Part shown: piece after piece, positions 1 through 64,000 of the stretch
Layout of the letters: every line of letters begins with the position of its first letter
Position numbering within the stretch: position 1 is the first letter of the stretch
Source of the DNA: Spirochaetia bacterium
GTDB lineage: Bacteria > Spirochaetota > Spirochaetia > WRBN01
Assembly (NCBI GenBank): GCA_965249825.1
Contig: CBDFMW010000002.1
Location: 98,644 to 162,643, forward strand
Length of the DNA stretch: 64,000 nt
Reading direction: 5' to 3'
Program-made: the position numbers and the translations under genes
The notes under the pieces: generated by a model
Seen by the model: the letters and a program-made list of their open reading frames with translations, nothing else
What the model was told of the DNA's origin: nothing
Databases searched by the model: none

Positions 1-24
1 GATGATTGGGGCAAGGTTTTACCC

Positions 25-591
25 TTGGACGATAAAATTATAAATTATGCCGAACTCTTCGGTGACGACCGTCAGGTCATTCTAGAGGTAGGGTTTGGGA
101 TGGGTTTGGCTACGAGTATTATTGCACTTGCTAATCCTGATAAAGGCTACATTGGGGTGGAAGTGTATGAGCCGGGTGTAGGGAAGTTGCTGTTAGCCAT
201 CGAAAAAGATGAGATACATAACATTCGCATCATTAATGATGACATAACGCTCGTGTTACCTCAGATGATAGCCCTTGATTCTCTTTCTGGTGTGCATGTG
301 TTTTTCCCCGATCCATGGCCCAAAAAACGCCATCACAAGCGCCGATTACTGAATAGTAAGGTTATTAAAGAACTTGCACTACGCTTAAGAACAGGAGGGT
401 ATCTCTATGTGGTGAGTGATTGGCAAGATTATGCCGATCAAGTTCTAGTTCTTTTGCAAAGTGAGCCGTTACTTAAAAATGCCTATGAAACTTTTGCCCC
501 AGCTCAAGAATGGCGCCCCACAACCCGCTTTAATGAAAAGGCGGATGAAGCAGGACGAGACGTGTATGAACTTTGGTTTACTAAAGTTTAA
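25..591 (+). CDS. trmB: tRNA (guanine-N7)-methyltransferase
   Basis: 188 aa; SAM-MTase motif LEVGFGMG and conserved FPDPWPKKRHHKRR block typical of TrmB. Confidence 0.85.
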   Translation: MDDKIINYAELFGDDRQVILEVGFGMGLATSIIALANPDKGYIGVEVYEPGVGKLLLAIEKDEIHNIRIINDDITLVLPQMIALDSLSGVHVFFPDPWPKKRHHKRRLLNSKVIKELALRLRTGGYLYVVSDWQDYADQVLVLLQSEPLLKNAYETFAPAQEWRPTTRFNEKADEAGRDVYELWFTKV

Positions 592-860
592 ACAATGGTG
601 AACTTTGGTCTACCATCGGGTTGAAAATCACCTAATAATTCAAATACTATCGTATTTTCTAACTCATCATGGGGATGAATATCAAGGCGTTGATTGCCTC
701 TTTCACTTTCAATGGTGGCAATGATCTTGTTGTCATCCTCTAGCTCAATGGTTAACATGAGACCATTACCATAGAGAGTGTGAATTCCTTTTTTTTCTAT
801 ATTAATCATCTTTGGCATCAGGTTTTTCTCCTTTTCGTTGTAAATTGGGTTTTCTTTCAA
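588..860 (-). CDS. small hypothetical protein (start uncertain, overlaps ftsH 3' end)
   Basis: 90-aa ORF convergent with trmB; no recognisable motif; likely real start at internal Met (MINIEKKG). Confidence 0.25.
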
Positions 861-2874
861 TTAGCCCTGTGGGGTGATGACGCTCCGACTCACTCAGGGC
901 TACCAAGCGCTGATTATGGGCAGCTTCATCGGTCTCCACAATGATCAAGAGTTCTTCAGCCGTTAATGTCTCTGTCTCTAAAATGCGACGGGTTAACTTT
1001 TCTAGCAAATCATGGTGACGAGTTAAAAGAGAGACTGTACGCTTGTAGCGTTCATCAATTAACTGGGCAATAGAGTTGTCAATATAATCTTGTGTTTTAC
1101 CACTATAGCTATTTTTTTTGCTAAAGGCCATATTTCTAAACTTGTTGCTCATTCCATGATCCATAATCATGCTTCGTGCAATCTCCGTAACGTGTTTAAT
1201 GTCACTAAATGCCCCCGTGGTGATGCGTCCATACACCACTTCCTCAGCAGCCCGTCCGCCCAAAGCCACATCAATCATAGTGATGAGTTCTTCGGTGGTT
1301 TGGCTATAACGCCCTTCGACGGGGTCAGTCCACATCACGCCTAAAGTAGAACCACGAGGAATAATGCTCACTTTACGCAACGGTAAAGCGTAGGGGGTAA
1401 GGACCAAAACAAGGGCATGACCCATCTCATGGTAGGCGGTCATCTCTCGCTCGTGCTTACCCATCACCCAACTTTTACGCATTAGACCAAGAGCCGATTT
1501 TTCAATAGCCTCATTAAAGTCTTGTTGCTCCACCTCGGTGCGCCCAGCCCTCACAGCCATCAGCGCAGCTTCGTTCACCACGTTGGCAAGGTCAGCTCCC
1601 ACAAACCCAGGGGTACTCACTGCTATGGCGTGAAGATCTACTTCTTTTTGAAGTTTAACGCCCGTTGAGTGGATTTTTAAAATTTGCTCACGACCTTTAA
1701 GGTCTGGGCGGTCTACCAACACCTGACGGTCAAAACGACCAGGGCGTAAAAGGGCGGGGTCCAGTACTTCTGGACGGTTAGTGGCAGCCAAAATAATAAC
1801 ACCACTAGTACTGTCAAACCCATCCATCTCTACCAGCAATTGGTTAAGCGTTTGTTCACGCTCATCATTACTACTTAGAGAGTTAGACCGATTTTTACCA
1901 ATAGCATCCATCTCATCAATAAAGATAATGCAAGGTGCTTTTTCACGGGCTTGGTTAAACAGATCACGCACACGTGCTGCCCCCACTCCTACAAACATCT
2001 CCACGAAGTCAGAGCCACTCATCTTAAAGAACGGCACACCAGCCTCCCCAGCCACGGCACGTGCCAGTAAGGTTTTTCCTGTTCCCGGCGGTCCTACCAG
2101 CAGAGCCCCTTTTGGTATTTTGCCACCAATGGCTGTGTATCGTGTGGGATACTTCAAGAAGTCTACCACTTCAATTAACTCAGCCTTGGCTTCGTCACAC
2201 CCAGCCACATCAGTAAAACTAGTTTTGAGGTCACTTTCTGCCACAATGCGGTTTTTGTTTTGTCCAAAATTAAGGGCATTAGCCCCTCCATTCATACGCT
2301 TAAACATGGCACGCCACAGTAAAATAACGATAGCCATAACAAACAGCATGGGTAATATTTGTGCTAAAAAGTAGTTATTGGCTGGAGGCACCACAGTCTG
2401 CTCGAGTGCGTGTTCGGCCAGTAGAGGTAGTAGTGTAGGATCATGCATGCTGGCTTGCGTGAACATCACGGCTTTGTAGACCCTTGCCTGTGATAGATCT
2501 GTGTCGTTTTTATCAATTTTTTCAATAGAGAAGGGGCGTTGCATTTTTTGGCGGGCAGCCATTTGTTCGGCTTGTATTTCATCGCGTGTTTGTGTGGAGC
2601 CAATTATTAGCCCCCCTTTAAACGTAACGGTTTTGATTTCCCCTGAGACAATTTTACTCTTAAACTCAGAGATTGGAACTTCTTTTTCACGCTTCAATGA
2701 GCCACCCCAAAAGACTGAGGCAAGCCATAAAATAGTGAGAACAATGAGTAAATAGCCTAGGCTAAACTTAGCGGGGCTTCCCTTTGGCGGTGGCACAGAA
2801 CCCGTGGGGCTTTTAGACTTTTTGTTCTGTTTTTTCCAAAAATTATTGTTATTATTGTTATTATTATCTGCCAT
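802..2874 (-). CDS. ftsH: ATP-dependent zinc metalloprotease FtsH (N-terminal poly-Asn tract, two TM)
   Basis: Walker [22 protein letters not shown] region, HEMGHAL zinc motif; N-terminus [12 protein letters not shown]. Confidence 0.95.
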
Positions 2875-3052
2875 GCCTGAATAATCATCCTTATATCTTT
2901 TTAAAATATAGCCAATATCTTCACTTCTTGCAAGGTCTTTCCTTAAATAAAGGGGAATTGCTTATTGTAAAAGTTAGGCAATCGTTCTATAATATGGGAA
3001 ACTTTGGTGCGTAGGCATTCAAGATTTCACAATGCAAGGACTCTAGTATAGC

Positions 3053-3349
3053 ATGAATAGGATAGACAAGCAAACCCTCACGGCACTTTTTGCCATGAGC
3101 CATTTTCAATTGCCTGATTCTGAAGTTAATGAATGGCTAGAGGACTTAAACACTTGGCTTGATTTCTTTAGCATGGATGATTTGCCCACGCCGGATGAGC
3201 ATTTTATTGCCGAGGCTAGCCGAACCACCGCTCATTTACGAGCCGATGCGGTTGCCCCCTCTTTTAGCACAGCTGAGATGAAGGCTTTAAGCCCTCGCAT
3301 GGCTGATGGCTTTGTGGCGTTACCTAAAAAAGCTCATCGCCAACTTTAG
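3053..3349 (+). CDS. gatC: Asp/Glu-tRNA amidotransferase subunit C
   Basis: 98 aa immediately upstream of gatA; GatC-like pattern ...LRADAVAPS...GFVALPK. Confidence 0.6.
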   Translation: MNRIDKQTLTALFAMSHFQLPDSEVNEWLEDLNTWLDFFSMDDLPTPDEHFIAEASRTTAHLRADAVAPSFSTAEMKALSPRMADGFVALPKKAHRQL

Positions 3350-3395
3350 TTCATTAATTCCTTCAATTCCTGAGTCTTTTAAGGAGAGCACAGCT

Positions 3396-4808
3396 ATGTC
3401 TGTTAATCAATTATCGCTCACTCAACTCTCTGCCGCCTTGGCGAAAGGTGAGCTGAAACCTAGCACCTTGGTTCAAGCTTATTACGATGCGTATCGCAAT
3501 CAATTGGATCTTAACGCCTATGTTGAGTTTTTTGAGGATGCGCTTGAGGCAGCCCATGCGATGGACTCTCAACGCCCATCAGGCAACCCTTTATGGGCTA
3601 TGCCGGGGGCTATTAAAGATAATTTTTCGGTTAAAAACCGTAAACTAAGCTGTGCCAGCCAAATGCTTGAAAACTATGTTTCGCCGTACACCTCCACTTT
3701 GGTGAGTCGCCTTGAAGAGGCTAGCTTTATCAATTTAGGGCGGCTTAACATGGATGAGTTTGCCATGGGAGCCACAGGGCATTACAGTGCCCATGGTCCT
3801 ACCCTCAACCCGCTGGATAAACTACGGGTGCCAGGGGGTTCTTCTTCGGGCAGTGCGAGCGCTGTGGCAGCCCACACGGCAGCCTTTACTTTGGGTAGCG
3901 ATACCGGTGGATCGAGCCGTTTACCTGCCAGTTACACGGGTGTGTGCGGGTTCAAGCCATCCCATGGGGCGTTGTCGCGCTATGGTTTAACCGCTTTTGC
4001 TCCCAGCCTTGATGTGCCGGGCATTATTGCTCAAACGCCTGCCGATATTGCGGTGGTTTTTCACGCCCTAGCTGGGGTAGATAAAATGGATGAAAGCACC
4101 CGACCGGTGAACACCACAACCCTTGTTCCTTTGCAACCGCTCTCATTAAAAGGCATGAAAGTGGCGAGTTTTTCAGGGCTTATGCAACGTGCAGATGCCA
4201 GCGTGCAAGCGGCCTATGCTAAAGCGGTGGCTTGGTTGGTGGCACAGGGGGCAGTGTTAGAAGAGGTGGAATTAGGCTTAGAAGACACCTTGCTTCGCAC
4301 TTATTATGCCACTTGTTGCAGCGAGGCTGCCAGCAGTTTGGCGCGTTTTGATGGTGCTAGGTATGGACTTAAGTTGCAGGCTGGCACGATTGAAGAGCTG
4401 TTTTGTCAAACACGGCACGATGGGTTTGGGCATGAGGTGCGCCGGCGTATTTTGCTAGGCAACTACTTTTTAAAAGAAGAAAATTATGATCAGTGGTATA
4501 ATAAGGCCGCCCATATTCGCAATGCGTTGCGCGAGCGTGTGATTGAGATTACCAATAACGGGTGTCAGTTGTTTTTGTGGCCGGGCTTTCATGAGGCTTC
4601 ACCTATTGATGCCCCTTCGGCGGATAGCTACACCAGTGACTTAGTGGGTGTGCTAGCAAACTTGTTTGGTGGACCAGCTTTGGCTATGCCTATCCACACA
4701 GGACCGGCTGGCTTACCGGTGAGTGTGCAGCTTTCAGGTGCATGGGGCAGTGATGCCACTGTGTTGCAGGCTGGTGCACAACTGTATACCGACCTTGCTT
4801 GGCGCTAA
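3396..4808 (+). CDS. gatA: Glu-tRNA(Gln) amidotransferase subunit A (amidase signature family)
   Basis: Amidase signature GGSSSGSASAVA, Ser-cisSer-Lys context; start placed at Met 3396 preceded by AAGGAGAG RBS (six-frame ORF begins earlier at 3306). Confidence 0.85.
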   Translation: MSVNQLSLTQLSAALAKGELKPSTLVQAYYDAYRNQLDLNAYVEFFEDALEAAHAMDSQRPSGNPLWAMPGAIKDNFSVKNRKLSCASQMLENYVSPYTSTLVSRLEEASFINLGRLNMDEFAMGATGHYSAHGPTLNPLDKLRVPGGSSSGSASAVAAHTAAFTLGSDTGGSSRLPASYTGVCGFKPSHGALSRYGLTAFAPSLDVPGIIAQTPADIAVVFHALAGVDKMDESTRPVNTTTLVPLQPLSLKGMKVASFSGLMQRADASVQAAYAKAVAWLVAQGAVLEEVELGLEDTLLRTYYATCCSEAASSLARFDGARYGLKLQAGTIEELFCQTRHDGFGHEVRRRILLGNYFLKEENYDQWYNKAAHIRNALRERVIEITNNGCQLFLWPGFHEASPIDAPSADSYTSDLVGVLANLFGGPALAMPIHTGPAGLPVSVQLSGAWGSDATVLQAGAQLYTDLAWR

Positions 4809-5431
4809 GCCAAGCGGAGGGTACTGTTACACATTGATACGACGGTTTCGGGGCTTTCTTGCACCGGAATGCTGTCGTTTTGTTCTATAAAAAAGATCAA
4901 GGTGGCTTCATTGGCAGGGTTGCTGTCGCCTGAAAGGTCGACCAAACTTTGTACGCTGGTGATGAGCTGCTCATTCACCCAGACTGGTTCGCCGTCGGGG
5001 TAGTGCATCTTGGTAAACAGTTTTTGATCGGCATTGCATCGGGTCATCAGGCTTTCTTGGGCCTCTGGAATGATGAGAAAATGGCGTGTTTGCACAAAAA
5101 ATAACCCTGTGCAAGCTAAAATCTCATCGCTATCTTCCTTTAGTTCACGGCGTTTTTGTGCCACGGTGATGAGGGCAGGATTGACCAAGATCTCTTTGTG
5201 TTGTTTATCCATTAAGGTGATGAGGGGGGTGTTATGCTCAGCCATGAGTACCTGCAGCTCATCTAAACTTTGGGTTACCTCCAAGGTCATTTTTTCTTCA
5301 ATAAACGAAATAATACTGACCCGGGTGATGGTGTCATCCGCTGCCAAGTGGGGCTGGCTCTGCACCATGGTAACATGGGCGGGGTTAAAAAAAATAGGCT
5401 TGCCCGCTAGGGACACAAGAGGTAACAACAT
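4805..5431 (-). CDS. hypothetical protein, member of the recurrent (I/V/F)-x-(V/F)-N-P-x-h-I/V motif family
   Basis: 208 aa; four copies of the motif (IFFNPAHVTMV, ILVNPALITVA, VWVNEQLITSV, IFFIEQNDSIP) shared with ORFs 7635, 9509, 12210. Confidence 0.5.
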   Translation of the reverse strand: MLLPLVSLAGKPIFFNPAHVTMVQSQPHLAADDTITRVSIISFIEEKMTLEVTQSLDELQVLMAEHNTPLITLMDKQHKEILVNPALITVAQKRRELKEDSDEILACTGLFFVQTRHFLIIPEAQESLMTRCNADQKLFTKMHYPDGEPVWVNEQLITSVQSLVDLSGDSNPANEATLIFFIEQNDSIPVQESPETVVSMCNSTLRLA

Positions 5432-5512
5432 AGCGACTCCTTTTATGCCTACAGTGTAGCATACTCTTGCATATAGTAGCTAGCCCAGTCATACCGTCTT
5501 ATCAGTCTTTAG

Positions 5513-7582
5513 GTGAATTACCAAACAATACTTAAGGAAGAAGGTCAAAAGATGGGTAAAAAAGTGAATCTGTTTAACTACAGAGCCTCCAAGGCGGAAG
5601 GTAATAAGCATATTACAATTAATGAAAACTTGCTTACTAAAGAGTTTTTAGGATTGTTAAGGGTGATGAATAATCATGCTTTAATGGAGGCGTTGTGCGG
5701 GCATAATTTGTGCTGGGCTAATCATCATGAGCATGAATATGTTGTTGAGTATACAAATGTAGAGATTGATCAATCCAGACCAGATGGTATGATTGCCTTA
5801 AAACATGCTGATGGTACAACCGAGGTGCGGCTGTTTTTTGAAAACAAGGTGGATGCGCCATTACGGGCAGAGCAACTGAACCATTATTTAGACAGCCATG
5901 CCACACAGAAACATGATCGGCTATTGGTGGTTACTCCTCGTATTCATGATAAACAAATAGTGAAGGGCATGGGCGATGAGCGCCTTATTTTTCACACTTG
6001 GGATGACGTGGCTAAGCTTTTAAAAAAACATGGTAAAACGAATGCTACCGAAGAGCGATTGGTTACCCTCTTTTTGGAGGCGATGGAACATTTGGCTGGT
6101 TGCTCGGAACTTACCCCAGAAATTATTAATGATAGCAATTTTGTTCAAATGAACCAATTTATGACTAAGGTGCTGGATAATATAGATCTCTTGGCGTATG
6201 GCGTGAAACTCGCCGGACGTTTTGACAATTTCGGAGGCCTTTATTCTTATCTCTTTAGGGGCGATCGTTGCCATGACTCTTTTGCTAATCTAGGTGCTTA
6301 CTTTTACACCGATGATTTCGGCATTCCCTTAAAAACAGAAGGCGTGCCTGAATTTATGCTTATGTTCTCTATCCTCCCGAATCACCAAGAAAAGTTGATT
6401 GATGATAAGCTTAAAGCGATTGTTGACACGCTCGTGAAGAATGGTTTTGAGAGCAACCTAGACGGCGATGTCATCACTAATAAACGGCATATGCTCTGGT
6501 ATCGCCAGCCCATCACATCGTCCTTCACCGTTGATCAAGCGTTAGAGTTTACCAACACCGCCTTCGCTTTGTTAGCCCAAGCTGGGGCTTTTGCCCATCC
6601 TTACTTTAAATATCTGAAAACCGCCAAGTGGAATGGACTAGTCCATAGCTGGGCTAATCATATGAACGAACAGTATTTTTTAGGGCATGATGATGAGGCA
6701 CACCCTCTTGGGTCCAACACCTTTTTGGGTTACTACTTTACCCCTACCCCTGATAATGATTGTTTATGGTTTGGCGTACATCATGATGCGCAAGCGTGGG
6801 AGCTGCCCCTGCTAGAGGAAGGGCAGCCTGACCTGATGTTTATCTGGTGGCTGTATGATGAGACAATGAATAACGATCCATCGCTACAAGCTTTGGTGCA
6901 ACAACTCACCCAGCAAGGCTTTGAGTTATTGGTGTCGCCAGCACATGAAGGGTGGCACTATCTTGGTTATCGCAAAACTTTATTGGACGGCGACGATGAA
7001 GCTCAGCACGAGCAAGCGGTGGCTTTTACCCAAGAGATGTTTGCTAAAATGAACCAAGCTAAAACGTTTGACCATCCGTACTTTGCATGGATAAAAAATG
7101 CCAACTGGACAGCCCTAGCCGACAGCTGGGCGAACAAAATGGACTCATCGACCTTTGAACCACACCACAGCCCTTGCGAACGGTTAGGCGGTCCGATTAA
7201 TGGGTATAGTTATAACCACAATGATGAGCGTAGTCCGGGTGCTACGTTACAATGGTTTGGGGTGATTAACGACCCTGCAGCATGGGATTTAGAACCTTTA
7301 ACCACAGGGCAACCCGAGCTTATTTTTATTTGGTGGATTGATGAAGAAGTGATCAACAATCCCTTGTTCCAAGAGCTGTTGATCACCCTTAAGAAAAGTG
7401 GGTTTGATTTCGGGTATCACACAAACGAAGGCTGGTACTTCATCAGCTACCGCCAAACTTTGCAAGACGGCACGGACGACGCCCAGCTAGCCCAAGCGTG
7501 GGCGTTTACCGAAACTATGTTTAAAGTGATGGAAGAAGCCCAAGCTTTTGGTCATCCTTATTTTAAGCAGTTTAAAGAGTAA
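5513..7582 (+). CDS. hypothetical protein: N-terminal PD-(D/E)XK-like nuclease motif plus three tandem ~165-aa repeats each ending in HPYF
   Basis: 689 aa; RPDGMIAL...FFENKVD matches PD-x(n)-ExK; repeats ...AFAHPYFKYLKTAKWNGLVHSWANHM / TFDHPYFAWIKNANWTALADSWANKM / AFGHPYFKQFKE with conserved WFGV..D..AW.L.PL..GQP.L.FIWW. Confidence 0.55.
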   Translation: MNYQTILKEEGQKMGKKVNLFNYRASKAEGNKHITINENLLTKEFLGLLRVMNNHALMEALCGHNLCWANHHEHEYVVEYTNVEIDQSRPDGMIALKHADGTTEVRLFFENKVDAPLRAEQLNHYLDSHATQKHDRLLVVTPRIHDKQIVKGMGDERLIFHTWDDVAKLLKKHGKTNATEERLVTLFLEAMEHLAGCSELTPEIINDSNFVQMNQFMTKVLDNIDLLAYGVKLAGRFDNFGGLYSYLFRGDRCHDSFANLGAYFYTDDFGIPLKTEGVPEFMLMFSILPNHQEKLIDDKLKAIVDTLVKNGFESNLDGDVITNKRHMLWYRQPITSSFTVDQALEFTNTAFALLAQAGAFAHPYFKYLKTAKWNGLVHSWANHMNEQYFLGHDDEAHPLGSNTFLGYYFTPTPDNDCLWFGVHHDAQAWELPLLEEGQPDLMFIWWLYDETMNNDPSLQALVQQLTQQGFELLVSPAHEGWHYLGYRKTLLDGDDEAQHEQAVAFTQEMFAKMNQAKTFDHPYFAWIKNANWTALADSWANKMDSSTFEPHHSPCERLGGPINGYSYNHNDERSPGATLQWFGVINDPAAWDLEPLTTGQPELIFIWWIDEEVINNPLFQELLITLKKSGFDFGYHTNEGWYFISYRQTLQDGTDDAQLAQAWAFTETMFKVMEEAQAFGHPYFKQFKE

Positions 7583-7634
7583 CGACTCAATTTTTTATAG
7601 CCAAGGGGAGGGCAACCTCCCTTTGCCCCATGGG

Positions 7635-8876
7635 TTACAGTAAGCTATCCAACGGCTCGGTAATGTCTAGCGTGTCGTAAAATTTGCTAAACTGCAGCTG
7701 TGTGCCAATGGTGTCATTCGGTTCTATCAGCGTGGCGCGGGCAAGGCGAACATGGTTCAAGTTCACTAATATTTCATCGCCGGTAGGTGTATGAAACAGT
7801 TTAAAGTGATGGGCGGTGGTTAAAAAATAAAATTTTTCTAAGGGTTGGGTGCAGGGCATAAACAGGTTGTCATCGGCAAAGGTGATGAGTGTGCCATCAT
7901 CGTGGGTTTGGATACGGCTCACTTGGTGCAGATTGATAAACACCCGCAACTCAGGCGATGTGTGCTTCATGGGTATGAAAAAAGGCAAAGAGAACAACTG
8001 TTTTAAAGGCAGGTTTAACACATCAGTGTGCGTTTTTAACAGGTAGGTAACATGGCTACGCCACACCACACGGTCATCTTTAATAATGTGCCGTGTGCAG
8101 CTCACATAACTCATCAGTGAAGGGTTCACCACCACAGGTAACCCTTCATGGGTAAACCCGCTTAACAAATACGTTTGCTTTTTGCGCCATAGCCGGTGCA
8201 GCTTGGGCAATACTTCAGGCACTTTGTAAACTTCACCATTCACTAAGGAAAACACACTGTTTTTGTCAGCAGGCTTGCCAGAAGGCATAAGACTGGCGAC
8301 AAACTGGCTATTAAGTCCATAGCGGGAACCCTGCCCGTCAGGTAACCAGATAAAGGTCCGCCATGCTTTACTCCACAAAAAACGTAAGCGGGGTAAGGAA
8401 AGCGGATGAAACCAAAACTGTCCATCTAAGGAGTGAAGATGACTAAAGCGACGTTTGGTGGGCTGTTGTAAGCTGGGGCTAGCCCCACGCAGCAGTTGGT
8501 GAGTGGAGCTAGTGGCACGGCCCCGTTGCACAGCTAGCAACCGACTGATGTGTAAATAGTAGGGGTCGTCTTGGTGTAAAGGGGCAAAAAACTGTTTAGG
8601 TGAAAAGCGTTTTAGCATAGCCCATGAACGCACCATAGGAGCTATGTGTAAAATGTGCTGAATGGACTGGGCAATGAGCAATCGAGGCGTGAGCGAATCA
8701 GGCCAATCGCTCAAACTAAGCCAGCTTATAGAGTCAGCATCTTCGGCTGGTTTCAGCGTACGCATAGCCTCCATGAACGTCGGGTTCACTAAGATGACTT
8801 GTTTATGACTTTGGGTACGGGTGGTTTCAATCAAAGAAATAAACCGCACTTGTTCAGAGAAGGTTTTTTTTAGCAT
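7635..8876 (-). CDS. hypothetical repeat-motif family protein (413 aa)
   Basis: Motif copies VILVNPTFMEA, VVVNPSLMSYV, VFINLHQVSRI, ILVNLNHVRLARATLIEPNDTI; paralog of ORFs 9509 and 12210. Confidence 0.55.
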   Translation of the reverse strand: MLKKTFSEQVRFISLIETTRTQSHKQVILVNPTFMEAMRTLKPAEDADSISWLSLSDWPDSLTPRLLIAQSIQHILHIAPMVRSWAMLKRFSPKQFFAPLHQDDPYYLHISRLLAVQRGRATSSTHQLLRGASPSLQQPTKRRFSHLHSLDGQFWFHPLSLPRLRFLWSKAWRTFIWLPDGQGSRYGLNSQFVASLMPSGKPADKNSVFSLVNGEVYKVPEVLPKLHRLWRKKQTYLLSGFTHEGLPVVVNPSLMSYVSCTRHIIKDDRVVWRSHVTYLLKTHTDVLNLPLKQLFSLPFFIPMKHTSPELRVFINLHQVSRIQTHDDGTLITFADDNLFMPCTQPLEKFYFLTTAHHFKLFHTPTGDEILVNLNHVRLARATLIEPNDTIGTQLQFSKFYDTLDITEPLDSLL

Positions 8877-9487
8877 GAGGCATTAAACAAGTTTGCAACC
8901 TGCTGCAACTGGGGTAAATCTTGGTTTAAAAGAGCTTCATAATTGGCTTCAATGGTTTCAATAGGCCAGTTCCACCAGTTTAAGGTGAGCAATGCCGCCG
9001 TTATCTTGGCACTAAAAAGTGGACGAATAACCACCGCAGGGCTACCCCCCACAATGGTGTATGGGGGTACATCTTTGGTAACCAACATAGTACTGGCAAT
9101 GATAGCCCCATGCCCAACAGTGGTGCAACCCTTGCGGTTAAAGTGGCGGTCATCGGGAATAGCATCAGGACTCACGCCATCTTTCCAAAATAAAGAAAAG
9201 GTGGTGAAGGCGTTGGTGTGATGTTGACCATAGGGGCAAATAAACGTGGCATCAGAGGCAATTTGGCAAATTTTACCAATAATTAGTTGAGGGGGGGCGT
9301 TAGGGTTAGGGTCATCATACAGCGCCTTGGTGTTTTCAACCTGTGCCACTTCGCCGTTGTGGTCGTGATAGTAGCTGTAATCCCCCACTTGGATGTGAGC
9401 TTTGGTGATAAAATGCTTTAAAAAGATCAAGCTGGTCAATGGCGTGCCACTGATGTGAATGGGGTATTTTTGCTTTTTATCAAACAT
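8870..9487 (-). CDS. xenobiotic (XAT-class, Vat/CatB-like) hexapeptide-repeat O-acetyltransferase
   Basis: 205 aa; KYPIHISGTPL...IQVGDYSYYHD and C-terminal VTKDVPPYTIVGGSPAVVIRPLF...LNWWNW match CatB/Vat family throughout. Confidence 0.85.
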   Translation of the reverse strand: MFDKKQKYPIHISGTPLTSLIFLKHFITKAHIQVGDYSYYHDHNGEVAQVENTKALYDDPNPNAPPQLIIGKICQIASDATFICPYGQHHTNAFTTFSLFWKDGVSPDAIPDDRHFNRKGCTTVGHGAIIASTMLVTKDVPPYTIVGGSPAVVIRPLFSAKITAALLTLNWWNWPIETIEANYEALLNQDLPQLQQVANLFNASC

Positions 9488-9508
9488 CCTGCACCGTCCT
9501 CTTAGTTA

Positions 9509-10750
9509 TCAATTATCGGCTGGTTCTAAAAGTGTCTTAATCTTAGATAGCGATTCTCGCACCAAAAGCGGGTCATGACTACTGAGCAACACCAGCTGAG
9601 ACGTTGCAGTATCTGATGGATTGATAAAGACGACCACCACCTGCTGGGCATTAATTAACAAGGGGAGATCGCTTACGCTTGTCTCTGGAGTTAGCGTGAG
9701 AAGTGGGATGGCAGAATGGGAGAATAACTGGCTTATTAATGCGGTTAAATCGGGTTCACTCCACAGGGTTAGGCTTGAACCAAATGCTAAGATAATGGTG
9801 TAGTAGAGGGCAATTTGGTATCCGCCTTCAGTATCTTCATTCACCTGTTTGCTGGGCAACACACTTTCAATATGCTCGGTGTTAATGAGCATCGAGCGTT
9901 GGTTGTGAGCATTTAGGAATGGGCGAAATAAAGGGAAAGCGTTGCTAAGCAAGTTGGTGAAGTAGAGCATGGTGTCGCTCACCTGAAATGCGTCACCAGT
10001 GCCGATAAAGGTGAGCTTGGTGAGCCACACAATATCATCGCTTTGGGGTAATAGATGGCGCCCGGTGGTAATAGAGGTAACCATGGCTGGGTTAATAAAG
10101 CGCTCTTCGGTGGCTTTATCGCCCACATAGAAAAACTGCACTTTAATAAAAGCTTTCGCCGTTAAGGTGATCAGCTCGTCAATACTTGTGCTCACAAAGA
10201 GTTCATGCCCTTGTTGAATAAAGCCAAGGCGTGAGCCGTATATGATTTGACCGTTTGCATCTATCATAGGGCAATGAGCAATCCAGCGGATGAGACTGGT
10301 TTGCACCAACACTTGCGCCCCATGTGGCATGGTCAGCGATACAGTGTCTGCCTTAAAAAATAGTTGCAACTGGTGCAAGGGTGTGGTGATGAGCAGGGCA
10401 GGATGGTCGTCGGTAAAATGACATTCACTGTGCCAACTGATGAGACGCTGGCGCTTGTTGGTTGTTTTTTGGGCTAAAATGTAGGTAACAAGCGAGCTGT
10501 TGATAAGTACGGGGTCGCCTGCACCATCAATGGCATCAATAAAATGCGATGACATTGCCATGATCGTGTGACGAATCTGCTCGATAGGTTCGGTGATCAG
10601 CAGAGTACTCATACGAAAAGAGAGCGAGAGAACACTGCAACGCTGCATTGAGCCGTCATTTTTTTCTATAAGCGTGGGCTTAACACTGTTAATGTGGGCA
10701 ATATTAACCAAGATAGCTTGCTCTTTGAGCGGGTGCAACATTACAAACAT
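9509..10750 (-). CDS. hypothetical repeat-motif family protein (413 aa)
   Basis: AILVNIAHINSV, PVLINSSLVTYI, ERFINPAMVTSI, SMLINTEHIESV, VVVFINPSDTAT motif copies. Confidence 0.55.
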   Translation of the reverse strand: MFVMLHPLKEQAILVNIAHINSVKPTLIEKNDGSMQRCSVLSLSFRMSTLLITEPIEQIRHTIMAMSSHFIDAIDGAGDPVLINSSLVTYILAQKTTNKRQRLISWHSECHFTDDHPALLITTPLHQLQLFFKADTVSLTMPHGAQVLVQTSLIRWIAHCPMIDANGQIIYGSRLGFIQQGHELFVSTSIDELITLTAKAFIKVQFFYVGDKATEERFINPAMVTSITTGRHLLPQSDDIVWLTKLTFIGTGDAFQVSDTMLYFTNLLSNAFPLFRPFLNAHNQRSMLINTEHIESVLPSKQVNEDTEGGYQIALYYTIILAFGSSLTLWSEPDLTALISQLFSHSAIPLLTLTPETSVSDLPLLINAQQVVVVFINPSDTATSQLVLLSSHDPLLVRESLSKIKTLLEPADN

Positions 10751-10845
10751 GGGGATGGGGTCGTCTCGCTTTTACTTTAATTTTAGTGAAAAGCACAGGG
10801 GGTGTCAACTCAGTTAAACATTACCTCGAGCTTCATAGTAGAAGT

Positions 10846-12207
10846 TTATTCAGGGGCTTTGCCCCATCGATCCATCAGTAGGTAAGCAGTATCTACTAGG
10901 TTTACCCAATGAGATAATTGGAGGTTTTCAAGTTGTTCCTTGGTTCCCCCTTTTTGAAAGAACACTGCTAAAAGAGTAGGGTGATCTTTTTTTGCTTGCC
11001 ATCTTGTTGCTGATGTTTGCTCATTATCATTAGTCTTTTGCATCAGATGTAATAGTTCCGCTTGACTAAAAAAAGACATAAAAGGTGCAATTAATGTTGA
11101 GAATTTTATGGTGGCTTCATCCCAGTTTCTACTATGACTATAAAGGCGAGTGAGTACTTCATGTAAAATAATAGTTAGATTAACCTCTTGAGCTTGCACA
11201 TAGAGAATCTCTATCACTTCAGGACGGATGTTTGTAAAATCATATTCTGTCGGTATTTGTTCAAAATGCTCTTTTAAGTTGGATGCTAAAAATGTAGCCA
11301 CAAATGCTCGATCCAAACGAGGTATTCCTCGATATTGTGTCTCGTTGACAAATAGTTTAATCATATTTTTAATATTCTCAGGAAAAGCATGATACAGATG
11401 ACTTAAATGACAACCCAATAAGGTTATAGCGTACTCTTTGCCATAGACATCAGCTTCTTCGATAAATCTTGTGTAATAGCCAAGCTCGCTTTCCATGAAC
11501 TCTACGCACCAACTCCGCCGTTCGGGTTTGCTAAGCAGATGGAATAGTGAGGCATAATAAATGGCTCGATGAGGGTGAATGTCCTCATCGGTAGGGTGAA
11601 TGACAAATTTCCATAAAGCCCTAAAAATAGTTTTGCAAGATGTTTTGTCTAGCCGATGAAAATATCTGTTGTCTAAATAGGTAGCAAGCGTTTTTCTGTC
11701 TGCCAACTGTCTGCTTTTTGCAGCCAAGTCTTTAACCATTTTGTCCACTATTTTTTTGGGAAGCATAGCGGGTTTGAGCAAAAGTTCTTCGAGGGCGTTA
11801 CGCAGAGCCGCTCTAGCTTCTTCTTTAGTAGGCTGAAACAAAACCAGCTCGTCAGATAAACTAGGATGGGCACACCTATTACGATCACTGCGAATGCGTT
11901 CTAATCGTTCTTTAGCCTGTCCTTGCAGAATCCAGCCTTTTTCAAGTAAGGTCTTCTCCCATTCCATCGATTCCTTGTGGCTTTTAACCGCCTCCAGGTC
12001 GGCTAAGATTTTTTTGGCTGTGTCATCCCCTTCAAAATCACTTAAATGTTGCAATTTAAACACAATATCGCATAAAATCACCGTCCACAGTGAAACAATC
12101 ATGGCACGGTAGTTTCCTGAAGTGTAAGAGCTATACACTTCTTTAAAATATTCACGAGTTTGAGCTTGTGAGATTTTTTCCATAACTTCTTCTAGGTCAA
12201 ACATCAT
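10846..12207 (-). CDS. HEPN-domain (Rx4H) Abi-like protein
   Basis: 453 aa; N-terminal helical domain with RIRSDRNRCAHPS (R-x4-H HEPN motif, aa 109-114). Confidence 0.55.
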   Translation of the reverse strand: MMFDLEEVMEKISQAQTREYFKEVYSSYTSGNYRAMIVSLWTVILCDIVFKLQHLSDFEGDDTAKKILADLEAVKSHKESMEWEKTLLEKGWILQGQAKERLERIRSDRNRCAHPSLSDELVLFQPTKEEARAALRNALEELLLKPAMLPKKIVDKMVKDLAAKSRQLADRKTLATYLDNRYFHRLDKTSCKTIFRALWKFVIHPTDEDIHPHRAIYYASLFHLLSKPERRSWCVEFMESELGYYTRFIEEADVYGKEYAITLLGCHLSHLYHAFPENIKNMIKLFVNETQYRGIPRLDRAFVATFLASNLKEHFEQIPTEYDFTNIRPEVIEILYVQAQEVNLTIILHEVLTRLYSHSRNWDEATIKFSTLIAPFMSFFSQAELLHLMQKTNDNEQTSATRWQAKKDHPTLLAVFFQKGGTKEQLENLQLSHWVNLVDTAYLLMDRWGKAPE

Positions 12208-12209
12208 TA

Positions 12210-13418
12210 TTACTCTTTAGCCGACCACAGGGCATTCATCACCAAAAAAATGCTCTCTTGCACGGTGATATGGTCATTCATCTGCAATAAATAGATCTCT
12301 GTGGTTTCAGGTGAACTGTGGTGTGTGGTGAAACAGTGTGATACCATGCACGGATTAATTAAAATTTCAAGACCATCTAGTAAATGTAAGGAGATAAACA
12401 CTTTATCTTTATGACTAAAAAAGGCCTTAATATGGGACCAACTCTCTTTTATAGGAGTGGGGTGTTTTCCGTCTACAAAAAAGAGACTTAAGTAGGGATT
12501 AGGCGATCCATAAGTATTATAGCCCTGTTGCACCACACTCACTAGATCAAGGTTTACCAAAATATCTGTGTGTAAAATGTGGTGTAGCCTAAGAAAATTG
12601 TGTTCTAAAGATAAAAGGGAGGTGAAATAACTTATATTGTTCACTACCGCTTGCGTGTGCTGCACGCCAATAAAATGAAGTAAAGCCCCACCCGTTCCCA
12701 ATAACGGGGCGAGTGGTTCAATAAAGGTGATGAGTTGAGGATTAACCCACAATAATACATCATCTTGATAAGATTTTGGCTGAACAAGAGATGTGCCACG
12801 TAACTTTAACCAAGTGTTTTCAATAAGGCTAGGGGACGCGGACACCAGCGGTGCTTTTAGTGAGACATCGGTAAAGTGTAAAAGGTTTTTTGGGATAGAG
12901 TCATTGCCGACTGCACTTACGGTATGATTTATTGAGAGTTGAGTGGCTAAAGAAAACCCCAGTAAACAGAGCTCTTGTGAGTGCAATAGAGCTATAGAAC
13001 AAGGTATTCTCTGTTGTTGTAGATAAAGATTAAGCGAGTTCAAATCTTGTTTAATGTAAAGAAAATGATTTTGATAGGCCATTACTAACTGCGTATGCTC
13101 ATGTATCACGTCTGTTCTAGAATTTCTTTGGTAGCTTGTAATGCCCAAACTCATTAAACTAAAATTAACTAGAGCAAGGTTATTGTCTATGGTTGTCAAC
13201 TGAATAAAGGCAGGCACTTGCTCTTTAAAAAGAGTACAGAGAGATGAAAATGACTCTTTAACCAAGATTTGGGCATCACGATTGGTAAAGGTGATAAGAC
13301 TAAGCTCCTCTATTTCTCCTGAAAGGTGATTTTGCTGGTAATGTGGTATTACCACCGTGCAAGAGGCAGGATTAATCATCAATATGCCTAATGTCATGCT
13401 GTTTAATGGAATAAACAT
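12210..13418 (-). CDS. hypothetical repeat-motif family protein (402 aa)
   Basis: LALVNFSLMSL, LLWVNPQLITFIEP, LEILINPCMVSHC motif copies. Confidence 0.55.
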   Translation of the reverse strand: MFIPLNSMTLGILMINPASCTVVIPHYQQNHLSGEIEELSLITFTNRDAQILVKESFSSLCTLFKEQVPAFIQLTTIDNNLALVNFSLMSLGITSYQRNSRTDVIHEHTQLVMAYQNHFLYIKQDLNSLNLYLQQQRIPCSIALLHSQELCLLGFSLATQLSINHTVSAVGNDSIPKNLLHFTDVSLKAPLVSASPSLIENTWLKLRGTSLVQPKSYQDDVLLWVNPQLITFIEPLAPLLGTGGALLHFIGVQHTQAVVNNISYFTSLLSLEHNFLRLHHILHTDILVNLDLVSVVQQGYNTYGSPNPYLSLFFVDGKHPTPIKESWSHIKAFFSHKDKVFISLHLLDGLEILINPCMVSHCFTTHHSSPETTEIYLLQMNDHITVQESIFLVMNALWSAKE

Positions 13419-13462
13419 ATTACTATTCCATATGAGGCAAGGAGGTGAACGTAGTCATGGCA

Positions 13463-14206
13463 TTACTTAGAGGTGGAATCATCAGCATTGGGGTTTACAG
13501 CCTGGCAACTGAGCATCTTAATGAGATTACTAAATATCTCTTGATGATGAGTACTTACCTGTGGCCCATCACAACGCTTTAACCAGTAATTAATAAAATT
13601 AAGGCTAGGGTGAGAAAACTCTTCACTGAGCAGCTCCTCTAACCGTTGCATATACTCGATTTCAGTGAGTTTTTGAAGCATTTTAGTAGGGTGAAAGGAG
13701 TGCTTGTGCAACTGCTCTAACAGCGTTAAATTAGCAGGTTTTAAGGAAGTCAAATCGACACTGGTAAAAGGTTTTTTATCCAAAATGCCTTCTTCGCTAA
13801 AGTCTGCAAAAAATTGATACACACAGCCGTTCGTAAGGATGGCTAACTGAGGTTTTTTAAAGGCAAACACAGCGTGCATCGTGTTGTAGCAGGTTTCAAA
13901 ATCTTCATCCACATACACACCCATTACAAAAAGGGGTTCTTCATGTTGCCAAATAATATAGTCAATGTGGTAGGTGTGCGTTTGGGCTTGCGGGCTTACC
14001 GCATTCATTACGCTTGAGGTGTCTAGCACCAATCCTCCCAGCATAATCGCCATGGGGCTGGTTTCAGGCAGGTTCAGATCCACTTCTAATGGACCACAGT
14101 GCACTTCATCAGGGTTGGTAATATCATAACCTAGGGCGGTTAAAAAGGGTTGCACCAGCACCGCATTGATGCTGGCTTTGGTGGTGAGATCGTGCTGAAA
14201 ACGCAT
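13463..14206 (-). CDS. hypothetical protein (first gene of minus-strand operon)
   Basis: 247-aa ORF; start codon lies inside a perfect 43-bp tandem duplication. Confidence 0.45.
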   Translation of the reverse strand: MRFQHDLTTKASINAVLVQPFLTALGYDITNPDEVHCGPLEVDLNLPETSPMAIMLGGLVLDTSSVMNAVSPQAQTHTYHIDYIIWQHEEPLFVMGVYVDEDFETCYNTMHAVFAFKKPQLAILTNGCVYQFFADFSEEGILDKKPFTSVDLTSLKPANLTLLEQLHKHSFHPTKMLQKLTEIEYMQRLEELLSEEFSHPSLNFINYWLKRCDGPQVSTHHQEIFSNLIKMLSCQAVNPNADDSTSK

Positions 14207-14263
14207 GTGTTTTTCGGTTATTGGTGGTGAGATCGTGCTGAAAACGCATGTGTTTTTCGGTTA
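14178..14263. repeat. perfect 43-bp tandem duplication (2 copies) spanning the start codon of ORF 13463..14206
   Basis: ttggtggtgagatcgtgctgaaaacgcatgtgtttttcggtta at 14178-14220 and again at 14221-14263. Confidence 0.95.
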
Positions 14264-14331
14264 TTTGTTGAATACTGGCGTATAAATTCATGCACCAACC
14301 CTCTTTTTTTGTGGTTTTTTCTTATTGTAAC

Positions 14332-15264
14332 CTAATCATTAAACTTTGTCAGGACTATTTCTCTAATATCGTCAGAAATACTGACAAGCCATGAGGCTAA
14401 TTGGTCGGTAGTCTGCAAATAGGTGAGAACCTCTTCTTGTCTTTCTTTAAGAACGCCAAAAATATGCGGTTTACCATCGGCTGTTTTGCCACCAGCGGTA
14501 AAAATATCTCTAAAATTCGGGCAGATGCAGTTGAACCGTTCTAGCAACAACAAAGAGGCTTTATCAAACTTATTGGCTTTGTTGGTGAAAATTTCAGGGC
14601 ATTCCGCCAATGCCATCACGATAAAGGTTTCTTGAGTGGGCTTGTCCAGTGTTCGCCATTGGCGCAAGATAGGCGTTGTGAATTGCTGGTCATCCATCCA
14701 CCACAGGGTTTCTCCGTCTTTTAATGTGTGAGAAAAGTATTCTTTCAATTGCTGTACTTTGTTTTCGTCCGTACGAAATTGATCGTAGGAGGTGTTCAGT
14801 TTATGAAAAATAGTATCGGTGGGGGATAGCGACATATCTATTTTATAGCGTGGTGAATGGGTAACCCCAATCGAGGATAAACACTCTTCATAGCGTTTGT
14901 AGCGAATATTTCTTGATCCACCGAGCTTACCAAATAGCATGTAAATATGCTGCAACTCCGCTACCCGATTGGTTTCCATAATACTGTTGCCTAGGCTTGT
15001 CCAGCCATCTTTTTGGGTAACTTTTACCTCCACGCCAAAGTTGCCGCTGGCTATAATATCAGGAAAGGATAAAGCCCCTGTTTGCTCAATATCCCAGTTA
15101 CCTTGGCTTGCCTCTTTCATTAGGTCGACCACAAACTGCTCAAAGCTTTGCCCCGTCATCTTGGCACTGAGGCTGTTAATAGTTTGTAAACCCAGTTGTT
15201 TACTTTTTTCTAATAGCTGAATGAACTCAGGTTCAGTATGCACTCCTTTTGCTATGTGAATCAT
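14332..15264 (-). CDS. Type II restriction endonuclease (PD-(D/E)XK fold), cognate to adjacent C5-MTase
   Basis: PD-ExK motif SFPDIIASGNFGVEVKVTQK; likely start Met at 15262-15264 forms ATGA overlap with MTase stop, GGAG RBS upstream. Confidence 0.6.
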   Translation of the reverse strand: MIHIAKGVHTEPEFIQLLEKSKQLGLQTINSLSAKMTGQSFEQFVVDLMKEASQGNWDIEQTGALSFPDIIASGNFGVEVKVTQKDGWTSLGNSIMETNRVAELQHIYMLFGKLGGSRNIRYKRYEECLSSIGVTHSPRYKIDMSLSPTDTIFHKLNTSYDQFRTDENKVQQLKEYFSHTLKDGETLWWMDDQQFTTPILRQWRTLDKPTQETFIVMALAECPEIFTNKANKFDKASLLLLERFNCICPNFRDIFTAGGKTADGKPHIFGVLKERQEEVLTYLQTTDQLASWLVSISDDIREIVLTKFND

Positions 15265-16211
15265 TTCAAATACTCCATCACTTGCCGTGCTATATGCCAC
15301 GCAAACACAGGCGGCACGGCATTGCCAATTTGTTTATAAGCGGCTGAGGTGGAGGGAAGAAAAATAAAATCATCAGGAAAGGACTGCAAGCGAGCGGCTT
15401 CGCGTGCCGATAAGCGTCGGCTACCATCCCACAAAAATTCAATGTTGCCGTGGTGTTCAGCCCGCATGGCTGGAGCTATTTTATTAGCAGCAATGTTGGT
15501 GTTGCCTTGTCCATTGGTGCGTTTAGCCTTGGACCACACATGATTGATAAGTTTGTTTTCAGGCAAGTTTACCAAATCATGAAGAGCTTCTTGAGCTGTT
15601 ACATGTTGGATGCAGGTGGGGGCAAGGTGTGTAAAAAAAGTATTAGGATAGGCGGTTTGTTTTAAGCCCACAATAATCACCCGGCTACGCGATTGAGGCA
15701 CGCCAAAGTCTGCCACTTGATACAAATGGTAATTCACATTGTAGCCTAGTGCCGTAAAATCATTCACAATCGCTTTAATGGCTTGCCCCTGCTCAATGTC
15801 TAAAATACCTTTCACATTTTCGGCAATGAAAATGTTCGGGTTGGTCAGGCTAATCACTTTTAGCATGGCGGTGTAGAGTAAGCCCCGTCGGTCCTCAAAG
15901 CCTTGGCGTTTGCCAGCATAGGAGAACGGTTGACACGGAAAGCCCCCTAACACCACATCAGCTTGTGGGGGAATGACCCCTGAGTTGATGCCATCCCAAA
16001 CATCACCACTAAAGGGGGCGTGGTTAAAGTTGTGTTGGTAGGTTAAGCAGGCGTTTTTTTCAATGTCGCAGGCAAAAAGCGTGTTAAAATTGTGCTTGGC
16101 ATAGTGCTTGGCATAGTGCTTGGCATAGTGCTGGTTCAAAAAAGAAAAATCGCCACGAAAGCCTAAATCTAAGCCACCAGCCCCTGAAAAAAGAGATACA
16201 ATATTAGGCAT
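15261..16211 (-). CDS. DNA (cytosine-5)-methyltransferase
   Basis: Motif I FSGAGGLDLGF, motif IV GGFPCQPFS, motif VI ENVKG, motif X QIGNAVPPV; start ATG 16209-16211 preceded by AGGAG. Confidence 0.9.
   Translation of the reverse strand: MPNIVSLFSGAGGLDLGFRGDFSFLNQHYAKHYAKHYAKHNFNTLFACDIEKNACLTYQHNFNHAPFSGDVWDGINSGVIPPQADVVLGGFPCQPFSYAGKRQGFEDRRGLLYTAMLKVISLTNPNIFIAENVKGILDIEQGQAIKAIVNDFTALGYNVNYHLYQVADFGVPQSRSRVIIVGLKQTAYPNTFFTHLAPTCIQHVTAQEALHDLVNLPENKLINHVWSKAKRTNGQGNTNIAANKIAPAMRAEHHGNIEFLWDGSRRLSAREAARLQSFPDDFIFLPSTSAAYKQIGNAVPPVFAWHIARQVMEYLK
16094..16129. repeat. in-frame 12-bp tandem repeat x3 (gcttggcatagt) encoding (HYAK)3 inside the MTase
   Basis: Three exact copies between MTase motifs I and IV. 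Confidence 0.9.
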
Positions 16212-16293
16212 AAAACTCCTGTTGGTATGTGAGTGAAATCGATATACACAAAGCATTATAGCACCTAAAGAGTAACAAGACTATTCGGTTACA

Positions 16294-17319
16294 TCAAAAC
16301 AACTCACTCATCCCCGTCTCCGCTGGTGGGGGTGTCAGCCCCAAATGCAAATAGGCTAGCGGACTAGCGGTGCGCCCCTGTCGGGTGCGCAGCATGAGAC
16401 CCCGCTGCACGAGGTAGGGCTCATAGAAATCTTCTAAACTATCGGCACTTTCACCTACTGCTATGGCAAGTGTTTCTACACCCACAGGACCACCGCGATA
16501 ATTTTCAATAATAACACGTAAAATTGTGCGGTCTTGTTCTTCTAGCCCTAAATGGTCAATCCTCATCTGGGCGAGGGCGTGCTTGGCGAGGTCAAAGGTG
16601 ATAGTGCCGTTGCCTTTCACTTGGGCAAAGTCGCGCAAGCGGCGGAGCAATCGGGTGGCAACACGGGGTGTGCCGCGCGCACAGCTGGATAGAAGATGCA
16701 CAGCTTGATCGTCTATGGCGATGGACAGAAGCTTGGCTGCCCGACGAATCACTTGGGCAATTTCTGGTTCGGTGTAGAGGTTGATGCGTAAAGAGATGCC
16801 AAATCGGGTGTGCAATGGGCTACTCACCCTCCCAGGCTTGGTGGTGGCCCCCACTAGGGTGAACTTAGGTAAAGGAATGCGCACGCTGCGGGCAGCGGCT
16901 CCTGCCCCTACGATGAAATCGATTTCAAAGTCTTCCATGGCAATGTAAAGCATCTCTTCTACCACGGGTTTGAGGCGGTGAATTTCATCAATAAAGAAGA
17001 GCGCTCCGGGGTTAAGGCTGGTTAGTAAGCCTGCTAAGTCTTTGGGTTTGTCGAGGGCGGGGGCACTGGTTACGGCAAAGTCCACGCCTAACTCGGCAGC
17101 CACCACGCCGGCGAGGGTGGTTTTGCCCAAGCCCGGAGGACCTGAAATGAAGAGATGATCCATCGCTTCATGACGCTGTTTGGCGGCATTAATGAAGACG
17201 GCAAGGTTAGATTTTAAGTCGGACTGCCCTTGAAAATCTTGCAGAAAACGGGGGCGTAAGGGCCCATCTAGTTCGTTTTCACCCGGCTGTGCTTCGGTTT
17301 CTAAAGGACCATGTTTCAT
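16294..17319 (-). CDS. ruvB: Holliday junction branch migration helicase RuvB
   Basis: [19 protein letters not shown] Walker A, RuvB sensor and winged-helix regions. Confidence 0.95.
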
Positions 17320-17606
17320 TGTGCGCCTCGCAGTTGTTGTTGGTTAGGGTTATTTTAAAGTGAATAAACCCTTGACCATTTATATTAATTAATGTATCAT
17401 GCTCATATTAGTGCATACGCTTACGTGCCAAATGACTAATATATGGCTTTTATTGATAATAATCAACCTACAACAACTCTAAACAAACCATCGGCATCCA
17501 TTATAATCAATTATCTGTCTATGCAAACACCCAATACCAATAATAATTTTTTTAAATTAGATGATTTCTAAAACGATAACAAAACTTAAGAAAAGTAAGG
17601 CTGTTA

Positions 17607-19298
17607 ATGAATAAGAGTAAAGAAGATGAGCAAGCTGAGTTTGATCTGCCCGTAGTGGCAGGTGTCGCAAATAAGAGCGTGGGAGAGTCTTCTGTGGAGC
17701 CATCTGTGGCAACAAGCGAGACACTCCCTCGACGACGTGTGCGCGTGAAACGTGCCGTAGCGAATGAAGGAGCCATGAAAGAAAGTCATCTGGTTGCCAG
17801 CGAACCTGTCGTCCCCCAGCCTCAAGCACCTGTGTTGCCCCCCTCTCCTCCAGTGAGAAACGAACAACCAAGGCGTGCGCATAATAACAACAATGTGCAA
17901 CAAGGTGGGCATCATGGCAAAAACAGCAATAACAATCGAAACAACCGTGGTCGGCAGAATTTAGGCTCTATGCCTAGCGACCAAGGACAAAATTCTCCTC
18001 CGCCTGACCCTAATGCCCCGCAAATAAGCATCAATGATCTTTCTCTACTCAGCGTGCCTGAGTTACGATTACGGGCTGAGAGCTTTGGTTTGGTGCACGA
18101 TGAGTTGCTTGCCTTAAAGAAGCAAGAGATTATTGGACAAATTTTACGACGGCACACCTCACAGGGGGGCGTTATTTTTGCCTATGGCAGTTTAGAAACA
18201 CTCAATGATGGCTACGGCTTTTTGCGCAGTCCGCAAAATAGCTACCTATCGGGCAGTGATGACATTTATATCAGCCCTAATCAAATTAGAAATTTTAACT
18301 TAAAAACGGGCGATACGGTGTATGGACAAATTCGTAGCCCTAAGGAGGGTGAGCGGTTTTTTGCTATGCAGCGGGTGGAGACGGTGAACTTTGACAGTCT
18401 TGAGGTGAGTCAAAATCGTGTGCCTTTTGAAAACTTAACACCACTTTTCCCTGATGAGCGTCTCAATATGGAGACTGCTATCGGTGATGTGTCCACACGC
18501 ATTATTAATCTGTTTTGTCCTATTGGTAAGGGGCAGCGTGGTTTGATTGTGGCACCCCCACGCACAGGTAAAACGGTGCTCATGCAGAAGATTGCCAACG
18601 CTATTACCGAGAATCATCCTGATTGTTACCTAATAGTCTTGTTGATTGACGAACGACCTGAAGAGGTTACCGACATGAAGCGCAGTGTGAAGGGTGAGGT
18701 GATTGCCTCTACTTTTGATGAGCAGGCTAGTCGGCATGTGCAAGTGGCTGAAATGGTGCTTGAGAAGAGTAAGCGTATGGTGGAGCAGGGCAAAGATGTG
18801 GTTATTCTGTTAGATAGCTTAACCCGTTTAGCTAGAGCATATAACCAAACCATGCCCACTTCTGGTAAAATTTTATCCGGTGGAGTGGATTCTAATGCCC
18901 TACACAAACCCAAGCGTTTTTTTGGGGCAGCGCGCAATATCGAAGGCGGTGGCTCTCTAACCATTATGGCCACGGCTTTGGTTGAGACGGGCAGTAAAAT
19001 GGACGATGTTATATTTGAAGAGTTTAAAGGCACGGGAAACATGGAGATTATTCTCGACCGTAAGCTGTCGGATAAGCGTATTTTTCCAGCCATTAACATT
19101 AAGCGTAGTGGCACACGGCGTGAAGAGTTGTTGCTGACTAGCGAAGAGGTGAGCAAGATTTGGGTCTTGCGCAAGGCTCTCAACAGTATGGAAGATTTAC
19201 AGATGACTGAGCTTATTTTAGATAAAATGCGTAAGAGCAAAACGAATGACTCATTTTTACGTTCCATGAATGTTGGCCCTTCGGGTGCTGCCAACTAG
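17607..19298 (+). CDS. rho: transcription termination factor Rho with Q/N/P-rich N-terminal insertion domain
   Basis: [19 protein letters not shown] Walker A, RNA-binding OB domain, [12 protein letters not shown]; ~150-aa low-complexity N-terminal extension. Confidence 0.9.
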
Positions 19299-19334
19299 CC
19301 TTAATTTTACCCCCCTCATTAAAGGAGAAGATTT

Positions 19335-21293
19335 ATGTCAGATCAATATGATGCACAAAATATTCAGGTATTAAAGGGTTTAGAGGCCGTTAGAGTACGC
19401 CCTGGTATGTACATAGGGTCTACCAGTGTGGATGGTTTGCATCACATGGTTTATGAGGTTGTAGACAATAGTATTGATGAGGCGTTAGCAGGGCATTGTA
19501 CCTCAGTTCAGGTTACCATCGAAGCAGGCGATATTATTTGCGTGCGCGATGATGGGCGAGGGATTCCCACTGACATTCACCAAGAAGAGGGCATTTCGGC
19601 CTTAGAGCTGGTTATGACTCGCCTGCATGCTGGGGGTAAGTTTGACAAAGACAGCTACAAAGTGTCCGGTGGTTTACATGGTGTGGGTGTCTCGGTTGTA
19701 AATGCCCTCTCTCTGTGGTTAGAGGCGACTGTTTATCGCAATGGCTTGGTTATGCGCCAACGCTATCAGCGAGGCATAACCGCTACGGCATTAGAGCAGG
19801 TGGGAACGACCACCGAGGTGGGGACACAGGTGCGTTTTGCCGCCGACCCTACCATCTTTGTGGACACGACTAGTTATCTTTTTGACACCTTAGCCACTCG
19901 TTTACGCGAGCTAGCGTTCCTCAATAAAGGTATTCACATTACCCTGACCGATGAGCGTGTGGTGCTCCCTGTGGTGAAAGAGTTTTTCTTTAATGACGGC
20001 GTGGCTGGGTTTGTGCGCTATTTAAATAGAGGAAAAACCTTGTTGCATCCACAACCTATCTATCTGGAGTGTGTGAAAGAGGGTGTGGTGGTGGAGATTG
20101 GTATGCAGTACCATGATGGCTATAACGAAAATGTTTACTCTTTTGTGAATAACATCAACACCCGTGAGGGTGGCACACATCTTTCTGGCTTTAAAAGTGC
20201 GCTCACTCGTGCGGTAAACAAGCGTTTTGAGGCCGATATGGCTGAAAAAAAGGCTAGTAAGACGGCTAAGAAAACTAAAGTGGTGGAGATTGAAGACACT
20301 AGTTTTTCCGGTGATGATGTGCGCGAGGGTTTGACCGCTGTAATTAGCATTAAAATGGCTAATCCGCAATTTGAAGGACAAACCAAACAAAAGCTGGGTA
20401 ACAGTGAGATCAAAGGTTTGGTAGACTCAGCCGTTTATGAACGCCTTACTGAGTATTTTGCCGAGAATCCCGGTGTGCTGAATACGGTGCTTGAAAAAGC
20501 CATGTTAGCGGCACGAGCGCGGTTAGCAGCCCGTAAAGCACGCGAGCGTGAGCGCAAAAATGTGCTAACCGGTGGTGGTTTACCTGGTAAACTTACCGAC
20601 TGCAGCGACAAAGACCCGCTCAACTGTGAGGTGTTTATTGTTGAGGGTGATTCGGCAGGTGGTTCGGCAAAACAGGGACGTGACCCACGCATTCAGGCTA
20701 TTTTACCGTTGTGGGGAAAAATGCTGAATGTGGAAAAAACTCGACTAGATAAAGTAATTGATAATGAAAAATTGCAACCAGTTATTTTAGCATTGGGGGC
20801 TGGGGTGGGCGATGAGTTCAACCTCGACCGTTTACGCTACCACAAAGTGGTGCTGATGGCTGATGCGGATGTAGATGGTAGCCATATCAACACCTTGCTT
20901 CTCACTTTCTTTTTCCGCTACATGCGCCCACTCATTCAAGCGGGGCATATTTATCTAGCCTGTCCGCCTCTTTATAAAATGATGAAGGGTAGTGGTAAAA
21001 ACAAGCAGACCTTTTATGTGTATAGTGATGATGAGCGGGATGTGGTGATGGCAGAGCATAGCTTTGACCCTGATAAAGACGATATTCAGCGCTTTAAAGG
21101 GTTGGGGGAGATGAACTATGAAGAGCTGTGGACTACCACCATGAACCCTGAAAAGCGTCGCTTGAAACGGATCTGCTTGGAAGATGAAGTGGAAACCGAG
21201 GCGACCTTTAGTATGTTGATGGGGGATCTTGTGCCACCACGCCGGCAGTTTATTGAAGAAAACGCTCTGTATGCGACAAACTTGGACATTTAA
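19335..21293 (+). CDS. gyrB: DNA topoisomerase II (ATP-hydrolyzing) subunit B (GyrB-type)
   Basis: GHKL ATPase N-terminus, Toprim EGDSAGG, C-terminus ...ENALYATNLDI; GyrB vs ParE not resolvable by eye. Confidence 0.8.
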   Translation: MSDQYDAQNIQVLKGLEAVRVRPGMYIGSTSVDGLHHMVYEVVDNSIDEALAGHCTSVQVTIEAGDIICVRDDGRGIPTDIHQEEGISALELVMTRLHAGGKFDKDSYKVSGGLHGVGVSVVNALSLWLEATVYRNGLVMRQRYQRGITATALEQVGTTTEVGTQVRFAADPTIFVDTTSYLFDTLATRLRELAFLNKGIHITLTDERVVLPVVKEFFFNDGVAGFVRYLNRGKTLLHPQPIYLECVKEGVVVEIGMQYHDGYNENVYSFVNNINTREGGTHLSGFKSALTRAVNKRFEADMAEKKASKTAKKTKVVEIEDTSFSGDDVREGLTAVISIKMANPQFEGQTKQKLGNSEIKGLVDSAVYERLTEYFAENPGVLNTVLEKAMLAARARLAARKARERERKNVLTGGGLPGKLTDCSDKDPLNCEVFIVEGDSAGGSAKQGRDPRIQAILPLWGKMLNVEKTRLDKVIDNEKLQPVILALGAGVGDEFNLDRLRYHKVVLMADADVDGSHINTLLLTFFFRYMRPLIQAGHIYLACPPLYKMMKGSGKNKQTFYVYSDDERDVVMAEHSFDPDKDDIQRFKGLGEMNYEELWTTTMNPEKRRLKRICLEDEVETEATFSMLMGDLVPPRRQFIEENALYATNLDI

Positions 21294-21310
21294 GTAGACA
21301 TTTGGTTAAT

Positions 21311-21338
21311 AAAAAACCCCTCATCGGAGGGGTTTTTT
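21311..21338. terminator. bidirectional rho-independent terminator between gyrB and smpB
   Basis: aaaaaacccctc-atcg-gaggggtttttt hairpin flanked by A-run and T-run. Confidence 0.8.
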
Positions 21339-21363
21339 ATGTTACACACAAATTGTGCACAAA

Positions 21364-21861
21364 CTAAAAGCGTTTGCCTTCACGAGCTATGCTGATTTTC
21401 ACATCACGCTCTTTAATAGTTTCGCGCTTATCATACAGCTTTTTACCCCGTGCCAAGCCCAACAAAACTTTTACTTTGTTACCTTTAAAATAAAACCGCA
21501 GAGGCACGAGGGTGATGCCTTTCTCTCGCACTTTTTTGTACAATTTTACTATCTCGTCATGGTGGGCGAGAAGCTTGCGGGGGCGGTCGGTCTTGTGGTT
21601 AAACATGTTGCCTTGGTCATAATGTGAGATGTTGAGCTTGTAGATGTAGAGCTGATAGTCAGCACTCACTTCGCAGTAAGAATCGACAAAATTCATTCGC
21701 CCTGCTCGCAGACTTTTCACCTCGGTACCTGCCAGCACAATGCCACACTCAAGCTCGCTGAGTATCTCGTAGTTAAAGCGTGCTTTTTTGTTGTCGCCAA
21801 TGGTTTTAGTAGCGGTGTTAAGAGAGCCTTTTTTGGCAACAGGCGGTTTTTGTTTAGACAT
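21364..21861 (-). CDS. smpB: SsrA-binding protein SmpB
   Basis: ARFNYEILSELECGIVLAGTEVKSLR ... LVPLRFYFKGNKVKVLLGLARGKKLYDKRE. Confidence 0.9.
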   Translation of the reverse strand: MSKQKPPVAKKGSLNTATKTIGDNKKARFNYEILSELECGIVLAGTEVKSLRAGRMNFVDSYCEVSADYQLYIYKLNISHYDQGNMFNHKTDRPRKLLAHHDEIVKLYKKVREKGITLVPLRFYFKGNKVKVLLGLARGKKLYDKRETIKERDVKISIAREGKRF

Positions 21862-21876
21862 ATAAACTCCTAGGGG

Positions 21877-23292
21877 CTATTGAATAGGCTCTAACACAAG
21901 ACGGAAGCCCACAAAAGGACTCATAAACTCAGGCGGCTGCGCCCCACGTTGGTAGCTAGGCAAGGTCTCCAAGGCTGGGTTAAAACCTTTCACACTACGT
22001 AAAAAGGGGCTGTAGTTAAGATAAAACGATCGTTGCCCAGAGTAAAGCAAATTGCGCAAGGGAATGAAAGGTTCACCCGTCCACTCAAAGCTGGTAGGGG
22101 TGATACGACTGGTGTCTACCAAGTATTGCCACTCGGCCTCGTAGAGTAGACGAGCCCGGTAGCGCTGCCCCTGCTGGCGTAATTGATTGTTGAGGTAGGC
22201 TAAATAAAGCTGCACTTGCGGGTAGCTGACATAGAACACGGGGTAGGTGGCGCGTGCCTCACGGTTAAAGGGTGATTGATCGGTTAAGGCGTTGGGCTGG
22301 CGGGTAAAGCTGGCAAACTGCGCTTCCGAAATGAGGCTCTGCGTGTAGTAAAAGCCTGCAAGGTCGATAGTCGATGGGTAATGACGTAAATCGTTGGTGT
22401 CAGCGTAGTGGGGATTGCCCACCGTGAGTAAGGCCGCTGGGGCGTAGTTAAACGTTTGCCCTAACAGGGTGATAGGCGGGCGGGCGACCTCGGTGATGAC
22501 AGGCACTTCAAGCCACGCCGATGCCCCTGCGGCTTCGCGCAGAGCGGTGAGCTGACTAAACGGTGTGTCGGTCAAGGTGATGGGTAAGCCGGTGATCATA
22601 ACGGGGTCGATAAATAACCCAGCTCGAGAGAGCAACTGCCATGTGGCTAGCACTTGGTTGTAGCCTTCTTCATCGGCTATTAATGCCCAAATATCACTTG
22701 CCCAGCGCATAATTTGCGTATCGGTGATGAGACCTTGCTCCCGTGCGGTAAGGATGGTTTGGGCGGTTTGTAAAAGGATGGGTTCGCGAGGAAAACGGGG
22801 ATCATGGTCAATTACCAACGAAAAGCTAGCCTGATGGGTGGCTTCACGCAGAAAGGCTACAGGTATGCCCTCTTGGTTTTCTATTGAGGGCAACCAAGTG
22901 AGCGTGATGGGCAGTTTTTTGTTGAGAGGGGCAATAAGCGTGAGCCATATCTTACCCTGCACATTCATGGACTGTTCATACACCTCAAAAAAAGGCTTAC
23001 TCATGGTTAGGGTGCGATCGCCTGCTTTCACAAAGGTTTTTAAAGGGGTAACCCCCACTAGCACACCGTCAATCTGCACGCTGGCACCGGGGGCGTTGGA
23101 TGTGATGTGCAGGTAGCTACCATAGTTTTTTAAACCGGGGTAAACGGCAACCATAAACAAAACCATCATGAGTAGTATGGTGTAGATGTATTTTAGGTAT
23201 AGGGCAGGTGGCAAACCTAAGATAGGTTTGAGGGTCACCTCGAGGTTGGGCTGAGCTGGGTTTTCTTCCACAATTTTTTTACGACGAAACAT
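21877..23292 (-). CDS. membrane-anchored FGE-sulfatase (SUMF1/formylglycine-generating enzyme) family protein
   Basis: N-terminal TM helix; C-terminal domain with YRARLLYEAEWQYLV and terminal VGFRLVLEP resembling FGE family. Confidence 0.45.
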   Translation of the reverse strand: MFRRKKIVEENPAQPNLEVTLKPILGLPPALYLKYIYTILLMMVLFMVAVYPGLKNYGSYLHITSNAPGASVQIDGVLVGVTPLKTFVKAGDRTLTMSKPFFEVYEQSMNVQGKIWLTLIAPLNKKLPITLTWLPSIENQEGIPVAFLREATHQASFSLVIDHDPRFPREPILLQTAQTILTAREQGLITDTQIMRWASDIWALIADEEGYNQVLATWQLLSRAGLFIDPVMITGLPITLTDTPFSQLTALREAAGASAWLEVPVITEVARPPITLLGQTFNYAPAALLTVGNPHYADTNDLRHYPSTIDLAGFYYTQSLISEAQFASFTRQPNALTDQSPFNREARATYPVFYVSYPQVQLYLAYLNNQLRQQGQRYRARLLYEAEWQYLVDTSRITPTSFEWTGEPFIPLRNLLYSGQRSFYLNYSPFLRSVKGFNPALETLPSYQRGAQPPEFMSPFVGFRLVLEPIQ

Positions 23293-23358
23293 AGTTTTGA
23301 TTATAGGGGAATAGATAGGTAAGAGTCAATAAACCATCGCAGTGTTAGAGTTGTTTAA

Positions 23359-24108
23359 ATGAGATGTTTGGCGTATAATGGCGGTGGAAGGGGTAAGAAA
23401 GGCGTGTTAGAAAGTATATTAAATTTTATTAGTGATATAGCCAATGAAGGGATGCGGAGCGAGTCTGCTCAAGTGCTGTTTTGGGGCATGACCGGCTGGG
23501 TGGGCTACTGGTTTGCTTATCATGGCTTTACCAAACCGAAAGGTTGGGCAATGTACACGGCGTGGTTCATTTATAGTTTGCCTTATTTAGTCATACGAGG
23601 ATTAAGAAATGAAACGACTGAGGTTCCTAAAGAGTTGCTGGCATGGGCTTTACTGATTAGCATTGTTATGGGAATATTTTGGGCGAGATGGGGACGTGAT
23701 TGGTTATCAGCCCTTCTTCGCATGTTTGGCATAAGTAATGAAACAGGGCATGAAAGGTTACTTGATGATATTGCAAAAGCGAAAACAGGTGATATTGAAA
23801 TAGAGTTACATGATGGTACGACTTTTTTTGGAGCTATACAGCCCTATGATAAGGAGTATGTTTCTAGCGGAACGTTTGATCAGGCTGGAAATATCTGTCT
23901 ATATGTGGAAGAAATCAATGGACGTAAACAAGCAATTCTAGAGAAGCATGTTACGCTTACCTATGTGCCAGAGAGAGAAATAAAACTTATTAGATTTATA
24001 AATTCAAAAAAAGAAGAAACCAATCTAGCTAATTTTTTTCTATACGTAGGGAAGAGCAACATATTTTGGCTGGGATTATATCTCATTTTATGGTTTCTGC
24101 TCTTTTAA
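23359..24108 (+). CDS. hypothetical membrane protein
   Basis: 249-aa ORF with several hydrophobic helices. Confidence 0.4.
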   Translation: MRCLAYNGGGRGKKGVLESILNFISDIANEGMRSESAQVLFWGMTGWVGYWFAYHGFTKPKGWAMYTAWFIYSLPYLVIRGLRNETTEVPKELLAWALLISIVMGIFWARWGRDWLSALLRMFGISNETGHERLLDDIAKAKTGDIEIELHDGTTFFGAIQPYDKEYVSSGTFDQAGNICLYVEEINGRKQAILEKHVTLTYVPEREIKLIRFINSKKEETNLANFFLYVGKSNIFWLGLYLILWFLLF

Positions 24109-24344
24109 AGGTCTTGATGACCCCGCCGATCCCAATTTTTTACTTTCAGTCGATGTTGTTACCGGGCTTTGAGGGTTGTTACCTCTTGAGGACGGTGCAG
24201 ATCCCTGAGTCCTGCTATGAGTCTGTGGCCTACTTGTATTTTCTTCATCTGCCATATCTTTATATCTCCTTTTATTAAGTGCAGTTTAATTATAGCCACA
24301 TAAATAGGAAAGAGTCAAGCGTTCTCAACTCTTCCCCAAAAAGA

Positions 24345-24779
24345 TTACACCTGCTCCAAGTGATACTCAAGCTTATTCAGCACCTGCTTCCAAAACTTCT
24401 GCAATCCAGCATGAATCTTTTTCATCTGCCACACCTTCTTCAGCCCTTCAGCGGCAAAGCCGTCATGCGACAGGCTTAAGCGTTGCACACCATTAATATG
24501 GCTTAAACGCAGGGTGATGTGAAAGTTCAAGCCCAGCTCTTGGTTCTCAAGGGTCAAGTCAAGGTAGGCATTTTGAGCCATGTTTTTTACCAGCCCAGCA
24601 CAAGGGGTAAGGGTTTTGCCACCTAAGGGCAAGCCCAAGGTAAAGGTTGCACCTTTGGTCAAATCGGTGGAGACATCGCCCAACCATTGGCTTAAAAAGG
24701 CTGGCTGGGTGAGGGCTCGCCACACGGCTTCGGGTGATCCCTGTAAGGGACGGTCAAGAGTTATTGCATCTAGTGTCAT
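24345..24779 (-). CDS. SRPBCC (AHSA1/polyketide-cyclase-like) family protein
   Basis: 144 aa; PEAVWRALTQPAFLSQWLGD pattern. Confidence 0.4.
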   Translation of the reverse strand: MTLDAITLDRPLQGSPEAVWRALTQPAFLSQWLGDVSTDLTKGATFTLGLPLGGKTLTPCAGLVKNMAQNAYLDLTLENQELGLNFHITLRLSHINGVQRLSLSHDGFAAEGLKKVWQMKKIHAGLQKFWKQVLNKLEYHLEQV

Positions 24780-24863
24780 AATACTTAACAGGATAATGGC
24801 TAGCCAAGAGGTCTGTCAATCCTTTTTAACCAAAACTCCGCACTATTTGTTAAACCTTCGCCT

Positions 24864-25745
24864 GTGTTTGTTCGATTCATGAAGGATAACCCCACTAATA
24901 GGAAGGACACCGCTTTGCTCACCATACCCCAAGACCTCAACTACACCAAACTCATCGATAACCATTTTCACACCATGGGGCTATTCAACCTCGATGACGC
25001 ACAGCTTGATCTCTACTTTACCCAACTGTTTGCGGCTGGGTTTGGTCGGGCGCTCGATTCAGGGGCTGCCATGCGCACCTTTGCCCCTCGGGCTGCCCTA
25101 GCCGACAAGTTTGCCGAGCTGTATTTAGCCTCGGGGTTTCATCCCTCCGACACCTACGATGATCTAAAACCGGACATGAGCCTGCTGAAAGAGCAGATGG
25201 TTCACCCCAAAAACGTGTGCGTGGGCGAGATTGGTCTGGACTATAGCTACTTTGAGCTGGAAGCGGCGGCCCAGTTTGCCGATAAAGGCAAAGCCTTTCA
25301 ACACAATTTGTTTAGCGAACAGCTAGAGATAGCCCACAACGCTCACCTCCCTGTGATGCTGCATGTGCGCGATGCCCATGAGGATGCTTTGGCATTGGTG
25401 AAAAATGCTGGGGTTTCGCAGGGCGTGGTGCATTGTTTTACGGGTAAAGTAGAGATAGCTCGTAAATGGCTAGACGCTGGCTTTTATTTGAGCTTTTCCG
25501 GCATTGTAACGTTTAAAAAAGCTCCCTATGTGCAGGCGAGTGCGGCCTTTTGCCCCCCCGACCGGGTGCTGTGCGAGACCGATGCCCCATGGCTCGCCCC
25601 TGTGCCACACCGAGGAGCCACCAACCACCCAGCCTATGTGGCGTATGTTTATAATGCCATGAGCGAGTTGCTCGATGTGCCACTAAGTGAGCTGGTGGAT
25701 AGAGTGGATGAAAACTTTAAAACGCTTTATCAGTTAAAGAGTTAG
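24864..25745 (+). CDS. TatD-family metal-dependent hydrolase
   Basis: DNHFH N-terminal metal motif, GEIGLDY, HCFTG. Confidence 0.7.
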   Translation: MFVRFMKDNPTNRKDTALLTIPQDLNYTKLIDNHFHTMGLFNLDDAQLDLYFTQLFAAGFGRALDSGAAMRTFAPRAALADKFAELYLASGFHPSDTYDDLKPDMSLLKEQMVHPKNVCVGEIGLDYSYFELEAAAQFADKGKAFQHNLFSEQLEIAHNAHLPVMLHVRDAHEDALALVKNAGVSQGVVHCFTGKVEIARKWLDAGFYLSFSGIVTFKKAPYVQASAAFCPPDRVLCETDAPWLAPVPHRGATNHPAYVAYVYNAMSELLDVPLSELVDRVDENFKTLYQLKS

Positions 25746-26728
25746 TTAAGTATACGCTGCACAAACCGCACCATGGAGGTGGCTACCGTCGCCACGGTGC
25801 CGGGGGCTTTGGCGTTGCCGGTGATGGTGTGTTCGCCAGACGTGCCTGTGTCGTTTAAAATGAGCAACTCTTTTTGAATGGGGTGCAGATTGCCATAACG
25901 AGCAAACACCGTGTAGGTGTAGGGCGTACTAACTACGTTGTCAAAGTCGGATGCCACAATAAACAACGGCACCGTGAGGTTTTCAAAGTCAAGCTTGTGT
26001 AAACGGTTAATGCCGATGGCAAGGGCAATCGTTGCATCAAAATGCTGTGAATTGCTCCAAATATAAGGATACGAACCATCGGGGATAATGGTCGGTTTAT
26101 CGGCCGAACCATGATAGCCCCCATACATTTTACGCCCAATCATCGCTCCAATCGGGTTAGCCAATAGGTTAGACTTTTTGTCTTTGGGCTGGTAGTTCGG
26201 TGCTACAAATAAGGTAGCGATAATGTCGCCGTCGGCTTGATGGGCATTTACTAAAAAAGTGGCAATGGCAGCTCCGTTAGAGTGCGCCATGATGATGATT
26301 TTTTTGCCTAAAACACGCCCAATGGCAAGCGCCTCTTCGGCATCGGCGAGCCAGTCATCAAAGGTTACATCTTTAAAGGAGTCATGCCCCCCTTCAATGC
26401 CATGCCCTGCAAACCGTGTGTAAAAAAGATTGGCGTTTAATGTTTGTGCCACCAGTTGCGGCACGGGGTCAATCTCTTGACGGCTGGAGGAATACCCATG
26501 AAAATAGATGATTGCCACCTCAGAGGCAACATTTGGTTCGCTAGCCCACACAATCTTTTTGGCAGCCCCTTCTAATACGTTGGGTACTTGGGCTTCACTT
26601 TCGGTTAAAAAGGACTCAAGGGCTTCAATGTTGGTAGGCGGGGTGGGGCGTGAGAGCGGTGTATCAGTGCTTTTAACACTGCAACCAGCCAGCAAAACGG
26701 TGAGTAAAAGAGGGGTGAGTTTGTCCAT
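25742..26728 (-). CDS. alpha/beta-hydrolase lipoprotein
   Basis: Lipobox LLAGCSV; nucleophile-elbow-like MAHSNGAA. Confidence 0.55.
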   Translation of the reverse strand: MDKLTPLLLTVLLAGCSVKSTDTPLSRPTPPTNIEALESFLTESEAQVPNVLEGAAKKIVWASEPNVASEVAIIYFHGYSSSRQEIDPVPQLVAQTLNANLFYTRFAGHGIEGGHDSFKDVTFDDWLADAEEALAIGRVLGKKIIIMAHSNGAAIATFLVNAHQADGDIIATLFVAPNYQPKDKKSNLLANPIGAMIGRKMYGGYHGSADKPTIIPDGSYPYIWSNSQHFDATIALAIGINRLHKLDFENLTVPLFIVASDFDNVVSTPYTYTVFARYGNLHPIQKELLILNDTGTSGEHTITGNAKAPGTVATVATSMVRFVQRILN

Positions 26729-26766
26729 AATGGGTAAGTCTCCAGCAAGGTAGAGGGTGAAAAGAA

Positions 26767-26838
26767 GCCAAAACTGGGAATTGAACCCAGGACCTACTCG
26801 TTACGAGTGAGTTGCTCTACCGCTGAGCTATTTTGGCG
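26767..26838 (-). tRNA. tRNA-Thr (anticodon CGU)
   Basis: Cloverleaf on minus strand: acceptor GCCAAAA/UUUUGGC, T-loop GGTTCAATTCC, anticodon loop CU-CGU-AA; one A.C mismatch at 31-39. Confidence 0.75.
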
Positions 26839-27815
26839 TATAACCCCTTCACCATAAAATATAACGCTCTTTTTGTCAAGGGGAAAGGTTTTGGTTGACT
26901 AACGACTAAATGTTTTTTGATTTCATCATAGACTATAGCAGGAAGAGCGGTTTTAGTGAAAGCTTTATCTAGTTTCTTAGTTTCATTCTTTTGAGCCTTT
27001 TCTAATTTTTCAAAGGAGGATTGCAAGTAAGGTGATTTTTTACTTATTTTTTGCATAGCATCAAAAATCGATTGTAAAGATCTGGTGTTCTTCGCAAATC
27101 TTTCACCGTATATGCGTTGATTGTGAGCACAGTGATTTCTTAGTGTAGAGAATGCCCACAAATCCTTTTCGAGTTTTTTTATATCTTTGTTTAGGTGTTT
27201 TGTGTTTTTGGGTTGACCTAGAAGTACAACGATGTTTTCTTTTAAGTCCTGCGGTAAAATTTGGTAGAACTTACTGAGTTTGCCAAATGTAAGTTCATTA
27301 ACCAATATCCATATCGGAACATAACCATGATTTTTTGGATCGAGATAGTGGGTTATATAGGGGATTTTTGTTCTGCTATTTTTAATTATAGTCTGAAATT
27401 CTTTAATTACCTCTTTTGTTTCTTTATCTGTAGGATTAGGATAGTTCTTCGGGTCGCAAAAAAATGTGTCTTTATAGCTGTCGTGCGCATGATTCTTAAA
27501 GTAGTGAGCCACTTGATAGCCAATGATATTTTTAAGAAATGCTTCAATATATAGCAACTGGGTTAGGTAGAGTTTACGCAAAGCACCATCAAATTGATAG
27601 AGGGTATGGATTTGAAAGAGTGATGTTCCTGTATGATATTGGTTCGTACGAGTATCCGCTAGAAATGGTTTACCAAAGGAGTTAATGAGCGTGTAGTAGT
27701 TACATTGTTTTAAAATAGCTAAATCAAAGTTATAATTTTTGGGTATCCCTGATAGATTCCGTTTGTAAAGCTGTTTTAGTTGCTCTTCATGAGTTAACGG
27801 AGGTTTTTCTGCCAT
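26817..27815 (-). CDS. Abi_2 family (AbiD/AbiF-like) abortive-infection HEPN protein
   Basis: 332 aa; hallmark STLRNHCAHNQRIY (R-x4-H) and Abi_2 N-terminal helical region; 3' end overlaps tRNA-Thr 5' end. Confidence 0.8.
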   Translation of the reverse strand: MAEKPPLTHEEQLKQLYKRNLSGIPKNYNFDLAILKQCNYYTLINSFGKPFLADTRTNQYHTGTSLFQIHTLYQFDGALRKLYLTQLLYIEAFLKNIIGYQVAHYFKNHAHDSYKDTFFCDPKNYPNPTDKETKEVIKEFQTIIKNSRTKIPYITHYLDPKNHGYVPIWILVNELTFGKLSKFYQILPQDLKENIVVLLGQPKNTKHLNKDIKKLEKDLWAFSTLRNHCAHNQRIYGERFAKNTRSLQSIFDAMQKISKKSPYLQSSFEKLEKAQKNETKKLDKAFTKTALPAIVYDEIKKHLVVSQPKPFPLTKRALYFMVKGLYAKIAQR

Positions 27816-28362
27816 TTATATCAAACCTCCTTATCGAGACAAAAAAAACATCCCGATTTTCAAGAGGTTATCTTGAAGGATAAGGATGTCCCCACCAAAT
27901 TCATGGTGTCTCTTATCTTAAGTATAGCCTAAATAGGGCAGGGTGTCAAGCATGGATTCTGTAAGAATCTAATAAACTGGTTGTGAGGGGTGGAAGACAA
28001 GCTAGACGAAATAGTGTACACTCTTTATAATTTGAACGCTGAAGAACGAGCGGTGGTGAGTGGGGGGCGGAGCTGATGGGTGGGGAGTTGACAAGCGTGC
28101 TTAATTAGCGTATCATTAGGGTGGAAGGATTTTGGTTACTGCATGTTAAGTTTTATTCTTAATGAATAAGAGGGAGATGCGTTTTGAAATCCGGATTCTT
28201 TAATATATAATATTAAAATGACGGATTTTAGAATTAAGAACGAGGCTAAGTAATATTGGTCTTTAAGCAAGGTAGTTGAGAAACACTATTGGATTTACTG
28301 GGTTCAACACGGTAACAACAAAAAATCTCTATAAGACAAAGCCCGCCTTTTGTGGGCTGTTG

Positions 28363-29181
28363 TCATGTGTGCCTTAATCCATCATTTAAATAAATGTTCA
28401 CATGACTTGCCTTGATGCGTACTTTTTCCTGTGTTCTTCCATTGAAAAAATCGCTATCAATATTTCCATCACTTTCTATTTGCACATCATAGTGATGACC
28501 TGCACCGTAACGATACCCAAAGCGATAGTGACCACTTAAATAGTAATGAGCGGAATCGGTAGACTTGTTGTTTAAGTCCCCATGCTTGTGGTTACCATAA
28601 AAAAATAGGCGTTTCTTACGATCCTGATACCCTTCCTTTTTAGCTGAGTTTGCCTTGACAAATTTAAAAGGATTGGCTATCGTAGGATTTAACTCTTCTT
28701 TGCCGAGATACACAGCCTTTAGGTGTGCTTCAAAAGCAAAGCCATTTATTTTTTCGTCAAAATTTTTGATTGGCAATAAGTAAACGTGATTATTTCTTAG
28801 TTGCTTCGCTCGTATGTTGTACTCCACAGCTTTTGATATAGCCGTAGACCATAACTCCTCATTTCTATAGTGCTCACTAGATAGTGGTTCTATAGAGCGG
28901 ATAGAGGCAAAAGGAAAAAATAACTCTAACAAAACATCGCAATTCGCATCCTTGTGTTTTACATAGATAAGCTGAATAAACTTGTATGTATGTCTTTTAA
29001 CAAGAGGCAAGAGTAAGTCTTTAAAATACTTATTAATAGGTTCTACGGTGTATTTCGGACTAATTTCATTTACTGGCATAAAAGCAAAATCATGATTTGG
29101 ATGTTTTTTTTCTACTGCCTCAGGTAATTTAACACAGAGTGTTTTATTTAGCCCTGCTACAATAACTAACGTTTTAGCCAT
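28363..29181 (-). CDS. hypothetical protein (AT-rich islet, downstream gene of 2-gene module)
   Basis: 272-aa ORF, markedly lower GC than flanks, 3 bp after upstream ORF stop; hairpin terminator at ~28337-28360. Confidence 0.5.
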   Translation of the reverse strand: MAKTLVIVAGLNKTLCVKLPEAVEKKHPNHDFAFMPVNEISPKYTVEPINKYFKDLLLPLVKRHTYKFIQLIYVKHKDANCDVLLELFFPFASIRSIEPLSSEHYRNEELWSTAISKAVEYNIRAKQLRNNHVYLLPIKNFDEKINGFAFEAHLKAVYLGKEELNPTIANPFKFVKANSAKKEGYQDRKKRLFFYGNHKHGDLNNKSTDSAHYYLSGHYRFGYRYGAGHHYDVQIESDGNIDSDFFNGRTQEKVRIKASHVNIYLNDGLRHT

Positions 29182-29184
29182 TTG

Positions 29185-29640
29185 CTATTTATGCTCTCCC
29201 AGCAAACTCTCTATCAGCCATACTGGAAGTTGTTTATCCTTATGTTCACTGGGGATACGGTCAAGCACTTTTTGTAATAAAGAAACATCGTGAGCCTTTT
29301 TCTTTGTTTTGACAGAACTTGGCACACTCATTTGATTATCAGTGCCATTTAAAAGTTCGTCTATGCGTGTTTCGTCCTCGTCTTTGGCAACGGCAATAAC
29401 TAGAGGGTTACTGTTTGCATGAACAAGTTTTTTTAAAAATGTATGTTCTTTGATTTTATCTTTAAGCTTCTCTTCGCCTAAAAAATCATCTAGGGAATGT
29501 TTTCCATATTCAGAAATCAATCTATTTCCAAGCTCTGCCGCCAATAGAACTTTAATGGGTTTTCCATCTTTGTTGTATTTATCACTATTGTAAAGCTTTT
29601 CTGTAAACCTTCTGAACTTTTCGATATTTAACTCACTCAT
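29185..29640 (-). CDS. hypothetical protein (AT-rich islet, upstream gene of 2-gene module)
   Basis: 151-aa ORF, Lys/Glu-rich. Confidence 0.5.
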   Translation of the reverse strand: MSELNIEKFRRFTEKLYNSDKYNKDGKPIKVLLAAELGNRLISEYGKHSLDDFLGEEKLKDKIKEHTFLKKLVHANSNPLVIAVAKDEDETRIDELLNGTDNQMSVPSSVKTKKKAHDVSLLQKVLDRIPSEHKDKQLPVWLIESLLGEHK

Positions 29641-29963
29641 TTATCTTTATCCTTTTTATCTAAAATAATCCGATCTTACTTTATCATCATTAGGAGGTTA
29701 TGTCAAATCTTCATGAGATATATGGTATACTATAAGATATATAATACACTTAATAACCAAGGATATAAGAACATGACACTTTTAAAATGGCTATTGAAAC
29801 CATTCCGTAAAGAAGAGATGCCGGCTGAACTCTGCGATATTTCAGCAAGCTTAACTGCTTTTGCCGAGGCTCATCCTGAGGTTTTAAAACGTTCTAAGGA
29901 GATTGGCGAACGGTGGATGAGAGAAAGTCAGAAAAGCTAGACTTACGGTAGGAGAGGGCGAAC

Positions 29964-30404
29964 ATGACATACAAAGCCATTATTTGGTTAGAGAGCAACG
30001 GGACCTACAGCGTGATGTTCCCAGATTTTCCCAACTGCTTTAGCATGGGTGATAACCTAGCCGAAGCACGGCACTATGCCCATGAAGCACTCGATTTGCA
30101 TTTAGAAGACAACCCTGTCAAGGGTTTTGCTCGTCCATCGCTCACGGTGAATAAAGACGCATTAGGGGTAGCCTCCGAGTATAGCGAAGTGTGTGATATC
30201 AAAGTGAGCAAGAACAAGGCGTTTGCTCTTAAATTGCGTTGGTTACGCCAAGATTTAGGGCTAACGCAAAAGACCCTAGCCGAGTTGTTGCATATCGGTT
30301 TATATGCCTATCAACGCCTAGAAAACCCTCGATTAAGCAACCCTACCATGAAAACAATCGAACAACTAGAAGCGGTGATTCACCAAGAGTTGGTTACTGT
30401 TTAA
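29964..30404 (+). CDS. HicB-family antitoxin-like protein with C-terminal XRE-type HTH
   Basis: N-terminal YSVMFPDFPNCFSMGDNLAEARHYAHEAL (HicB/UPF0150 fold); C-terminal LRWLRQDLGLTQKTLAELL HTH. Confidence 0.65.
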   Translation: MTYKAIIWLESNGTYSVMFPDFPNCFSMGDNLAEARHYAHEALDLHLEDNPVKGFARPSLTVNKDALGVASEYSEVCDIKVSKNKAFALKLRWLRQDLGLTQKTLAELLHIGLYAYQRLENPRLSNPTMKTIEQLEAVIHQELVTV

Positions 30405-30496
30405 TATAATCGAAGCGCCTAAAAAGCGTTGATTCTTAGGGCAAATCTGGTGTAATGTTAGGGGCATAACACCGAAAACACCACAAGGATTTACCC

Positions 30497-31246
30497 ATGC
30501 AAAAAACCTCCCCTCTCATAGATAAAGAGTTTAAAGTGCTAGACCACGGCTTTGTAAAGCTGATAGACCACATGGGCGATGACGAACGAATTGTGCAAAC
30601 CGCCCGCATTAGCTACGGCAAAAATAACGAAGAGTGCAACCACAGTGCCAACCTCATCAACCATCTCATCAAAAATCACCACACCTCGCCGCTCGAGCAA
30701 GTGGTCTTCACCTTCTACATCAAAGCCCCCCTATTTGTGGCACGGCAATGGTTACGCCACCGCACATCACGCCAAAACGAACGCTCCTCTCGCTATGTGG
30801 AGACTATCCCTGAGTTTTTCGCCCCCACCGAGTTGAGCGGTCGGATGAATGGTAACGGCAACGAACATATACCCGCAACCATGCAGGCACAAAACCAAGC
30901 CTCTTATAAAGTGTATGAAGAGTTGTTGGCTCAGGGGCTAAGCAAAGAGCTGGCCCGCACCGTGTTGCCCGTGGCGGCGTATACTGAGTTTTATTGGCAG
31001 ATGGACCTGCATAATTTGTTTCATTTTTTAAACTTGCGCATGGATAGCCACGCCCAGCAAGAGATTAGAGAGTATGCCCAAACGATTTTCTCCATTATAA
31101 AGGAGATTGTGCCGTTGGCGTGCGAGGCCTTTGAGAACCACATTTTTAACAGCGTGACGCTGAGCCAGAGACAGCTAGAACAGTTGCGCCCATTGTTACA
31201 AGGGGTAGAGCTGCCGACGGAGTTACAAAAAGTGTTAATGTCTTAA
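30497..31246 (+). CDS. thyX: flavin-dependent thymidylate synthase ThyX
   Basis: ThyX motif WLRHRTSRQNERSSRY (RHRxxxxxxxS). Confidence 0.9.
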   Translation: MQKTSPLIDKEFKVLDHGFVKLIDHMGDDERIVQTARISYGKNNEECNHSANLINHLIKNHHTSPLEQVVFTFYIKAPLFVARQWLRHRTSRQNERSSRYVETIPEFFAPTELSGRMNGNGNEHIPATMQAQNQASYKVYEELLAQGLSKELARTVLPVAAYTEFYWQMDLHNLFHFLNLRMDSHAQQEIREYAQTIFSIIKEIVPLACEAFENHIFNSVTLSQRQLEQLRPLLQGVELPTELQKVLMS

Positions 31247-31306
31247 GCAAAAAAGGTTGACACGAGGAACTGATAACACTATGTTAATGGATAACAGGAG
31301 AGATGA

Positions 31307-32695
31307 ATGGATTTTTTACTTGAACAAGAGGGATTAATGTCAATATTGTTGATGGTGGGGGTGGGATTTTTAGCCCTACTGATCCTCATTCCGTTGTTTT
31401 TTCGGCGTGTGGTGCGCACAAATGAGGTGCATATTGTGCAGTCATCAAAAAGCACAACCAGCTATGGCAAAGACACCGACAATGGCAACACTTACTATGA
31501 GTTTCCCTCATGGATGCCGAAAATTGGTGTTACCAAAATTATTTTGCCTACCAGCGTGTTTGACCTCGATTTGAGCAGCTACGAAGCCTATGACAAAGGT
31601 CGTCTGCCGTTTGTGGTGGACGTGAAGGCCTTCTTTCGCATTTCAGACAGCAATTTGGCAGCCCAACGGGTGGCCTCATTATCTGAGTTGCTGGATCAAC
31701 TGCGTGCCATTGTGCAGGGTGCGGTGCGTGTTATTTTAGCCACTAATGAAATTGAAGAGATTTTACAAGGCCGTGCCTCGTTTGGCGATCAGTTTACCTC
31801 CGAAGTGCGCGAGCAGCTGGCAAACTGGGGCGTTAGCACGGTTAAAAACATTGAGCTGATGGACATTAGAGACAGCAAAGACTCTTACGTTATCTCTAAT
31901 ATTATGGAAAAGAAAAAGTCGCTCATTGAGATGGAGTCGCGGACGGAAGTGGCAAAAAATAATCGGGTGGCCCAGGTAGCCGAGATTGAAGCCAAGCGCG
32001 AGGTGGATTTACGTGCGCAAGATGCCAAACAGCAGGTGCAGGTAAAAACCGTTGAGGTTCAGCGCGACATTGCTCTGCAGCAAGAGGCCAGCAATCAAGA
32101 AGTTATTGAGCAGCAACGCACCACTAAGGAAAAAGAGATGGCGGTGTTGCGCGTAGAAGAGGTGAAACGTACCGAGATAGAGCAAGAGGTGAGCGTTATT
32201 AAAGCCGAGCAAGACAAACGTGTGCGCATTACCGCCTCTGAGGGTGACAAAGCCGCCGTTATTCTCATTGCCAGTGGAGACCTTGAAGCCAAAAAAATGG
32301 GGTCCGAAGCCATTCGCCTTGAAGGTGCAGCCCGTGCCGAAGCCGAAAAGTCGATGCAGCTTGCCTCCGTGCAGGCGCAAGTGGAGCTGGCTAAAGAAAT
32401 TGGTGAAAATAAGTCGTATCAAGACTACCTCATTAGAACCAAAGAGGTGGAAGCCAACCAAGCCGTGGGTATTGAACAAGCTAAGGCGCTGGCTCAAGCT
32501 GAGATCAAGATCATCACCAATGCTGGCAGCCCCACCCAAGGCATGAGCAACGTGATGGATCTGTTCAGCAGCACCGGTGGCACCGGCGTGGCTTCGATGT
32601 TAGAAGGCATGGCCCAGTCGGAAACAGGTAAAAGCCTGCTTAACGGACTAACCGGCCGCCTAGCTGGCAAGAATGATTCGCCACCCGTGGTGTAA
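31307..32695 (+). CDS. flotillin-like SPFH/band-7 membrane protein
   Basis: N-terminal TM, SPFH domain, long Ala/Glu/Gln-rich coiled coil. Confidence 0.8.
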   Translation: MDFLLEQEGLMSILLMVGVGFLALLILIPLFFRRVVRTNEVHIVQSSKSTTSYGKDTDNGNTYYEFPSWMPKIGVTKIILPTSVFDLDLSSYEAYDKGRLPFVVDVKAFFRISDSNLAAQRVASLSELLDQLRAIVQGAVRVILATNEIEEILQGRASFGDQFTSEVREQLANWGVSTVKNIELMDIRDSKDSYVISNIMEKKKSLIEMESRTEVAKNNRVAQVAEIEAKREVDLRAQDAKQQVQVKTVEVQRDIALQQEASNQEVIEQQRTTKEKEMAVLRVEEVKRTEIEQEVSVIKAEQDKRVRITASEGDKAAVILIASGDLEAKKMGSEAIRLEGAARAEAEKSMQLASVQAQVELAKEIGENKSYQDYLIRTKEVEANQAVGIEQAKALAQAEIKIITNAGSPTQGMSNVMDLFSSTGGTGVASMLEGMAQSETGKSLLNGLTGRLAGKNDSPPVV

Positions 32696-32714
32696 CTACA
32701 CGCACGCATTTTAA

Positions 32715-32747
32715 GAAAAACCCTGCTAGCAAAGGCAGGGTTTTTTA
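32715..32747. terminator. bidirectional rho-independent terminator (also left copy of 30-bp direct repeat)
   Basis: agaaaaaccctgc-tagcaaag-gcagggtttttt. Confidence 0.75.
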
Positions 32748-33593
32748 ATACCGTTGCATGAACTTGTTGTTATCTACACGAGCACCGCTAAGTAAATCGT
32801 ACAATGGATTGTCTAGCACGCTACCAACTGTGGTCTGTCTTTCGTTAGCGTTTGAGACCAAGAAACCAAAAGGATCGATAATGACATAGGATGACTCTAA
32901 ATCATCCTGTTTTTCGATGACCAGTCGGCATGATGCATCCACCCCTTGGCAATAAAGAGTAAATTCATCATCACTAAGAGCTAAATCGCTAGCATCGGCG
33001 TTGCAATTTGCTTGAATGCGTACTTGCAAAATCTTGATACGATCAAACGCAACATCTCTTTACATCTGGTTAATATTTTTGTGTTTATTGCTCTGGCTTA
33101 CCACGGTGTTCACTTTAAGTTTAAACCTTTTTTCTTTAGCATACTGCAACACCTCCACAAGATTCTTGTAATCTAATGTCTGTCCGTTCCTACAACTCCT
33201 ACCGATGATAACATTGGTTTGGTTATCAAGACTATCAATACTAATTCCTATCATATCCACTTTATCTTGCCAGTTATCAATCACCTGCTTTGATAGCAAT
33301 GTGGCGTTGGTAATGACAGATACCGCTATTTTTTTGCCCACAATATAGGTAATCAGCTCGTTTAAGAAGGGTACAAGCATAGGCTCACCCCCCGCAACAT
33401 TTATACGCCCGTCCACAATACCGCACTGCCTAAAATAGTGTTCAATGGCATCCCCCACACATCTCCACTCTTCTAGCTCTAGCTCACCGTTCTCGGGCAA
33501 ACTATCTGAGGCATCAAAACGGGCAAAACAGTGTTTACAACTGTAGTTACATCTCTGCGTGATGTGTAAGTTAATGACATTAAACCCATTCAT
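32745..33593 (-). pseudogene. prokaryotic viperin-like (pVip) radical-SAM enzyme interrupted by a single in-frame TAA at 33060-33062
   Basis: CNYSCKHC radical-SAM motif; viperin-specific blocks INVAGGEPML, ISIDSLDNQTNVIIGR, FKLKVNTVV, then after the stop ...SCRLVIEKQDD..SYVIIDPFGFL aligning to the viperin C-terminal domain. ORFs 33060..33593 and 32745..33029 are in the same frame. Confidence 0.65.
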
Positions 33594-33595
33594 CT

Positions 33596-34831
33596 TTAAA
33601 ACACCCCCAAACTTTTCATTAATGAAAACAACGCCAACCCTATAGAAGCTACCGATGTCGCTGTGAGAACCACGATGACTTTTTGTAGCTTTTTCGTAGT
33701 GGTCGCAAAGGTTTGCTCCATCGCCTCCACTCGCTTCATGTCTTCAATCGCTGTGGCATTAAGGGCGGTAAACCCTTGCATTTCATCGGCTACTTTGCTC
33801 ACTTCCGCCTCCAGTTTGGCGGTAAGGGCTTGGTGTTTCTCCTGCACTTCATCTTTAAAACTGGCGACTGTTTTGTTGGTGGTCTCAAGCTTGGCGGTAA
33901 GGGCTTGGTGTTTCTCCTGCACTTCGTCTTTAAAACTGGCGACTGTTTTGTCGGTGGTCTCAAGCTTGGCGGTAAGAGCTTGATGTTGCTCTTGCACATC
34001 ATCTTTAAAACTAGCGACAGTTTTGTTGGTGGTCTCAAGCTTGGCGGTAAGGGCTTGGTTTTGCTCTTGCACTTCGTCTTTAACAGTAGCGACGGTTTTG
34101 TTGGTGGTCTCAAGCTTGGCGGTAAGGGCTTGATGTTGCTCCTGTACTTCATCTTTAAAACTAGCCACGGTTTTGGTTATATCGGACTGAAGGGCTTGAC
34201 GATGGTGTAACACCTCGTCTTGAACGTTGTCTAAAGTTCTACTAAGCTGGTCTATTGCTTCCGAATTACCGCTACTACACCGATCCAACTCGACTATTTT
34301 AGCATCAGTTTGACTATGTTTTTCAGCATTCCGAGAGCCACGCTCATTAACATCTCGGTATATGGTTTCAAGGTATTGTTGTGTCTCCTCGGTTATATTC
34401 GTATCACCTGAACGTATTAATTTAATAACAACATCTTCTTGTTTCTTGCGAGTATCTTCAGAGTTACTATGTTCATCGCCTAGGCTTATAAGCCTACCGT
34501 CCACATAATCAAAGCAATACAGAAAAAACTTGATTGATTCTTGAACCAATTCTACGATTTGCAAGTCTGCTTTAGCTGATGCAATCAAACCTTCAGCTAA
34601 CAACTCATCACGCGCCTTACTTTTACCCCATCCCACATTGTATACTTCGTGCGCTTTAATTCCTTGTTCACTGATCGTTTTTTTGGTTTGATCAATACCT
34701 TTCATTAGCCCTTTTAGGTGTTTTTCCTCATCATTAGAGTTGGTGAGTCTGCTCAAGCGGCGCTCAGCAAAACGATCTTTATTAGACAGTACTCCTAACC
34801 ATTCATTATCATTATTTTCCATTTCACTCAC
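33596..34831 (-). CDS. C-terminally membrane-anchored coiled-coil protein with five 25-aa tandem repeats
   Basis: 411 aa; repeats KTVASFKDEVQEQHQALTAKLETTN; C-terminal TM VIVVLTATSVASIGLALFSLM; strong RBS AAGGAGTGAG. Confidence 0.6.
   Translation of the reverse strand: MSEMENNDNEWLGVLSNKDRFAERRLSRLTNSNDEEKHLKGLMKGIDQTKKTISEQGIKAHEVYNVGWGKSKARDELLAEGLIASAKADLQIVELVQESIKFFLYCFDYVDGRLISLGDEHSNSEDTRKKQEDVVIKLIRSGDTNITEETQQYLETIYRDVNERGSRNAEKHSQTDAKIVELDRCSSGNSEAIDQLSRTLDNVQDEVLHHRQALQSDITKTVASFKDEVQEQHQALTAKLETTNKTVATVKDEVQEQNQALTAKLETTNKTVASFKDDVQEQHQALTAKLETTDKTVASFKDEVQEKHQALTAKLETTNKTVASFKDEVQEKHQALTAKLEAEVSKVADEMQGFTALNATAIEDMKRVEAMEQTFATTTKKLQKVIVVLTATSVASIGLALFSLMKSLGVF
33790..34200. repeat. 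75-bp coding tandem repeat array (~5.5 copies)
   Basis: ggcggtaag(g/a)gcttg recurs at 33818, 33893, 33968, 34043, 34118 (period 75). Confidence 0.9.
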
Positions 34832-34865
34832 TCCTTGTTAATCGATTTTTTATCCCGTTTGTTTC

Positions 34866-36562
34866 TTAGTACAAACTGTTTTCTGGAGACTGCATCATCT
34901 TTTTAAATTCCGCCTCACGCTCTGCCCTGCTAACTGCTACCGAATGTTGTACGTCCTCTATATGATCATTAAACTGTTGCTTGAACTCTGCGGATCTTTG
35001 TTCTACCTCCGCAGATCGTTGCTTCGACTCCGCCATTCGTTGATCAACATAAGCATAGCCTTCAGCAATGTTATGATAGGTCTGCATCATGGCATACTGC
35101 GGTAATTTACCAGATAAAGAGACAAGTTGAAATTTAATCTCTAAGTCTTTGTTTCGGTTATGAAACTTATCCATATAGTACAAAACAATGGTGGTTACCA
35201 ACCCACCTACAAGACTAGACAGCACCACGGCAATCGCATCGCTCACAGTTCTCTCACCAAAAAGGGGGAACAACATTAAAGGCTGAAGACCGGGGATTGC
35301 CAATAATAACTTCTCAATAGCCTCTGCCAACGCCAGCGAAAGCACACCAATTAACCCTGCGATTAATACTTTTACGGCTTGGTAACGCACCTCTTCCTTA
35401 GGCATTCCAGCCGGTGGGTTAGCCAATATTTTCATGGCTTGCACCAAAGAGACAAAGCCAGCTCGAATCATCTTAACAAATCTCTTTAAGGTGGTGGCAA
35501 ACATGTTGATAACAAACACCACCATGTTAGACAAAAAGGCGGTGATAGCCTGCCCAATGCCGTCTTTAAACAGATCTTTAAACTTGTTTTTTATGTTCTC
35601 AAACGCTTGATTTAAGGATGTTTTGAATCGGGCAACCACCTCTTTCAAGTTTTCATTGCCTTTGTTCTTAAATGTGGCGCGAACCTCTCTAAACACCGCC
35701 TGCACCACCTCTATCAAGGCTGGCGCCAGCATGGCGTATGCCCCCACATACATAGCATCTTTGGCTCCGGTAGACAACAGCTCTTTACCTTGCTTGTTAA
35801 AGAGGGCTTTATCTCCCTCCTTCTTTACATGTTTTTTGGCTTTGTCGTACTCTGCGGTAACCAGTTTCATGTCTAAATCATAGAACTCGGCATTGGTTTT
35901 TCCCGTTTTGCCATGGGGCTTGTTTGCCCACACCAACAGATCCTGATTACCCTTGGACTGGTTGGCACTGGAGCTAATGTAGGTGAGATTGACGGAATCG
36001 GTGGTAACTTTTGCCCGTTGCTCCGCTGTCATCCCCAAGTTCAGCTTAGGGTTTCGCTCAATTTCGGCAGCTGAGATGACATGGTCTAGGTGAGTTGAGA
36101 CATCTTTGTTTAACACCTTGCCAGTGTAACCATCTTTAATAGTCTCATTTTGCTGAAAGTCTTCTTTGCGTTGTTTATTAAAAGATTTACCATCCACTTT
36201 ATCGTAATCACTGCCTTATCGTAATCGCTGTTTTTTCTGTCATAATGATTCGTTTCCATGTATTTCATGTGGTCTTCATTACTCGCGGTTACGCCCTGTT
36301 CAAAGTTATGCACGGTGGTAACGTTACCACCATCAATGTTGGTCAACATCAGCGATGCTAGCCCAAACTGTCCCTTAATGGTGTCTAACACCACCTCTTG
36401 GCACAGCACCAGCAAAGATTTCGTCTCATTCGTCGACAATTGCGACTGCAACCTATCCATTTCAGCCAGCGTTGCTTCCAGCTCGGCATCAACCTCAATT
36501 GTAAACCCCTCTGTGGAGTCACTTAATCCTTCCAGCAGCCCTTCATCCGTTTCAAACCCCAT
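34866..36562 (-). pseudogene. HNH-nuclease-domain protein with C-terminal 4-TM region, split by frameshift from a 17-bp tandem duplication
   Basis: ORFs 36110..36562 and 34866..36197 both encode SDYDK in different frames across the duplicated ttatcgtaatc(a/g)ctg (36199-36213 and 36216-36230); HNH-like block LDHVISAAE...NLTYISSSANQSKGN. Confidence 0.5.
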
Positions 36563-36650
36563 TAGAACCTTGAGACCATCCTGTCAACCTCATTTCCCAC
36601 TTTAAGTTATAAAACAACCCTCCTATATAAAGGAATAAAGGCACTTGCCA

Positions 36651-36683
36651 AGAAAAACCCCGCTGGTAAAGGCAGGGTTTGCC
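36651..36683. repeat. right copy of imperfect 30-bp direct repeat (27/30 identical to 32714-32746)
   Basis: agaaaaaccccgctggtaaaggcagggttt vs agaaaaaccctgctagcaaaggcagggttt. Confidence 0.85.
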
Positions 36684-36853
36684 ATTTGTGAATGGCGGAG
36701 AGGGGGGCAATACCAACAGTTGGCTCTCTTTTATGCCATGCAAAGCCCCAAAAACGGGTATTTTTGACATTTTTTCAAAAAAATAAAAGAATGTGTTAAA
36801 AAGAGATAGGGTGTAATGGTGGGGTTTTTTTGGGTGAACAGGCGAAAAGGGTG

Positions 36854-36882
36854 TTGACAATTGTTGAGGTGTGAGCTATAGT
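36854..36882 (+). promoter_or_regulatory. near-consensus sigma70 promoter upstream of 16S rRNA
   Basis: TTGACA (36854-36859), 17-bp spacer, TATAGT (36877-36882); A-rich UP-like region upstream. Confidence 0.7.
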
Positions 36883-37098
36883 AAGGGAGTAGAGAAGAAG
36901 CAACGGCAACGAAGCGACGGACTACAGAAAATGATTTAAGTTACAGTTTTTAGTTATCACGGAGTTCCGATTGTGGGGTGGATGTGATGATTAGAAGAAG
37001 AGGGAAGGGGAGAGAGATACGTTTAGGTTTTAAAGAGCAACATGAACAATTTGTTAATTTTTGTAAATGAAATAATTTCCTAGTTTACTAGGAAGATA

Positions 37099-38644
<1,546 letters not shown>

Positions 38645-38727
38645 AGAAAGGTAATACAATAGAGTAAAATCTATGTACAGTTCATGAAGCAAATTGACCT
38701 AAACGTATCTCTCTCCTTTTTACTCTT

Positions 38728-38760
38728 TGAAAGCCACCTTTAGGGTGGTTTTTTTTTGTC
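38728..38760 (+). terminator. rho-independent terminator downstream of 16S
   Basis: aaagccacc-ttta-gggtggttttttttt. Confidence 0.65.
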
Positions 38761-38799
38761 CAAATGTTTTCGTGGTGTTATATTAATGATGAATGAGAA

Positions 38800-41676
38800 A
38801 TGAGAGAGGATAGTATGGATAAAAATGTAGGGCTATCGACTGAAGAGATTTTGAATAGCAGGCAAACGAATGGATCTAATCTTTTAACGCCAGCCAAAAA
38901 CCCATCATGGCTGTGGCTTTTTTATCAAAAATTTGATGATCCCATTATTCGTATTTTACTCATTGCTGCCTTCATATCTATAGGCGTTGGCTTTTTCGAT
39001 GGTCACTTTATGGAAGGCATAACAATCATTATTGCGATTTTGATGGCAACTGGGGTGGCTTTTGTCAATGATTTGGGGGCTCAACGTCAGTTTGATGCCC
39101 TCACACTAATCGCAAGTGATGTTCTGTATCGGGTTTTACGCAATGGGGTTCATACCGAGATTTCAAAAAGTGAAATTGTTGTAGGTGATATTCTTTTTTT
39201 AGAGCGCGGAGCTGAGATTCCTGCTGATGGTGTTATTTTAGAGGTGCAAGCAGCTCTTGTGAATGAGGTCGCCCTTACTGGTGAATCTCAAGCCGTAGTT
39301 AAATCAATAGAAGAGCTACTAACTAAAAAAACAGCTTTGTCCTCAAATAAGGTCTTTCGAGGGACACACATTGAAGAGGGATCGCTTTCTATGCGCGTAG
39401 AAAAAGTAGGGGATCAAACATACATTGGGCAGTTAGCTACGCTCACGATGCAGGACAGCGAAGTAGAAACCCCACTCAATAGGCAACTAACGGGGCTGGC
39501 CAAGGCGATGAGCGTTATTGGTTTTTCGAGTGCAGGTCTTATTTTTGGCTTGCTAATTGCTCGTGATATTAGAGAAGGCTTTATTATTTTCCCTTCTCAC
39601 GCCCAATGGTCGGCATGGCTGGTGTTTTTTTTAGGCTTGGTCGTGTTTGCCCCAGTATGGTTAGCTATTTTAGCCGATCTTCTTGAACTCATTTCTCCTT
39701 TATCTACTTCAAAATACCAATTTTTTCGGATAACAAGTTTTAAAAGAGGGTTTTTTCTTGTTATCCTTATGGTCACTCTCGTCGTATTTTCGATTTTCTA
39801 TGTTGCCTTTATAGATAGTTTAACCCTAATTGAAGCGGTACAATACTTAAAAAGGGGCGTTGTGGATGCTTTTAAGGGGAGTAATGGCCTTCAGCTTTTA
39901 GAGCATTTTATGGTGGCGATGACTATTTTGGTGATGGCTGTACCGGAGGGTTTACCCCTCAGTGTAACTTTGGCACTCTCCTACAGTGTTAAATCTATGC
40001 TGCGTGGAGGTACTTTAATTCGCCACATGCATGCTGCGGAAACATTAGGGGCCGTTACAACTATATGTACTGATAAAACAGGCACACTTACGCAGAGCAT
40101 AATGAGCATGAATCACGCCAGTCTTACTGCTAGCGATGAAATGGGCTGGGTGTGCTTGGCTGTTAATAGTACGGCAGATTTGAGTCATGATATGGGAATT
40201 ATCGGTAATCCAACTGAAGGAGCTATCCTTGTGTATATTAATAAACACTTGGGCTTAGATTATGATGAGCTGCGTCGCCGTGCCACTAACATTAAGCAAG
40301 AACCCTTTAACTCTGATCGTAAATATATGGCATCATCTTTTAGGGTTGATGGGCTTGACATTGTTACCATTAAAGGTGCCCCTGAAGTGGTATTAGCTCG
40401 TACTACTGTCACCGATGAAGTGAAAGAGTGTTTACTTGCCGAAATAAAGCAGTTTCAGGCTAAAGGTATGCGTGTGCTAGGTATCGCTTATAGAGATACA
40501 ACTAATGAGGCTGGAACTGTGTTGCGTAACATGAGCAATTTACTATGGAAAGGATTTATTGTATTGAGTGATCCCTTAAGAAGTGAGGTTCCTAGCACAA
40601 TAAAAGTCTGTCACAAAGCAGGAATTGATATTAAAATGGTTACAGGAGATAATCTAGATATTGCAGTCGAGATAGCAAGACAGGCCCATATTTTACCGCA
40701 TGACTTCACTTTTGATATTGATACGCGCGCAAGAGTGAAGGAAGGATCGGTATTGACAGGAGTAGAGTTTGCCGGATTATCTGACGCTGAAATCTTGATT
40801 TTATTAGAAGAAGGTAAGCCACATGTTGTCGCACGATCGACACCACAAGATAAAATGCGTTTGGTTACGCTTCTTCAAACTTCCGGTGAAGTAGTGGCGG
40901 TTACGGGTGATGGTACAAATGACGGCCCTGCGCTTAATCATGCTGATGTTGGTGTGGCGATGGGACTCACAGGCACGGCTATTGCAAAAGAAGCAGCTGA
41001 CATTATCATAACTGATGACAGTTTTGTAAGTTTGCAACATGGCATTTTGGGTGGACGTAGTTTATATTCAAATTTACAACGTTTCATTTTATTTTTACTT
41101 ACCATAGGAATAGTTGCACTGCTTTTGGTGGTTATAACCAGCTTTTTGGGGTGGTTTTTACCCTTAACGGTGATTCAAATTTTATGGATTAACATAATGA
41201 TGGACAGTTTTGCCGCACTGGCCCTATCTACTGAGGCAGTTGATCCTCATGTGATGGATAACCCCCCAAGAAACAGTAGTACGTTCATTATTACACCACA
41301 GATGGCGATTGAAATGGGTCTAATGAGTGCAGTTATACTGGCTCTTGCCTTGTTTTTTATGCAGAAATATGGCAGTCAACCATCGCTTCTTCAATTGACC
41401 TTATTTTTTAATATTTTTTCTTTTAGCCAGATTTGGAATTTAATTAACGTACGTTATTTTAATCGAAACATAGGGGATATGAAAGAATTTCTAAAAAACC
41501 CTATGTTTACAATCATTTTAATTATAATAATTACTGGGCAATGGATGATAACCCAGTGGGGCGGGTTGACCTTACGAACCACCCCGCTAAACCTTGAGCA
41601 GTGGTTTTTTGTGATTGGCATCACATCCCCAATTTTTATCATTCGAACTCTAATTCGAGTGGTTTTTAAGCGTTAA
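38800..41676 (+). CDS. P-type (P2, Ca2+/cation-transporting) ATPase
   Basis: DKTGTLT phosphorylation motif, TGES, VAVTGDGTNDGPAL, 8-10 TM segments; true start possibly Met at 38815. Confidence 0.9.
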   Translation: MREDSMDKNVGLSTEEILNSRQTNGSNLLTPAKNPSWLWLFYQKFDDPIIRILLIAAFISIGVGFFDGHFMEGITIIIAILMATGVAFVNDLGAQRQFDALTLIASDVLYRVLRNGVHTEISKSEIVVGDILFLERGAEIPADGVILEVQAALVNEVALTGESQAVVKSIEELLTKKTALSSNKVFRGTHIEEGSLSMRVEKVGDQTYIGQLATLTMQDSEVETPLNRQLTGLAKAMSVIGFSSAGLIFGLLIARDIREGFIIFPSHAQWSAWLVFFLGLVVFAPVWLAILADLLELISPLSTSKYQFFRITSFKRGFFLVILMVTLVVFSIFYVAFIDSLTLIEAVQYLKRGVVDAFKGSNGLQLLEHFMVAMTILVMAVPEGLPLSVTLALSYSVKSMLRGGTLIRHMHAAETLGAVTTICTDKTGTLTQSIMSMNHASLTASDEMGWVCLAVNSTADLSHDMGIIGNPTEGAILVYINKHLGLDYDELRRRATNIKQEPFNSDRKYMASSFRVDGLDIVTIKGAPEVVLARTTVTDEVKECLLAEIKQFQAKGMRVLGIAYRDTTNEAGTVLRNMSNLLWKGFIVLSDPLRSEVPSTIKVCHKAGIDIKMVTGDNLDIAVEIARQAHILPHDFTFDIDTRARVKEGSVLTGVEFAGLSDAEILILLEEGKPHVVARSTPQDKMRLVTLLQTSGEVVAVTGDGTNDGPALNHADVGVAMGLTGTAIAKEAADIIITDDSFVSLQHGILGGRSLYSNLQRFILFLLTIGIVALLLVVITSFLGWFLPLTVIQILWINIMMDSFAALALSTEAVDPHVMDNPPRNSSTFIITPQMAIEMGLMSAVILALALFFMQKYGSQPSLLQLTLFFNIFSFSQIWNLINVRYFNRNIGDMKEFLKNPMFTIILIIIITGQWMITQWGGLTLRTTPLNLEQWFFVIGITSPIFIIRTLIRVVFKR

Positions 41677-42470
41677 GAGAGTTCGTATGACACCCTTTGA
41701 ATGCTAAGAGCTTTTCCCGTTAGTGGATCACTCGTAATAAGCACACCCCATATTGTGGGTGTGCCGTTGGCCGGTTCACCACGAACGGGTACTTGAGTCA
41801 GCACTCGTTTTATAGAGATAGCCTTGTCGCCACCAATCACGCCATCCATAGCTCCTGTCATTCCTAAATCGCCCACAAAGGCTAAGCCTCCAGCGATGAT
41901 ACGCTCATCCATAGTAGGAACATGCGTGTGTGTTCCCACCAGTGCGGTGGCTTTGCCAGCTATATGGTATGCGACCGCCTCTTTTTCCATAATATCCTCT
42001 CCATGAAAGTCAATAAAAATGAGATGATATTGGTCGTTGTGTAGTTTATTTAAAGCTGAAGAGAGACTTTTGAACGGACAATCAATCGCGTGTCCCATAC
42101 GAACCCGACCCTGTGCATTAATAACCGCTACTTTGTGATTATTAATAATTAGCGTGGTGATACCCTTGCCAGGGGCGGCACCTGGGTAGTTTAATGGTCG
42201 TAAAAGGTAAGGCGATGAATCAAGGTATGGTAAAATTTCAGGGCGTTGCCAAATATGATTACCTGAAGTAAGAACATGGATGCCCAACCCTAAAAACTCA
42301 TCAGCCAGAGCTGGTGTAATACCAAAACCTTCGTCAGCATTTTCCCCATTGGCAATAATCAAGTCAGGCTGATAATGACTGATAAGATCTGCTAATCCAT
42401 AAAACATGGCTCGCCTGCCAGCTTTACCAATAATATCCCCTAGCATCAGTGTTGAAAAAGGTTGCATCAT
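41673..42470 (-). CDS. ymdB: YmdB-like metallophosphoesterase (2',3'-cyclic-nucleotide phosphodiesterase, TIGR00282)
   Basis: LMLGDIIGKAGR, ANGENA, HGED metallophosphoesterase motifs; immediately downstream of rny. Confidence 0.8.
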   Translation of the reverse strand: MMQPFSTLMLGDIIGKAGRRAMFYGLADLISHYQPDLIIANGENADEGFGITPALADEFLGLGIHVLTSGNHIWQRPEILPYLDSSPYLLRPLNYPGAAPGKGITTLIINNHKVAVINAQGRVRMGHAIDCPFKSLSSALNKLHNDQYHLIFIDFHGEDIMEKEAVAYHIAGKATALVGTHTHVPTMDERIIAGGLAFVGDLGMTGAMDGVIGGDKAISIKRVLTQVPVRGEPANGTPTIWGVLITSDPLTGKALSIQRVSYELS

Positions 42471-42566
42471 AATCTCCTTTTGTATAGAGTAAAAAAATCC
42501 GCTAGCTCATTATGGAGATAGCGGATTTATAAAGTTTCAAAATAAGTTATAGCTTATTTTCCTGTT

Positions 42567-44096
42567 CTATCGCGCATACTCAACAACACGGGTTTCTCTC
42601 ACGAGGGTAACCCTAATGCGTCCTGGGTATTTCAGCTCATTCTCAATTTGTGAGGCAATTTCTTTCCCTAAAATTTGCATATTGATATCATCTACTTCAT
42701 CATGATTAACAAGAATACGCAACTCTCTACCGGCCTGCACCGCAAAGGCACGTTCAACGCCTGGTTTGCTACTGGCAATCTTTTCCAATCCCTCAAGGCG
42801 CTTAATGTAGGAGTCCAACGTCTCGCGACGGGCACCTGGACGAGATGCCGAAATGGCATCGGCGATCTGAATGATGACAGCTTCAGGAGTGGCAGGTTCA
42901 ACGTCGTTATGATGTGCCAAAATGGCATGAACAACACTTTCTTTCTCTCCTAATTTTTTCATCAGCTCAGCACCCACTTCTGCATGATTCCCATCACCAT
43001 CTGAGTCAATTCCTTTACCTACATCGTGAAATAGCGCAGCGCGCTTACATATTTCACGATTAGCTCCAATTTCAGCAGCAATCATACCGGCAATCTTGGC
43101 TACTTCTTTGCTGTGGCTTAACACATTTTGCCCATAGCTAGAACGGAAATGCAAACGCCCCAAGGCACGGATGCTTTCATGGCTCAGATTGGTAATACCC
43201 ACTTCGAAGGCAGCTTTATCACCCTCTTCATAAATTTGCTGGCTAAATTCTTTTGTAACCTTTTGCACCACTTCTTCAATGCGAGTAGGGTGAATTCGCC
43301 CATCGGCGACCAGCCGCTCAATGGTTTCTTTGGCAATCGCTTTACGAACAGGGTCGTAGGAACTAATGATGAGGACTTCAGGAGTGTCATCAATGATAAT
43401 ATCCACACCAGTCAGGGTTTCGAGCGTGCGAATGTTACGCCCCTCCCTGCCAATAATACGCCCTTTCATTTCATCATTGGGTAATGTAACAGCAGTTACA
43501 GTGATGTCAGAAGAGACCTCGGCTGTAAGCCTCTGAATAGAACTAACAAGAATATCCCTTGCCCGTTTTTCTGATGTTTCTTTGGTTTCTTGTTCGATTT
43601 TGGAAACGATTGCACGAGCTTCGCGACGTGCCTCCGTCTCTAGACTAAGGATGAGAGTTTGTTTAGCCTCATCACTCGATAATTGAGCCACATGCTCTAG
43701 CTCATTACGACGTTCTTGTAAGAGTAACTCCGCCTGCTTTTCCTTATCTTCTAGTTCTTTATCTCGTACTATGAAAGACTGAAGTTTTTTATCCACCTGT
43801 TGATTTTTTTTATCAAGGTTCTCTTCTTTCGAGAGAAGATGCCCCTCCAGGCGTTGAAGTTCACTGCGACGATCGCGATCACTTCTTTCTTGTGCTTTTC
43901 TTTCACGTGCTATTTGCTCTTTGGCTTCAATTAACAGCTCTTTACGTTGTGTTTCTGCTTCACGCAGTAACGACTCGGTGTTATTTTTAGCTGTGTGTTC
44001 AAAGCTTGAAAGTTGATAGCGAGCATACATCCATCGAAAAATCCAACCCATCAGAAAAGTGGTAAGGGCTATAACAATTTGTAAAATGATAGCCAT
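42567..44096 (-). CDS. rny: ribonuclease Y
   Basis: N-terminal TM, coiled coil, KH domain GREGRNIRTLETLTGVDIIID, HD domain HAILAHH. Confidence 0.9.
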   Translation of the reverse strand: MAIILQIVIALTTFLMGWIFRWMYARYQLSSFEHTAKNNTESLLREAETQRKELLIEAKEQIARERKAQERSDRDRRSELQRLEGHLLSKEENLDKKNQQVDKKLQSFIVRDKELEDKEKQAELLLQERRNELEHVAQLSSDEAKQTLILSLETEARREARAIVSKIEQETKETSEKRARDILVSSIQRLTAEVSSDITVTAVTLPNDEMKGRIIGREGRNIRTLETLTGVDIIIDDTPEVLIISSYDPVRKAIAKETIERLVADGRIHPTRIEEVVQKVTKEFSQQIYEEGDKAAFEVGITNLSHESIRALGRLHFRSSYGQNVLSHSKEVAKIAGMIAAEIGANREICKRAALFHDVGKGIDSDGDGNHAEVGAELMKKLGEKESVVHAILAHHNDVEPATPEAVIIQIADAISASRPGARRETLDSYIKRLEGLEKIASSKPGVERAFAVQAGRELRILVNHDEVDDINMQILGKEIASQIENELKYPGRIRVTLVRETRVVEYAR

Positions 44097-44227
44097 ACTA
44101 ACCCCTTTATTCCTAAAATTTTGATTAAAATAATAGATTTCATCATATAATATACTTTTTTGCTTGTCAAGGAGCTATGGTCTTATTTTCCTGATAATAA
44201 ATTTTCAAATGCGGTTTCTTAAAATAG

Positions 44228-44255
44228 TTGACTTGACTTAAGAATGTGTTACAAT
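44228..44255 (+). promoter_or_regulatory. candidate sigma70 promoter (extended -10) for lacAB-ptsH
   Basis: TTGACT, 16-bp spacer, TGT-TACAAT at 44250-44255. Confidence 0.45.
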
Positions 44256-44295
44256 AGATGGTAGGATAATGGATTTACACACTGGAGAGTAGCAG

Positions 44296-44739
44296 ATGAC
44301 AATTATGATCACCTCTTTGCAACAATACACGGATGTTGCGCAGCAGTTAGCCTCCTTGCTTGAGGCTAAAAAGATTAAAGCCCATTGGGTGCGCCTGCAA
44401 CAAACGACCACGAATAGTGTGGAGTTAGGGATGGCAAGTGCTCGGCTATTGGCAGATTCTGGCAATATGGTTATCTTGTTAGATGATTATGGCATTGGGA
44501 GTTTTAATGCACTAAATAAAACCGTGGATGCTGTATGCGCTAACTGTTATGATGAACATTCAGCTCGGATGACCCGCAAGCACAACAATGCACGGGCACT
44601 CACTTTGGCTATGGAAATTTTAGCACCCACTTTGGTGTCGTCGATAGCCTTTGGTTTTGCTTCTACTAAGTATGAATTAGGACGGGATGAAGTGCGTGCG
44701 AGCATGCTGCGAGAGCTTTTACAGGGGGAAGAGAAGTGA
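44296..44739 (+). CDS. lacA: galactose-6-phosphate isomerase subunit LacA-like (RpiB/LacAB family)
   Basis: GIGSFNALNKTVDAV, YDEHSARMTRKHNNAR, C-terminal RDEVRASMLREL resembling LacA. Confidence 0.65.
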   Translation: MTIMITSLQQYTDVAQQLASLLEAKKIKAHWVRLQQTTTNSVELGMASARLLADSGNMVILLDDYGIGSFNALNKTVDAVCANCYDEHSARMTRKHNNARALTLAMEILAPTLVSSIAFGFASTKYELGRDEVRASMLRELLQGEEK

Positions 44740-45245
44740 AAAAAATAGCCATTGGTTGCGATCATGTGGGGACTGAAAGTAAAAATAGAATGATCATTTC
44801 GCTGCGAAAGCAGGGCTATGAGGTCATCGATTGTGGCACAGCGAGTTTAGTGAATACCCACTACCCTGTGTATGGATTACGTGTGGCAAGTGCGGTGGTT
44901 AATAATCATGCTGATCTGGGCATTGTTATTGGTGGAACGGGCGTGGGCATTTCTGTGGCAGCCACCAAGGTCAAAGGGGTTCGTGCAACACTAGCAGGTG
45001 ATCCGCTTACAGCCGAGGTAGCACGCAGGCAGTATGATGCTAATGTGCTAGGGCTGGGCGGGCATATCGTGGGTTTTGGCTTAATGGAGGCGATTATTCA
45101 AACCTTTATTAACACCTCTTTTGACAGCAAGTATAAAAACAATGTGACGGAACTCAATAACCTTTTACCAGGTGGCATAAGCAAAGAGCAGCAGTTTAAA
45201 GCCTATGTGGCCCGCTGGGAGGAAGGACATTTTGGAGGTGTCTAA
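44736..45245 (+). CDS. lacB: galactose-6-phosphate isomerase subunit LacB-like / ribose-5-phosphate isomerase B family
   Basis: MKKIAIGCDHVG, GTGVGISVAATKVKGVRA, ARRQYDANVLGLGG; 4-bp overlap with lacA. Confidence 0.7.
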   Translation: MKKIAIGCDHVGTESKNRMIISLRKQGYEVIDCGTASLVNTHYPVYGLRVASAVVNNHADLGIVIGGTGVGISVAATKVKGVRATLAGDPLTAEVARRQYDANVLGLGGHIVGFGLMEAIIQTFINTSFDSKYKNNVTELNNLLPGGISKEQQFKAYVARWEEGHFGGV

Positions 45246-45355
45246 TGGTAGAGGTACGACCTTGATAACCATCGACTAACGATGATACAGTGGTGTGTTA
45301 AAGGGTGCCTGAGCAACCTAAATAGAGCAGTATGGAATTAGGAGAGAAGAGGATT

Positions 45356-45622
45356 ATGGTGAGTCAAAAAGTGGTGATTACCGACCCAGTAGGGTTGCAC
45401 GCTCGTCCTGTGGGCGTTTTAGTTGAAGTAGCAATCCGATTTAACGCTGAGGTTAGTTTTAGGTGCAATAACAAAGAGGCTAGTCTTAACTCAGTGCTAA
45501 GGGTTATGGCTCTATCTGTGGGTGAGGGTGACAGCGTAGAAGTTTTGGCGCATGGTGATGATGAGCAAGACGCTATTGATGCTGTGATTGCGACGATGGT
45601 TGAGAGAGGTTTAATAGACTAG
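45356..45622 (+). CDS. ptsH: phosphocarrier protein HPr
   Basis: VGLHARPVGVLV (active-site His), regulatory Ser region SLNSVLRVMALSV; start at Met 45356 with AGGAGAGAAGAGG RBS. Confidence 0.8.
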   Translation: MVSQKVVITDPVGLHARPVGVLVEVAIRFNAEVSFRCNNKEASLNSVLRVMALSVGEGDSVEVLAHGDDEQDAIDAVIATMVERGLID

Positions 45623-45726
45623 GATTCCGCTTATATAGACTCTTGATAAATCTTTTGCTATAGAGTATATTTAAATTATTTTCGCAAGATATTGTATCAT
45701 TAAAGATTGAGATTTAAGCGGGGTGT

Positions 45727-48700
45727 ATGATGAGAAACCTATTAACCCAAGGGATGGCAATTGGTATTGTCAATAGAGGGGAGGCCGCCTTTCGTTTCGT
45801 GCGTGCCCTGAAAGAATATAATTTGTTACACGAGACACAGTTTAAGAGTGTGGCATTCTACATAGATTCTGAGCGTGAAGCTGTTTTTGTGCAAGAGGCT
45901 GATGAAGCCTATGCGTTGAGTAGCTTTTCCGCTTTTTCTACGGTTAAGGGGTCTCCTTATTTATCTTATTCATTGTTGTTACAGGCCTTGCAACAAACAG
46001 GCTGTGGAGGATGCTGGGCTGGGTGGGGTTTTGTAAGTGAAGATGCTGACTTTGTGCAGGTGCTTGAGGAAAACAATATTGTGTTTTTAGGTCCTACTGC
46101 TCATACCATCAACTTAGTTGGTGATAAAATCAGTAGTAAGCAGCTGGCACATGATAGTAAAACCCCTATCTGCCCATGGTCCCAAGGGCCTGTGGGTTCG
46201 CTTGAGCTGGCGTATCAAGTGGCTGATCGCATTGGGTATCCCGTGATTGTCAAAGCCAGCAATGCTGGTGGTGGGCGTGGTATACGTTTTGTGTTTGATC
46301 AACCCATGATGGCTGAGGCTTACGCCTCCGCAGTGGAGGAAACCAAGAGGGTAACCGGCAATGATCTTGTGTTTATTGAGCGCTTAGTGGCTCAGGGTCA
46401 TCACTTTGAGGTGCAGGCTTTAGCAGATTATCACGGGGTGATTAAAACCTTTGGTGTGCGCGACTGTAGTGTGCAACGTAAAAATCAAAAAATCATCGAA
46501 GAAACTCCTCCATCACAGCTAGAGGCGGAGCAATTGGTTGAAATGCAGGCTGCCGCCACACGCTTGTTACATGAGGCAAACTATCAAGGGGCGGGGACTG
46601 TAGAGTTTATTTATGATATGGATCATAAAGAGTTTTACTTTATGGAAGTGAATGCACGTTTACAGGTAGAACACCCGATTACTGAAGAGCTTTTTGGTAT
46701 TGACTTAGTGGGTGGACAGATTGATGTAGCCCGCGGTTTGAGCATTGCTCACTACAATGAGCAGCCCTTGGGGCATGTTATGGAACTCCGCCTGAATGCT
46801 GAAGACCCGATGCGCGACTTTAAACCAGCTGGTGGCAAGGTAACACGCTTTCGCCCAGCAGGGGGTATTGGTGTGCGTATTGATTCAGGTATTCAAGCGG
46901 GCTCTACCATTCCGCCTGACTTTGATAGCATGGTAGCTAAGATTATTGTGCGAGCGGCGAGTCGTCCGCAGGCTTTGCAACGATTAAAACGAGCCATTCA
47001 AGAAACGGTTATTGAAATTGAAGGTGGTACCACTAACCGTCTGTTTGCTTTACATCTCCTTGAGTTGCCTGAAATGATTAAGGGTGGCGTGTCGACTCGT
47101 TTTGTGGAAGAGTATTTAAGCACCATGGAGGCAACAGCGTGCTATGCTGAGCCTGCCTTGGCAGCAGCGGCCGCTGAAATTTATTTAGAAAAAATGGCAC
47201 AAGAACGTGCGGTGTTTACGCAAGAGGTGCTGGTATTGGGTGTGCCACGTTCGTTGCAAAAAAATGATGTGCAAGAGTTGAGTTTTGTGCATCAACAGGC
47301 ACTTTATCAGGTGCAGTTGCGCTACTTGGGCAATAATGAGTTCTGTCTTACACACCAAGGGTTGAGCCATTTTTTTAGTTATACACACAGTCAAGGCCAA
47401 CAGGCGGTGCTAGAGTTAAACAGCACGCTCTATGAGATAGCTTGTAGTCAAGTGGGTGGTATGCTACGTATAGAGGTGAACCAGAGTGAAGTACACTTCA
47501 TTGATAGCGACTTTGGTGGTGGACTGAAAGCTAGTGCACCGGGATTGGTGTTAAAAGTGAATGTGGCTGAAGGGCAAACTGTTAAAAAAGGTGAATTGCT
47601 TTTAGTTATGGAAGCTATGAAGATGGAAAGTCCGGTGTATGCACAAGTTGAGGGCGTTATTAACGAAATTGTGGTGCGTGCCGGACAACAGGTGATGAGT
47701 GGGCAAACGCTCATCAAGATTGAGAGCAAAGAGCAGGCGGCCTCTACCCCAATGGCTAAGCCAACCCTCTTTCTTATCCCTTCCTCTATGTGCATCCCAT
47801 TAATATTGGAGTATCAAGCACTGTTCTTAGGATACGATGCCCACCCTAGTTTGGTAGAATTGGTGAAGATGAAGGCGGAAGATTTAGAGACTGTGTTGAG
47901 CTACTTTGCACCCATACACCAATTGTTTTCTACTGAGCCTTTGGTAAGTGTTGTTGGCAGTGCCTCGTTGAGCTGGGCGGATCATCTCACCAGCTATGCG
48001 CACAGTTTTGATCGAGCTAAAGTGGCACTACCGACTCTATTTGAACAGAAGCTTAATGAAGTGGTTGTATTATACGGGGTTGAGTTAAGTGATGAGTCTG
48101 CTCAAAATGAATTTCTTTATCGGCTCTATCGCGCATTTCTAGCTACCAAGCAGCAAACACAAGTGGTGTATGCCTTAATGGTAGGGGTGAAAAATGTTGA
48201 TCGCCAAGACAATCAGCGGTTGCGACGTTTGGTGGGACAACTGGCGGTGCTAGTGCCTGAGCTAACCACTTTGGCGCGTGATTTTAACTACACGTTTTTT
48301 ATTAAGAAACAACTTGCGAGTGCTTATAATAATAAGCTGATGAATTTCAAGCGTTTACTACAGATTACCGAGACTTATCCACAGCACCGGCCGCAGTTAC
48401 TTGAACGTGCCTTGGGCTATGGGGTAAGTAGTGAATATGACTTGGCTAGCCGATTGTTTCACAAAGAATCATGCGACTTGGCACAAGATGTGCTGGTTTC
48501 GCGACTTTATCGTCATTGCCAGCTTGAGCTCGGGGCAAAAACAGACACCACGCTTGAATTCACTTACACCAGTCATGAGGGTCGTCGTTTGACGGGTTGT
48601 TTGAGTCATATTGCAACGCAGTTGAATTCAGTGCAAAAGTATGATGCTTTACTTTTGGTGAGCGAGCGAGAGATAGGGGTGGAACAGCTGGCATTGACCT

Positions 48701-51015
48701 TCGAAAGTTATGGTCGACTGGTTTTAATCACGCTCGATAAGACTCAACACGTGCTTAAGTATAGCAATTTTTTACCCACAGCTTCAGGTTGGATGCTGGA
48801 TGGTAATCGGTTGTATTTTAGCCCACTCGTCTATCGTGAGTTACGGCTTTATCGCTTGGATGCCTTTACTAAGCAAGTGAGCAGCCTTACCCCTACAATG
48901 GGTTTAATCTTAGCAACCTCCAAAGATAGCGAGAAAGATGAGCGGTTTGTGCTTTATATGAGTGTAGAGTCAATGCGTCTAAGCCCCCCACAAGGTGGGC
49001 AAGAGATGGTGCAACTCTTTGGGTTAGAAGAATATCTAACTGAGGGTATTCAAGCCCTGCGTATGGCGCAAGATAAGCGTAAAAAGCGGCTGTATTGGAA
49101 CCGTGTGGTTATTTTTGTTTATCCGCTTATTGAGGCTCCGCTTGAGATGTTAGAGGCTTATGCGCTAAAGCTTTGCCATAACATTTTAGACCCCAGTTTA
49201 GGGGTAGAGCGTGTGATTCTCCATGCTCGATTGAAAGGGTTAGGTGAGCGTGAATTGGTATTATCGCCTACCGCTATTGCAGGGCAGTTTACTTTTGAAA
49301 TTCGTGAGCCAAAAGTAAGTAGATTACGTCTACAAGATTCCTATGAAGTGAAGGTGATGAAGGCACACACTCGTGGGATGTTCTATCCCTACGAGCTGTT
49401 ACAAATGCTCAGTTTGGGTCAATTTGGCTTTGAGAGCAGCACTTTTACTGAGTATGATTTGAGTTATGATTGTGCCATTGGTTGCTGTGCAGTAGAACGC
49501 CCTTATGGGCAGAACAAGGCCCATATTGTGTTTGGTGTGATTGAAACCCTTCATTTAGGGCAAAACTTGAAACGAGTTATTATTCTTTCTGATGCAACGG
49601 CTGATATGGGATCTCTCGCTGAACCTGAATGTCGGCGTATCAATGCAGCCTTAGATTTGGCAAATGAGCTGGGTGTGCCTGTGGAGTGGTTGCCGTTAAG
49701 TTCTGGGGCTAAAATTACGATGGATAGTGGTACAGAGAATTTGGACTGGACCGCCCAGACTTTACGCCGCATTATTAACTTTACCCAAGATGGTGGGGAA
49801 ATTAATGTGATTGTGAGTGGAATTAACGTAGGTGCCCAGTCGTATTGGAACTCTGAGGCCACCATGTTGATGCACTGCCGTGGATTATTGATTATGACTG
49901 GACAGGGAGCTATGTTGCTCACCGGTAAAAAGGCTCTCGACTTTGCCGGATCAGTCTCGGCGAGCGATAACTTAGGCATTGGGGGTGCACAGGCTATTAT
50001 GTTACCTAATGGCGAGGCACAGATGTATGCTGCTACCGTAAAAGAGGCGTATCAGCTATTAATGCACCACTACCATACTTTTTATGCGCAGAAGGGGCAG
50101 CGCGTGTCTTCCATAATGACGCAAGACAGTTACGAACGTAATGTGGCCTTGTCACCCTATAAAGATCATTTGCAACAAGGTTTTAATTATTTAGGTGATA
50201 TTTTTAGTGCCGAATTTAATGGTGAACGGAAAAAACCCTTTGCTATGGCACAGCTGATGCAAGCCTTGTGTGACTCAGATTGCACGCCGCTTGAGCGAAT
50301 GGCGAACATGCGCGATGCCGAAACAGCATTGGTTTATCAAGCCCGCGTTGGTGGACATGCCTGTGGTTTGATTGGTATTGAGAGCCAAAGTTTGGTTAGA
50401 CATGGCTTGGTGTCCCATGATGGTCCTACTAGTTATGCAGGAGGAACATTGTACCCATTGTCCAGTAAGAAGATTGCACGTGCCATCAATATTTTTTCCG
50501 ACCGTGTGCCGTTAGTGGTTTTGGCTAATTTATCCGGTTTTGATGGGTCACCTGAATCATTGCGCAACCGCCAGTTAGAGTGGGGTGCTGAGATTGGTCG
50601 ATCGATGGTGAACTTTAAGGGACCTATCTTGTTTGTTGTTGTGGGTCGTTACCATGGTGGGGCTTATGTAGTTTTCTCTAAAATGCTGAACGAAAATATT
50701 CGTAGTTATGCCTTAGAGGGGTCGTTTGCTTCGGTTATTGGAGGGGCGCCTGCGGCTGCGGTTGTTTTCTCGGCTGAAGTGAACAAGCGCGTGTATGGTG
50801 ATGAGCGCTATAAAAAAGCTCAGCAGGATGGCAACACGCAGCCTGCTACACTGAGAGCGTTGTTCTCCGAGTTGCAACAAGAAAAGCGGCGAGAATTAGC
50901 CTTTGATTTTGACCAAGTGCACAGTGTGGAACGAGCACAACGGGTAGGATCAATTGATGAAATCATTTCACTTAGCGAATTACGTCAAAAGGTGGTAGAT
51001 TTTATCAAACCATAA
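45727..51015 (+). CDS. single-chain multidomain biotin-dependent acyl-CoA carboxylase (BC - BCCP - central - carboxyltransferase), eukaryote-type ACC architecture
   Basis: 1762 aa; ATP-grasp biotin carboxylase (EVNARLQVEHPITE), biotinyl-Lys motif EAMKMESPV, CT beta-like (IILSDATADMGSL...) and alpha-like (VVGRYHGGAYVV) domains. Confidence 0.8.
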   Translation: MMRNLLTQGMAIGIVNRGEAAFRFVRALKEYNLLHETQFKSVAFYIDSEREAVFVQEADEAYALSSFSAFSTVKGSPYLSYSLLLQALQQTGCGGCWAGWGFVSEDADFVQVLEENNIVFLGPTAHTINLVGDKISSKQLAHDSKTPICPWSQGPVGSLELAYQVADRIGYPVIVKASNAGGGRGIRFVFDQPMMAEAYASAVEETKRVTGNDLVFIERLVAQGHHFEVQALADYHGVIKTFGVRDCSVQRKNQKIIEETPPSQLEAEQLVEMQAAATRLLHEANYQGAGTVEFIYDMDHKEFYFMEVNARLQVEHPITEELFGIDLVGGQIDVARGLSIAHYNEQPLGHVMELRLNAEDPMRDFKPAGGKVTRFRPAGGIGVRIDSGIQAGSTIPPDFDSMVAKIIVRAASRPQALQRLKRAIQETVIEIEGGTTNRLFALHLLELPEMIKGGVSTRFVEEYLSTMEATACYAEPALAAAAAEIYLEKMAQERAVFTQEVLVLGVPRSLQKNDVQELSFVHQQALYQVQLRYLGNNEFCLTHQGLSHFFSYTHSQGQQAVLELNSTLYEIACSQVGGMLRIEVNQSEVHFIDSDFGGGLKASAPGLVLKVNVAEGQTVKKGELLLVMEAMKMESPVYAQVEGVINEIVVRAGQQVMSGQTLIKIESKEQAASTPMAKPTLFLIPSSMCIPLILEYQALFLGYDAHPSLVELVKMKAEDLETVLSYFAPIHQLFSTEPLVSVVGSASLSWADHLTSYAHSFDRAKVALPTLFEQKLNEVVVLYGVELSDESAQNEFLYRLYRAFLATKQQTQVVYALMVGVKNVDRQDNQRLRRLVGQLAVLVPELTTLARDFNYTFFIKKQLASAYNNKLMNFKRLLQITETYPQHRPQLLERALGYGVSSEYDLASRLFHKESCDLAQDVLVSRLYRHCQLELGAKTDTTLEFTYTSHEGRRLTGCLSHIATQLNSVQKYDALLLVSEREIGVEQLALTFESYGRLVLITLDKTQHVLKYSNFLPTASGWMLDGNRLYFSPLVYRELRLYRLDAFTKQVSSLTPTMGLILATSKDSEKDERFVLYMSVESMRLSPPQGGQEMVQLFGLEEYLTEGIQALRMAQDKRKKRLYWNRVVIFVYPLIEAPLEMLEAYALKLCHNILDPSLGVERVILHARLKGLGERELVLSPTAIAGQFTFEIREPKVSRLRLQDSYEVKVMKAHTRGMFYPYELLQMLSLGQFGFESSTFTEYDLSYDCAIGCCAVERPYGQNKAHIVFGVIETLHLGQNLKRVIILSDATADMGSLAEPECRRINAALDLANELGVPVEWLPLSSGAKITMDSGTENLDWTAQTLRRIINFTQDGGEINVIVSGINVGAQSYWNSEATMLMHCRGLLIMTGQGAMLLTGKKALDFAGSVSASDNLGIGGAQAIMLPNGEAQMYAATVKEAYQLLMHHYHTFYAQKGQRVSSIMTQDSYERNVALSPYKDHLQQGFNYLGDIFSAEFNGERKKPFAMAQLMQALCDSDCTPLERMANMRDAETALVYQARVGGHACGLIGIESQSLVRHGLVSHDGPTSYAGGTLYPLSSKKIARAINIFSDRVPLVVLANLSGFDGSPESLRNRQLEWGAEIGRSMVNFKGPILFVVVGRYHGGAYVVFSKMLNENIRSYALEGSFASVIGGAPAAAVVFSAEVNKRVYGDERYKKAQQDGNTQPATLRALFSELQQEKRRELAFDFDQVHSVERAQRVGSIDEIISLSELRQKVVDFIKP

Positions 51016-51115
51016 TACAGAGAGTTCAAATGGTGTGAATAAAAATAATTGGGCAGGGTGAAAACCCTGCCCAATTATTAAACTATATGAGTAGGCATCA
51101 CCGATACTCTTTATT

Positions 51116-52594
51116 ATGATGCGAAAAGAAATAGTGATATTAAGTCTTAGTGCCGTTCTTACTTATGGGCTTAGTGCTCAGGAAGAGGACTGGATTGATG
51201 CGTATGATTTCGAGGAAGTTCGGGATACGTTCCACACTGGCATTATGCCCGGTCCAGCTCCTAGTGGTGCTAGACGACTACCACCGCCTCCGCCACCTGT
51301 TGTGGTATCCACGCAAGACATTGCGGAGCCTACAAATGCCTTTATTGAGGAACCCTTCCTTGAGTTTGAGCCATTGGTAACCCCTGAAGAGTTCACTCCA
51401 ACGAGTGTTGATGAAGGCATTATTGTGGTGAGCGATAATGATGACTTGGATATGCCCCTGATTATTGTAGAGAGTGAACTAACCACGCCGCCACAGGGCG
51501 AAGTTTTTCAAATGGTTACCAGTACCCCAGCCTTACTTCATGCACAGCGACTTGAGAAGGCTAATCAGCCGGTACAGGCTCTAGCGGCCTATAACCGAGC
51601 GGTGATTTTAGCAGCCGAACAAAATGAGCAGGCTCAACTTGAGAGTGTGCTGGCACGGGCGTCATTTCACTTGCGCCAACATAATATTAAGCAGGCTGAA
51701 GCTGATTACCGCCGAGCCATGGAGCTGGTAGCGATTGAGCAGCGCCAATCGTTAGCCCATCAGATTGCCCTTGAGCTCTCACGGGCTGGTTTTTGGGCAG
51801 AGTCCTTACCATGGTACAGCCGACGTTTGGCGTTAGCACGCATGAACCCACAGGCTTATGTGGACAGAGCGTATGCTTACACTAAGTTAAATCAATACCG
51901 CTTAGCCTTAATGGACTACGATGCAGCGCTCGCCCTGCGACCCCAGGCGGAACTTGAGGCTCAAATACACTTCCAGAAGGCTCAGTTGTATGATGCCTTG
52001 GGGATGGTAAATCAAGCTGAAGCCTCCTTTGTGCAAGCCCCACGGGACACAACCTCGTTGCGTGTACGAGCTGATTTTTATCGCCGACAGGGCCAACATG
52101 ATCTTGTGACGGCGTTGTTGCAAGAGCAGGTGCGAGATGTGCCGGTTACGGCGAGCGATTTCGCTATGCGAGCAGAGTATCATGCGGCGGCAGGTAATTA
52201 TGAAGAAGCACGCCATGACTTTAATAGGGCTATTGCGATCTCAAGTCAAGAGCCTTCATTGTTTGCACGCCGAGCCCATTTTCATGTGGCACGAGGACAG
52301 TATGACTTAGCCTTACGGGATTACAATCATGCAGCAGCCTTAGCGCCAGATGCCGCCTACCGTTATGCTGATAGGGCAAGGTTATTGGTGCAGATGGGGC
52401 GTTTTAATGAAGCGATTGTGGATTTGAGCTATGCTATCGACTTAGAGCCAACGCGTGCATTTAGGTATAATGAACGGGCGCTTGTGTGGAAACAGATGGA
52501 GCGTTTAGATAATGCTAACGATGATTTTGCACGAGCCTTACAGTTAGACCCTTCTAATATCACAGCCCAGCAAGGGCTAGTAGGCTTGCGCTAA
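51116..52594 (+). CDS. secreted TPR-repeat protein with poly-Pro tract
   Basis: Signal peptide, PPPPPPVVV, multiple 34-aa TPR-like repeats. Confidence 0.6.
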   Translation: MMRKEIVILSLSAVLTYGLSAQEEDWIDAYDFEEVRDTFHTGIMPGPAPSGARRLPPPPPPVVVSTQDIAEPTNAFIEEPFLEFEPLVTPEEFTPTSVDEGIIVVSDNDDLDMPLIIVESELTTPPQGEVFQMVTSTPALLHAQRLEKANQPVQALAAYNRAVILAAEQNEQAQLESVLARASFHLRQHNIKQAEADYRRAMELVAIEQRQSLAHQIALELSRAGFWAESLPWYSRRLALARMNPQAYVDRAYAYTKLNQYRLALMDYDAALALRPQAELEAQIHFQKAQLYDALGMVNQAEASFVQAPRDTTSLRVRADFYRRQGQHDLVTALLQEQVRDVPVTASDFAMRAEYHAAAGNYEEARHDFNRAIAISSQEPSLFARRAHFHVARGQYDLALRDYNHAAALAPDAAYRYADRARLLVQMGRFNEAIVDLSYAIDLEPTRAFRYNERALVWKQMERLDNANDDFARALQLDPSNITAQQGLVGLR

Positions 52595-52625
52595 GGTCTG
52601 TGCGATTTGAATTCAGTGATGCACC

Positions 52626-54290
52626 ATGAGTAGAAGTCCTTATCCCGGTTATCTTCGTAGAAAGAGCAAGCGCTCGGTTTTACCACGCCTGCTCTTTCTA
52701 GGTGGATTTTTGTCTATTTTAGTACTGTTTATGGTGGCACAGCTTAGTGCTCGCACGCATAGGGTGAATGAGAGTGAAACCTTGTATAGCCTGAGTAGGC
52801 GATTTGGCGTATCCGTAGAACAAATTCAAGTAGCTAATGACCTTGTGGGAAACCATATAAAAATCGGGCAAACGCTTATCATTCCAGAAGGTTTTTACAT
52901 TGTGGTGGAGGGCGATAGTTTAGCTTTGGTTGCTCAAAAAGCGAAAGTGGACTTGCAGAAACTGCGTAAAATCAATCGGCTGAGCGAAAATTCTACATTA
53001 AAAGAGGGGCAACAATTGATTTTACCCCAAGATGTGGGTGTTCACCAGTCCCATACAGTGGAGATGGGGCAGACTTTGTCCTACATTAGCTTGCTTTATG
53101 ATATTTCTCAAGACGATTTGATTCTCTACAATGACTTGGAAAGTAAGACGCTAAAGGTGGGGCAACGCTTGGCACTCACGCCCAACCGCCCGCTTGCTCA
53201 TTTGGTTTTGATGGGTGAAACGCTATACAGTTTAGCACGTCAATACAACTTAAGCGTAGATCAACTTATGCAATATAATGCACTCAATACCGATAAAATA
53301 GTAGCGGGACAAAAACTTTATCTCTATAATCCCAGCTTGAATGAGTTTTCATCAACGCATCCGGACTTGTCAACTCTTCTAGAGCCTGAGAACGAACCGT
53401 TTTTAGAACCTTTGGTAGAAATTGACAAGATGCGCTTGGCATACTTTCAGCCCTCTCAGCTGTATTTCAGCCGGCAACCTCGATTTAATGCTCAGCCCAG
53501 TGCTAACTATGCTGAACCACAACCAGAGAGTTATGAGCAGGATTATAAAGAAGCCTTTGCCTTGATGACGAAGTTTAAAGGAGATGTGGCCCAGTTGTCG
53601 CCACTTAGCACCGTGTTGGCAGGCTATAAAATTGTGTTAGATCCTGGACATGGAGGGCTAGACCCAGGAGCTTTGGCGACAGTGGTTGTTGAGGGTCAAA
53701 CGTTGCACATGGTGGAGGATGAGTATGTTTATGACATCGCTGTACGCCTTTACACCCTTCTTGCGAGGCATGGAGCTGATGTTGAGTTGACTATTTTAGC
53801 TCCTAACCACACAATCCGAGATAATGGTCCATTAGAGAGTTTTGTGAACCAAAAAAATGAAGTTTACAATGACGCAACTGCCACACGTCGTCCAGTAGGG
53901 GGGCCTGAAGGGCTGAAGCAACGGGTGGAAATAGCTCGGACATTTTATAAAAAGAGTGAGAAAAGTAAGCGCATTTTTATGAGTTTACATGCTGACTCCG
54001 AGATGCCTGGGGTGCAGGGTCTTGTGCTGACCGAGGTGAATCCGTCTTCTAGCAGCAAACGACTTGGTAATCATGTTATTGAAGCGATGGGTAGGGGACA
54101 GCAACGTGAAGGGGAGTACATCGTTTTGATGAACAACCCTGCCTCCGCAGCTGTTTTAGTTGAAGTGCGTAGTATCGGGCAGTCCGAGGCCGCTCTGTTA
54201 CTTGATGCGGCACAACGGCAAAAAGATGCGGAGAAGTTGGTAGAAGCTATTTTAGCGTATGCAGCAAGTGAGGAAAAAAATGAACAGTAA
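52626..54290 (+). CDS. N-acetylmuramoyl-L-alanine amidase (Amidase_3) with four LysM domains
   Basis: TM anchor, four LysM repeats (YSLSRRFGVSVEQI etc.), C-terminal DPGHGGLDPGA amidase_3. Confidence 0.8.
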   Translation: MSRSPYPGYLRRKSKRSVLPRLLFLGGFLSILVLFMVAQLSARTHRVNESETLYSLSRRFGVSVEQIQVANDLVGNHIKIGQTLIIPEGFYIVVEGDSLALVAQKAKVDLQKLRKINRLSENSTLKEGQQLILPQDVGVHQSHTVEMGQTLSYISLLYDISQDDLILYNDLESKTLKVGQRLALTPNRPLAHLVLMGETLYSLARQYNLSVDQLMQYNALNTDKIVAGQKLYLYNPSLNEFSSTHPDLSTLLEPENEPFLEPLVEIDKMRLAYFQPSQLYFSRQPRFNAQPSANYAEPQPESYEQDYKEAFALMTKFKGDVAQLSPLSTVLAGYKIVLDPGHGGLDPGALATVVVEGQTLHMVEDEYVYDIAVRLYTLLARHGADVELTILAPNHTIRDNGPLESFVNQKNEVYNDATATRRPVGGPEGLKQRVEIARTFYKKSEKSKRIFMSLHADSEMPGVQGLVLTEVNPSSSSKRLGNHVIEAMGRGQQREGEYIVLMNNPASAAVLVEVRSIGQSEAALLLDAAQRQKDAEKLVEAILAYAASEEKNEQ

Positions 54291-54621
54291 AGAAAAAGTG
54301 CTAGCGCAGTTGCCCAAAGAAGGGTTTATTCGGGTGGGGCAGGTGCCTGATAGCCTTAATATATCAGATAAAGATCGTATTTTACTCATAAGAAAAGGCA
54401 ACGCTCTTTTAAATGCAGGGCGACTTGCCCAAGCTAAGCAGATATTTGTAACCATCAATGCGAAGGATGGTATGGTTCGCGTGGGCGATGCTTATCACAA
54501 AGATAACCAGTTTATTGAGGCTTTAGTTTTATTTAAACTGGCAGGTGATAAGGAGCGTGTAGACGAGTTATCAATACGAATGGCGGCAGCTTTAAGTGAA
54601 TGGATTAATGAGGAGAAATAA
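54280..54621 (+). CDS. hypothetical protein
   Basis: ORF with GAGGA RBS at second Met; overlaps amidase 3' end. Confidence 0.35.
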   Translation: MNSKEKVLAQLPKEGFIRVGQVPDSLNISDKDRILLIRKGNALLNAGRLAQAKQIFVTINAKDGMVRVGDAYHKDNQFIEALVLFKLAGDKERVDELSIRMAAALSEWINEEK

Positions 54622-55200
54622 ATGAAATTTTTGGTAATAGTATTTTTAAGTGTAGTTGCTTTTCATCTGACGGCGGCGCCCCAATGGCAAGATTTTGTGT
54701 TAGCTGCGGCTTTTAAATTGGTGTCGACAGATCAATCAGTGGGGGGAGGGCAACGCTTTACCCGCGATTGTTCAGGTACCGCCAACGCCATTTTTGCTGA
54801 GGCGGGGTTTCCTTTACGTTCATATTTAGTAAAGGCGGCGAAACCTGGGATGAATGGCACAGCAATCATTCATGCAACTAGCACCCCTGTGGTGGTGAGT
54901 AAGGTGATGCCAGGTGATTTTGTGTTTTTTAACAACACCTATGACCGCAATGGCAATGATAAAAGTGATGATGTGCTGACTCATGTGGGTATTGTAACAG
55001 CGATTGACCACAAAACAGGTGAGGTGAAGTTTGTTCATTACAACACATGGAAGGACAAAATTGTGGAAGAACGCTTGAATGTGAAGCAACCAGCATCAGC
55101 CGAACTGAATATTGTGTTGAGATGGCCCAGCAAAAACGACCCTCAACAAGATCGGTATGCTGGGCAATTAATACACAGCTTTGGGCGAGCTCCGGTTTAA
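54622..55200 (+). CDS. secreted NlpC/P60 (C40) family peptidase
   Basis: Signal peptide; catalytic Cys RDCSGTANAIF and His THVGIV. Confidence 0.65.
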   Translation: MKFLVIVFLSVVAFHLTAAPQWQDFVLAAAFKLVSTDQSVGGGQRFTRDCSGTANAIFAEAGFPLRSYLVKAAKPGMNGTAIIHATSTPVVVSKVMPGDFVFFNNTYDRNGNDKSDDVLTHVGIVTAIDHKTGEVKFVHYNTWKDKIVEERLNVKQPASAELNIVLRWPSKNDPQQDRYAGQLIHSFGRAPV

Positions 55201-55628
55201 CTTAGATCCTTGAAATAGCTACCGCCAGTATCAGCTGCCACCGTGTTTTGATAGGCGATAGCTTCGATTTCCACTAACCCGCCTTTTGGCAGTTTGGCTA
55301 CTTGAACGGCACTACGTGCGGGGTAATTGTCCGTAAAAAATGAAGCATATACCTCATTTACTACGACAAAGTCGTCCATGTTAGCTAAAAAAACGGTGGT
55401 TTTAATCACGTTTTCAAGAGAGGAGTTGGCGGCCTCTAGTACGGCTTTTAGGTTTTTAAGAGCTTGTTCAGCTTCGGCTTTAACACCGCCTGCAACAAAT
55501 TCTCCAGTTATGGGGTTCATACCCAGCTGTCCACTGGTAAAGACAAGTTGGTCAAACTTCATACCCTGACTGTAAGGACCGATGGCGGCAGGAGCCTGCA
55601 TTGTGTGAATAATTTCTTTTTTTATCAT
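55197..55628 (-). CDS. ridA: RidA/YjgF family reactive-intermediate deaminase
   Basis: APAAIGPYSQG ... VFLANMDDF ... ARSAVQVAKLP. Confidence 0.85.
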   Translation of the reverse strand: MIKKEIIHTMQAPAAIGPYSQGMKFDQLVFTSGQLGMNPITGEFVAGGVKAEAEQALKNLKAVLEAANSSLENVIKTTVFLANMDDFVVVNEVYASFFTDNYPARSAVQVAKLPKGGLVEIEAIAYQNTVAADTGGSYFKDLS

Positions 55629-55745
55629 AAAGTCATGATAGCATATTCTTATTGTTTTTGCAAAGTTAAAAAATCTATGATGTTGATTGACATTTTATGA
55701 TAAAGCGTTTATAGTGTAGATGAGTTTTAGGTTTGGAGGGTAATA

Positions 55746-55916
55746 ATGGCACAGGCAAGTAAGAATAGCCGTATTGGTTCAGGTGCACAAAAGTTTTTTT
55801 GTGGTTGCGGTGGTGAAGTGAAGATGCGTAGCATTTTCAAGATGGGGCGAATGACTCATCTGGCTGAGTGCGAAAAATGCAATCGCCAAGAGCGCCGACC
55901 TTCTGATTTTAGGTAG
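55746..55916 (+). CDS. small zinc-ribbon protein (56 aa, unlisted in ORF track)
   Basis: GGAGGG RBS; CGCGG ...(20)... CEKC four-Cys arrangement; immediately upstream of rpsT. Confidence 0.35.
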   Translation: MAQASKNSRIGSGAQKFFCGCGGEVKMRSIFKMGRMTHLAECEKCNRQERRPSDFR

Positions 55917-55940
55917 TATAATAATAGAAGAGGATAAAAT

Positions 55941-56201
55941 ATGCCCAATAATAAAAACGCTGAAAAGCGAGATCGTCAGAGTAAGGAAGCTCGTGTGAGC
56001 AATAGAAGTGCTAAGAGTGCCGTGAGGGGCTTAGTGAAGACTGTTGAGAAGGCTATTGATGCGTCTGAGAAACAAATGGCTATTGACAATGTTGGTAAAA
56101 TGATTAAGGGGTTGGATACAGCGGCACGCAAGGGCTTGATTAAGAAGAACGTAGCTGCGCGTAAAAAATCGCGACTGGTGAGAAAAATAAACGCAATGTA
56201 A
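55941..56201 (+). CDS. rpsT: 30S ribosomal protein S20
   Basis: MPNNKNAEKRDRQSKEARVSNRSAKSAVR basic helical S20 pattern. Confidence 0.85.
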   Translation: MPNNKNAEKRDRQSKEARVSNRSAKSAVRGLVKTVEKAIDASEKQMAIDNVGKMIKGLDTAARKGLIKKNVAARKKSRLVRKINAM

Positions 56202-56249
56202 TTGGTTTAACCTTGCGGGATAGTTGATTAATTGTGGTAGAGGGAAAGT

Positions 56250-56600
56250 ATGACTGGGGCTGATGACGTTGGTGTTTGTTCTAAAAAATTGACAAAGGCA
56301 GAAATTATTGAAAACATTGACGTTAGGTTGGGTTGTGAGTCTTCTTCTTTAAGTAAAAGCGACATCCATGCTGTGTTAGATGAGTTTTTTAATGAAGTGA
56401 AGAGTGGTTTGTCGTCTAATCGTGTTGTTGAGTTGAGAGGTTTTGGTACTTTTGAGTTGCGTTTACGCAAGGGGCGTGCTAAGGCTCGAAACCCAAGGAC
56501 GGGTGAGGCGTTGTCGGTTGAGAGTCATAGTGTGGCTGTCTTTAGACCCGGTAAAGATTTAAAGGAAAAGGTTTGGGCTTTAAAGCCATTGCTTGGGTAG
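56250..56600 (+). CDS. HU/IHF-family DNA-binding protein
   Basis: GFGTFELRLRKGRAKARNPRTGEALSVESHSVAVFRPGKDLKEKV. Confidence 0.75.
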   Translation: MTGADDVGVCSKKLTKAEIIENIDVRLGCESSSLSKSDIHAVLDEFFNEVKSGLSSNRVVELRGFGTFELRLRKGRAKARNPRTGEALSVESHSVAVFRPGKDLKEKVWALKPLLG

Positions 56601-56615
56601 TTGTTCATTTATTAA

Positions 56616-56687
56616 GGTCCCTTCGTCTAGTGGTTAGGACATGAGATTCTCATTCTTAAAACACGGGTTCAATTCCCGTAGGGACTG
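56616..56687 (+). tRNA. tRNA-Glu (anticodon CUC)
   Basis: GGTCCCTTCGTCTAGTGGTTAGGACA... T-loop GGTTCAATTCC, anticodon loop UU-CUC-AU, 4-nt variable loop. Confidence 0.75.
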
Positions 56688-56710
56688 TATCTATTTAAGG
56701 TTGTTACTTT

Positions 56711-58420
56711 ATGAAATCATTAGTTTTTGATAAGCTTGCAACCTCTTTGTCTGATTCCGAGCGGCTTGCAATGCTGGAGAAGATGTCTAAGAGTGGTTTG
56801 TATTCACAGTCTGTTTTATTGGTGGAAGAAGCTGATGAACAAGACTCTGGGTCTAATTTTTCCGTTGATGAGTTTTTTAGATCGCTTAGCTGGTGGGAGA
56901 GGTTGTTTATCACTCTTCTATCTTATGTGGATAAGCGTAGTAGGAATGAAGTTGTTTTAGAGAAGAAAATGGCTCGATTACGCTTGCATGTGAAATTTAA
57001 ATCTTCGGACTACATTTCTTTGTCTGCCGAACAGGATAGGTTTACCGTTTTGTTCTGTGAGAAATTACGTGAGATGAGTGATGCTTTAGAGGTGTTGCGA
57101 AGGCCTCTAGGTGATGCCTTGGGTGAAAATCGGCGTGATTTCTATGCTACATTGGTTGGGAGGGTTAATCCGTATCTCCAAGTGGGTCTTATGGAGATTA
57201 TTGATCCGGATAAAGTATCTGCATTGTATCCCGAATATGATTTAGGTGCCTTGCGTGCGATAATGGAGAGTAGTTTAGAGGATGCCTTGCGTGAAGGTGG
57301 TATGCAAAGTAAATCTCTTATGGATGAGTATGTGCGTACTTTGGCGCATTTAGAGCGATTGGTGGATTTTGATTTTGAACGCTGTTTTGCCTGCTATAGC
57401 AATGATGGGAGCTGTGCTGCTCATTTGCTTGTAAAGTCTTTAGAGAAGTTGAGTGATATTTTCTTTTCTTTTAAGAAAGCTCCTCAGTATGATTTAGTTT
57501 TAATGATTTTTCTTTTTAGCTATGGCTTAAGGGGTATGAAGGATGAAAATGTTGCTTCGGTGTTCGCAGAAGATTTAGCTGCGGTAGGTCGAGCTTTGTT
57601 GATTGTTAAAGAGTTTAATAAAATAGGTCTTTCGGATATTTTACGAGTCCTAAATGCCGATTATTTTTATGCACCACAGTTACTGTCTGGTGGCGAGGAT
57701 TGGTTGAGTCTTTATCGGAATTTTTGGCAATCAAGGGGTAATCGGCTTTATAAAAAGTTTGTTGCCAGTAAAAAATCAGATGAAATGGCCTATAAAATGC
57801 AGTTGATTTTTGGGTATGATAGAGAGCCTTTTTTCCCCGGCTATCGTCGAGAGGAGTGGAATGAACAGCTTTTTGTGCCACAGACACCAGGTGCGTTGGG
57901 TTTTAGCTATTATTTCTATAAGGAGATTTATCTTAAGAAATGCAAGAAGTTTTTCGATTGGATTTCCACTGAAGGTAGTTTTTTTAAAAAAGATAATGAA
58001 CGAAGTTTTTCCGATGCTTTGGAGGCGATGGAGGGATTGGGCGATAATTTTAAAGTTTTATTGAATGGGTTTTCGGCTAATAATGGTGTTTATCGTGCGC
58101 GTATCGAAGAGTTGTCTTCTCGTGAAGTTGTGAGTGGATTAAATTCCTTTAAAATACAGGTTGAACGCGAAGTGGGAAGCGTTTTGGAGAAGTCTGGACA
58201 AAATCTTCGCGTTATCGCTGATGTTTTATCGGGTCTTTTGCGTAAATGTTTGGGTGGCAGGTATGATACTTTGACCAATTTTGATGAATTGTCTAGGATG
58301 TTGCCAAATTTCAAGAGCCAGTTGGAGCAATTCTATGAAGTGATCGATAACGCTAGCACGTATATTATAGATAAACGTGATCTTGAGCATCGGATAGCAC
58401 ATATGGAGCGTGATAAATAA
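56711..58420 (+). CDS. hypothetical protein (569 aa)
   Basis: long ORF with plausible codon usage; no motif recognised. Confidence 0.5.
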   Translation: MKSLVFDKLATSLSDSERLAMLEKMSKSGLYSQSVLLVEEADEQDSGSNFSVDEFFRSLSWWERLFITLLSYVDKRSRNEVVLEKKMARLRLHVKFKSSDYISLSAEQDRFTVLFCEKLREMSDALEVLRRPLGDALGENRRDFYATLVGRVNPYLQVGLMEIIDPDKVSALYPEYDLGALRAIMESSLEDALREGGMQSKSLMDEYVRTLAHLERLVDFDFERCFACYSNDGSCAAHLLVKSLEKLSDIFFSFKKAPQYDLVLMIFLFSYGLRGMKDENVASVFAEDLAAVGRALLIVKEFNKIGLSDILRVLNADYFYAPQLLSGGEDWLSLYRNFWQSRGNRLYKKFVASKKSDEMAYKMQLIFGYDREPFFPGYRREEWNEQLFVPQTPGALGFSYYFYKEIYLKKCKKFFDWISTEGSFFKKDNERSFSDALEAMEGLGDNFKVLLNGFSANNGVYRARIEELSSREVVSGLNSFKIQVEREVGSVLEKSGQNLRVIADVLSGLLRKCLGGRYDTLTNFDELSRMLPNFKSQLEQFYEVIDNASTYIIDKRDLEHRIAHMERDK

Positions 58421-58435
58421 CACTCGTATAGGGGG

Positions 58436-60184
58436 GTGGTGTATATGTTGATTAAAGACGAAATTGTGAAAGGGTTTGTTGAAGTTTTTTTAGAAAATTT
58501 TCCCGAAGTTAAAACTTTTGAACCAACGGTAGAGCGTCCAAAAGATGATACGTTGGGCGATGTTGCCATACCTTTATTTAATATTGCTAAAACCCTTAGG
58601 CAGGCACCTCCTGTTATTGCCACTAAAGTTGTTGATGCTTTTAAAGTTCGTTATCCACATGTTCATATGCAGTCTGTTGGGGCTTATGTCAATATTTACC
58701 TCGATCGTGCGTCTAATACTGAGCGAACACTGACGGCAGTTAATGAGTATTATGGCGAAACCTCTGCTTTGTCTGATAAAAAAATCATGATAGAGTTTTC
58801 AGGACCGAATACCAATAAGCCGTTGCACCTTGGGCATATGCGCAACAACGCCTTAGGCGAGAGTGTAAGCCGTTTACTTGTGGCCGCAGGGGCCAATGTT
58901 TACAAGGTGAATATCGTCAACGATCGAGGTGTGCATATTTGTAAAAGTATGTTAGCCTACAAGCTTTTTGCGCAAGGCGCTACTCCGACCAGCACAGGTA
59001 AAAAGAGCGATCATTTTGTGGGCGATTATTACGTTAAGTATTCACAGTGGAGTGAGAGCAATCCTGAGGCTGAAGCCATGATTATTGCCATGTTGAACGA
59101 CTGGGAGGCAGGTCATGGGGAGACGCGTGCCTTGTGGCGCATGATGAATGATTGGGCAATTGATGGCATTCGTGAAACCTATCAGCGCACTGGGATTAGC
59201 TTTGATAAAATTTACTACGAAAGTGAAACCTATCTGTCTGGACAGGATTTGGTCAAGAAAGGTCTCGATGATGGCGTTTTTTATAAAGATGCCGATGGGT
59301 CAATTCGCCTTGATGTAACCGAGATAACACTAGGTGCTAAGGAAGATGAAAAGATTCCGGGTAAAGTGTTTTTACGTGGGGATGGAACGAGTGTGTACAT
59401 CACGCAGGATGTGGGAACAGCCGTGCAGAGACATGTGGATTTTCCTTTTGATCAATTAATTTATGTGGTGGCACATGAACAAAAGCGTCATTTTGAAATT
59501 TTATTTTATGCACTAAAAAAGTTGGGGTATAAATGGGCGGAGTCAATGTATCATCTGTCGTACGGCATGGTTAACTTAACTTCTGGTAAAATGAAGAGTC
59601 GAGAAGGCACGGTTGTGGATGCAGACCAGTTGCTGGATGATTTGGAAGTGCTGGTTACTGAGGAAATTACACTGAAAGGACGTGCCACAGAGGTGGGATC
59701 ACAGACGGCATTTAGCGTGGCACTTGGTGCCATTCACTACTTCTTGTTGCAGATTGCACCAGGAAAAGATATGCTGTTTGACCCTGTTGCTTCTTTAAGC
59801 TTTAATGGCAACACAGGTCCATATCTTCAATATGCCTATGCCCGTATTTCTGCAATGCTACGCCGTCCTGAGGCAATGGATCTAGTGAATCATGCCATTG
59901 ATTATGCGTTATTGGCACATGATGAAGAGTGGCGTTTAACCAAATTGGTGGGTGATTTTCCGCAGATTATGCAGAAAGCAGCCCTTGAGTATAACCCCTC
60001 ATTGGTGGCGATGTTCATGTATGATGTGGCTAAAACGTTTAACAAATACTACCATGATGTGGTGATTTTATCAGATGATAAACCTGAGTTAGTGGCATCG
60101 CGTCTACAGCTTTGTCGTTGTGTGGGTCACGTTTTACGAAAAGGGTTAGAGGTTTTGGCTATTCCAGTTTTGGAGAAAATGTAG
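58436..60184 (+). CDS. argS: arginine--tRNA ligase
   Basis: PNTNKPLHLGHMRN HIGH motif, ArgRS anticodon-binding C-terminus. Confidence 0.9.
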   Translation: MVYMLIKDEIVKGFVEVFLENFPEVKTFEPTVERPKDDTLGDVAIPLFNIAKTLRQAPPVIATKVVDAFKVRYPHVHMQSVGAYVNIYLDRASNTERTLTAVNEYYGETSALSDKKIMIEFSGPNTNKPLHLGHMRNNALGESVSRLLVAAGANVYKVNIVNDRGVHICKSMLAYKLFAQGATPTSTGKKSDHFVGDYYVKYSQWSESNPEAEAMIIAMLNDWEAGHGETRALWRMMNDWAIDGIRETYQRTGISFDKIYYESETYLSGQDLVKKGLDDGVFYKDADGSIRLDVTEITLGAKEDEKIPGKVFLRGDGTSVYITQDVGTAVQRHVDFPFDQLIYVVAHEQKRHFEILFYALKKLGYKWAESMYHLSYGMVNLTSGKMKSREGTVVDADQLLDDLEVLVTEEITLKGRATEVGSQTAFSVALGAIHYFLLQIAPGKDMLFDPVASLSFNGNTGPYLQYAYARISAMLRRPEAMDLVNHAIDYALLAHDEEWRLTKLVGDFPQIMQKAALEYNPSLVAMFMYDVAKTFNKYYHDVVILSDDKPELVASRLQLCRCVGHVLRKGLEVLAIPVLEKM

Positions 60185-61286
60185 GTGCTAAAAGATTTAT
60201 CTTTGCCGATACGCAAGCTAGAACAAGACATTAAACTCACTTGGGGGCGGCTTTGACCCCTCCAAGTTACAGCGTGAAGTTTTTGAACTAGAGCGTAAAA
60301 GCGAGGATCCCTCTTTTTGGTTAGATAATCAATCAGCTGGTAAGTTATTGGTTCAGGTTAAACGTCTACGCGATAGATATGAGCCTTGGCAAATATTAGA
60401 AGCACAGCTTCAAGATTTAATGACACTGTTTGAATTGGCTACGGAGGCTGCTGATGAAACGCTGGGAGGCGAGATAGAAACACTCATTACTCAAATAACT
60501 TGCGAATTTTTACGTTTAACCACGCTGGAAAGATTGAAGGAAGAGGCTGACCCTTTGTCATCCTTTGTTACCATTCATGCAGGGGCTGGTGGCACAGAGG
60601 CCTGCGACTGGGTGCGTATGCTGTATCGTATGTATGACCGCTACGCTCAGCGCAAAGGCTTTGCGGTGGAAGTATTGGATATGCAAGAAGATGAAGGTGG
60701 CTTGCGTGAGATTAGCCTCCGGATTGATGGGGACTTTTCTTACGGCTTTTTAAAGGGTGAGACGGGCATTCATCGACTGGTACGCATTTCACCTTTCGAT
60801 TCAGCAGCACGTCGGCACACCAGTTTTGCCTCGGTGTACGTTTCCCCCGTGTTAGATGATACTATTGAAATTAACATTAGACCAGATGACATCCGCGTGG
60901 ACACCTATCGGGCCTCAGGGGCTGGTGGGCAGAAGGTGAATAAAACTTCCTCTGCGGTGCGACTCACGCATTTTGAGTCAGGAATTGTGGTGGCTTGCCA
61001 GAGCGAACGCAGCCAATTTAAAAATAAAGACATTGCTTTTGACATCTTGAAAAGTCGCCTGTACGACTTTTATAAAGAACGGCGTGATGCCGAACGAGCC
61101 AGCAAGGCGGCAGAAAAGAAGGAGATTGGGTTTGGGCATCAAACGCGCAACTATGTGTTTCAGCCCTATACCATGGTGAAGGATGTGCGTACCAAGGCTG
61201 AGACCACAGCGGTAGCGGCCGTTATGGATGGCGACATAGAGATCTTTATTGATGCTTACTTAGAGATGCTTTGGGCACAGGAATAA
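60185..61286 (+). CDS. prfB: peptide chain release factor 2 with programmed +1 frameshift
   Basis: GTG start 60185; frame-0 ends ...TGG GGG CGG CTT TGA C (shift site 60251-60257, SD-like GGGGG upstream); downstream frame gives SPF, RASGAGGQKVNKTSSAVR GGQ motif. Confidence 0.85.
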
Positions 61287-62645
61287 ATGCGTTTTTGGGG
61301 TTTATTCATTGTTTTGTCCACTCATGCTTTATCCGCCACCACATTTAAGATTGGTTTTACGTCATTAGCTTTAGATAAAAACTACGCCACTATGCAGGTG
61401 GAACAGCAGATTTTTTTACAACTTGAAGCCATGACAGTGCATCTGATGAGTTCTACGCGGCAACACTATCAGCAAGAGCGAGCACATAATGAAGAAATTA
61501 TGCGCCTGCAGAAGCAACTATCTATAGATCAGCAATATTATGACCGCCTGTGCTTAACTTTTCAGCCAAATTTGAAAGAATTGATGCAAAAGAAGAGTGC
61601 TTTAAACAAACAAACCAAAGCTTTGGTAAAGGCTCAAAAGGCTTCATTTATTCCCGTTGATGAACTGGCTTTCATGTCGGTCGAAAGATTTTATGAGCGT
61701 TATAGTAACTCGCTTATGGTGCGCAATACGACCGTGGATGTGTGGGTGAGCGGCAGTATTCAGCTTGTGCGGGAGGATAGTCTTTATATCATGATAGAGT
61801 TGCACGACACGCTCACCTCCCAGACAACTGTCATTTATCGTGGCACAGTTAAGCCTGATAACTTTGAAAGTGTGGGTCGTGAGGTGCTAGATACGGGCAG
61901 ACAGCTGTTATTGGGGCGTGATTGGGCGGCTCTTGAGGTGGTAGGGGATGACTTACCACCCACTATTGCGATGCAATGGGGGCAACAGCGCATTCGTTTT
62001 CCGATGAGTTTTGAAAACTTGATGCCCGAGCAAAACACTTTAACGATTGCCGGGCTTGGACGTGAACGAATCAGTCAAGAACTCATTCTTCCTCCCAATC
62101 AGCGCACCCGTTTTGTTTTCACCGCAGCGATGAGTTTACAGGATCATACCCTCATAGAGAGTGTGCCTAGGGGTGCCCGCATCTATATTGATGGGGTGTA
62201 TGTGGGTGTTGCCCCATTATTTGTTCCTGTAGGACAGTACCAAGTGGTCAGCGCTCATCTGGATCAGCACTTGCCAATCGCACGCCATGCTGGTAAAGCG
62301 AATGAGTTAAAGCTTGTTTTAGGCAGAGATTATGAGGAACAATCAGCATTTATTAAAGCACAACAACATCGTTTTCGTATCAGTTCGGGTTTGTTCACTT
62401 TTTCGCTTTTAGGCCCTTTAATTTTGCACAATTTCGCACTCGATTACCGTCAGAAAAGTGCTGCTCTTTCAGCCTTTGGAGATGTCGAAGCAGCATTACG
62501 TGCTACACAAATGGCACGCTATTTTGATTATGGGCTGTGGGGGAGTGGAGCTCTTTCAGCTGGCTTGCTAGGTTTATCTATTTATCATCTTTATGGCTAT
62601 GTGGAAAGTAGTAAGCCTACCACGGTGCCGGAGAATGGGAAGTGA
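61287..62645 (+). CDS. secreted hypothetical protein with PEGA-like domain
   Basis: Signal peptide; ESVPRGARIYIDGVYVGVAPLFVPVG PEGA-like motif. Confidence 0.5.
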   Translation: MRFWGLFIVLSTHALSATTFKIGFTSLALDKNYATMQVEQQIFLQLEAMTVHLMSSTRQHYQQERAHNEEIMRLQKQLSIDQQYYDRLCLTFQPNLKELMQKKSALNKQTKALVKAQKASFIPVDELAFMSVERFYERYSNSLMVRNTTVDVWVSGSIQLVREDSLYIMIELHDTLTSQTTVIYRGTVKPDNFESVGREVLDTGRQLLLGRDWAALEVVGDDLPPTIAMQWGQQRIRFPMSFENLMPEQNTLTIAGLGRERISQELILPPNQRTRFVFTAAMSLQDHTLIESVPRGARIYIDGVYVGVAPLFVPVGQYQVVSAHLDQHLPIARHAGKANELKLVLGRDYEEQSAFIKAQQHRFRISSGLFTFSLLGPLILHNFALDYRQKSAALSAFGDVEAALRATQMARYFDYGLWGSGALSAGLLGLSIYHLYGYVESSKPTTVPENGK

Positions 62646-62770
62646 GTTGTACTTGCACCTTCCTGAACTCTTATTAGTTTGTAAAAATATTGCTATAATG
62701 TCAAATATGTAGTAACATCTAGGAAGACTACAGTATGCAGTTATATTATACACTGATAAGGGGGTTCAAA

Positions 62771-62950
62771 ATGAACTCAGAAGATATTATTTGTCCATGT
62801 GCTGGTATATCCAAGCGGGAGATAGAGCAGGCAATGGTTGATAACAAGATCACTACTTTTGACGAGATGTGCACAGCCACGCCGGCAGGTAGCTTTTGTG
62901 GGCAATGTCGTGATGACATTCAGGCAGTGATTGATGAAAAACTAGGCTAA
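62771..62950 (+). CDS. BFD-like (2Fe-2S)-binding domain protein
   Basis: CPCAG ... CGQC cysteine pattern typical of bacterioferritin-associated ferredoxin domain; AAGGGGG RBS. Confidence 0.6.
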   Translation: MNSEDIICPCAGISKREIEQAMVDNKITTFDEMCTATPAGSFCGQCRDDIQAVIDEKLG

Positions 62951-62965
62951 GGTCTGGTGAAAATA

Positions 62966-63016
62966 CAAAAAAAAGCCTCACTACCCTAAAAAGTAGTGAG
63001 GCTTTTTTTTTTTTTC
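62966..63016. terminator. bidirectional rho-independent terminator
   Basis: aaaaaaaagcctcactac-cctaaaaa-gtagtgaggc followed by T13. Confidence 0.75.
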
Positions 63017-63024
63017 TATGAATA

Positions 63025-63098
63025 TGCCCCGAAGAGGATTCGAACCTCCACTCTACTGCTTAGGAGGCAGTGGCTTTATCCAGTTAAGCTACCGAAGC
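63025..63098 (-). tRNA. tRNA-Arg (anticodon CCU), unusual acceptor stem with three G.U pairs
   Basis: Minus-strand cloverleaf: D-stem GCUU/AAGC, anticodon stem ACUGC/GCAGU, loop CU-CCU-AA, T-loop GGTTCGAATCC; acceptor GCUUCGG/UCGGGGC. Confidence 0.6.
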
Positions 63099-63172
63099 GT
63101 TGATAAACCACTCTAGCATAAAGGGGCAGGTTAGGCAAGGTGAGCTAGAGTGGTTTTTCGAAACAATAAAAA

Positions 63173-64000
63173 TTATTTTTTCAGGGCGATAATTCCTGGA
63201 AGCGTTTTACCCTCTAGGTACTCAAGGCTGGCACCACCACCGGTGGAAACATGCGACATCTTATCAGCCAGACCAAACTTGTTCACGGCCGCCACACTAT
63301 CACCGCCGCCTACTACGGAAATGCCTCCACGAGCTTTCACCTCGCCTACGGCTAAGGCTACTTCACGAGTGCCACTTTCATAGTTGCTGAACTCAAACAC
63401 ACCCAATGGCCCATTCCAAACCACAGTTTTGGCATTGGCTAGGGCAGCCTTATAAAGGGCTACACTCTTAGGTCCAGCATCAAGACCCATAAGATCATCC
63501 GCTAAGTCAGCTCCGTCTACATAAATAGCTGGCTCATCGGCAAAATTTTTAGAGGCTTGGTGATCTACTGGTAAAAGGATTTGCACATTTTTTTCAGCAG
63601 CCACCTTCATTAGGTTTTTTGCTACATCGATAAAGTCATCTTCCACCAAGCTTTTCCCCACGGTGTGTCCTTGAGCCTTCAAGAAGGTGAACGCCATGCC
63701 ACCGCCAATTATGAGTACCGAAGCATTTTTCAGTAGGCTTTCTAGCACCGCGATTTTAGAGGACACTTTAGCTCCACCTACGATAGCTACCATCGGTTTT
63801 ACAGGGGCAGTTACGATAGGGTCAAGATACTGCACTTCTTTTTCCATGAGTAAACCGGCATAGGCTGACAAGTGATGGGCTAGCGTCTCAGTACTGGCGT
63901 GGGCTCGGTGAGCTGTGCCAAAGGCATCATTCACATACACATCCCCTAGTAAGGCCAACTCTTTTGCCATAGCTTCACGCTGGTCAGCTTCTTTGCTGGT
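63173..64000 (-). CDS. pgk: phosphoglycerate kinase (3' portion; 5' end beyond window)
   Basis: [39 protein letters not shown]. Confidence 0.9.

Follow-up and report, generated by a model that had tools for sequence, protein, structure and literature searches.

A 17-nt tandem duplication divides a spirochaete gene for a PDC-M40B-like protein, a putative membrane-held HNH nuclease

In the window analysed here, a 64,000-nt stretch of DNA from a spirochaete, two open reading frames on the minus strand meet at a short, imperfectly repeated sequence. An earlier note on this DNA read them as the two parts of a single gene for a nuclease with a membrane domain, split by duplication of 17 nt, and offered two meanings for the duplication, an inactivating mutation or a reversible switch. 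The locus therefore raises the questions of whether the two frames really are one gene, what the undivided gene would encode, and which history best accounts for its present state.

One gene divided by a tandem duplication

Inspection of the coding (minus) strand revealed two directly adjacent 17-nt copies, CAGCGATTACGATAAGG (copy 1, 36230..36214) and CAGTGATTACGATAAAG (copy 2, 36213..36197), with GACAGAAAAAA before copy 1 and TGGATGGTAAA after copy 2. In the best register, the copies are identical at 15 of 17 positions and share a perfect 11-nt core, GATTACGATAA. The register given originally (36199-36215 and 36216-36232) matches at 14 of 17 positions, so that the repeat itself stands but its best register lies two bases to the left. 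When the whole 64-kb window was scanned for adjacent repeats with a period of 12–30 and at most two mismatches, the 17-nt duplication was the sole repeat of period greater than 12, and none of 100 first-order Markov shuffles contained a repeat of period 17 or more. We conclude that chance does not account for the repeat. Two positions distinguish the copies, AGC/AGT and AAG/AAA, both of them third-position transitions that are synonymous in the restored gene. Translation confirms that SDYDK is encoded twice, once in each frame, as had been noted: copy 1 (36214..36230) reads ..N-S-D-Y-D-K in the frame of the 5′ ORF, and copy 2 (36197..36213) reads S-D-Y-D-K in the frame of the 3′ ORF.

Both ORFs agree with their earlier description. 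The 5′ ORF (36110..36562, minus strand, 150 aa) encodes an acidic N-terminus and the conserved C54, QFGLA and DGGxVTTxHNF motifs; the last of these spans restored residues 77–87 (36302-36334) and reads DGGNVTTVHNF in the window protein. The reading frame is shifted after codon 116, and beyond copy 1 the 5′ ORF continues out of frame as far as a TAA at 36110-36112. The 3′ ORF (34866..36197, minus strand, 443 aa from the GTG at 36197) encodes the HNH core, the hydrophobic helices and a long C-terminal helix. In the public annotation, both pieces are called separately from the same sequence, the 3′ piece with a start at 36116 and a length of 416 aa. Removal of one copy does fuse the two frames, although the computed product has 559 residues and not the approximately 565 first suggested. 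In the best register, deletion of copy 1 and deletion of copy 2 give an identical 559-aa product, so the whole disrupted gene (34866..36562, minus strand), less one copy, encodes a single PDC-M40B-like protein. In its remaining 1.68 kb, the gene has neither a further stop nor a further frameshift, and its catalytic motif is preserved.

The restored sequence was used to search 5.8 billion proteins, which yielded 321 homologues. Among the matches listed, these are typically 540–610 aa long and 40–51% identical to the query, of which they cover 84–99%; the sole close match among those listed is the gene's own 3′ piece, as annotated (416 aa) on the 1,629,651-bp contig of this genome. The closest homologue among the matches listed carries the motif in a single copy, YDRKSSNYDKVGDKSF (..NYDKVGDKSF..), and aligns at the junction as NDYDRKSSNYDKVGDKSFPKKRKEDFQ with NHYDRKNSDYDKVDGKSFNKQRKEDFQ of the restored window protein, from which we take the single copy to be the ancestral state. 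The doubled SDYDK motif occurs in none of the homologues. In 80 related loci drawn from species-representative genomes, the match is continuous in one reading frame in 79; the exception, L028 from a Helicobacter metagenome-assembled genome (MAG), is broken but at another position. Unrelated homologues of the two frames that end or start independently at the junction were looked for among the homologues, and none was seen; instead, full-length single-ORF proteins cross it. With intact homologues spanning the junction and a single-copy motif in the closest of them, the duplication is a frameshifting insertion, and the proposal of one gene split by 17 nt is upheld. The annotation can be corrected to match: the two ‘hypothetical proteins’ in the public record are a single frameshifted gene. 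A near-identity DNA search with the gene against plasmids and Escherichia coli genomes gave no match, nor did a scan of metagenome contigs for close relatives of it.

The HNH-type domain and the membrane region

Residues 120–250 of the restored protein (35796..36188, minus strand) were recognised as an HNH / His-Me finger core from their motif, from structure modelling and from fold searching. Residues invariant in 81 sequences, the window protein included, are C54, G67, G78-G79, T82-T83, N86, D154, H155, E161, E163, R177, N186, N195, S197 and K198, among others. Those of catalytic type are D154 (36084-36086), H155 (36081-36083), N186 (35988-35990) and N195 (35961-35963), all on the minus strand. 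The resulting D-H...N...N-x-S-K-G pattern is that of HNH nucleases, and presumably resembles the HNH motif of Cas9; a conserved catalytic His with a preceding Asp is present, together with the metal-binding or structural Asn residues.

A full-length AlphaFold2 model is confident at residues 81–250, where block means are mostly 86–97, with values of 75–79 across residues 101–120 and lower confidence elsewhere. Foldseek searches with this model returned helical noise only. As the full-length fold search was uninformative, a model of the domain alone was built, with a pLDDT of 92.6 and a pTM of 0.85. This model is predicted to have the ββα-metal fold of the HNH / His-Me finger superfamily. It gave 27 Foldseek matches, nearly all of HNH type (Cas9 HNH domains, Vvn and the GmrSD enzyme BrxU), each of them weak, with all E values at or above 0.14.

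The HNH-like core proposed in the earlier note is thus borne out by fold and motif but not by sequence profiles, since no Pfam model reaches its gathering score. Pfam and NCBIfam searches of the restored protein gave no significant model (GmrSD_C scored 15.2 bits against a cutoff of 23); across the 81 family members, GmrSD_C matches 12 (best E 8e-4) and HNH_4 matches two, below the gathering thresholds. A profile search against PDB sequences returned designed helical proteins only. Overall, the HNH assignment by predicted fold and motif is well supported, and nuclease activity is the predicted function. The same features would place the restored protein in the HNH superfamily, and it falls in no curated HNH family. 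HNH / His-Me finger nucleases of the Cas9-HNH, GmrSD_C (DUF1524) and Vvn endonuclease I types lack the extra N-terminal element and the integral-membrane region of the window family.

The model also indicates where in the protein the break falls. Residues 77–116 pack with residues 120–250 within one confidently modelled module and, since DGGNVTTVHNF (77–87) belongs to this module, the frameshift after residue 116 is predicted to cut through a domain.

The membrane region, restored residues 330–459 (35169..35558, minus strand), was delineated by averaging hydropathy over the family and by analysis of the charges flanking the hydrophobic segments. It is made up of three strongly hydrophobic helices, clear across the family at residues 330–353, 388–411 and 437–459, of which the first and last are almost without charged residues, and a proline-rich hydrophobic segment at residues 412–431. 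Four C-terminal transmembrane helices had been proposed. Three of them are clear; the first of the four, at about residues 264–287, is hydrophobic in the window protein but charged in its homologues, and we do not retain it. The membrane region is rich in Lys and Arg on both sides, with counts of about 10 before the first helix and about 4.6 after the last, and the restored protein has no signal peptide. From these features, we infer that the nuclease and the long C-terminal helix, predicted at residues 467–552, are both cytoplasmic, an arrangement that requires an even number of membrane passes. Membrane anchoring of the restored protein is itself suggested by the hydrophobic helices.

The family, its partner gene and its surroundings

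Comparison with PADLOC models revealed a match of the restored 559-aa sequence to PDC-M40B (model PDLC04630) with an E value of 2.7e-71 and a score of 239 bits, in which residues 35–466 align with profile positions 1–445 of 547. Judged by this match, the gene would be a member of a widespread, candidate anti-phage family that is already in PADLOC under this name. Clustered at 50%, the family has 1,102 representatives at E ≤ 1e-3 and 416 at E ≤ 1e-30, spread over spirochaetes, Campylobacterota, Proteobacteria, Firmicutes, Verrucomicrobia and others. A nuclease fused to a membrane domain had been called unusual. It is less so than stated, given about 1,100 representatives, a PADLOC candidate in PDC-M40B and a system of this kind, SNIPE, that has already been characterised (PMC13190303). 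A literature search found no paper on PDC-M40 and no description of the family under transmembrane HNH defence proteins. The family has no Pfam domain and no published characterisation; what it gains here is an HNH-type domain modelled with confidence, a catalytic motif that is now defined and a partner gene that had gone unrecognised. Together with this partner, it makes a sensible subject for further work. As a mutation, the duplication is of the ordinary kind that inactivates a gene, and the more useful result is the gene family behind it.

The partner gene (33596..34831, minus strand) starts 35 nt past the stop of the nuclease gene and encodes a protein of 411 aa in which an N-terminal motif region, GWGKSKARDELLAEGLIASAKADLQIVELVQESIKF, is followed by a long coiled coil and, at the C-terminus, by a transmembrane anchor. 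A partner is present in all 22 close loci inspected, on the same strand and 0–30 nt downstream of the nuclease gene, and encodes 187–384 aa. Treponema zioleckii (L004) and Campylobacter sp. M4 (L005) are examples of genomes in which the pair is intact. These proteins have in common an N-terminal domain (..GFFGKTGKKADATAxALVxTNEAxxEMNxLIQESIKFTC..), a C-terminal transmembrane anchor and a coiled coil of very variable length that is often built of repeats; in the window partner, the coiled coil is built by a 75-nt in-frame tandem repeat (33809..34175, minus strand; 4.9 copies, 90% matches). BLASTP of the window partner against the other partners gave no link. Against a profile of the N-terminal domain of the other 20 partners, it scores 21.8 bits with zero bias and a conditional E value of 9e-9; the first half of the domain is present, and its position and tail anchor are as in the other partners. 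Because a gene for a tail-anchored coiled-coil protein lies next to the nuclease gene in every close relative inspected, we conclude that the two genes form a module. A more distant clade, 24–31% identical and found in Pseudomonas, Halomonas and Allochromatium, has other neighbours, including PDC-M09A-like proteins.

The partner is obligate-looking and has no PADLOC model; the module is recognised by PADLOC only in part. The resemblance to PDC-M40 as defined there lies in the restored protein, which matches M40B almost end to end, and in the homologues, which are found among restriction-modification, WYL and other defence genes. The differences are the frameshift in the window copy, the conserved partner and the state of the other two components. 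PDC-M40A had no match among the window neighbours scanned, nor in the 25 most frequent families of 149 neighbours at the 22 close loci. PDC-M40C gave one weak match, to the window partner only (E 0.015), running from the motif region into the coiled coil, and matched none of 20 partner homologues at E ≤ 1. The window locus does not present the three components by which PADLOC defines PDC-M40. In its membrane anchor and long, repeat-built coiled coil, the partner is like ZorA of Zorya; it differs in lacking a MotA/ExbB-like channel domain, and no ZorB, ZorC or ZorD was found. Identification of the partner as ZorA or JetC was rejected, as the PADLOC matches (ZorA best E 1.7e-6) are confined to the coiled coil. 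Those to ZorA, being in the coiled coil only and in the window protein only, are probably compositional.

In other genomes, the homologues at the 22 close loci are surrounded by WYL regulators, type II and III methyltransferases, mad genes, PDC-S01 and NsnA, a typical defence-island setting. In the window, the partner is adjoined by a gene for a prokaryotic viperin (pVip; 32745..33593, minus strand), two genes downstream of the nuclease gene. This too is broken, by an in-frame TAA at 33060-33062. Its first 177 codons match the NCBIfam model viperin_w_prok with an E value of 6e-48 and, past the TAA, the same frame stays open for 94 codons that match the pVip C-terminus. Two genes of a small defence cluster, the nuclease gene and pVip, are therefore broken. 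Farther along the window lie genes for SPFH, ThyX and HicB-HTH proteins, two genes of low GC content and an Abi_2/AbiD gene beside a tRNA. A promoter scan of the minus strand upstream of 36562 found nothing convincing.

History of the lesion and role of the intact module

We think it probable that the gene is a recent pseudogene produced by the 17-nt tandem duplication, that the intact module was a membrane-held HNH defence, and that what we see is the ordinary decay of a small cluster. Slippage would have duplicated 17 nt in tandem, shifting the frame and killing the gene, which would now consist of a 150-aa N-terminal fragment and a C-terminal fragment of 416–443 aa. In the intact protein, the N-terminal domain and the HNH core would have formed one compact cytoplasmic module, with three or four hydrophobic helices as its tether to the membrane and the long C-terminal helix beyond them. 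The intact module may have been an anti-phage or anti-mobile-element system in which the nuclease was held at the membrane, away from the chromosome, and acted on DNA at or near the membrane; both the defence function and the sequestration are inferred. Loss of this function under relaxed or negative selection would be the most economical reading. The loss looks recent, because the gene has no other lesion in 1.68 kb and has kept its catalytic motif. At 15 of 102 highly conserved columns, the residue in the window protein is not the family consensus, the largest number for any member, but three others depart at 12–13, so that divergence may be responsible instead of decay.

The sequences of the two copies complicate this account. 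Had the 2/17 differences accumulated by neutral drift once the unit had been duplicated, the rest of the gene should contain roughly 100 substitutions and several stops, and none is seen. Given divergence between the copies but no damage elsewhere, a recent simple duplication needs an added assumption, for example that of two diverged alleles. The same outcome could have been reached by another history, either a selected in-frame duplication of 18 nt (6 aa) followed by a 1-nt deletion, or the joining of two diverged alleles by staggered illegitimate recombination, for example after DNA uptake. Such a history would account for diverged copies in an otherwise undecayed gene, and synonymous third-position transitions at both differences are expected if both copies had been filtered by protein selection. 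Of the 51 single substitutions that the unit could undergo, only 6 are synonymous, and two out of two would arise by chance with a probability of about 1–12%, depending on transition bias. Moreover, insertion of one A between the copies gives a period of 18 nt with 16/18 identity. This history nevertheless requires more events than a duplication plus two substitutions, a doubled SDYDK is absent from the homologues, and a second allele was found neither in the protein search nor in the metagenome-contig scan. The argument from two substitutions is, in addition, statistically weak and suggestive only. We regard a history of this kind as unlikely, if conceivable.

Of the two meanings first offered for the duplication, the inactivating mutation fits, whereas the switch does not. 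As a reversible ON/OFF switch, the 17-nt unit would be gained and lost by slipped-strand events, turning expression of a costly nuclease on and off in the manner of contingency loci. Phase variation is common among defence genes, and exact loss of one unit by slippage is mechanistically possible with adjacent copies that have a perfect core of 11 nt in common; whichever copy is lost, the identical protein is restored, and the rest of the gene is intact. Known contingency loci, however, are homopolymers or many-copy short repeats, which slip at far higher rates. Here there are only two copies, and these are imperfect, and the gene contains no homopolymer or many-copy short-repeat tract, which leaves a reversible switch unsupported. 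The related loci also argue against it, being single-frame in 79 of 80 cases and broken elsewhere in the other, with one motif copy in the closest homologue. Finally, a simple nonsense codon disables the pVip gene next door, a sign of decay and not of regulation. We consider a switch very improbable.

Still less credit is due to the idea that the cell gets round the frameshift or tolerates it. If ribosomes shifted by −1 after copy 1, they would produce a 565-aa protein containing SDYDKGSDYDKVDG; alternatively, separately made fragments might associate to restore an active enzyme. Each fragment is encoded by a long, intact ORF, and a −1 shift between the frame-1 TAA inside copy 1 and the stop of the 5′ ORF would give a full-length protein with a six-residue insertion in a poorly conserved loop. 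There is, however, no slippery heptamer at the sole useful position, which makes a bypass unlikely. Programmed −1 frameshifting at a nearby A_AAA_AAC was considered and rejected, the shifted frame stopping five codons later. Against expression of the 3′ fragment, there is no Shine–Dalgarno-like sequence at a usable distance from the GTG at 36197 or that at 36116, and against reassembly, the break cuts a single confidently modelled domain. None of the homologues at the 80 loci is organised as two fragments in this way.

Least probable of all is a sequencing or assembly artefact in a genome that truly has one copy and an intact gene: the window genome is a single record, a 1,629,651-bp contig, and the other split homologue, L028, sits in a MAG, but assembly and base-calling errors are typically homopolymer indels or exact duplications, of which a 17-nt copy with two synonymous transitions is atypical, the public annotation calls the two pieces separately from the same sequence, and the stop in the adjacent pVip gene is an independent lesion.

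Returning to the pseudogene, its intact form can be compared with SNIPE (PD-lambda-1), a membrane-anchored nuclease that cleaves phage DNA during injection and is toxic once off the membrane (PMC13190303). SNIPE is a single protein with one N-terminal transmembrane segment, a DUF4041 domain and a C-terminal GIY-YIG nuclease; its membrane anchoring and cytoplasmic orientation were established by experiment, and only in 2026 (PMC13190303). The likeness is one of design concept, and in the restored window protein anchoring and orientation are predicted from the hydrophobic helices, the basic flanks and the lack of a signal peptide. The restored protein differs in having an N-terminal HNH domain, several hydrophobic helices in mid-protein and an obligate-looking partner gene, and neither DUF4041 nor GIY-YIG matched the window protein or the 81 family members. 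SNIPE would thus be the closest functional analogue and not a homologue.

It is a more tentative suggestion, and one that we hold to be doubtful, that the intact two-gene module is a new membrane-located, DNA-targeting immunity in which the partner senses phage DNA entry or positions the nuclease there, self and non-self being told apart by location. The module would then comprise a private N-terminal domain on the nuclease and the partner's repeat-built stalk of variable length, parts unrelated to those of SNIPE, and the broken copy in the window would record a lineage discarding it. Should the module prove to serve in defence, membrane-held nucleases would have evolved a second time, independently of SNIPE.

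The host is a spirochaete similar to Entomospira, and its chromosome is about 1.63 Mb long. Its RNase Y shares 73% identity with the Entomospira culicis enzyme and 94% with one encoded on a contig of JGI metagenome 3300061587, and the named Entomospira genomes are similar in size and GC content (PMC11636382). No Entomospira genome is among the loci returned when the species representatives in GTDB were scanned for the nuclease gene; the named species therefore appear to be without it, and the gene is probably accessory. Upstream of the nuclease gene, the window also holds a 16S rRNA gene, the start of which we take to be spirochaete-like.

Disrupted and repetitive genes of the putative defence cluster

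The gene directly downstream of that for the tail-anchored partner, at 32745-33593 on the minus strand, encodes a prokaryotic viperin (pVip), a radical SAM protein. Its codon 177 is the last before an in-frame TAA at 33060-33062, past which the reading frame stays open for 94 codons whose product matches the pVip C-terminus. The pVip gene is a second inactivated defence gene in the window.

Apart from the window gene itself, a single nuclease homologue among the 80 related loci is split between two frames. This homologue, at positions 291-2043 of locus L028 (Helicobacter sp. MAG SUG209), is divided into segments of 251 and 334 aa, with the break near residue 200-213, a site different from that in the window. 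As the locus is a MAG contig, this split may be an assembly error.

The partner gene carries a 75-nt in-frame tandem repeat at 33809-34175 (minus strand; 4.9 copies, 90% matches), which gives rise to the 25-residue units (..TAKLETTNKTVASFKDEVQEQHQAL..) of the coiled coil. Across genomes the partner ranges from 187 to 411 aa in length, and the coiled-coil repeat region is the main source of this variation. The part of the nuclease gene that encodes the C-terminal tail (..ESKQRSAEVEQRSAEFKQQ..) contains a 21-nt repeat at 34976-35033 (minus strand; 2.8 copies, 71% matches). This repeat represents a further small tandem duplication within that gene, in frame, unlike the 17-nt duplication.

A distant nuclease clade with other neighbours

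Homologues with 24-25% identity to the nuclease form a distant clade in Halomonas, Pseudomonas and Allochromatium, located at about 4700-8700 in loci L069, L072, L077 and L078. L069, the sole member scanned, matches the candidate-defence model PDC-M40B with an E-value of 4e-33. The tail-anchored partner is absent from these four loci. Instead, a protein of 366-395 aa resembling PDC-M09A is encoded upstream of the nuclease. Three of the four also have, downstream, a gene for a small protein (about 90-100 aa); a WYL regulator is found near the nuclease of L077. These other flanking genes, and the lack of the tail-anchored partner, suggest that the nuclease module pairs with different partners.

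Flanks of the cluster

A complete 16S rRNA gene (37100-38639, plus strand) is divergent from the nuclease gene across a 537-nt spacer. The next gene, in the place of 23S, encodes a P-type cation ATPase (38800-41676). Since neither 23S nor 5S has a match anywhere in the window, the rRNA genes appear to be unlinked. The nearest relative of the host among those found is represented by contig Ga0501142_003334 of JGI metagenome 3300061587, which carries the genes for the cation ATPase, YmdB and RNase Y in synteny with 38800-44100 of the window. The two RNase Y proteins are 94% identical, and the contig stops just short of the expected place of the 16S and defence genes.

Downstream of the cluster, an Abi_2/AbiD gene (26817-27815) abuts a tRNA (26766-26837). 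Two genes without a family match (28363-29181 and 29185-29640) follow in a low-GC stretch (GC 0.365), and then a gene for an HTH-containing HicB-like antitoxin (29964-30404), which no obvious HicA gene adjoins. The genes of 26766-30404 are possibly more defence or toxin-antitoxin cargo at the tRNA site.

Follow-up and report, generated by a model that had tools for sequence, protein, structure and literature searches.

The plus-strand gene at 45727..51015 of the stretch of spirochaete DNA analysed here (64,000 nucleotides, hereafter the window) encodes, with a probability that we put at about 80%, a functional biotin-dependent acyl-CoA carboxylase of the eukaryotic single-chain type, the kind to which SACE_4237 and the eukaryotic cytosolic acetyl-CoA carboxylases (ACC) belong; its most likely role is that of acetyl-CoA carboxylase in a spirochaete that is related to Entomospira and has a small genome. 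The complete open reading frame has an ATG start and 1762 codons plus a stop. Pfam, alignments and family profiles together place on this one chain a biotin carboxylase domain (BC, aa 1-470), a BC-CT interaction region (BT, 471-598), a biotin carboxyl carrier domain (BCCP, 599-667), a central domain (CD, ~690-1204) and a carboxyltransferase domain (CT, 1205-1762); the Pfam matches follow in the order Biotin_carb_N 12-128, CPSase_L_D2 133-340, Biotin_carb_C 353-462, Biotin_lipoyl 605-665 and Carboxyl_trans 1284-1758. A sequence-only reading of the same DNA had proposed a 1762-aa single-polypeptide carboxylase of eukaryote-type BC-BCCP-CT layout, which the single ORF and the Pfam order bear out; the order BC-CT-BCCP, named there as the finding that would overturn the proposal, did not occur, as the BCCP match precedes that of the CT. 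This single-chain bacterial kind of ACC has already been characterised, with SACE_4237, in 2019 (PMC6491548). Taken by itself, the spirochaete ACC gene is unremarkable: it encodes a housekeeping carboxylase whose family has a characterised actinobacterial member, and it is no rarity.

The BC domain (45727..47136, plus strand) is of the ATP-grasp type according to Pfam, NCBIfam and its motifs. NCBIfam accC and pyruvate carboxylase N-terminal models match it with E values of 1e-123 to 1e-140; the accC equivalog itself reaches E 1.6e-123 and 412.8 bits, below its cut-off of 626.5 bits. Matches to the NCBIfam models of pyruvate and urea carboxylase fall for the most part in the BC (best stretch 12-470) and stay far below the cut-offs. 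Using a family alignment of 30 sequences (homologues 42-52% identical), we found the BC, biotinylation and CT catalytic motifs examined to be invariant throughout, the motifs being taken to correspond to known residues of E. coli BC and of PccB. In the BC these are GDK (K134), K176, GGGRG 181-185, NQK (K255), E293, MEVNARLQVEH 306-316 (with E307, N309, R311 and E315) and RLNAEDP 355-361 (with R355). The putative BT region (47137..47520, plus strand) is weakly conserved, with 26% mean identity in the same alignment. Residues 14-667 align without a break with residues 13-652 of the MCC alpha subunit 3u9s_A, and the family profile likewise aligns with PCC and MCC alpha subunits. In these subunits the BT lies between BC and BCCP (PMC3199775), and because the spirochaete chain is colinear with them, aa 471-598 probably represent the BT. 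The BCCP domain (47521..47727, plus strand; Biotin_lipoyl E 3e-15) carries the predicted biotinyl-lysine K632 (codon 47620-47622) in the motif EAMKME, aa 629-634; the biotinyl motif noticed earlier is therefore present, its position corrected from about aa 640. E629, A630, M631 and K632 are invariant across the family, and AMKM 630-633 is so in all 30 aligned sequences.

Between the BCCP and the CT lie a disordered linker (aa 668-689) and the CD (~aa 690-1204), together spanning 47728..49338 on the plus strand as delimited by profile, AlphaFold and Foldseek. The sequence-only reading had described only a short central region here. The Pfam search of the spirochaete ACC itself gave no match within linker or CD, and some of its homologues bear a precomputed match to PF08326, which we take to be ACC_central. 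The family profile of this region (A2) matched only eukaryotic ACC central domains, the best being yeast 5i6e (E 6.6e-13), followed by yeast 5csa and 5csk and Chaetomium 5i6h and 5i6i, all colinear and in two blocks. The AlphaFold model of the CD (pLDDT 82, pTM 0.77) shows a helical N-terminal part followed by a beta-rich and an alpha/beta subdomain, about 515 aa in all. When this model was compared with the PDB using Foldseek, each of the top 30 matches was a human, yeast or Chaetomium ACC (E 8.8e-19 to 6.7e-8, probability 1.00) and the next match had E 1e-2; identity to the eukaryotic ACCs was only ~14%. By profile and by predicted fold, then, the central region is a bona fide homologue of the non-catalytic central domain of eukaryotic ACC, and what had been taken for a short connecting stretch is a folded domain.

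The CT domain (49339..51012, plus strand), delimited with Pfam and the profile A3, comprises ~560 aa, fewer than the ~700 aa at first ascribed to it, and the yeast CT crystal construct can be aligned, at its N-terminus, with the segment KVMKAHTRGMFYPYE. Taking the rank of PDB matches as a proxy for lineage, we found A3 to match eukaryotic ACC CTs with E values of 1e-25 to 5e-18, whereas GCC, PCC and AccD beta subunits followed at 1e-10 or weaker (GCC beta, the best non-ACC match, 1.1e-10; PCC beta chains 1e-7 to 1e-4). The eukaryotic CTs were thus 15 orders of magnitude ahead of any beta chain of a two-subunit carboxylase, and a search with the single ACC sequence ranked the CT matches in the same order. 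This ranking assigns the CT to the eukaryotic ACC lineage ("group V") and not to the PccB/AccD5, LCC or AccA/AccD types. The family shows no variation in the motifs NVGAQSYW 1367-1374, ANLSGFDGSP 1600-1609 and YHGGAYVV 1642-1649, including, among the 30 aligned sequences, the oxyanion-hole glycines and their neighbours (G1369/A1370 and G1644/G1645/A1646). The residue that follows the GAY motif of the C-subdomain, Val1648, is hydrophobic. In the work of Diacovich et al. (2004) the corresponding residue is reportedly Ile420 in AccB, which accepts acetyl-CoA, and Asp422 in the propionyl-specific PccB. We take Val1648 to occupy this acyl-CoA specificity position, where it would resemble Ile420 of AccB, as well as the Val found in yeast ACC, and differ from Asp422 of PccB.

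On this layout, a biotin protein ligase would place biotin on Lys632 of the BCCP and the N-terminal ATP-grasp BC would carboxylate it with MgATP and bicarbonate. The BCCP, tethered between the BT and the flexible linker, would then deliver carboxybiotin to the C-terminal CT, which, active as a dimer, would convert acetyl-CoA to malonyl-CoA, probably with some activity on propionyl-CoA; the ~515-aa CD would act, as in fungal ACC, as a non-catalytic scaffold or hinge that places BC and BCCP relative to the CT dimer. Biotinylation, a homodimeric state and acetyl-CoA as the physiological substrate are what we infer for the spirochaete ACC. Spirochaetes have been reported to lack an ACC of the accABCD type (PMC3199775), and the single-chain family is therefore the obvious candidate for the missing enzyme. 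The spirochaete ACC would most likely be the only acetyl-CoA carboxylase of its organism, whose genome presumably has no accABCD, and the malonyl-CoA that it supplies would presumably enter type II fatty-acid synthesis.

An artefactual origin of the long ORF, whether through mis-assembly or frameshift joining of alpha and beta subunit genes or through eukaryotic contamination, has a negligible probability. A protein identical to the 1762-aa ACC is independently on record from a 1.63-Mb contig (P0001), more than 100 full-length, colinear homologues of 1750-1900 aa are among the matches listed, and yeast ACC 5csk is the best PDB match of the whole-length family profile (E 1e-158). A genome scan with the CT alignment detected the CT signature in 552 species-level genomes, mostly of Spirochaetota. 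The gene has the same GC content (0.45-0.47) as the remainder of the window, and its contig also carries a 16S rRNA gene and housekeeping genes of bacteria. The order YmdB-RNase Y-ACC-TPR-LysM amidase-...-ArgRS is kept in Entomospira culicis and E. nematocerorum, with synteny of the ACC locus across three Entomospira chromosomes, and the "joint" of the two halves is itself a conserved folded domain, the CD. Mis-assembled fusion, the other way in which the first proposal could have failed, was thus ruled out together with contamination by homologues, synteny, GC and contig gene content; given colinear full-length homologues in hundreds of genomes and the Entomospira synteny, the ORF is real and intact. 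Because gene order is conserved in Entomospira and GC matches the window, vertical inheritance within the Entomospira lineage is shown. A catalytically inactive or repurposed relic, kept as a scaffold or regulator in a reduced genome, is quite improbable. In its favour stand the small size of the genome (1.63-Mb contig), the growth of insect-associated relatives in rich media and the distant Blastocatellia homologue P0146, in which the BC is degenerate and has lost the ATP-grasp core, so that family membership alone is no guarantee of activity. The spirochaete ACC, unlike P0146, retains every BC motif, and every BCCP and CT catalytic motif examined is likewise intact and invariant. Moreover, in a genome that is reduced, the absence of any stop along 5.3 kb of reading frame argues for selection. 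Conservation within the protein is highest in the catalytic domains (58-65% identity), and the mean family identity of 58% for BC and CT against 22% for the CD was counted as purifying selection. The 52% identity to the E. culicis orthologue counts in the same direction, as it falls inside the range of the syntenic housekeeping proteins (RNase Y 73%, ArgRS 60%, YmdB 47%).

The substrate is the point at which the preferred reading, an acetyl-CoA carboxylase, meets an unlikely but more substantial competitor, a broad-specificity or propionyl-CoA-preferring carboxylase whose main role would be methylmalonyl-CoA formation in propionate/succinate metabolism, or anaplerosis, and not fatty-acid synthesis. 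SACE_4237 carboxylates both acetyl- and propionyl-CoA, fatty-acid synthesis genes are linked to the ACC in none of 83 loci, and PCC and MCC alpha subunits can be aligned over the full extent of the first 670 aa. The CT, however, matches eukaryotic ACC CTs at E 1e-25 and PCC beta chains only at 1e-7 to 1e-4, and Val1648, at the presumed specificity position, is hydrophobic and not the Asp of PccB; Spirochaetes, moreover, would otherwise be left without an ACC (PMC3199775). Long-chain acyl-CoA had also been raised as a substrate by the sequence-only reading, and the single-chain LCC family of Mycobacterium avium subsp. paratuberculosis and Rhodopseudomonas does resemble the spirochaete ACC in that its members are biotin-dependent acyl-CoA carboxylases made as one chain by bacteria (Tran et al. 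2015). LCCs, however, are hexamers with chains of ~120 kDa and no central domain (PMC4833862), and their CTs form a separate group III (PMC6491548), whereas here 1762 aa include a central domain, the nearest CT relatives are eukaryotic ACCs, and none of the 47 PDB matches of the CT profile at E <= 1e-3 is an LCC-named chain. We therefore rejected the LCC type, and membership in that family is very improbable.

Among characterised systems, the closest is SACE_4237 of Saccharopolyspora erythraea, an essential multidomain ACC that forms a homodimer, carboxylates both acetyl- and propionyl-CoA and feeds fatty-acid synthesis (Livieri et al. 2019, PMC6491548). SACE_4237 and its actinobacterial orthologues are homologous to eukaryotic ACC from end to end, including the central region, and their CTs, the "group V", cluster with eukaryotic CTs (PMC6491548). 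Likened through this published description, both are bacterial single polypeptides of ~200 kDa with eukaryotic-ACC architecture, the host phylum being Spirochaetota here and Actinomycetota for SACE_4237. With the eukaryotic cytosolic ACCs (yeast Acc1, human ACC1/2 and Chaetomium ACC; PDB 5csk/5csl, 6g2d, 8xl0 and 5i6e-5i6i) the spirochaete protein shares the BC-BT-BCCP-CD-CT order and the CD fold, and their CTs are the closest solved CT sequences. It is, however, ~450-600 aa shorter (1762 against 2218-2407 aa in the solved chains), with a CD of ~515 aa against roughly 700 in yeast, as estimated from PDB residue ranges, and a CT of ~560 aa against ~740. The regulatory features of eukaryotic ACC, i.e. 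the phospho-loop, citrate-induced filaments and BRCT binding, are not expected in it.

The two-subunit carboxylases PCC, MCC and GCC and the actinobacterial AccA/AccD have alpha subunits (BC-BT-BCCP) colinear with the N-terminal 670 aa of the spirochaete ACC, and their beta subunits belong to the Pfam family of its CT, Carboxyl_trans PF01039. The alpha and beta parts are here fused through a CD that those enzymes lack (PMC4833862), the CT is distant from their beta subunits (E 1e-10 or weaker), and a dimer is expected in place of their alpha6beta6 assembly. The predicted overall reaction is that of the four-subunit AccA/AccB/AccC/AccD enzyme and the BC is recognisably AccC-like, but all parts are fused and the CT is not divided into AccA and AccD halves; a heteromeric AccABCD type was rejected on the single uninterrupted ORF and the sub-threshold accC equivalog. 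Pyruvate and urea carboxylases have the order BC-CT-BCCP, with a TIM-barrel HMGL-like CT in the former and an allophanate-hydrolase-like domain in the latter. This type was likewise rejected, the BCCP lying before a CT of the acyl-CoA type (PF01039).

The family as a whole is wider than had been supposed, as the CD occurs in 1234 clusters at 50% identity and these, together with the 552 genomes bearing the CT signature, do not agree with the earlier view of such enzymes as rare in bacteria. It spans at least seven bacterial lineages, with planctomycete, acidobacterial, myxobacterial and Oligoflexia homologues besides those of spirochaetes. The ACC central domain, called unique to eukaryotes in the structural literature, is thus widespread in bacteria in a more compact form, and the bacterial enzymes could be tractable models for how the CD positions BC relative to CT. 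Hundreds of spirochaetal genomes with a one-piece ACC also give a concrete answer to the lack of an accABCD-type ACC in Spirochaetes. Beyond Livieri 2019 and Lombard & Moreira 2011, the literature searched yielded nothing specific on single-chain ACCs of spirochaetes, on lipid metabolism in Entomospira or on ACCs of eukaryotic type in bacteria. Since no Actinomycetota are among the named sources of the homologues listed, the spirochaetal ACCs may form a clade separate from the actinobacterial SACE_4237 group. An actinobacterial origin of eukaryotic ACC was proposed in 2019 (PMC6491548), and the occurrence of the family in at least seven bacterial lineages means that this proposal merits a phylogenetic re-test. 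It is conceivable, though we consider it rather unlikely, that the spirochaete, planctomycete, acidobacterial, myxobacterial and Oligoflexia homologues constitute a large ancient bacterial clade apart from the SACE_4237 group that includes, instead of Actinobacteria, the prokaryotic proteins nearest to eukaryotic cytosolic ACC or the lineage that donated it; if so, the compact ~515-aa CD would come close to the ancestral form of a domain that has long been called eukaryote-only. Furthermore, a protein of Mesostigma viride (P0175), with ~100 extra N-terminal residues, shares 46% identity with the spirochaete ACC over the end of the CD and the whole CT and, if it is no contamination, would be a sign of transfer of such an ACC from a bacterium to a eukaryote.

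Upstream of the ACC, on the same strand, lie two LacAB_rpiB genes (44296-44739 and 44736-45245) and the HPr gene ptsH (45332-45622). The lacAB-ptsH adjacency pointed out previously is real in this genome but absent from the loci of E. culicis and E. nematocerorum, in which RNase Y immediately precedes the ACC, and a functional tie of the ACC to lacAB-ptsH was rejected on these syntenic loci. In a survey of 83 loci (L001-L083), in which ORFs were called and clustered by BLASTP, no conserved functional neighbourhood emerged: the commonest neighbour family, an ABC ATPase, was found in 15 out of 82 loci, and the top ten families (ABC ATPase, histidine kinase, peroxiredoxin, ComEC, DapA, KsgA and others) are unrelated to lipid metabolism. 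Pfam analysis of the ~50 ORFs of the 64-kb window found no fab, acp, pls, birA or other acc gene, and tblastn with E. coli AcpP gave no match in the window or the 83 related loci; no candidate malonyl-CoA consumer came to light in these searches. The 104-nt spacer between ptsH and the ACC contains a promoter-like site, TTGATA-17-TATATT (45643..45671, plus strand), a pattern match only, with 10 of 12 consensus positions, and a Shine-Dalgarno-like GGGGTG lies 3 nt before the ATG. A perfect palindrome with a 16-bp stem (51044..51079) starts 29 nt past the stop codon and may serve to end transcription of the ACC gene. Its T-run is on the minus-strand side only, and the place of the palindrome is taken in E. 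culicis by a pseudouridine synthase gene on the minus strand.

The acetyl-CoA carboxylase-like protein of the window (ACC) is encoded by one ATG-initiated ORF without interruption (45727..51015, + strand; 1762 aa), as seen from the ORF list and the translation. Pfam places Biotin_carb_N at aa 12-128, CPSase_L_D2 (ATP-grasp) at aa 133-340, Biotin_carb_C at aa 353-462, Biotin_lipoyl at aa 605-665, with the biotinylation motif EAMKME at aa 629-634, and Carboxyl_trans at aa 1284-1758. The order is thus biotin carboxylase, biotin carboxyl carrier, carboxyltransferase (BC-BCCP-CT), whereas pyruvate and urea carboxylases are BC-CT-BCCP. The fused single-chain layout proposed in the sequence-only reading is therefore borne out, and the pyruvate/urea carboxylase order, checked by Pfam as the arrangement that would speak against it, is absent, BCCP preceding CT. 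Residues 14-667 match the methylcrotonyl-CoA carboxylase alpha chain (3u9s_A, 13-652) in a single stretch and the family profile aligns similarly with PCC and MCC alpha chains, so the N-terminal 670 aa are arranged in alpha-subunit fashion, with the BC-CT interaction region (BT) between BC and BCCP.

A mis-assembled fusion of adjacent genes, or another artefact, could produce an ORF of this kind, but this explanation fails on several points. An identical protein is recorded from a 1.63-Mb contig, and the best 120 database matches are 1751-1945 aa long, with 41-52% identity where the local alignment covers the full query. Named homologues include Entomospira culicis (52%), E. entomophila (50%), Oceanispirochaeta, Marispirochaeta and Thiospirochaeta, together with many Spirochaetia MAGs. 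The order YmdB-RNase Y-ACC-TPR-LysM amidase-...-HU-DUF5312-ArgRS is kept in the chromosomes of E. culicis and E. nematocerorum, the 52% identity of ACC to its E. culicis counterpart lies between the extremes of the genes around it in the syntenic block (RNase Y 73%, ArgRS 60%, YmdB 47%, DUF5312 33%), and the GC content of the gene (0.45-0.47) is that of the window. By synteny, identity and GC together, the host is deeply related to the named Entomospira species, and the ACC gene is housekeeping DNA passed on by vertical inheritance.

Between aa 668 and 1283 Pfam finds no match in the protein. Using a profile built from 22 sequences of the ACC central region, we obtained PDB matches confined to eukaryotic ACC central domains, namely yeast 5i6e (E 6.6e-13), 5csa and 5csk and Chaetomium 5i6h and 5i6i, colinear in two blocks. 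The AlphaFold model of aa 668-1290 (mean pLDDT 82, pTM 0.77) comprises a disordered 22-residue linker, a helical part (model residues 25-260), a beta-rich subdomain and an alpha/beta subdomain, the same helical-then-alpha/beta plan as in the yeast central domain (PMC4833862). When this model was compared with the PDB by Foldseek, ACCs of human, yeast or Chaetomium took all of the first 30 places (E 8.8e-19 to 6.7e-8, probability 1.00), and the 31st match reached only E 1e-2. The CT starts near aa 1205, where KVMKAHTRGMFYPYE matches the N-terminus of the crystallised yeast CT construct. The protein therefore has a central domain of ~515 aa and a CT of ~560 aa, rather than the short central region and ~700-aa CT previously supposed.

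The CT shows the same affinity. A profile of the family CT matched the fungal, insect and human ACC CTs in the PDB at E 1e-25 to 5e-18; its best non-ACC match was geranyl-CoA carboxylase beta (1e-10), followed by PCC and AccD beta chains (1e-9 to 1e-4). A single-sequence search ranked the matches in the same order, and no chain labelled LCC was among the PDB matches of the CT profile (47 at E <= 1e-3). For the whole-length family profile the best PDB match was yeast ACC (E 1e-158). In the work of Livieri et al., CT "group V" unites eukaryotic ACCs with actinobacterial multidomain ACCs of ~200 kDa, the latter homologous to eukaryotic ACCs end-to-end, central region included (PMC6491548). Ranked by score, rather than by a tree, the window ACC would belong with this group.

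All motifs checked are invariant in the 30-sequence family alignment: in BC, GDK (K134), K176, GGGRG 181-185, K255, E293, MEVNARLQVEH 306-316 and RLNAEDP (R355); in BCCP, AMKM (K632); and in CT, GTENLDWT, NVGAQSYW (G1369/A1370), ANLSGFDGSP and YHGGAYVV (G1644/G1645/A1646). We equate them with catalytic residues known from E. coli biotin carboxylase and with the oxyanion holes that PccB-type CTs form. Mean identity by domain (BC 58%, CT 58%, BCCP 45%, BT 26%, central domain 22%) fits the expected pattern. The residue following the GAY motif of the CT C-subdomain is Val1648, hydrophobic like its counterpart in acetyl-CoA-accepting AccB and yeast ACC, whereas propionyl-specific PccB has Asp here; this may point to a likeness to acetyl-CoA acceptors. 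The central-domain profile also retrieved a full-length 1794-aa protein of a Blastocatellia MAG (MBX7222217.1; P0146), 31% identical to the window protein, whose BC domain is missing its Gly-rich loop and a large part of the ATP-grasp core; BCCP and the central domain are retained, as is a CT that is well conserved. Its BC domain may be degenerate, which hints at a subfamily with another carboxybiotin source or another function.

Upstream of ACC, the + strand carries two LacAB_rpiB genes and one for HPr (lacA, lacB and ptsH, 44296-45622), and farther upstream RNase Y and YmdB are encoded on the opposite strand; a TPR protein, a LysM amidase and an NlpC/P60 protein are encoded downstream. The position of ACC behind lacAB-ptsH, noted earlier, is correct, but the adjacency is incidental, since the otherwise syntenic loci of E. 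culicis (L002) and E. nematocerorum (L046) have none of these three genes between RNase Y and ACC; the difference is an insertion or loss specific to a lineage and has nothing to do with the carboxylase. By pattern match, a promoter-like site was found within the 104-nt spacer preceding the gene, and 29 nt past its stop a perfect palindrome whose arms are 16 bp long (51044-51079; AATAATTGGGCAGGGT gaaa ACCCTGCCCAATTATT), both of which would fit a monocistronic unit. The T-run is solely on the minus-strand side and, in E. culicis, a minus-strand PseudoU_synth_2 gene, missing in the window, occupies this position; the hairpin may be a leftover or a bidirectional terminator. Comparison of related loci revealed no conserved functional neighbourhood, and no lipid-synthesis, acp or birA genes were found in the window or those loci. 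The physiological role is thus suggested by analogy with eukaryotic ACC and SACE_4237, the homodimeric Saccharopolyspora erythraea enzyme with ACC and PCC activity that is essential for fatty-acid synthesis (PMC6491548), and by the reported lack of accABCD in Spirochaetes (PMC3199775).

The one-piece carboxylase is real, its architectural interpretation is right, and it is a typical member of a known, widespread family. A screen for the CT signature peptides GTENLDWT and NVGAQSYW, with each species represented by a single genome, yielded 552 loci encoding a relative; the best 80 are nearly all from Spirochaetota, with Candidatus Uabimicrobium (Planctomycetota) and MAGs assigned to Brocadiia, Oligoflexia, Fermentibacteria and Neomarinimicrobiota also among them. 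The central-domain profile recovered 1234 clusters (50% identity) at E <= 1e-3 and 274 at E <= 1e-30; Blastocatellia, Holophaga and Anaeromyxobacteraceae are further named carriers. Both counts contradict the view that long single-chain ACCs are rare in bacteria. New at the family level would be the unreported dominance of this ACC type in Spirochaetota and the distribution in bacteria of a "eukaryote-specific" central domain, with possible consequences for the origin of eukaryotic ACC.

The same ACC type occurs in the planctomycete with phagocytosis-like behaviour, Ca. Uabimicrobium amorphum, and the related Candidatus Uabimicrobium sp. HlEnr_7 (L063, L077; CT identity 61%). A 1995-aa protein attributed to the streptophyte alga Mesostigma viride (EukProt EP00899, P021062; P0175) matches the bacterial central-domain profile at E 1e-85; it has ~100 additional N-terminal residues and is identical to the window protein at 46% over CT together with the end of the central domain and at 37% over BC-BCCP. 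Either the algal data set is contaminated with bacterial sequence, or a eukaryote has gained an ACC of bacterial type.

Elsewhere in the window, a complete 16S rRNA gene (37100-38639, + strand; Rfam SSU_rRNA_bacteria, 1545 bits) is solitary and is followed by a P-type cation ATPase gene at 38800; the window as a whole yielded no 23S or 5S gene, so the rRNA genes appear unlinked. tRNA-Thr(CGT) (26766-26837, - strand) adjoins a low-GC block (GC 0.37-0.41; region 26766-30404) with an Abi_2 (abortive-infection-like) protein, two ORFs without Pfam match and a HicB-HTH antitoxin-like gene, which looks like a small tRNA-integrated island. Eight consecutive ORFs of 205-689 aa (5513-16256), seven of them on the minus strand and none with a Pfam match, end beside a C-5 cytosine DNA methylase (15261-16256) and may be lineage-specific surface or mobile genes. 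Finally, prfB (release factor 2; 60185-61286, + strand) has at 60251-60257 the site CTT TGA C, classical for programmed +1 frameshifting, with a Shine-Dalgarno-like GGGGG run ahead of it; frame 0 begins with GTG at 60185, immediately past the ArgRS stop codon, and the listed ORF from 60348 lies in the +1 frame.
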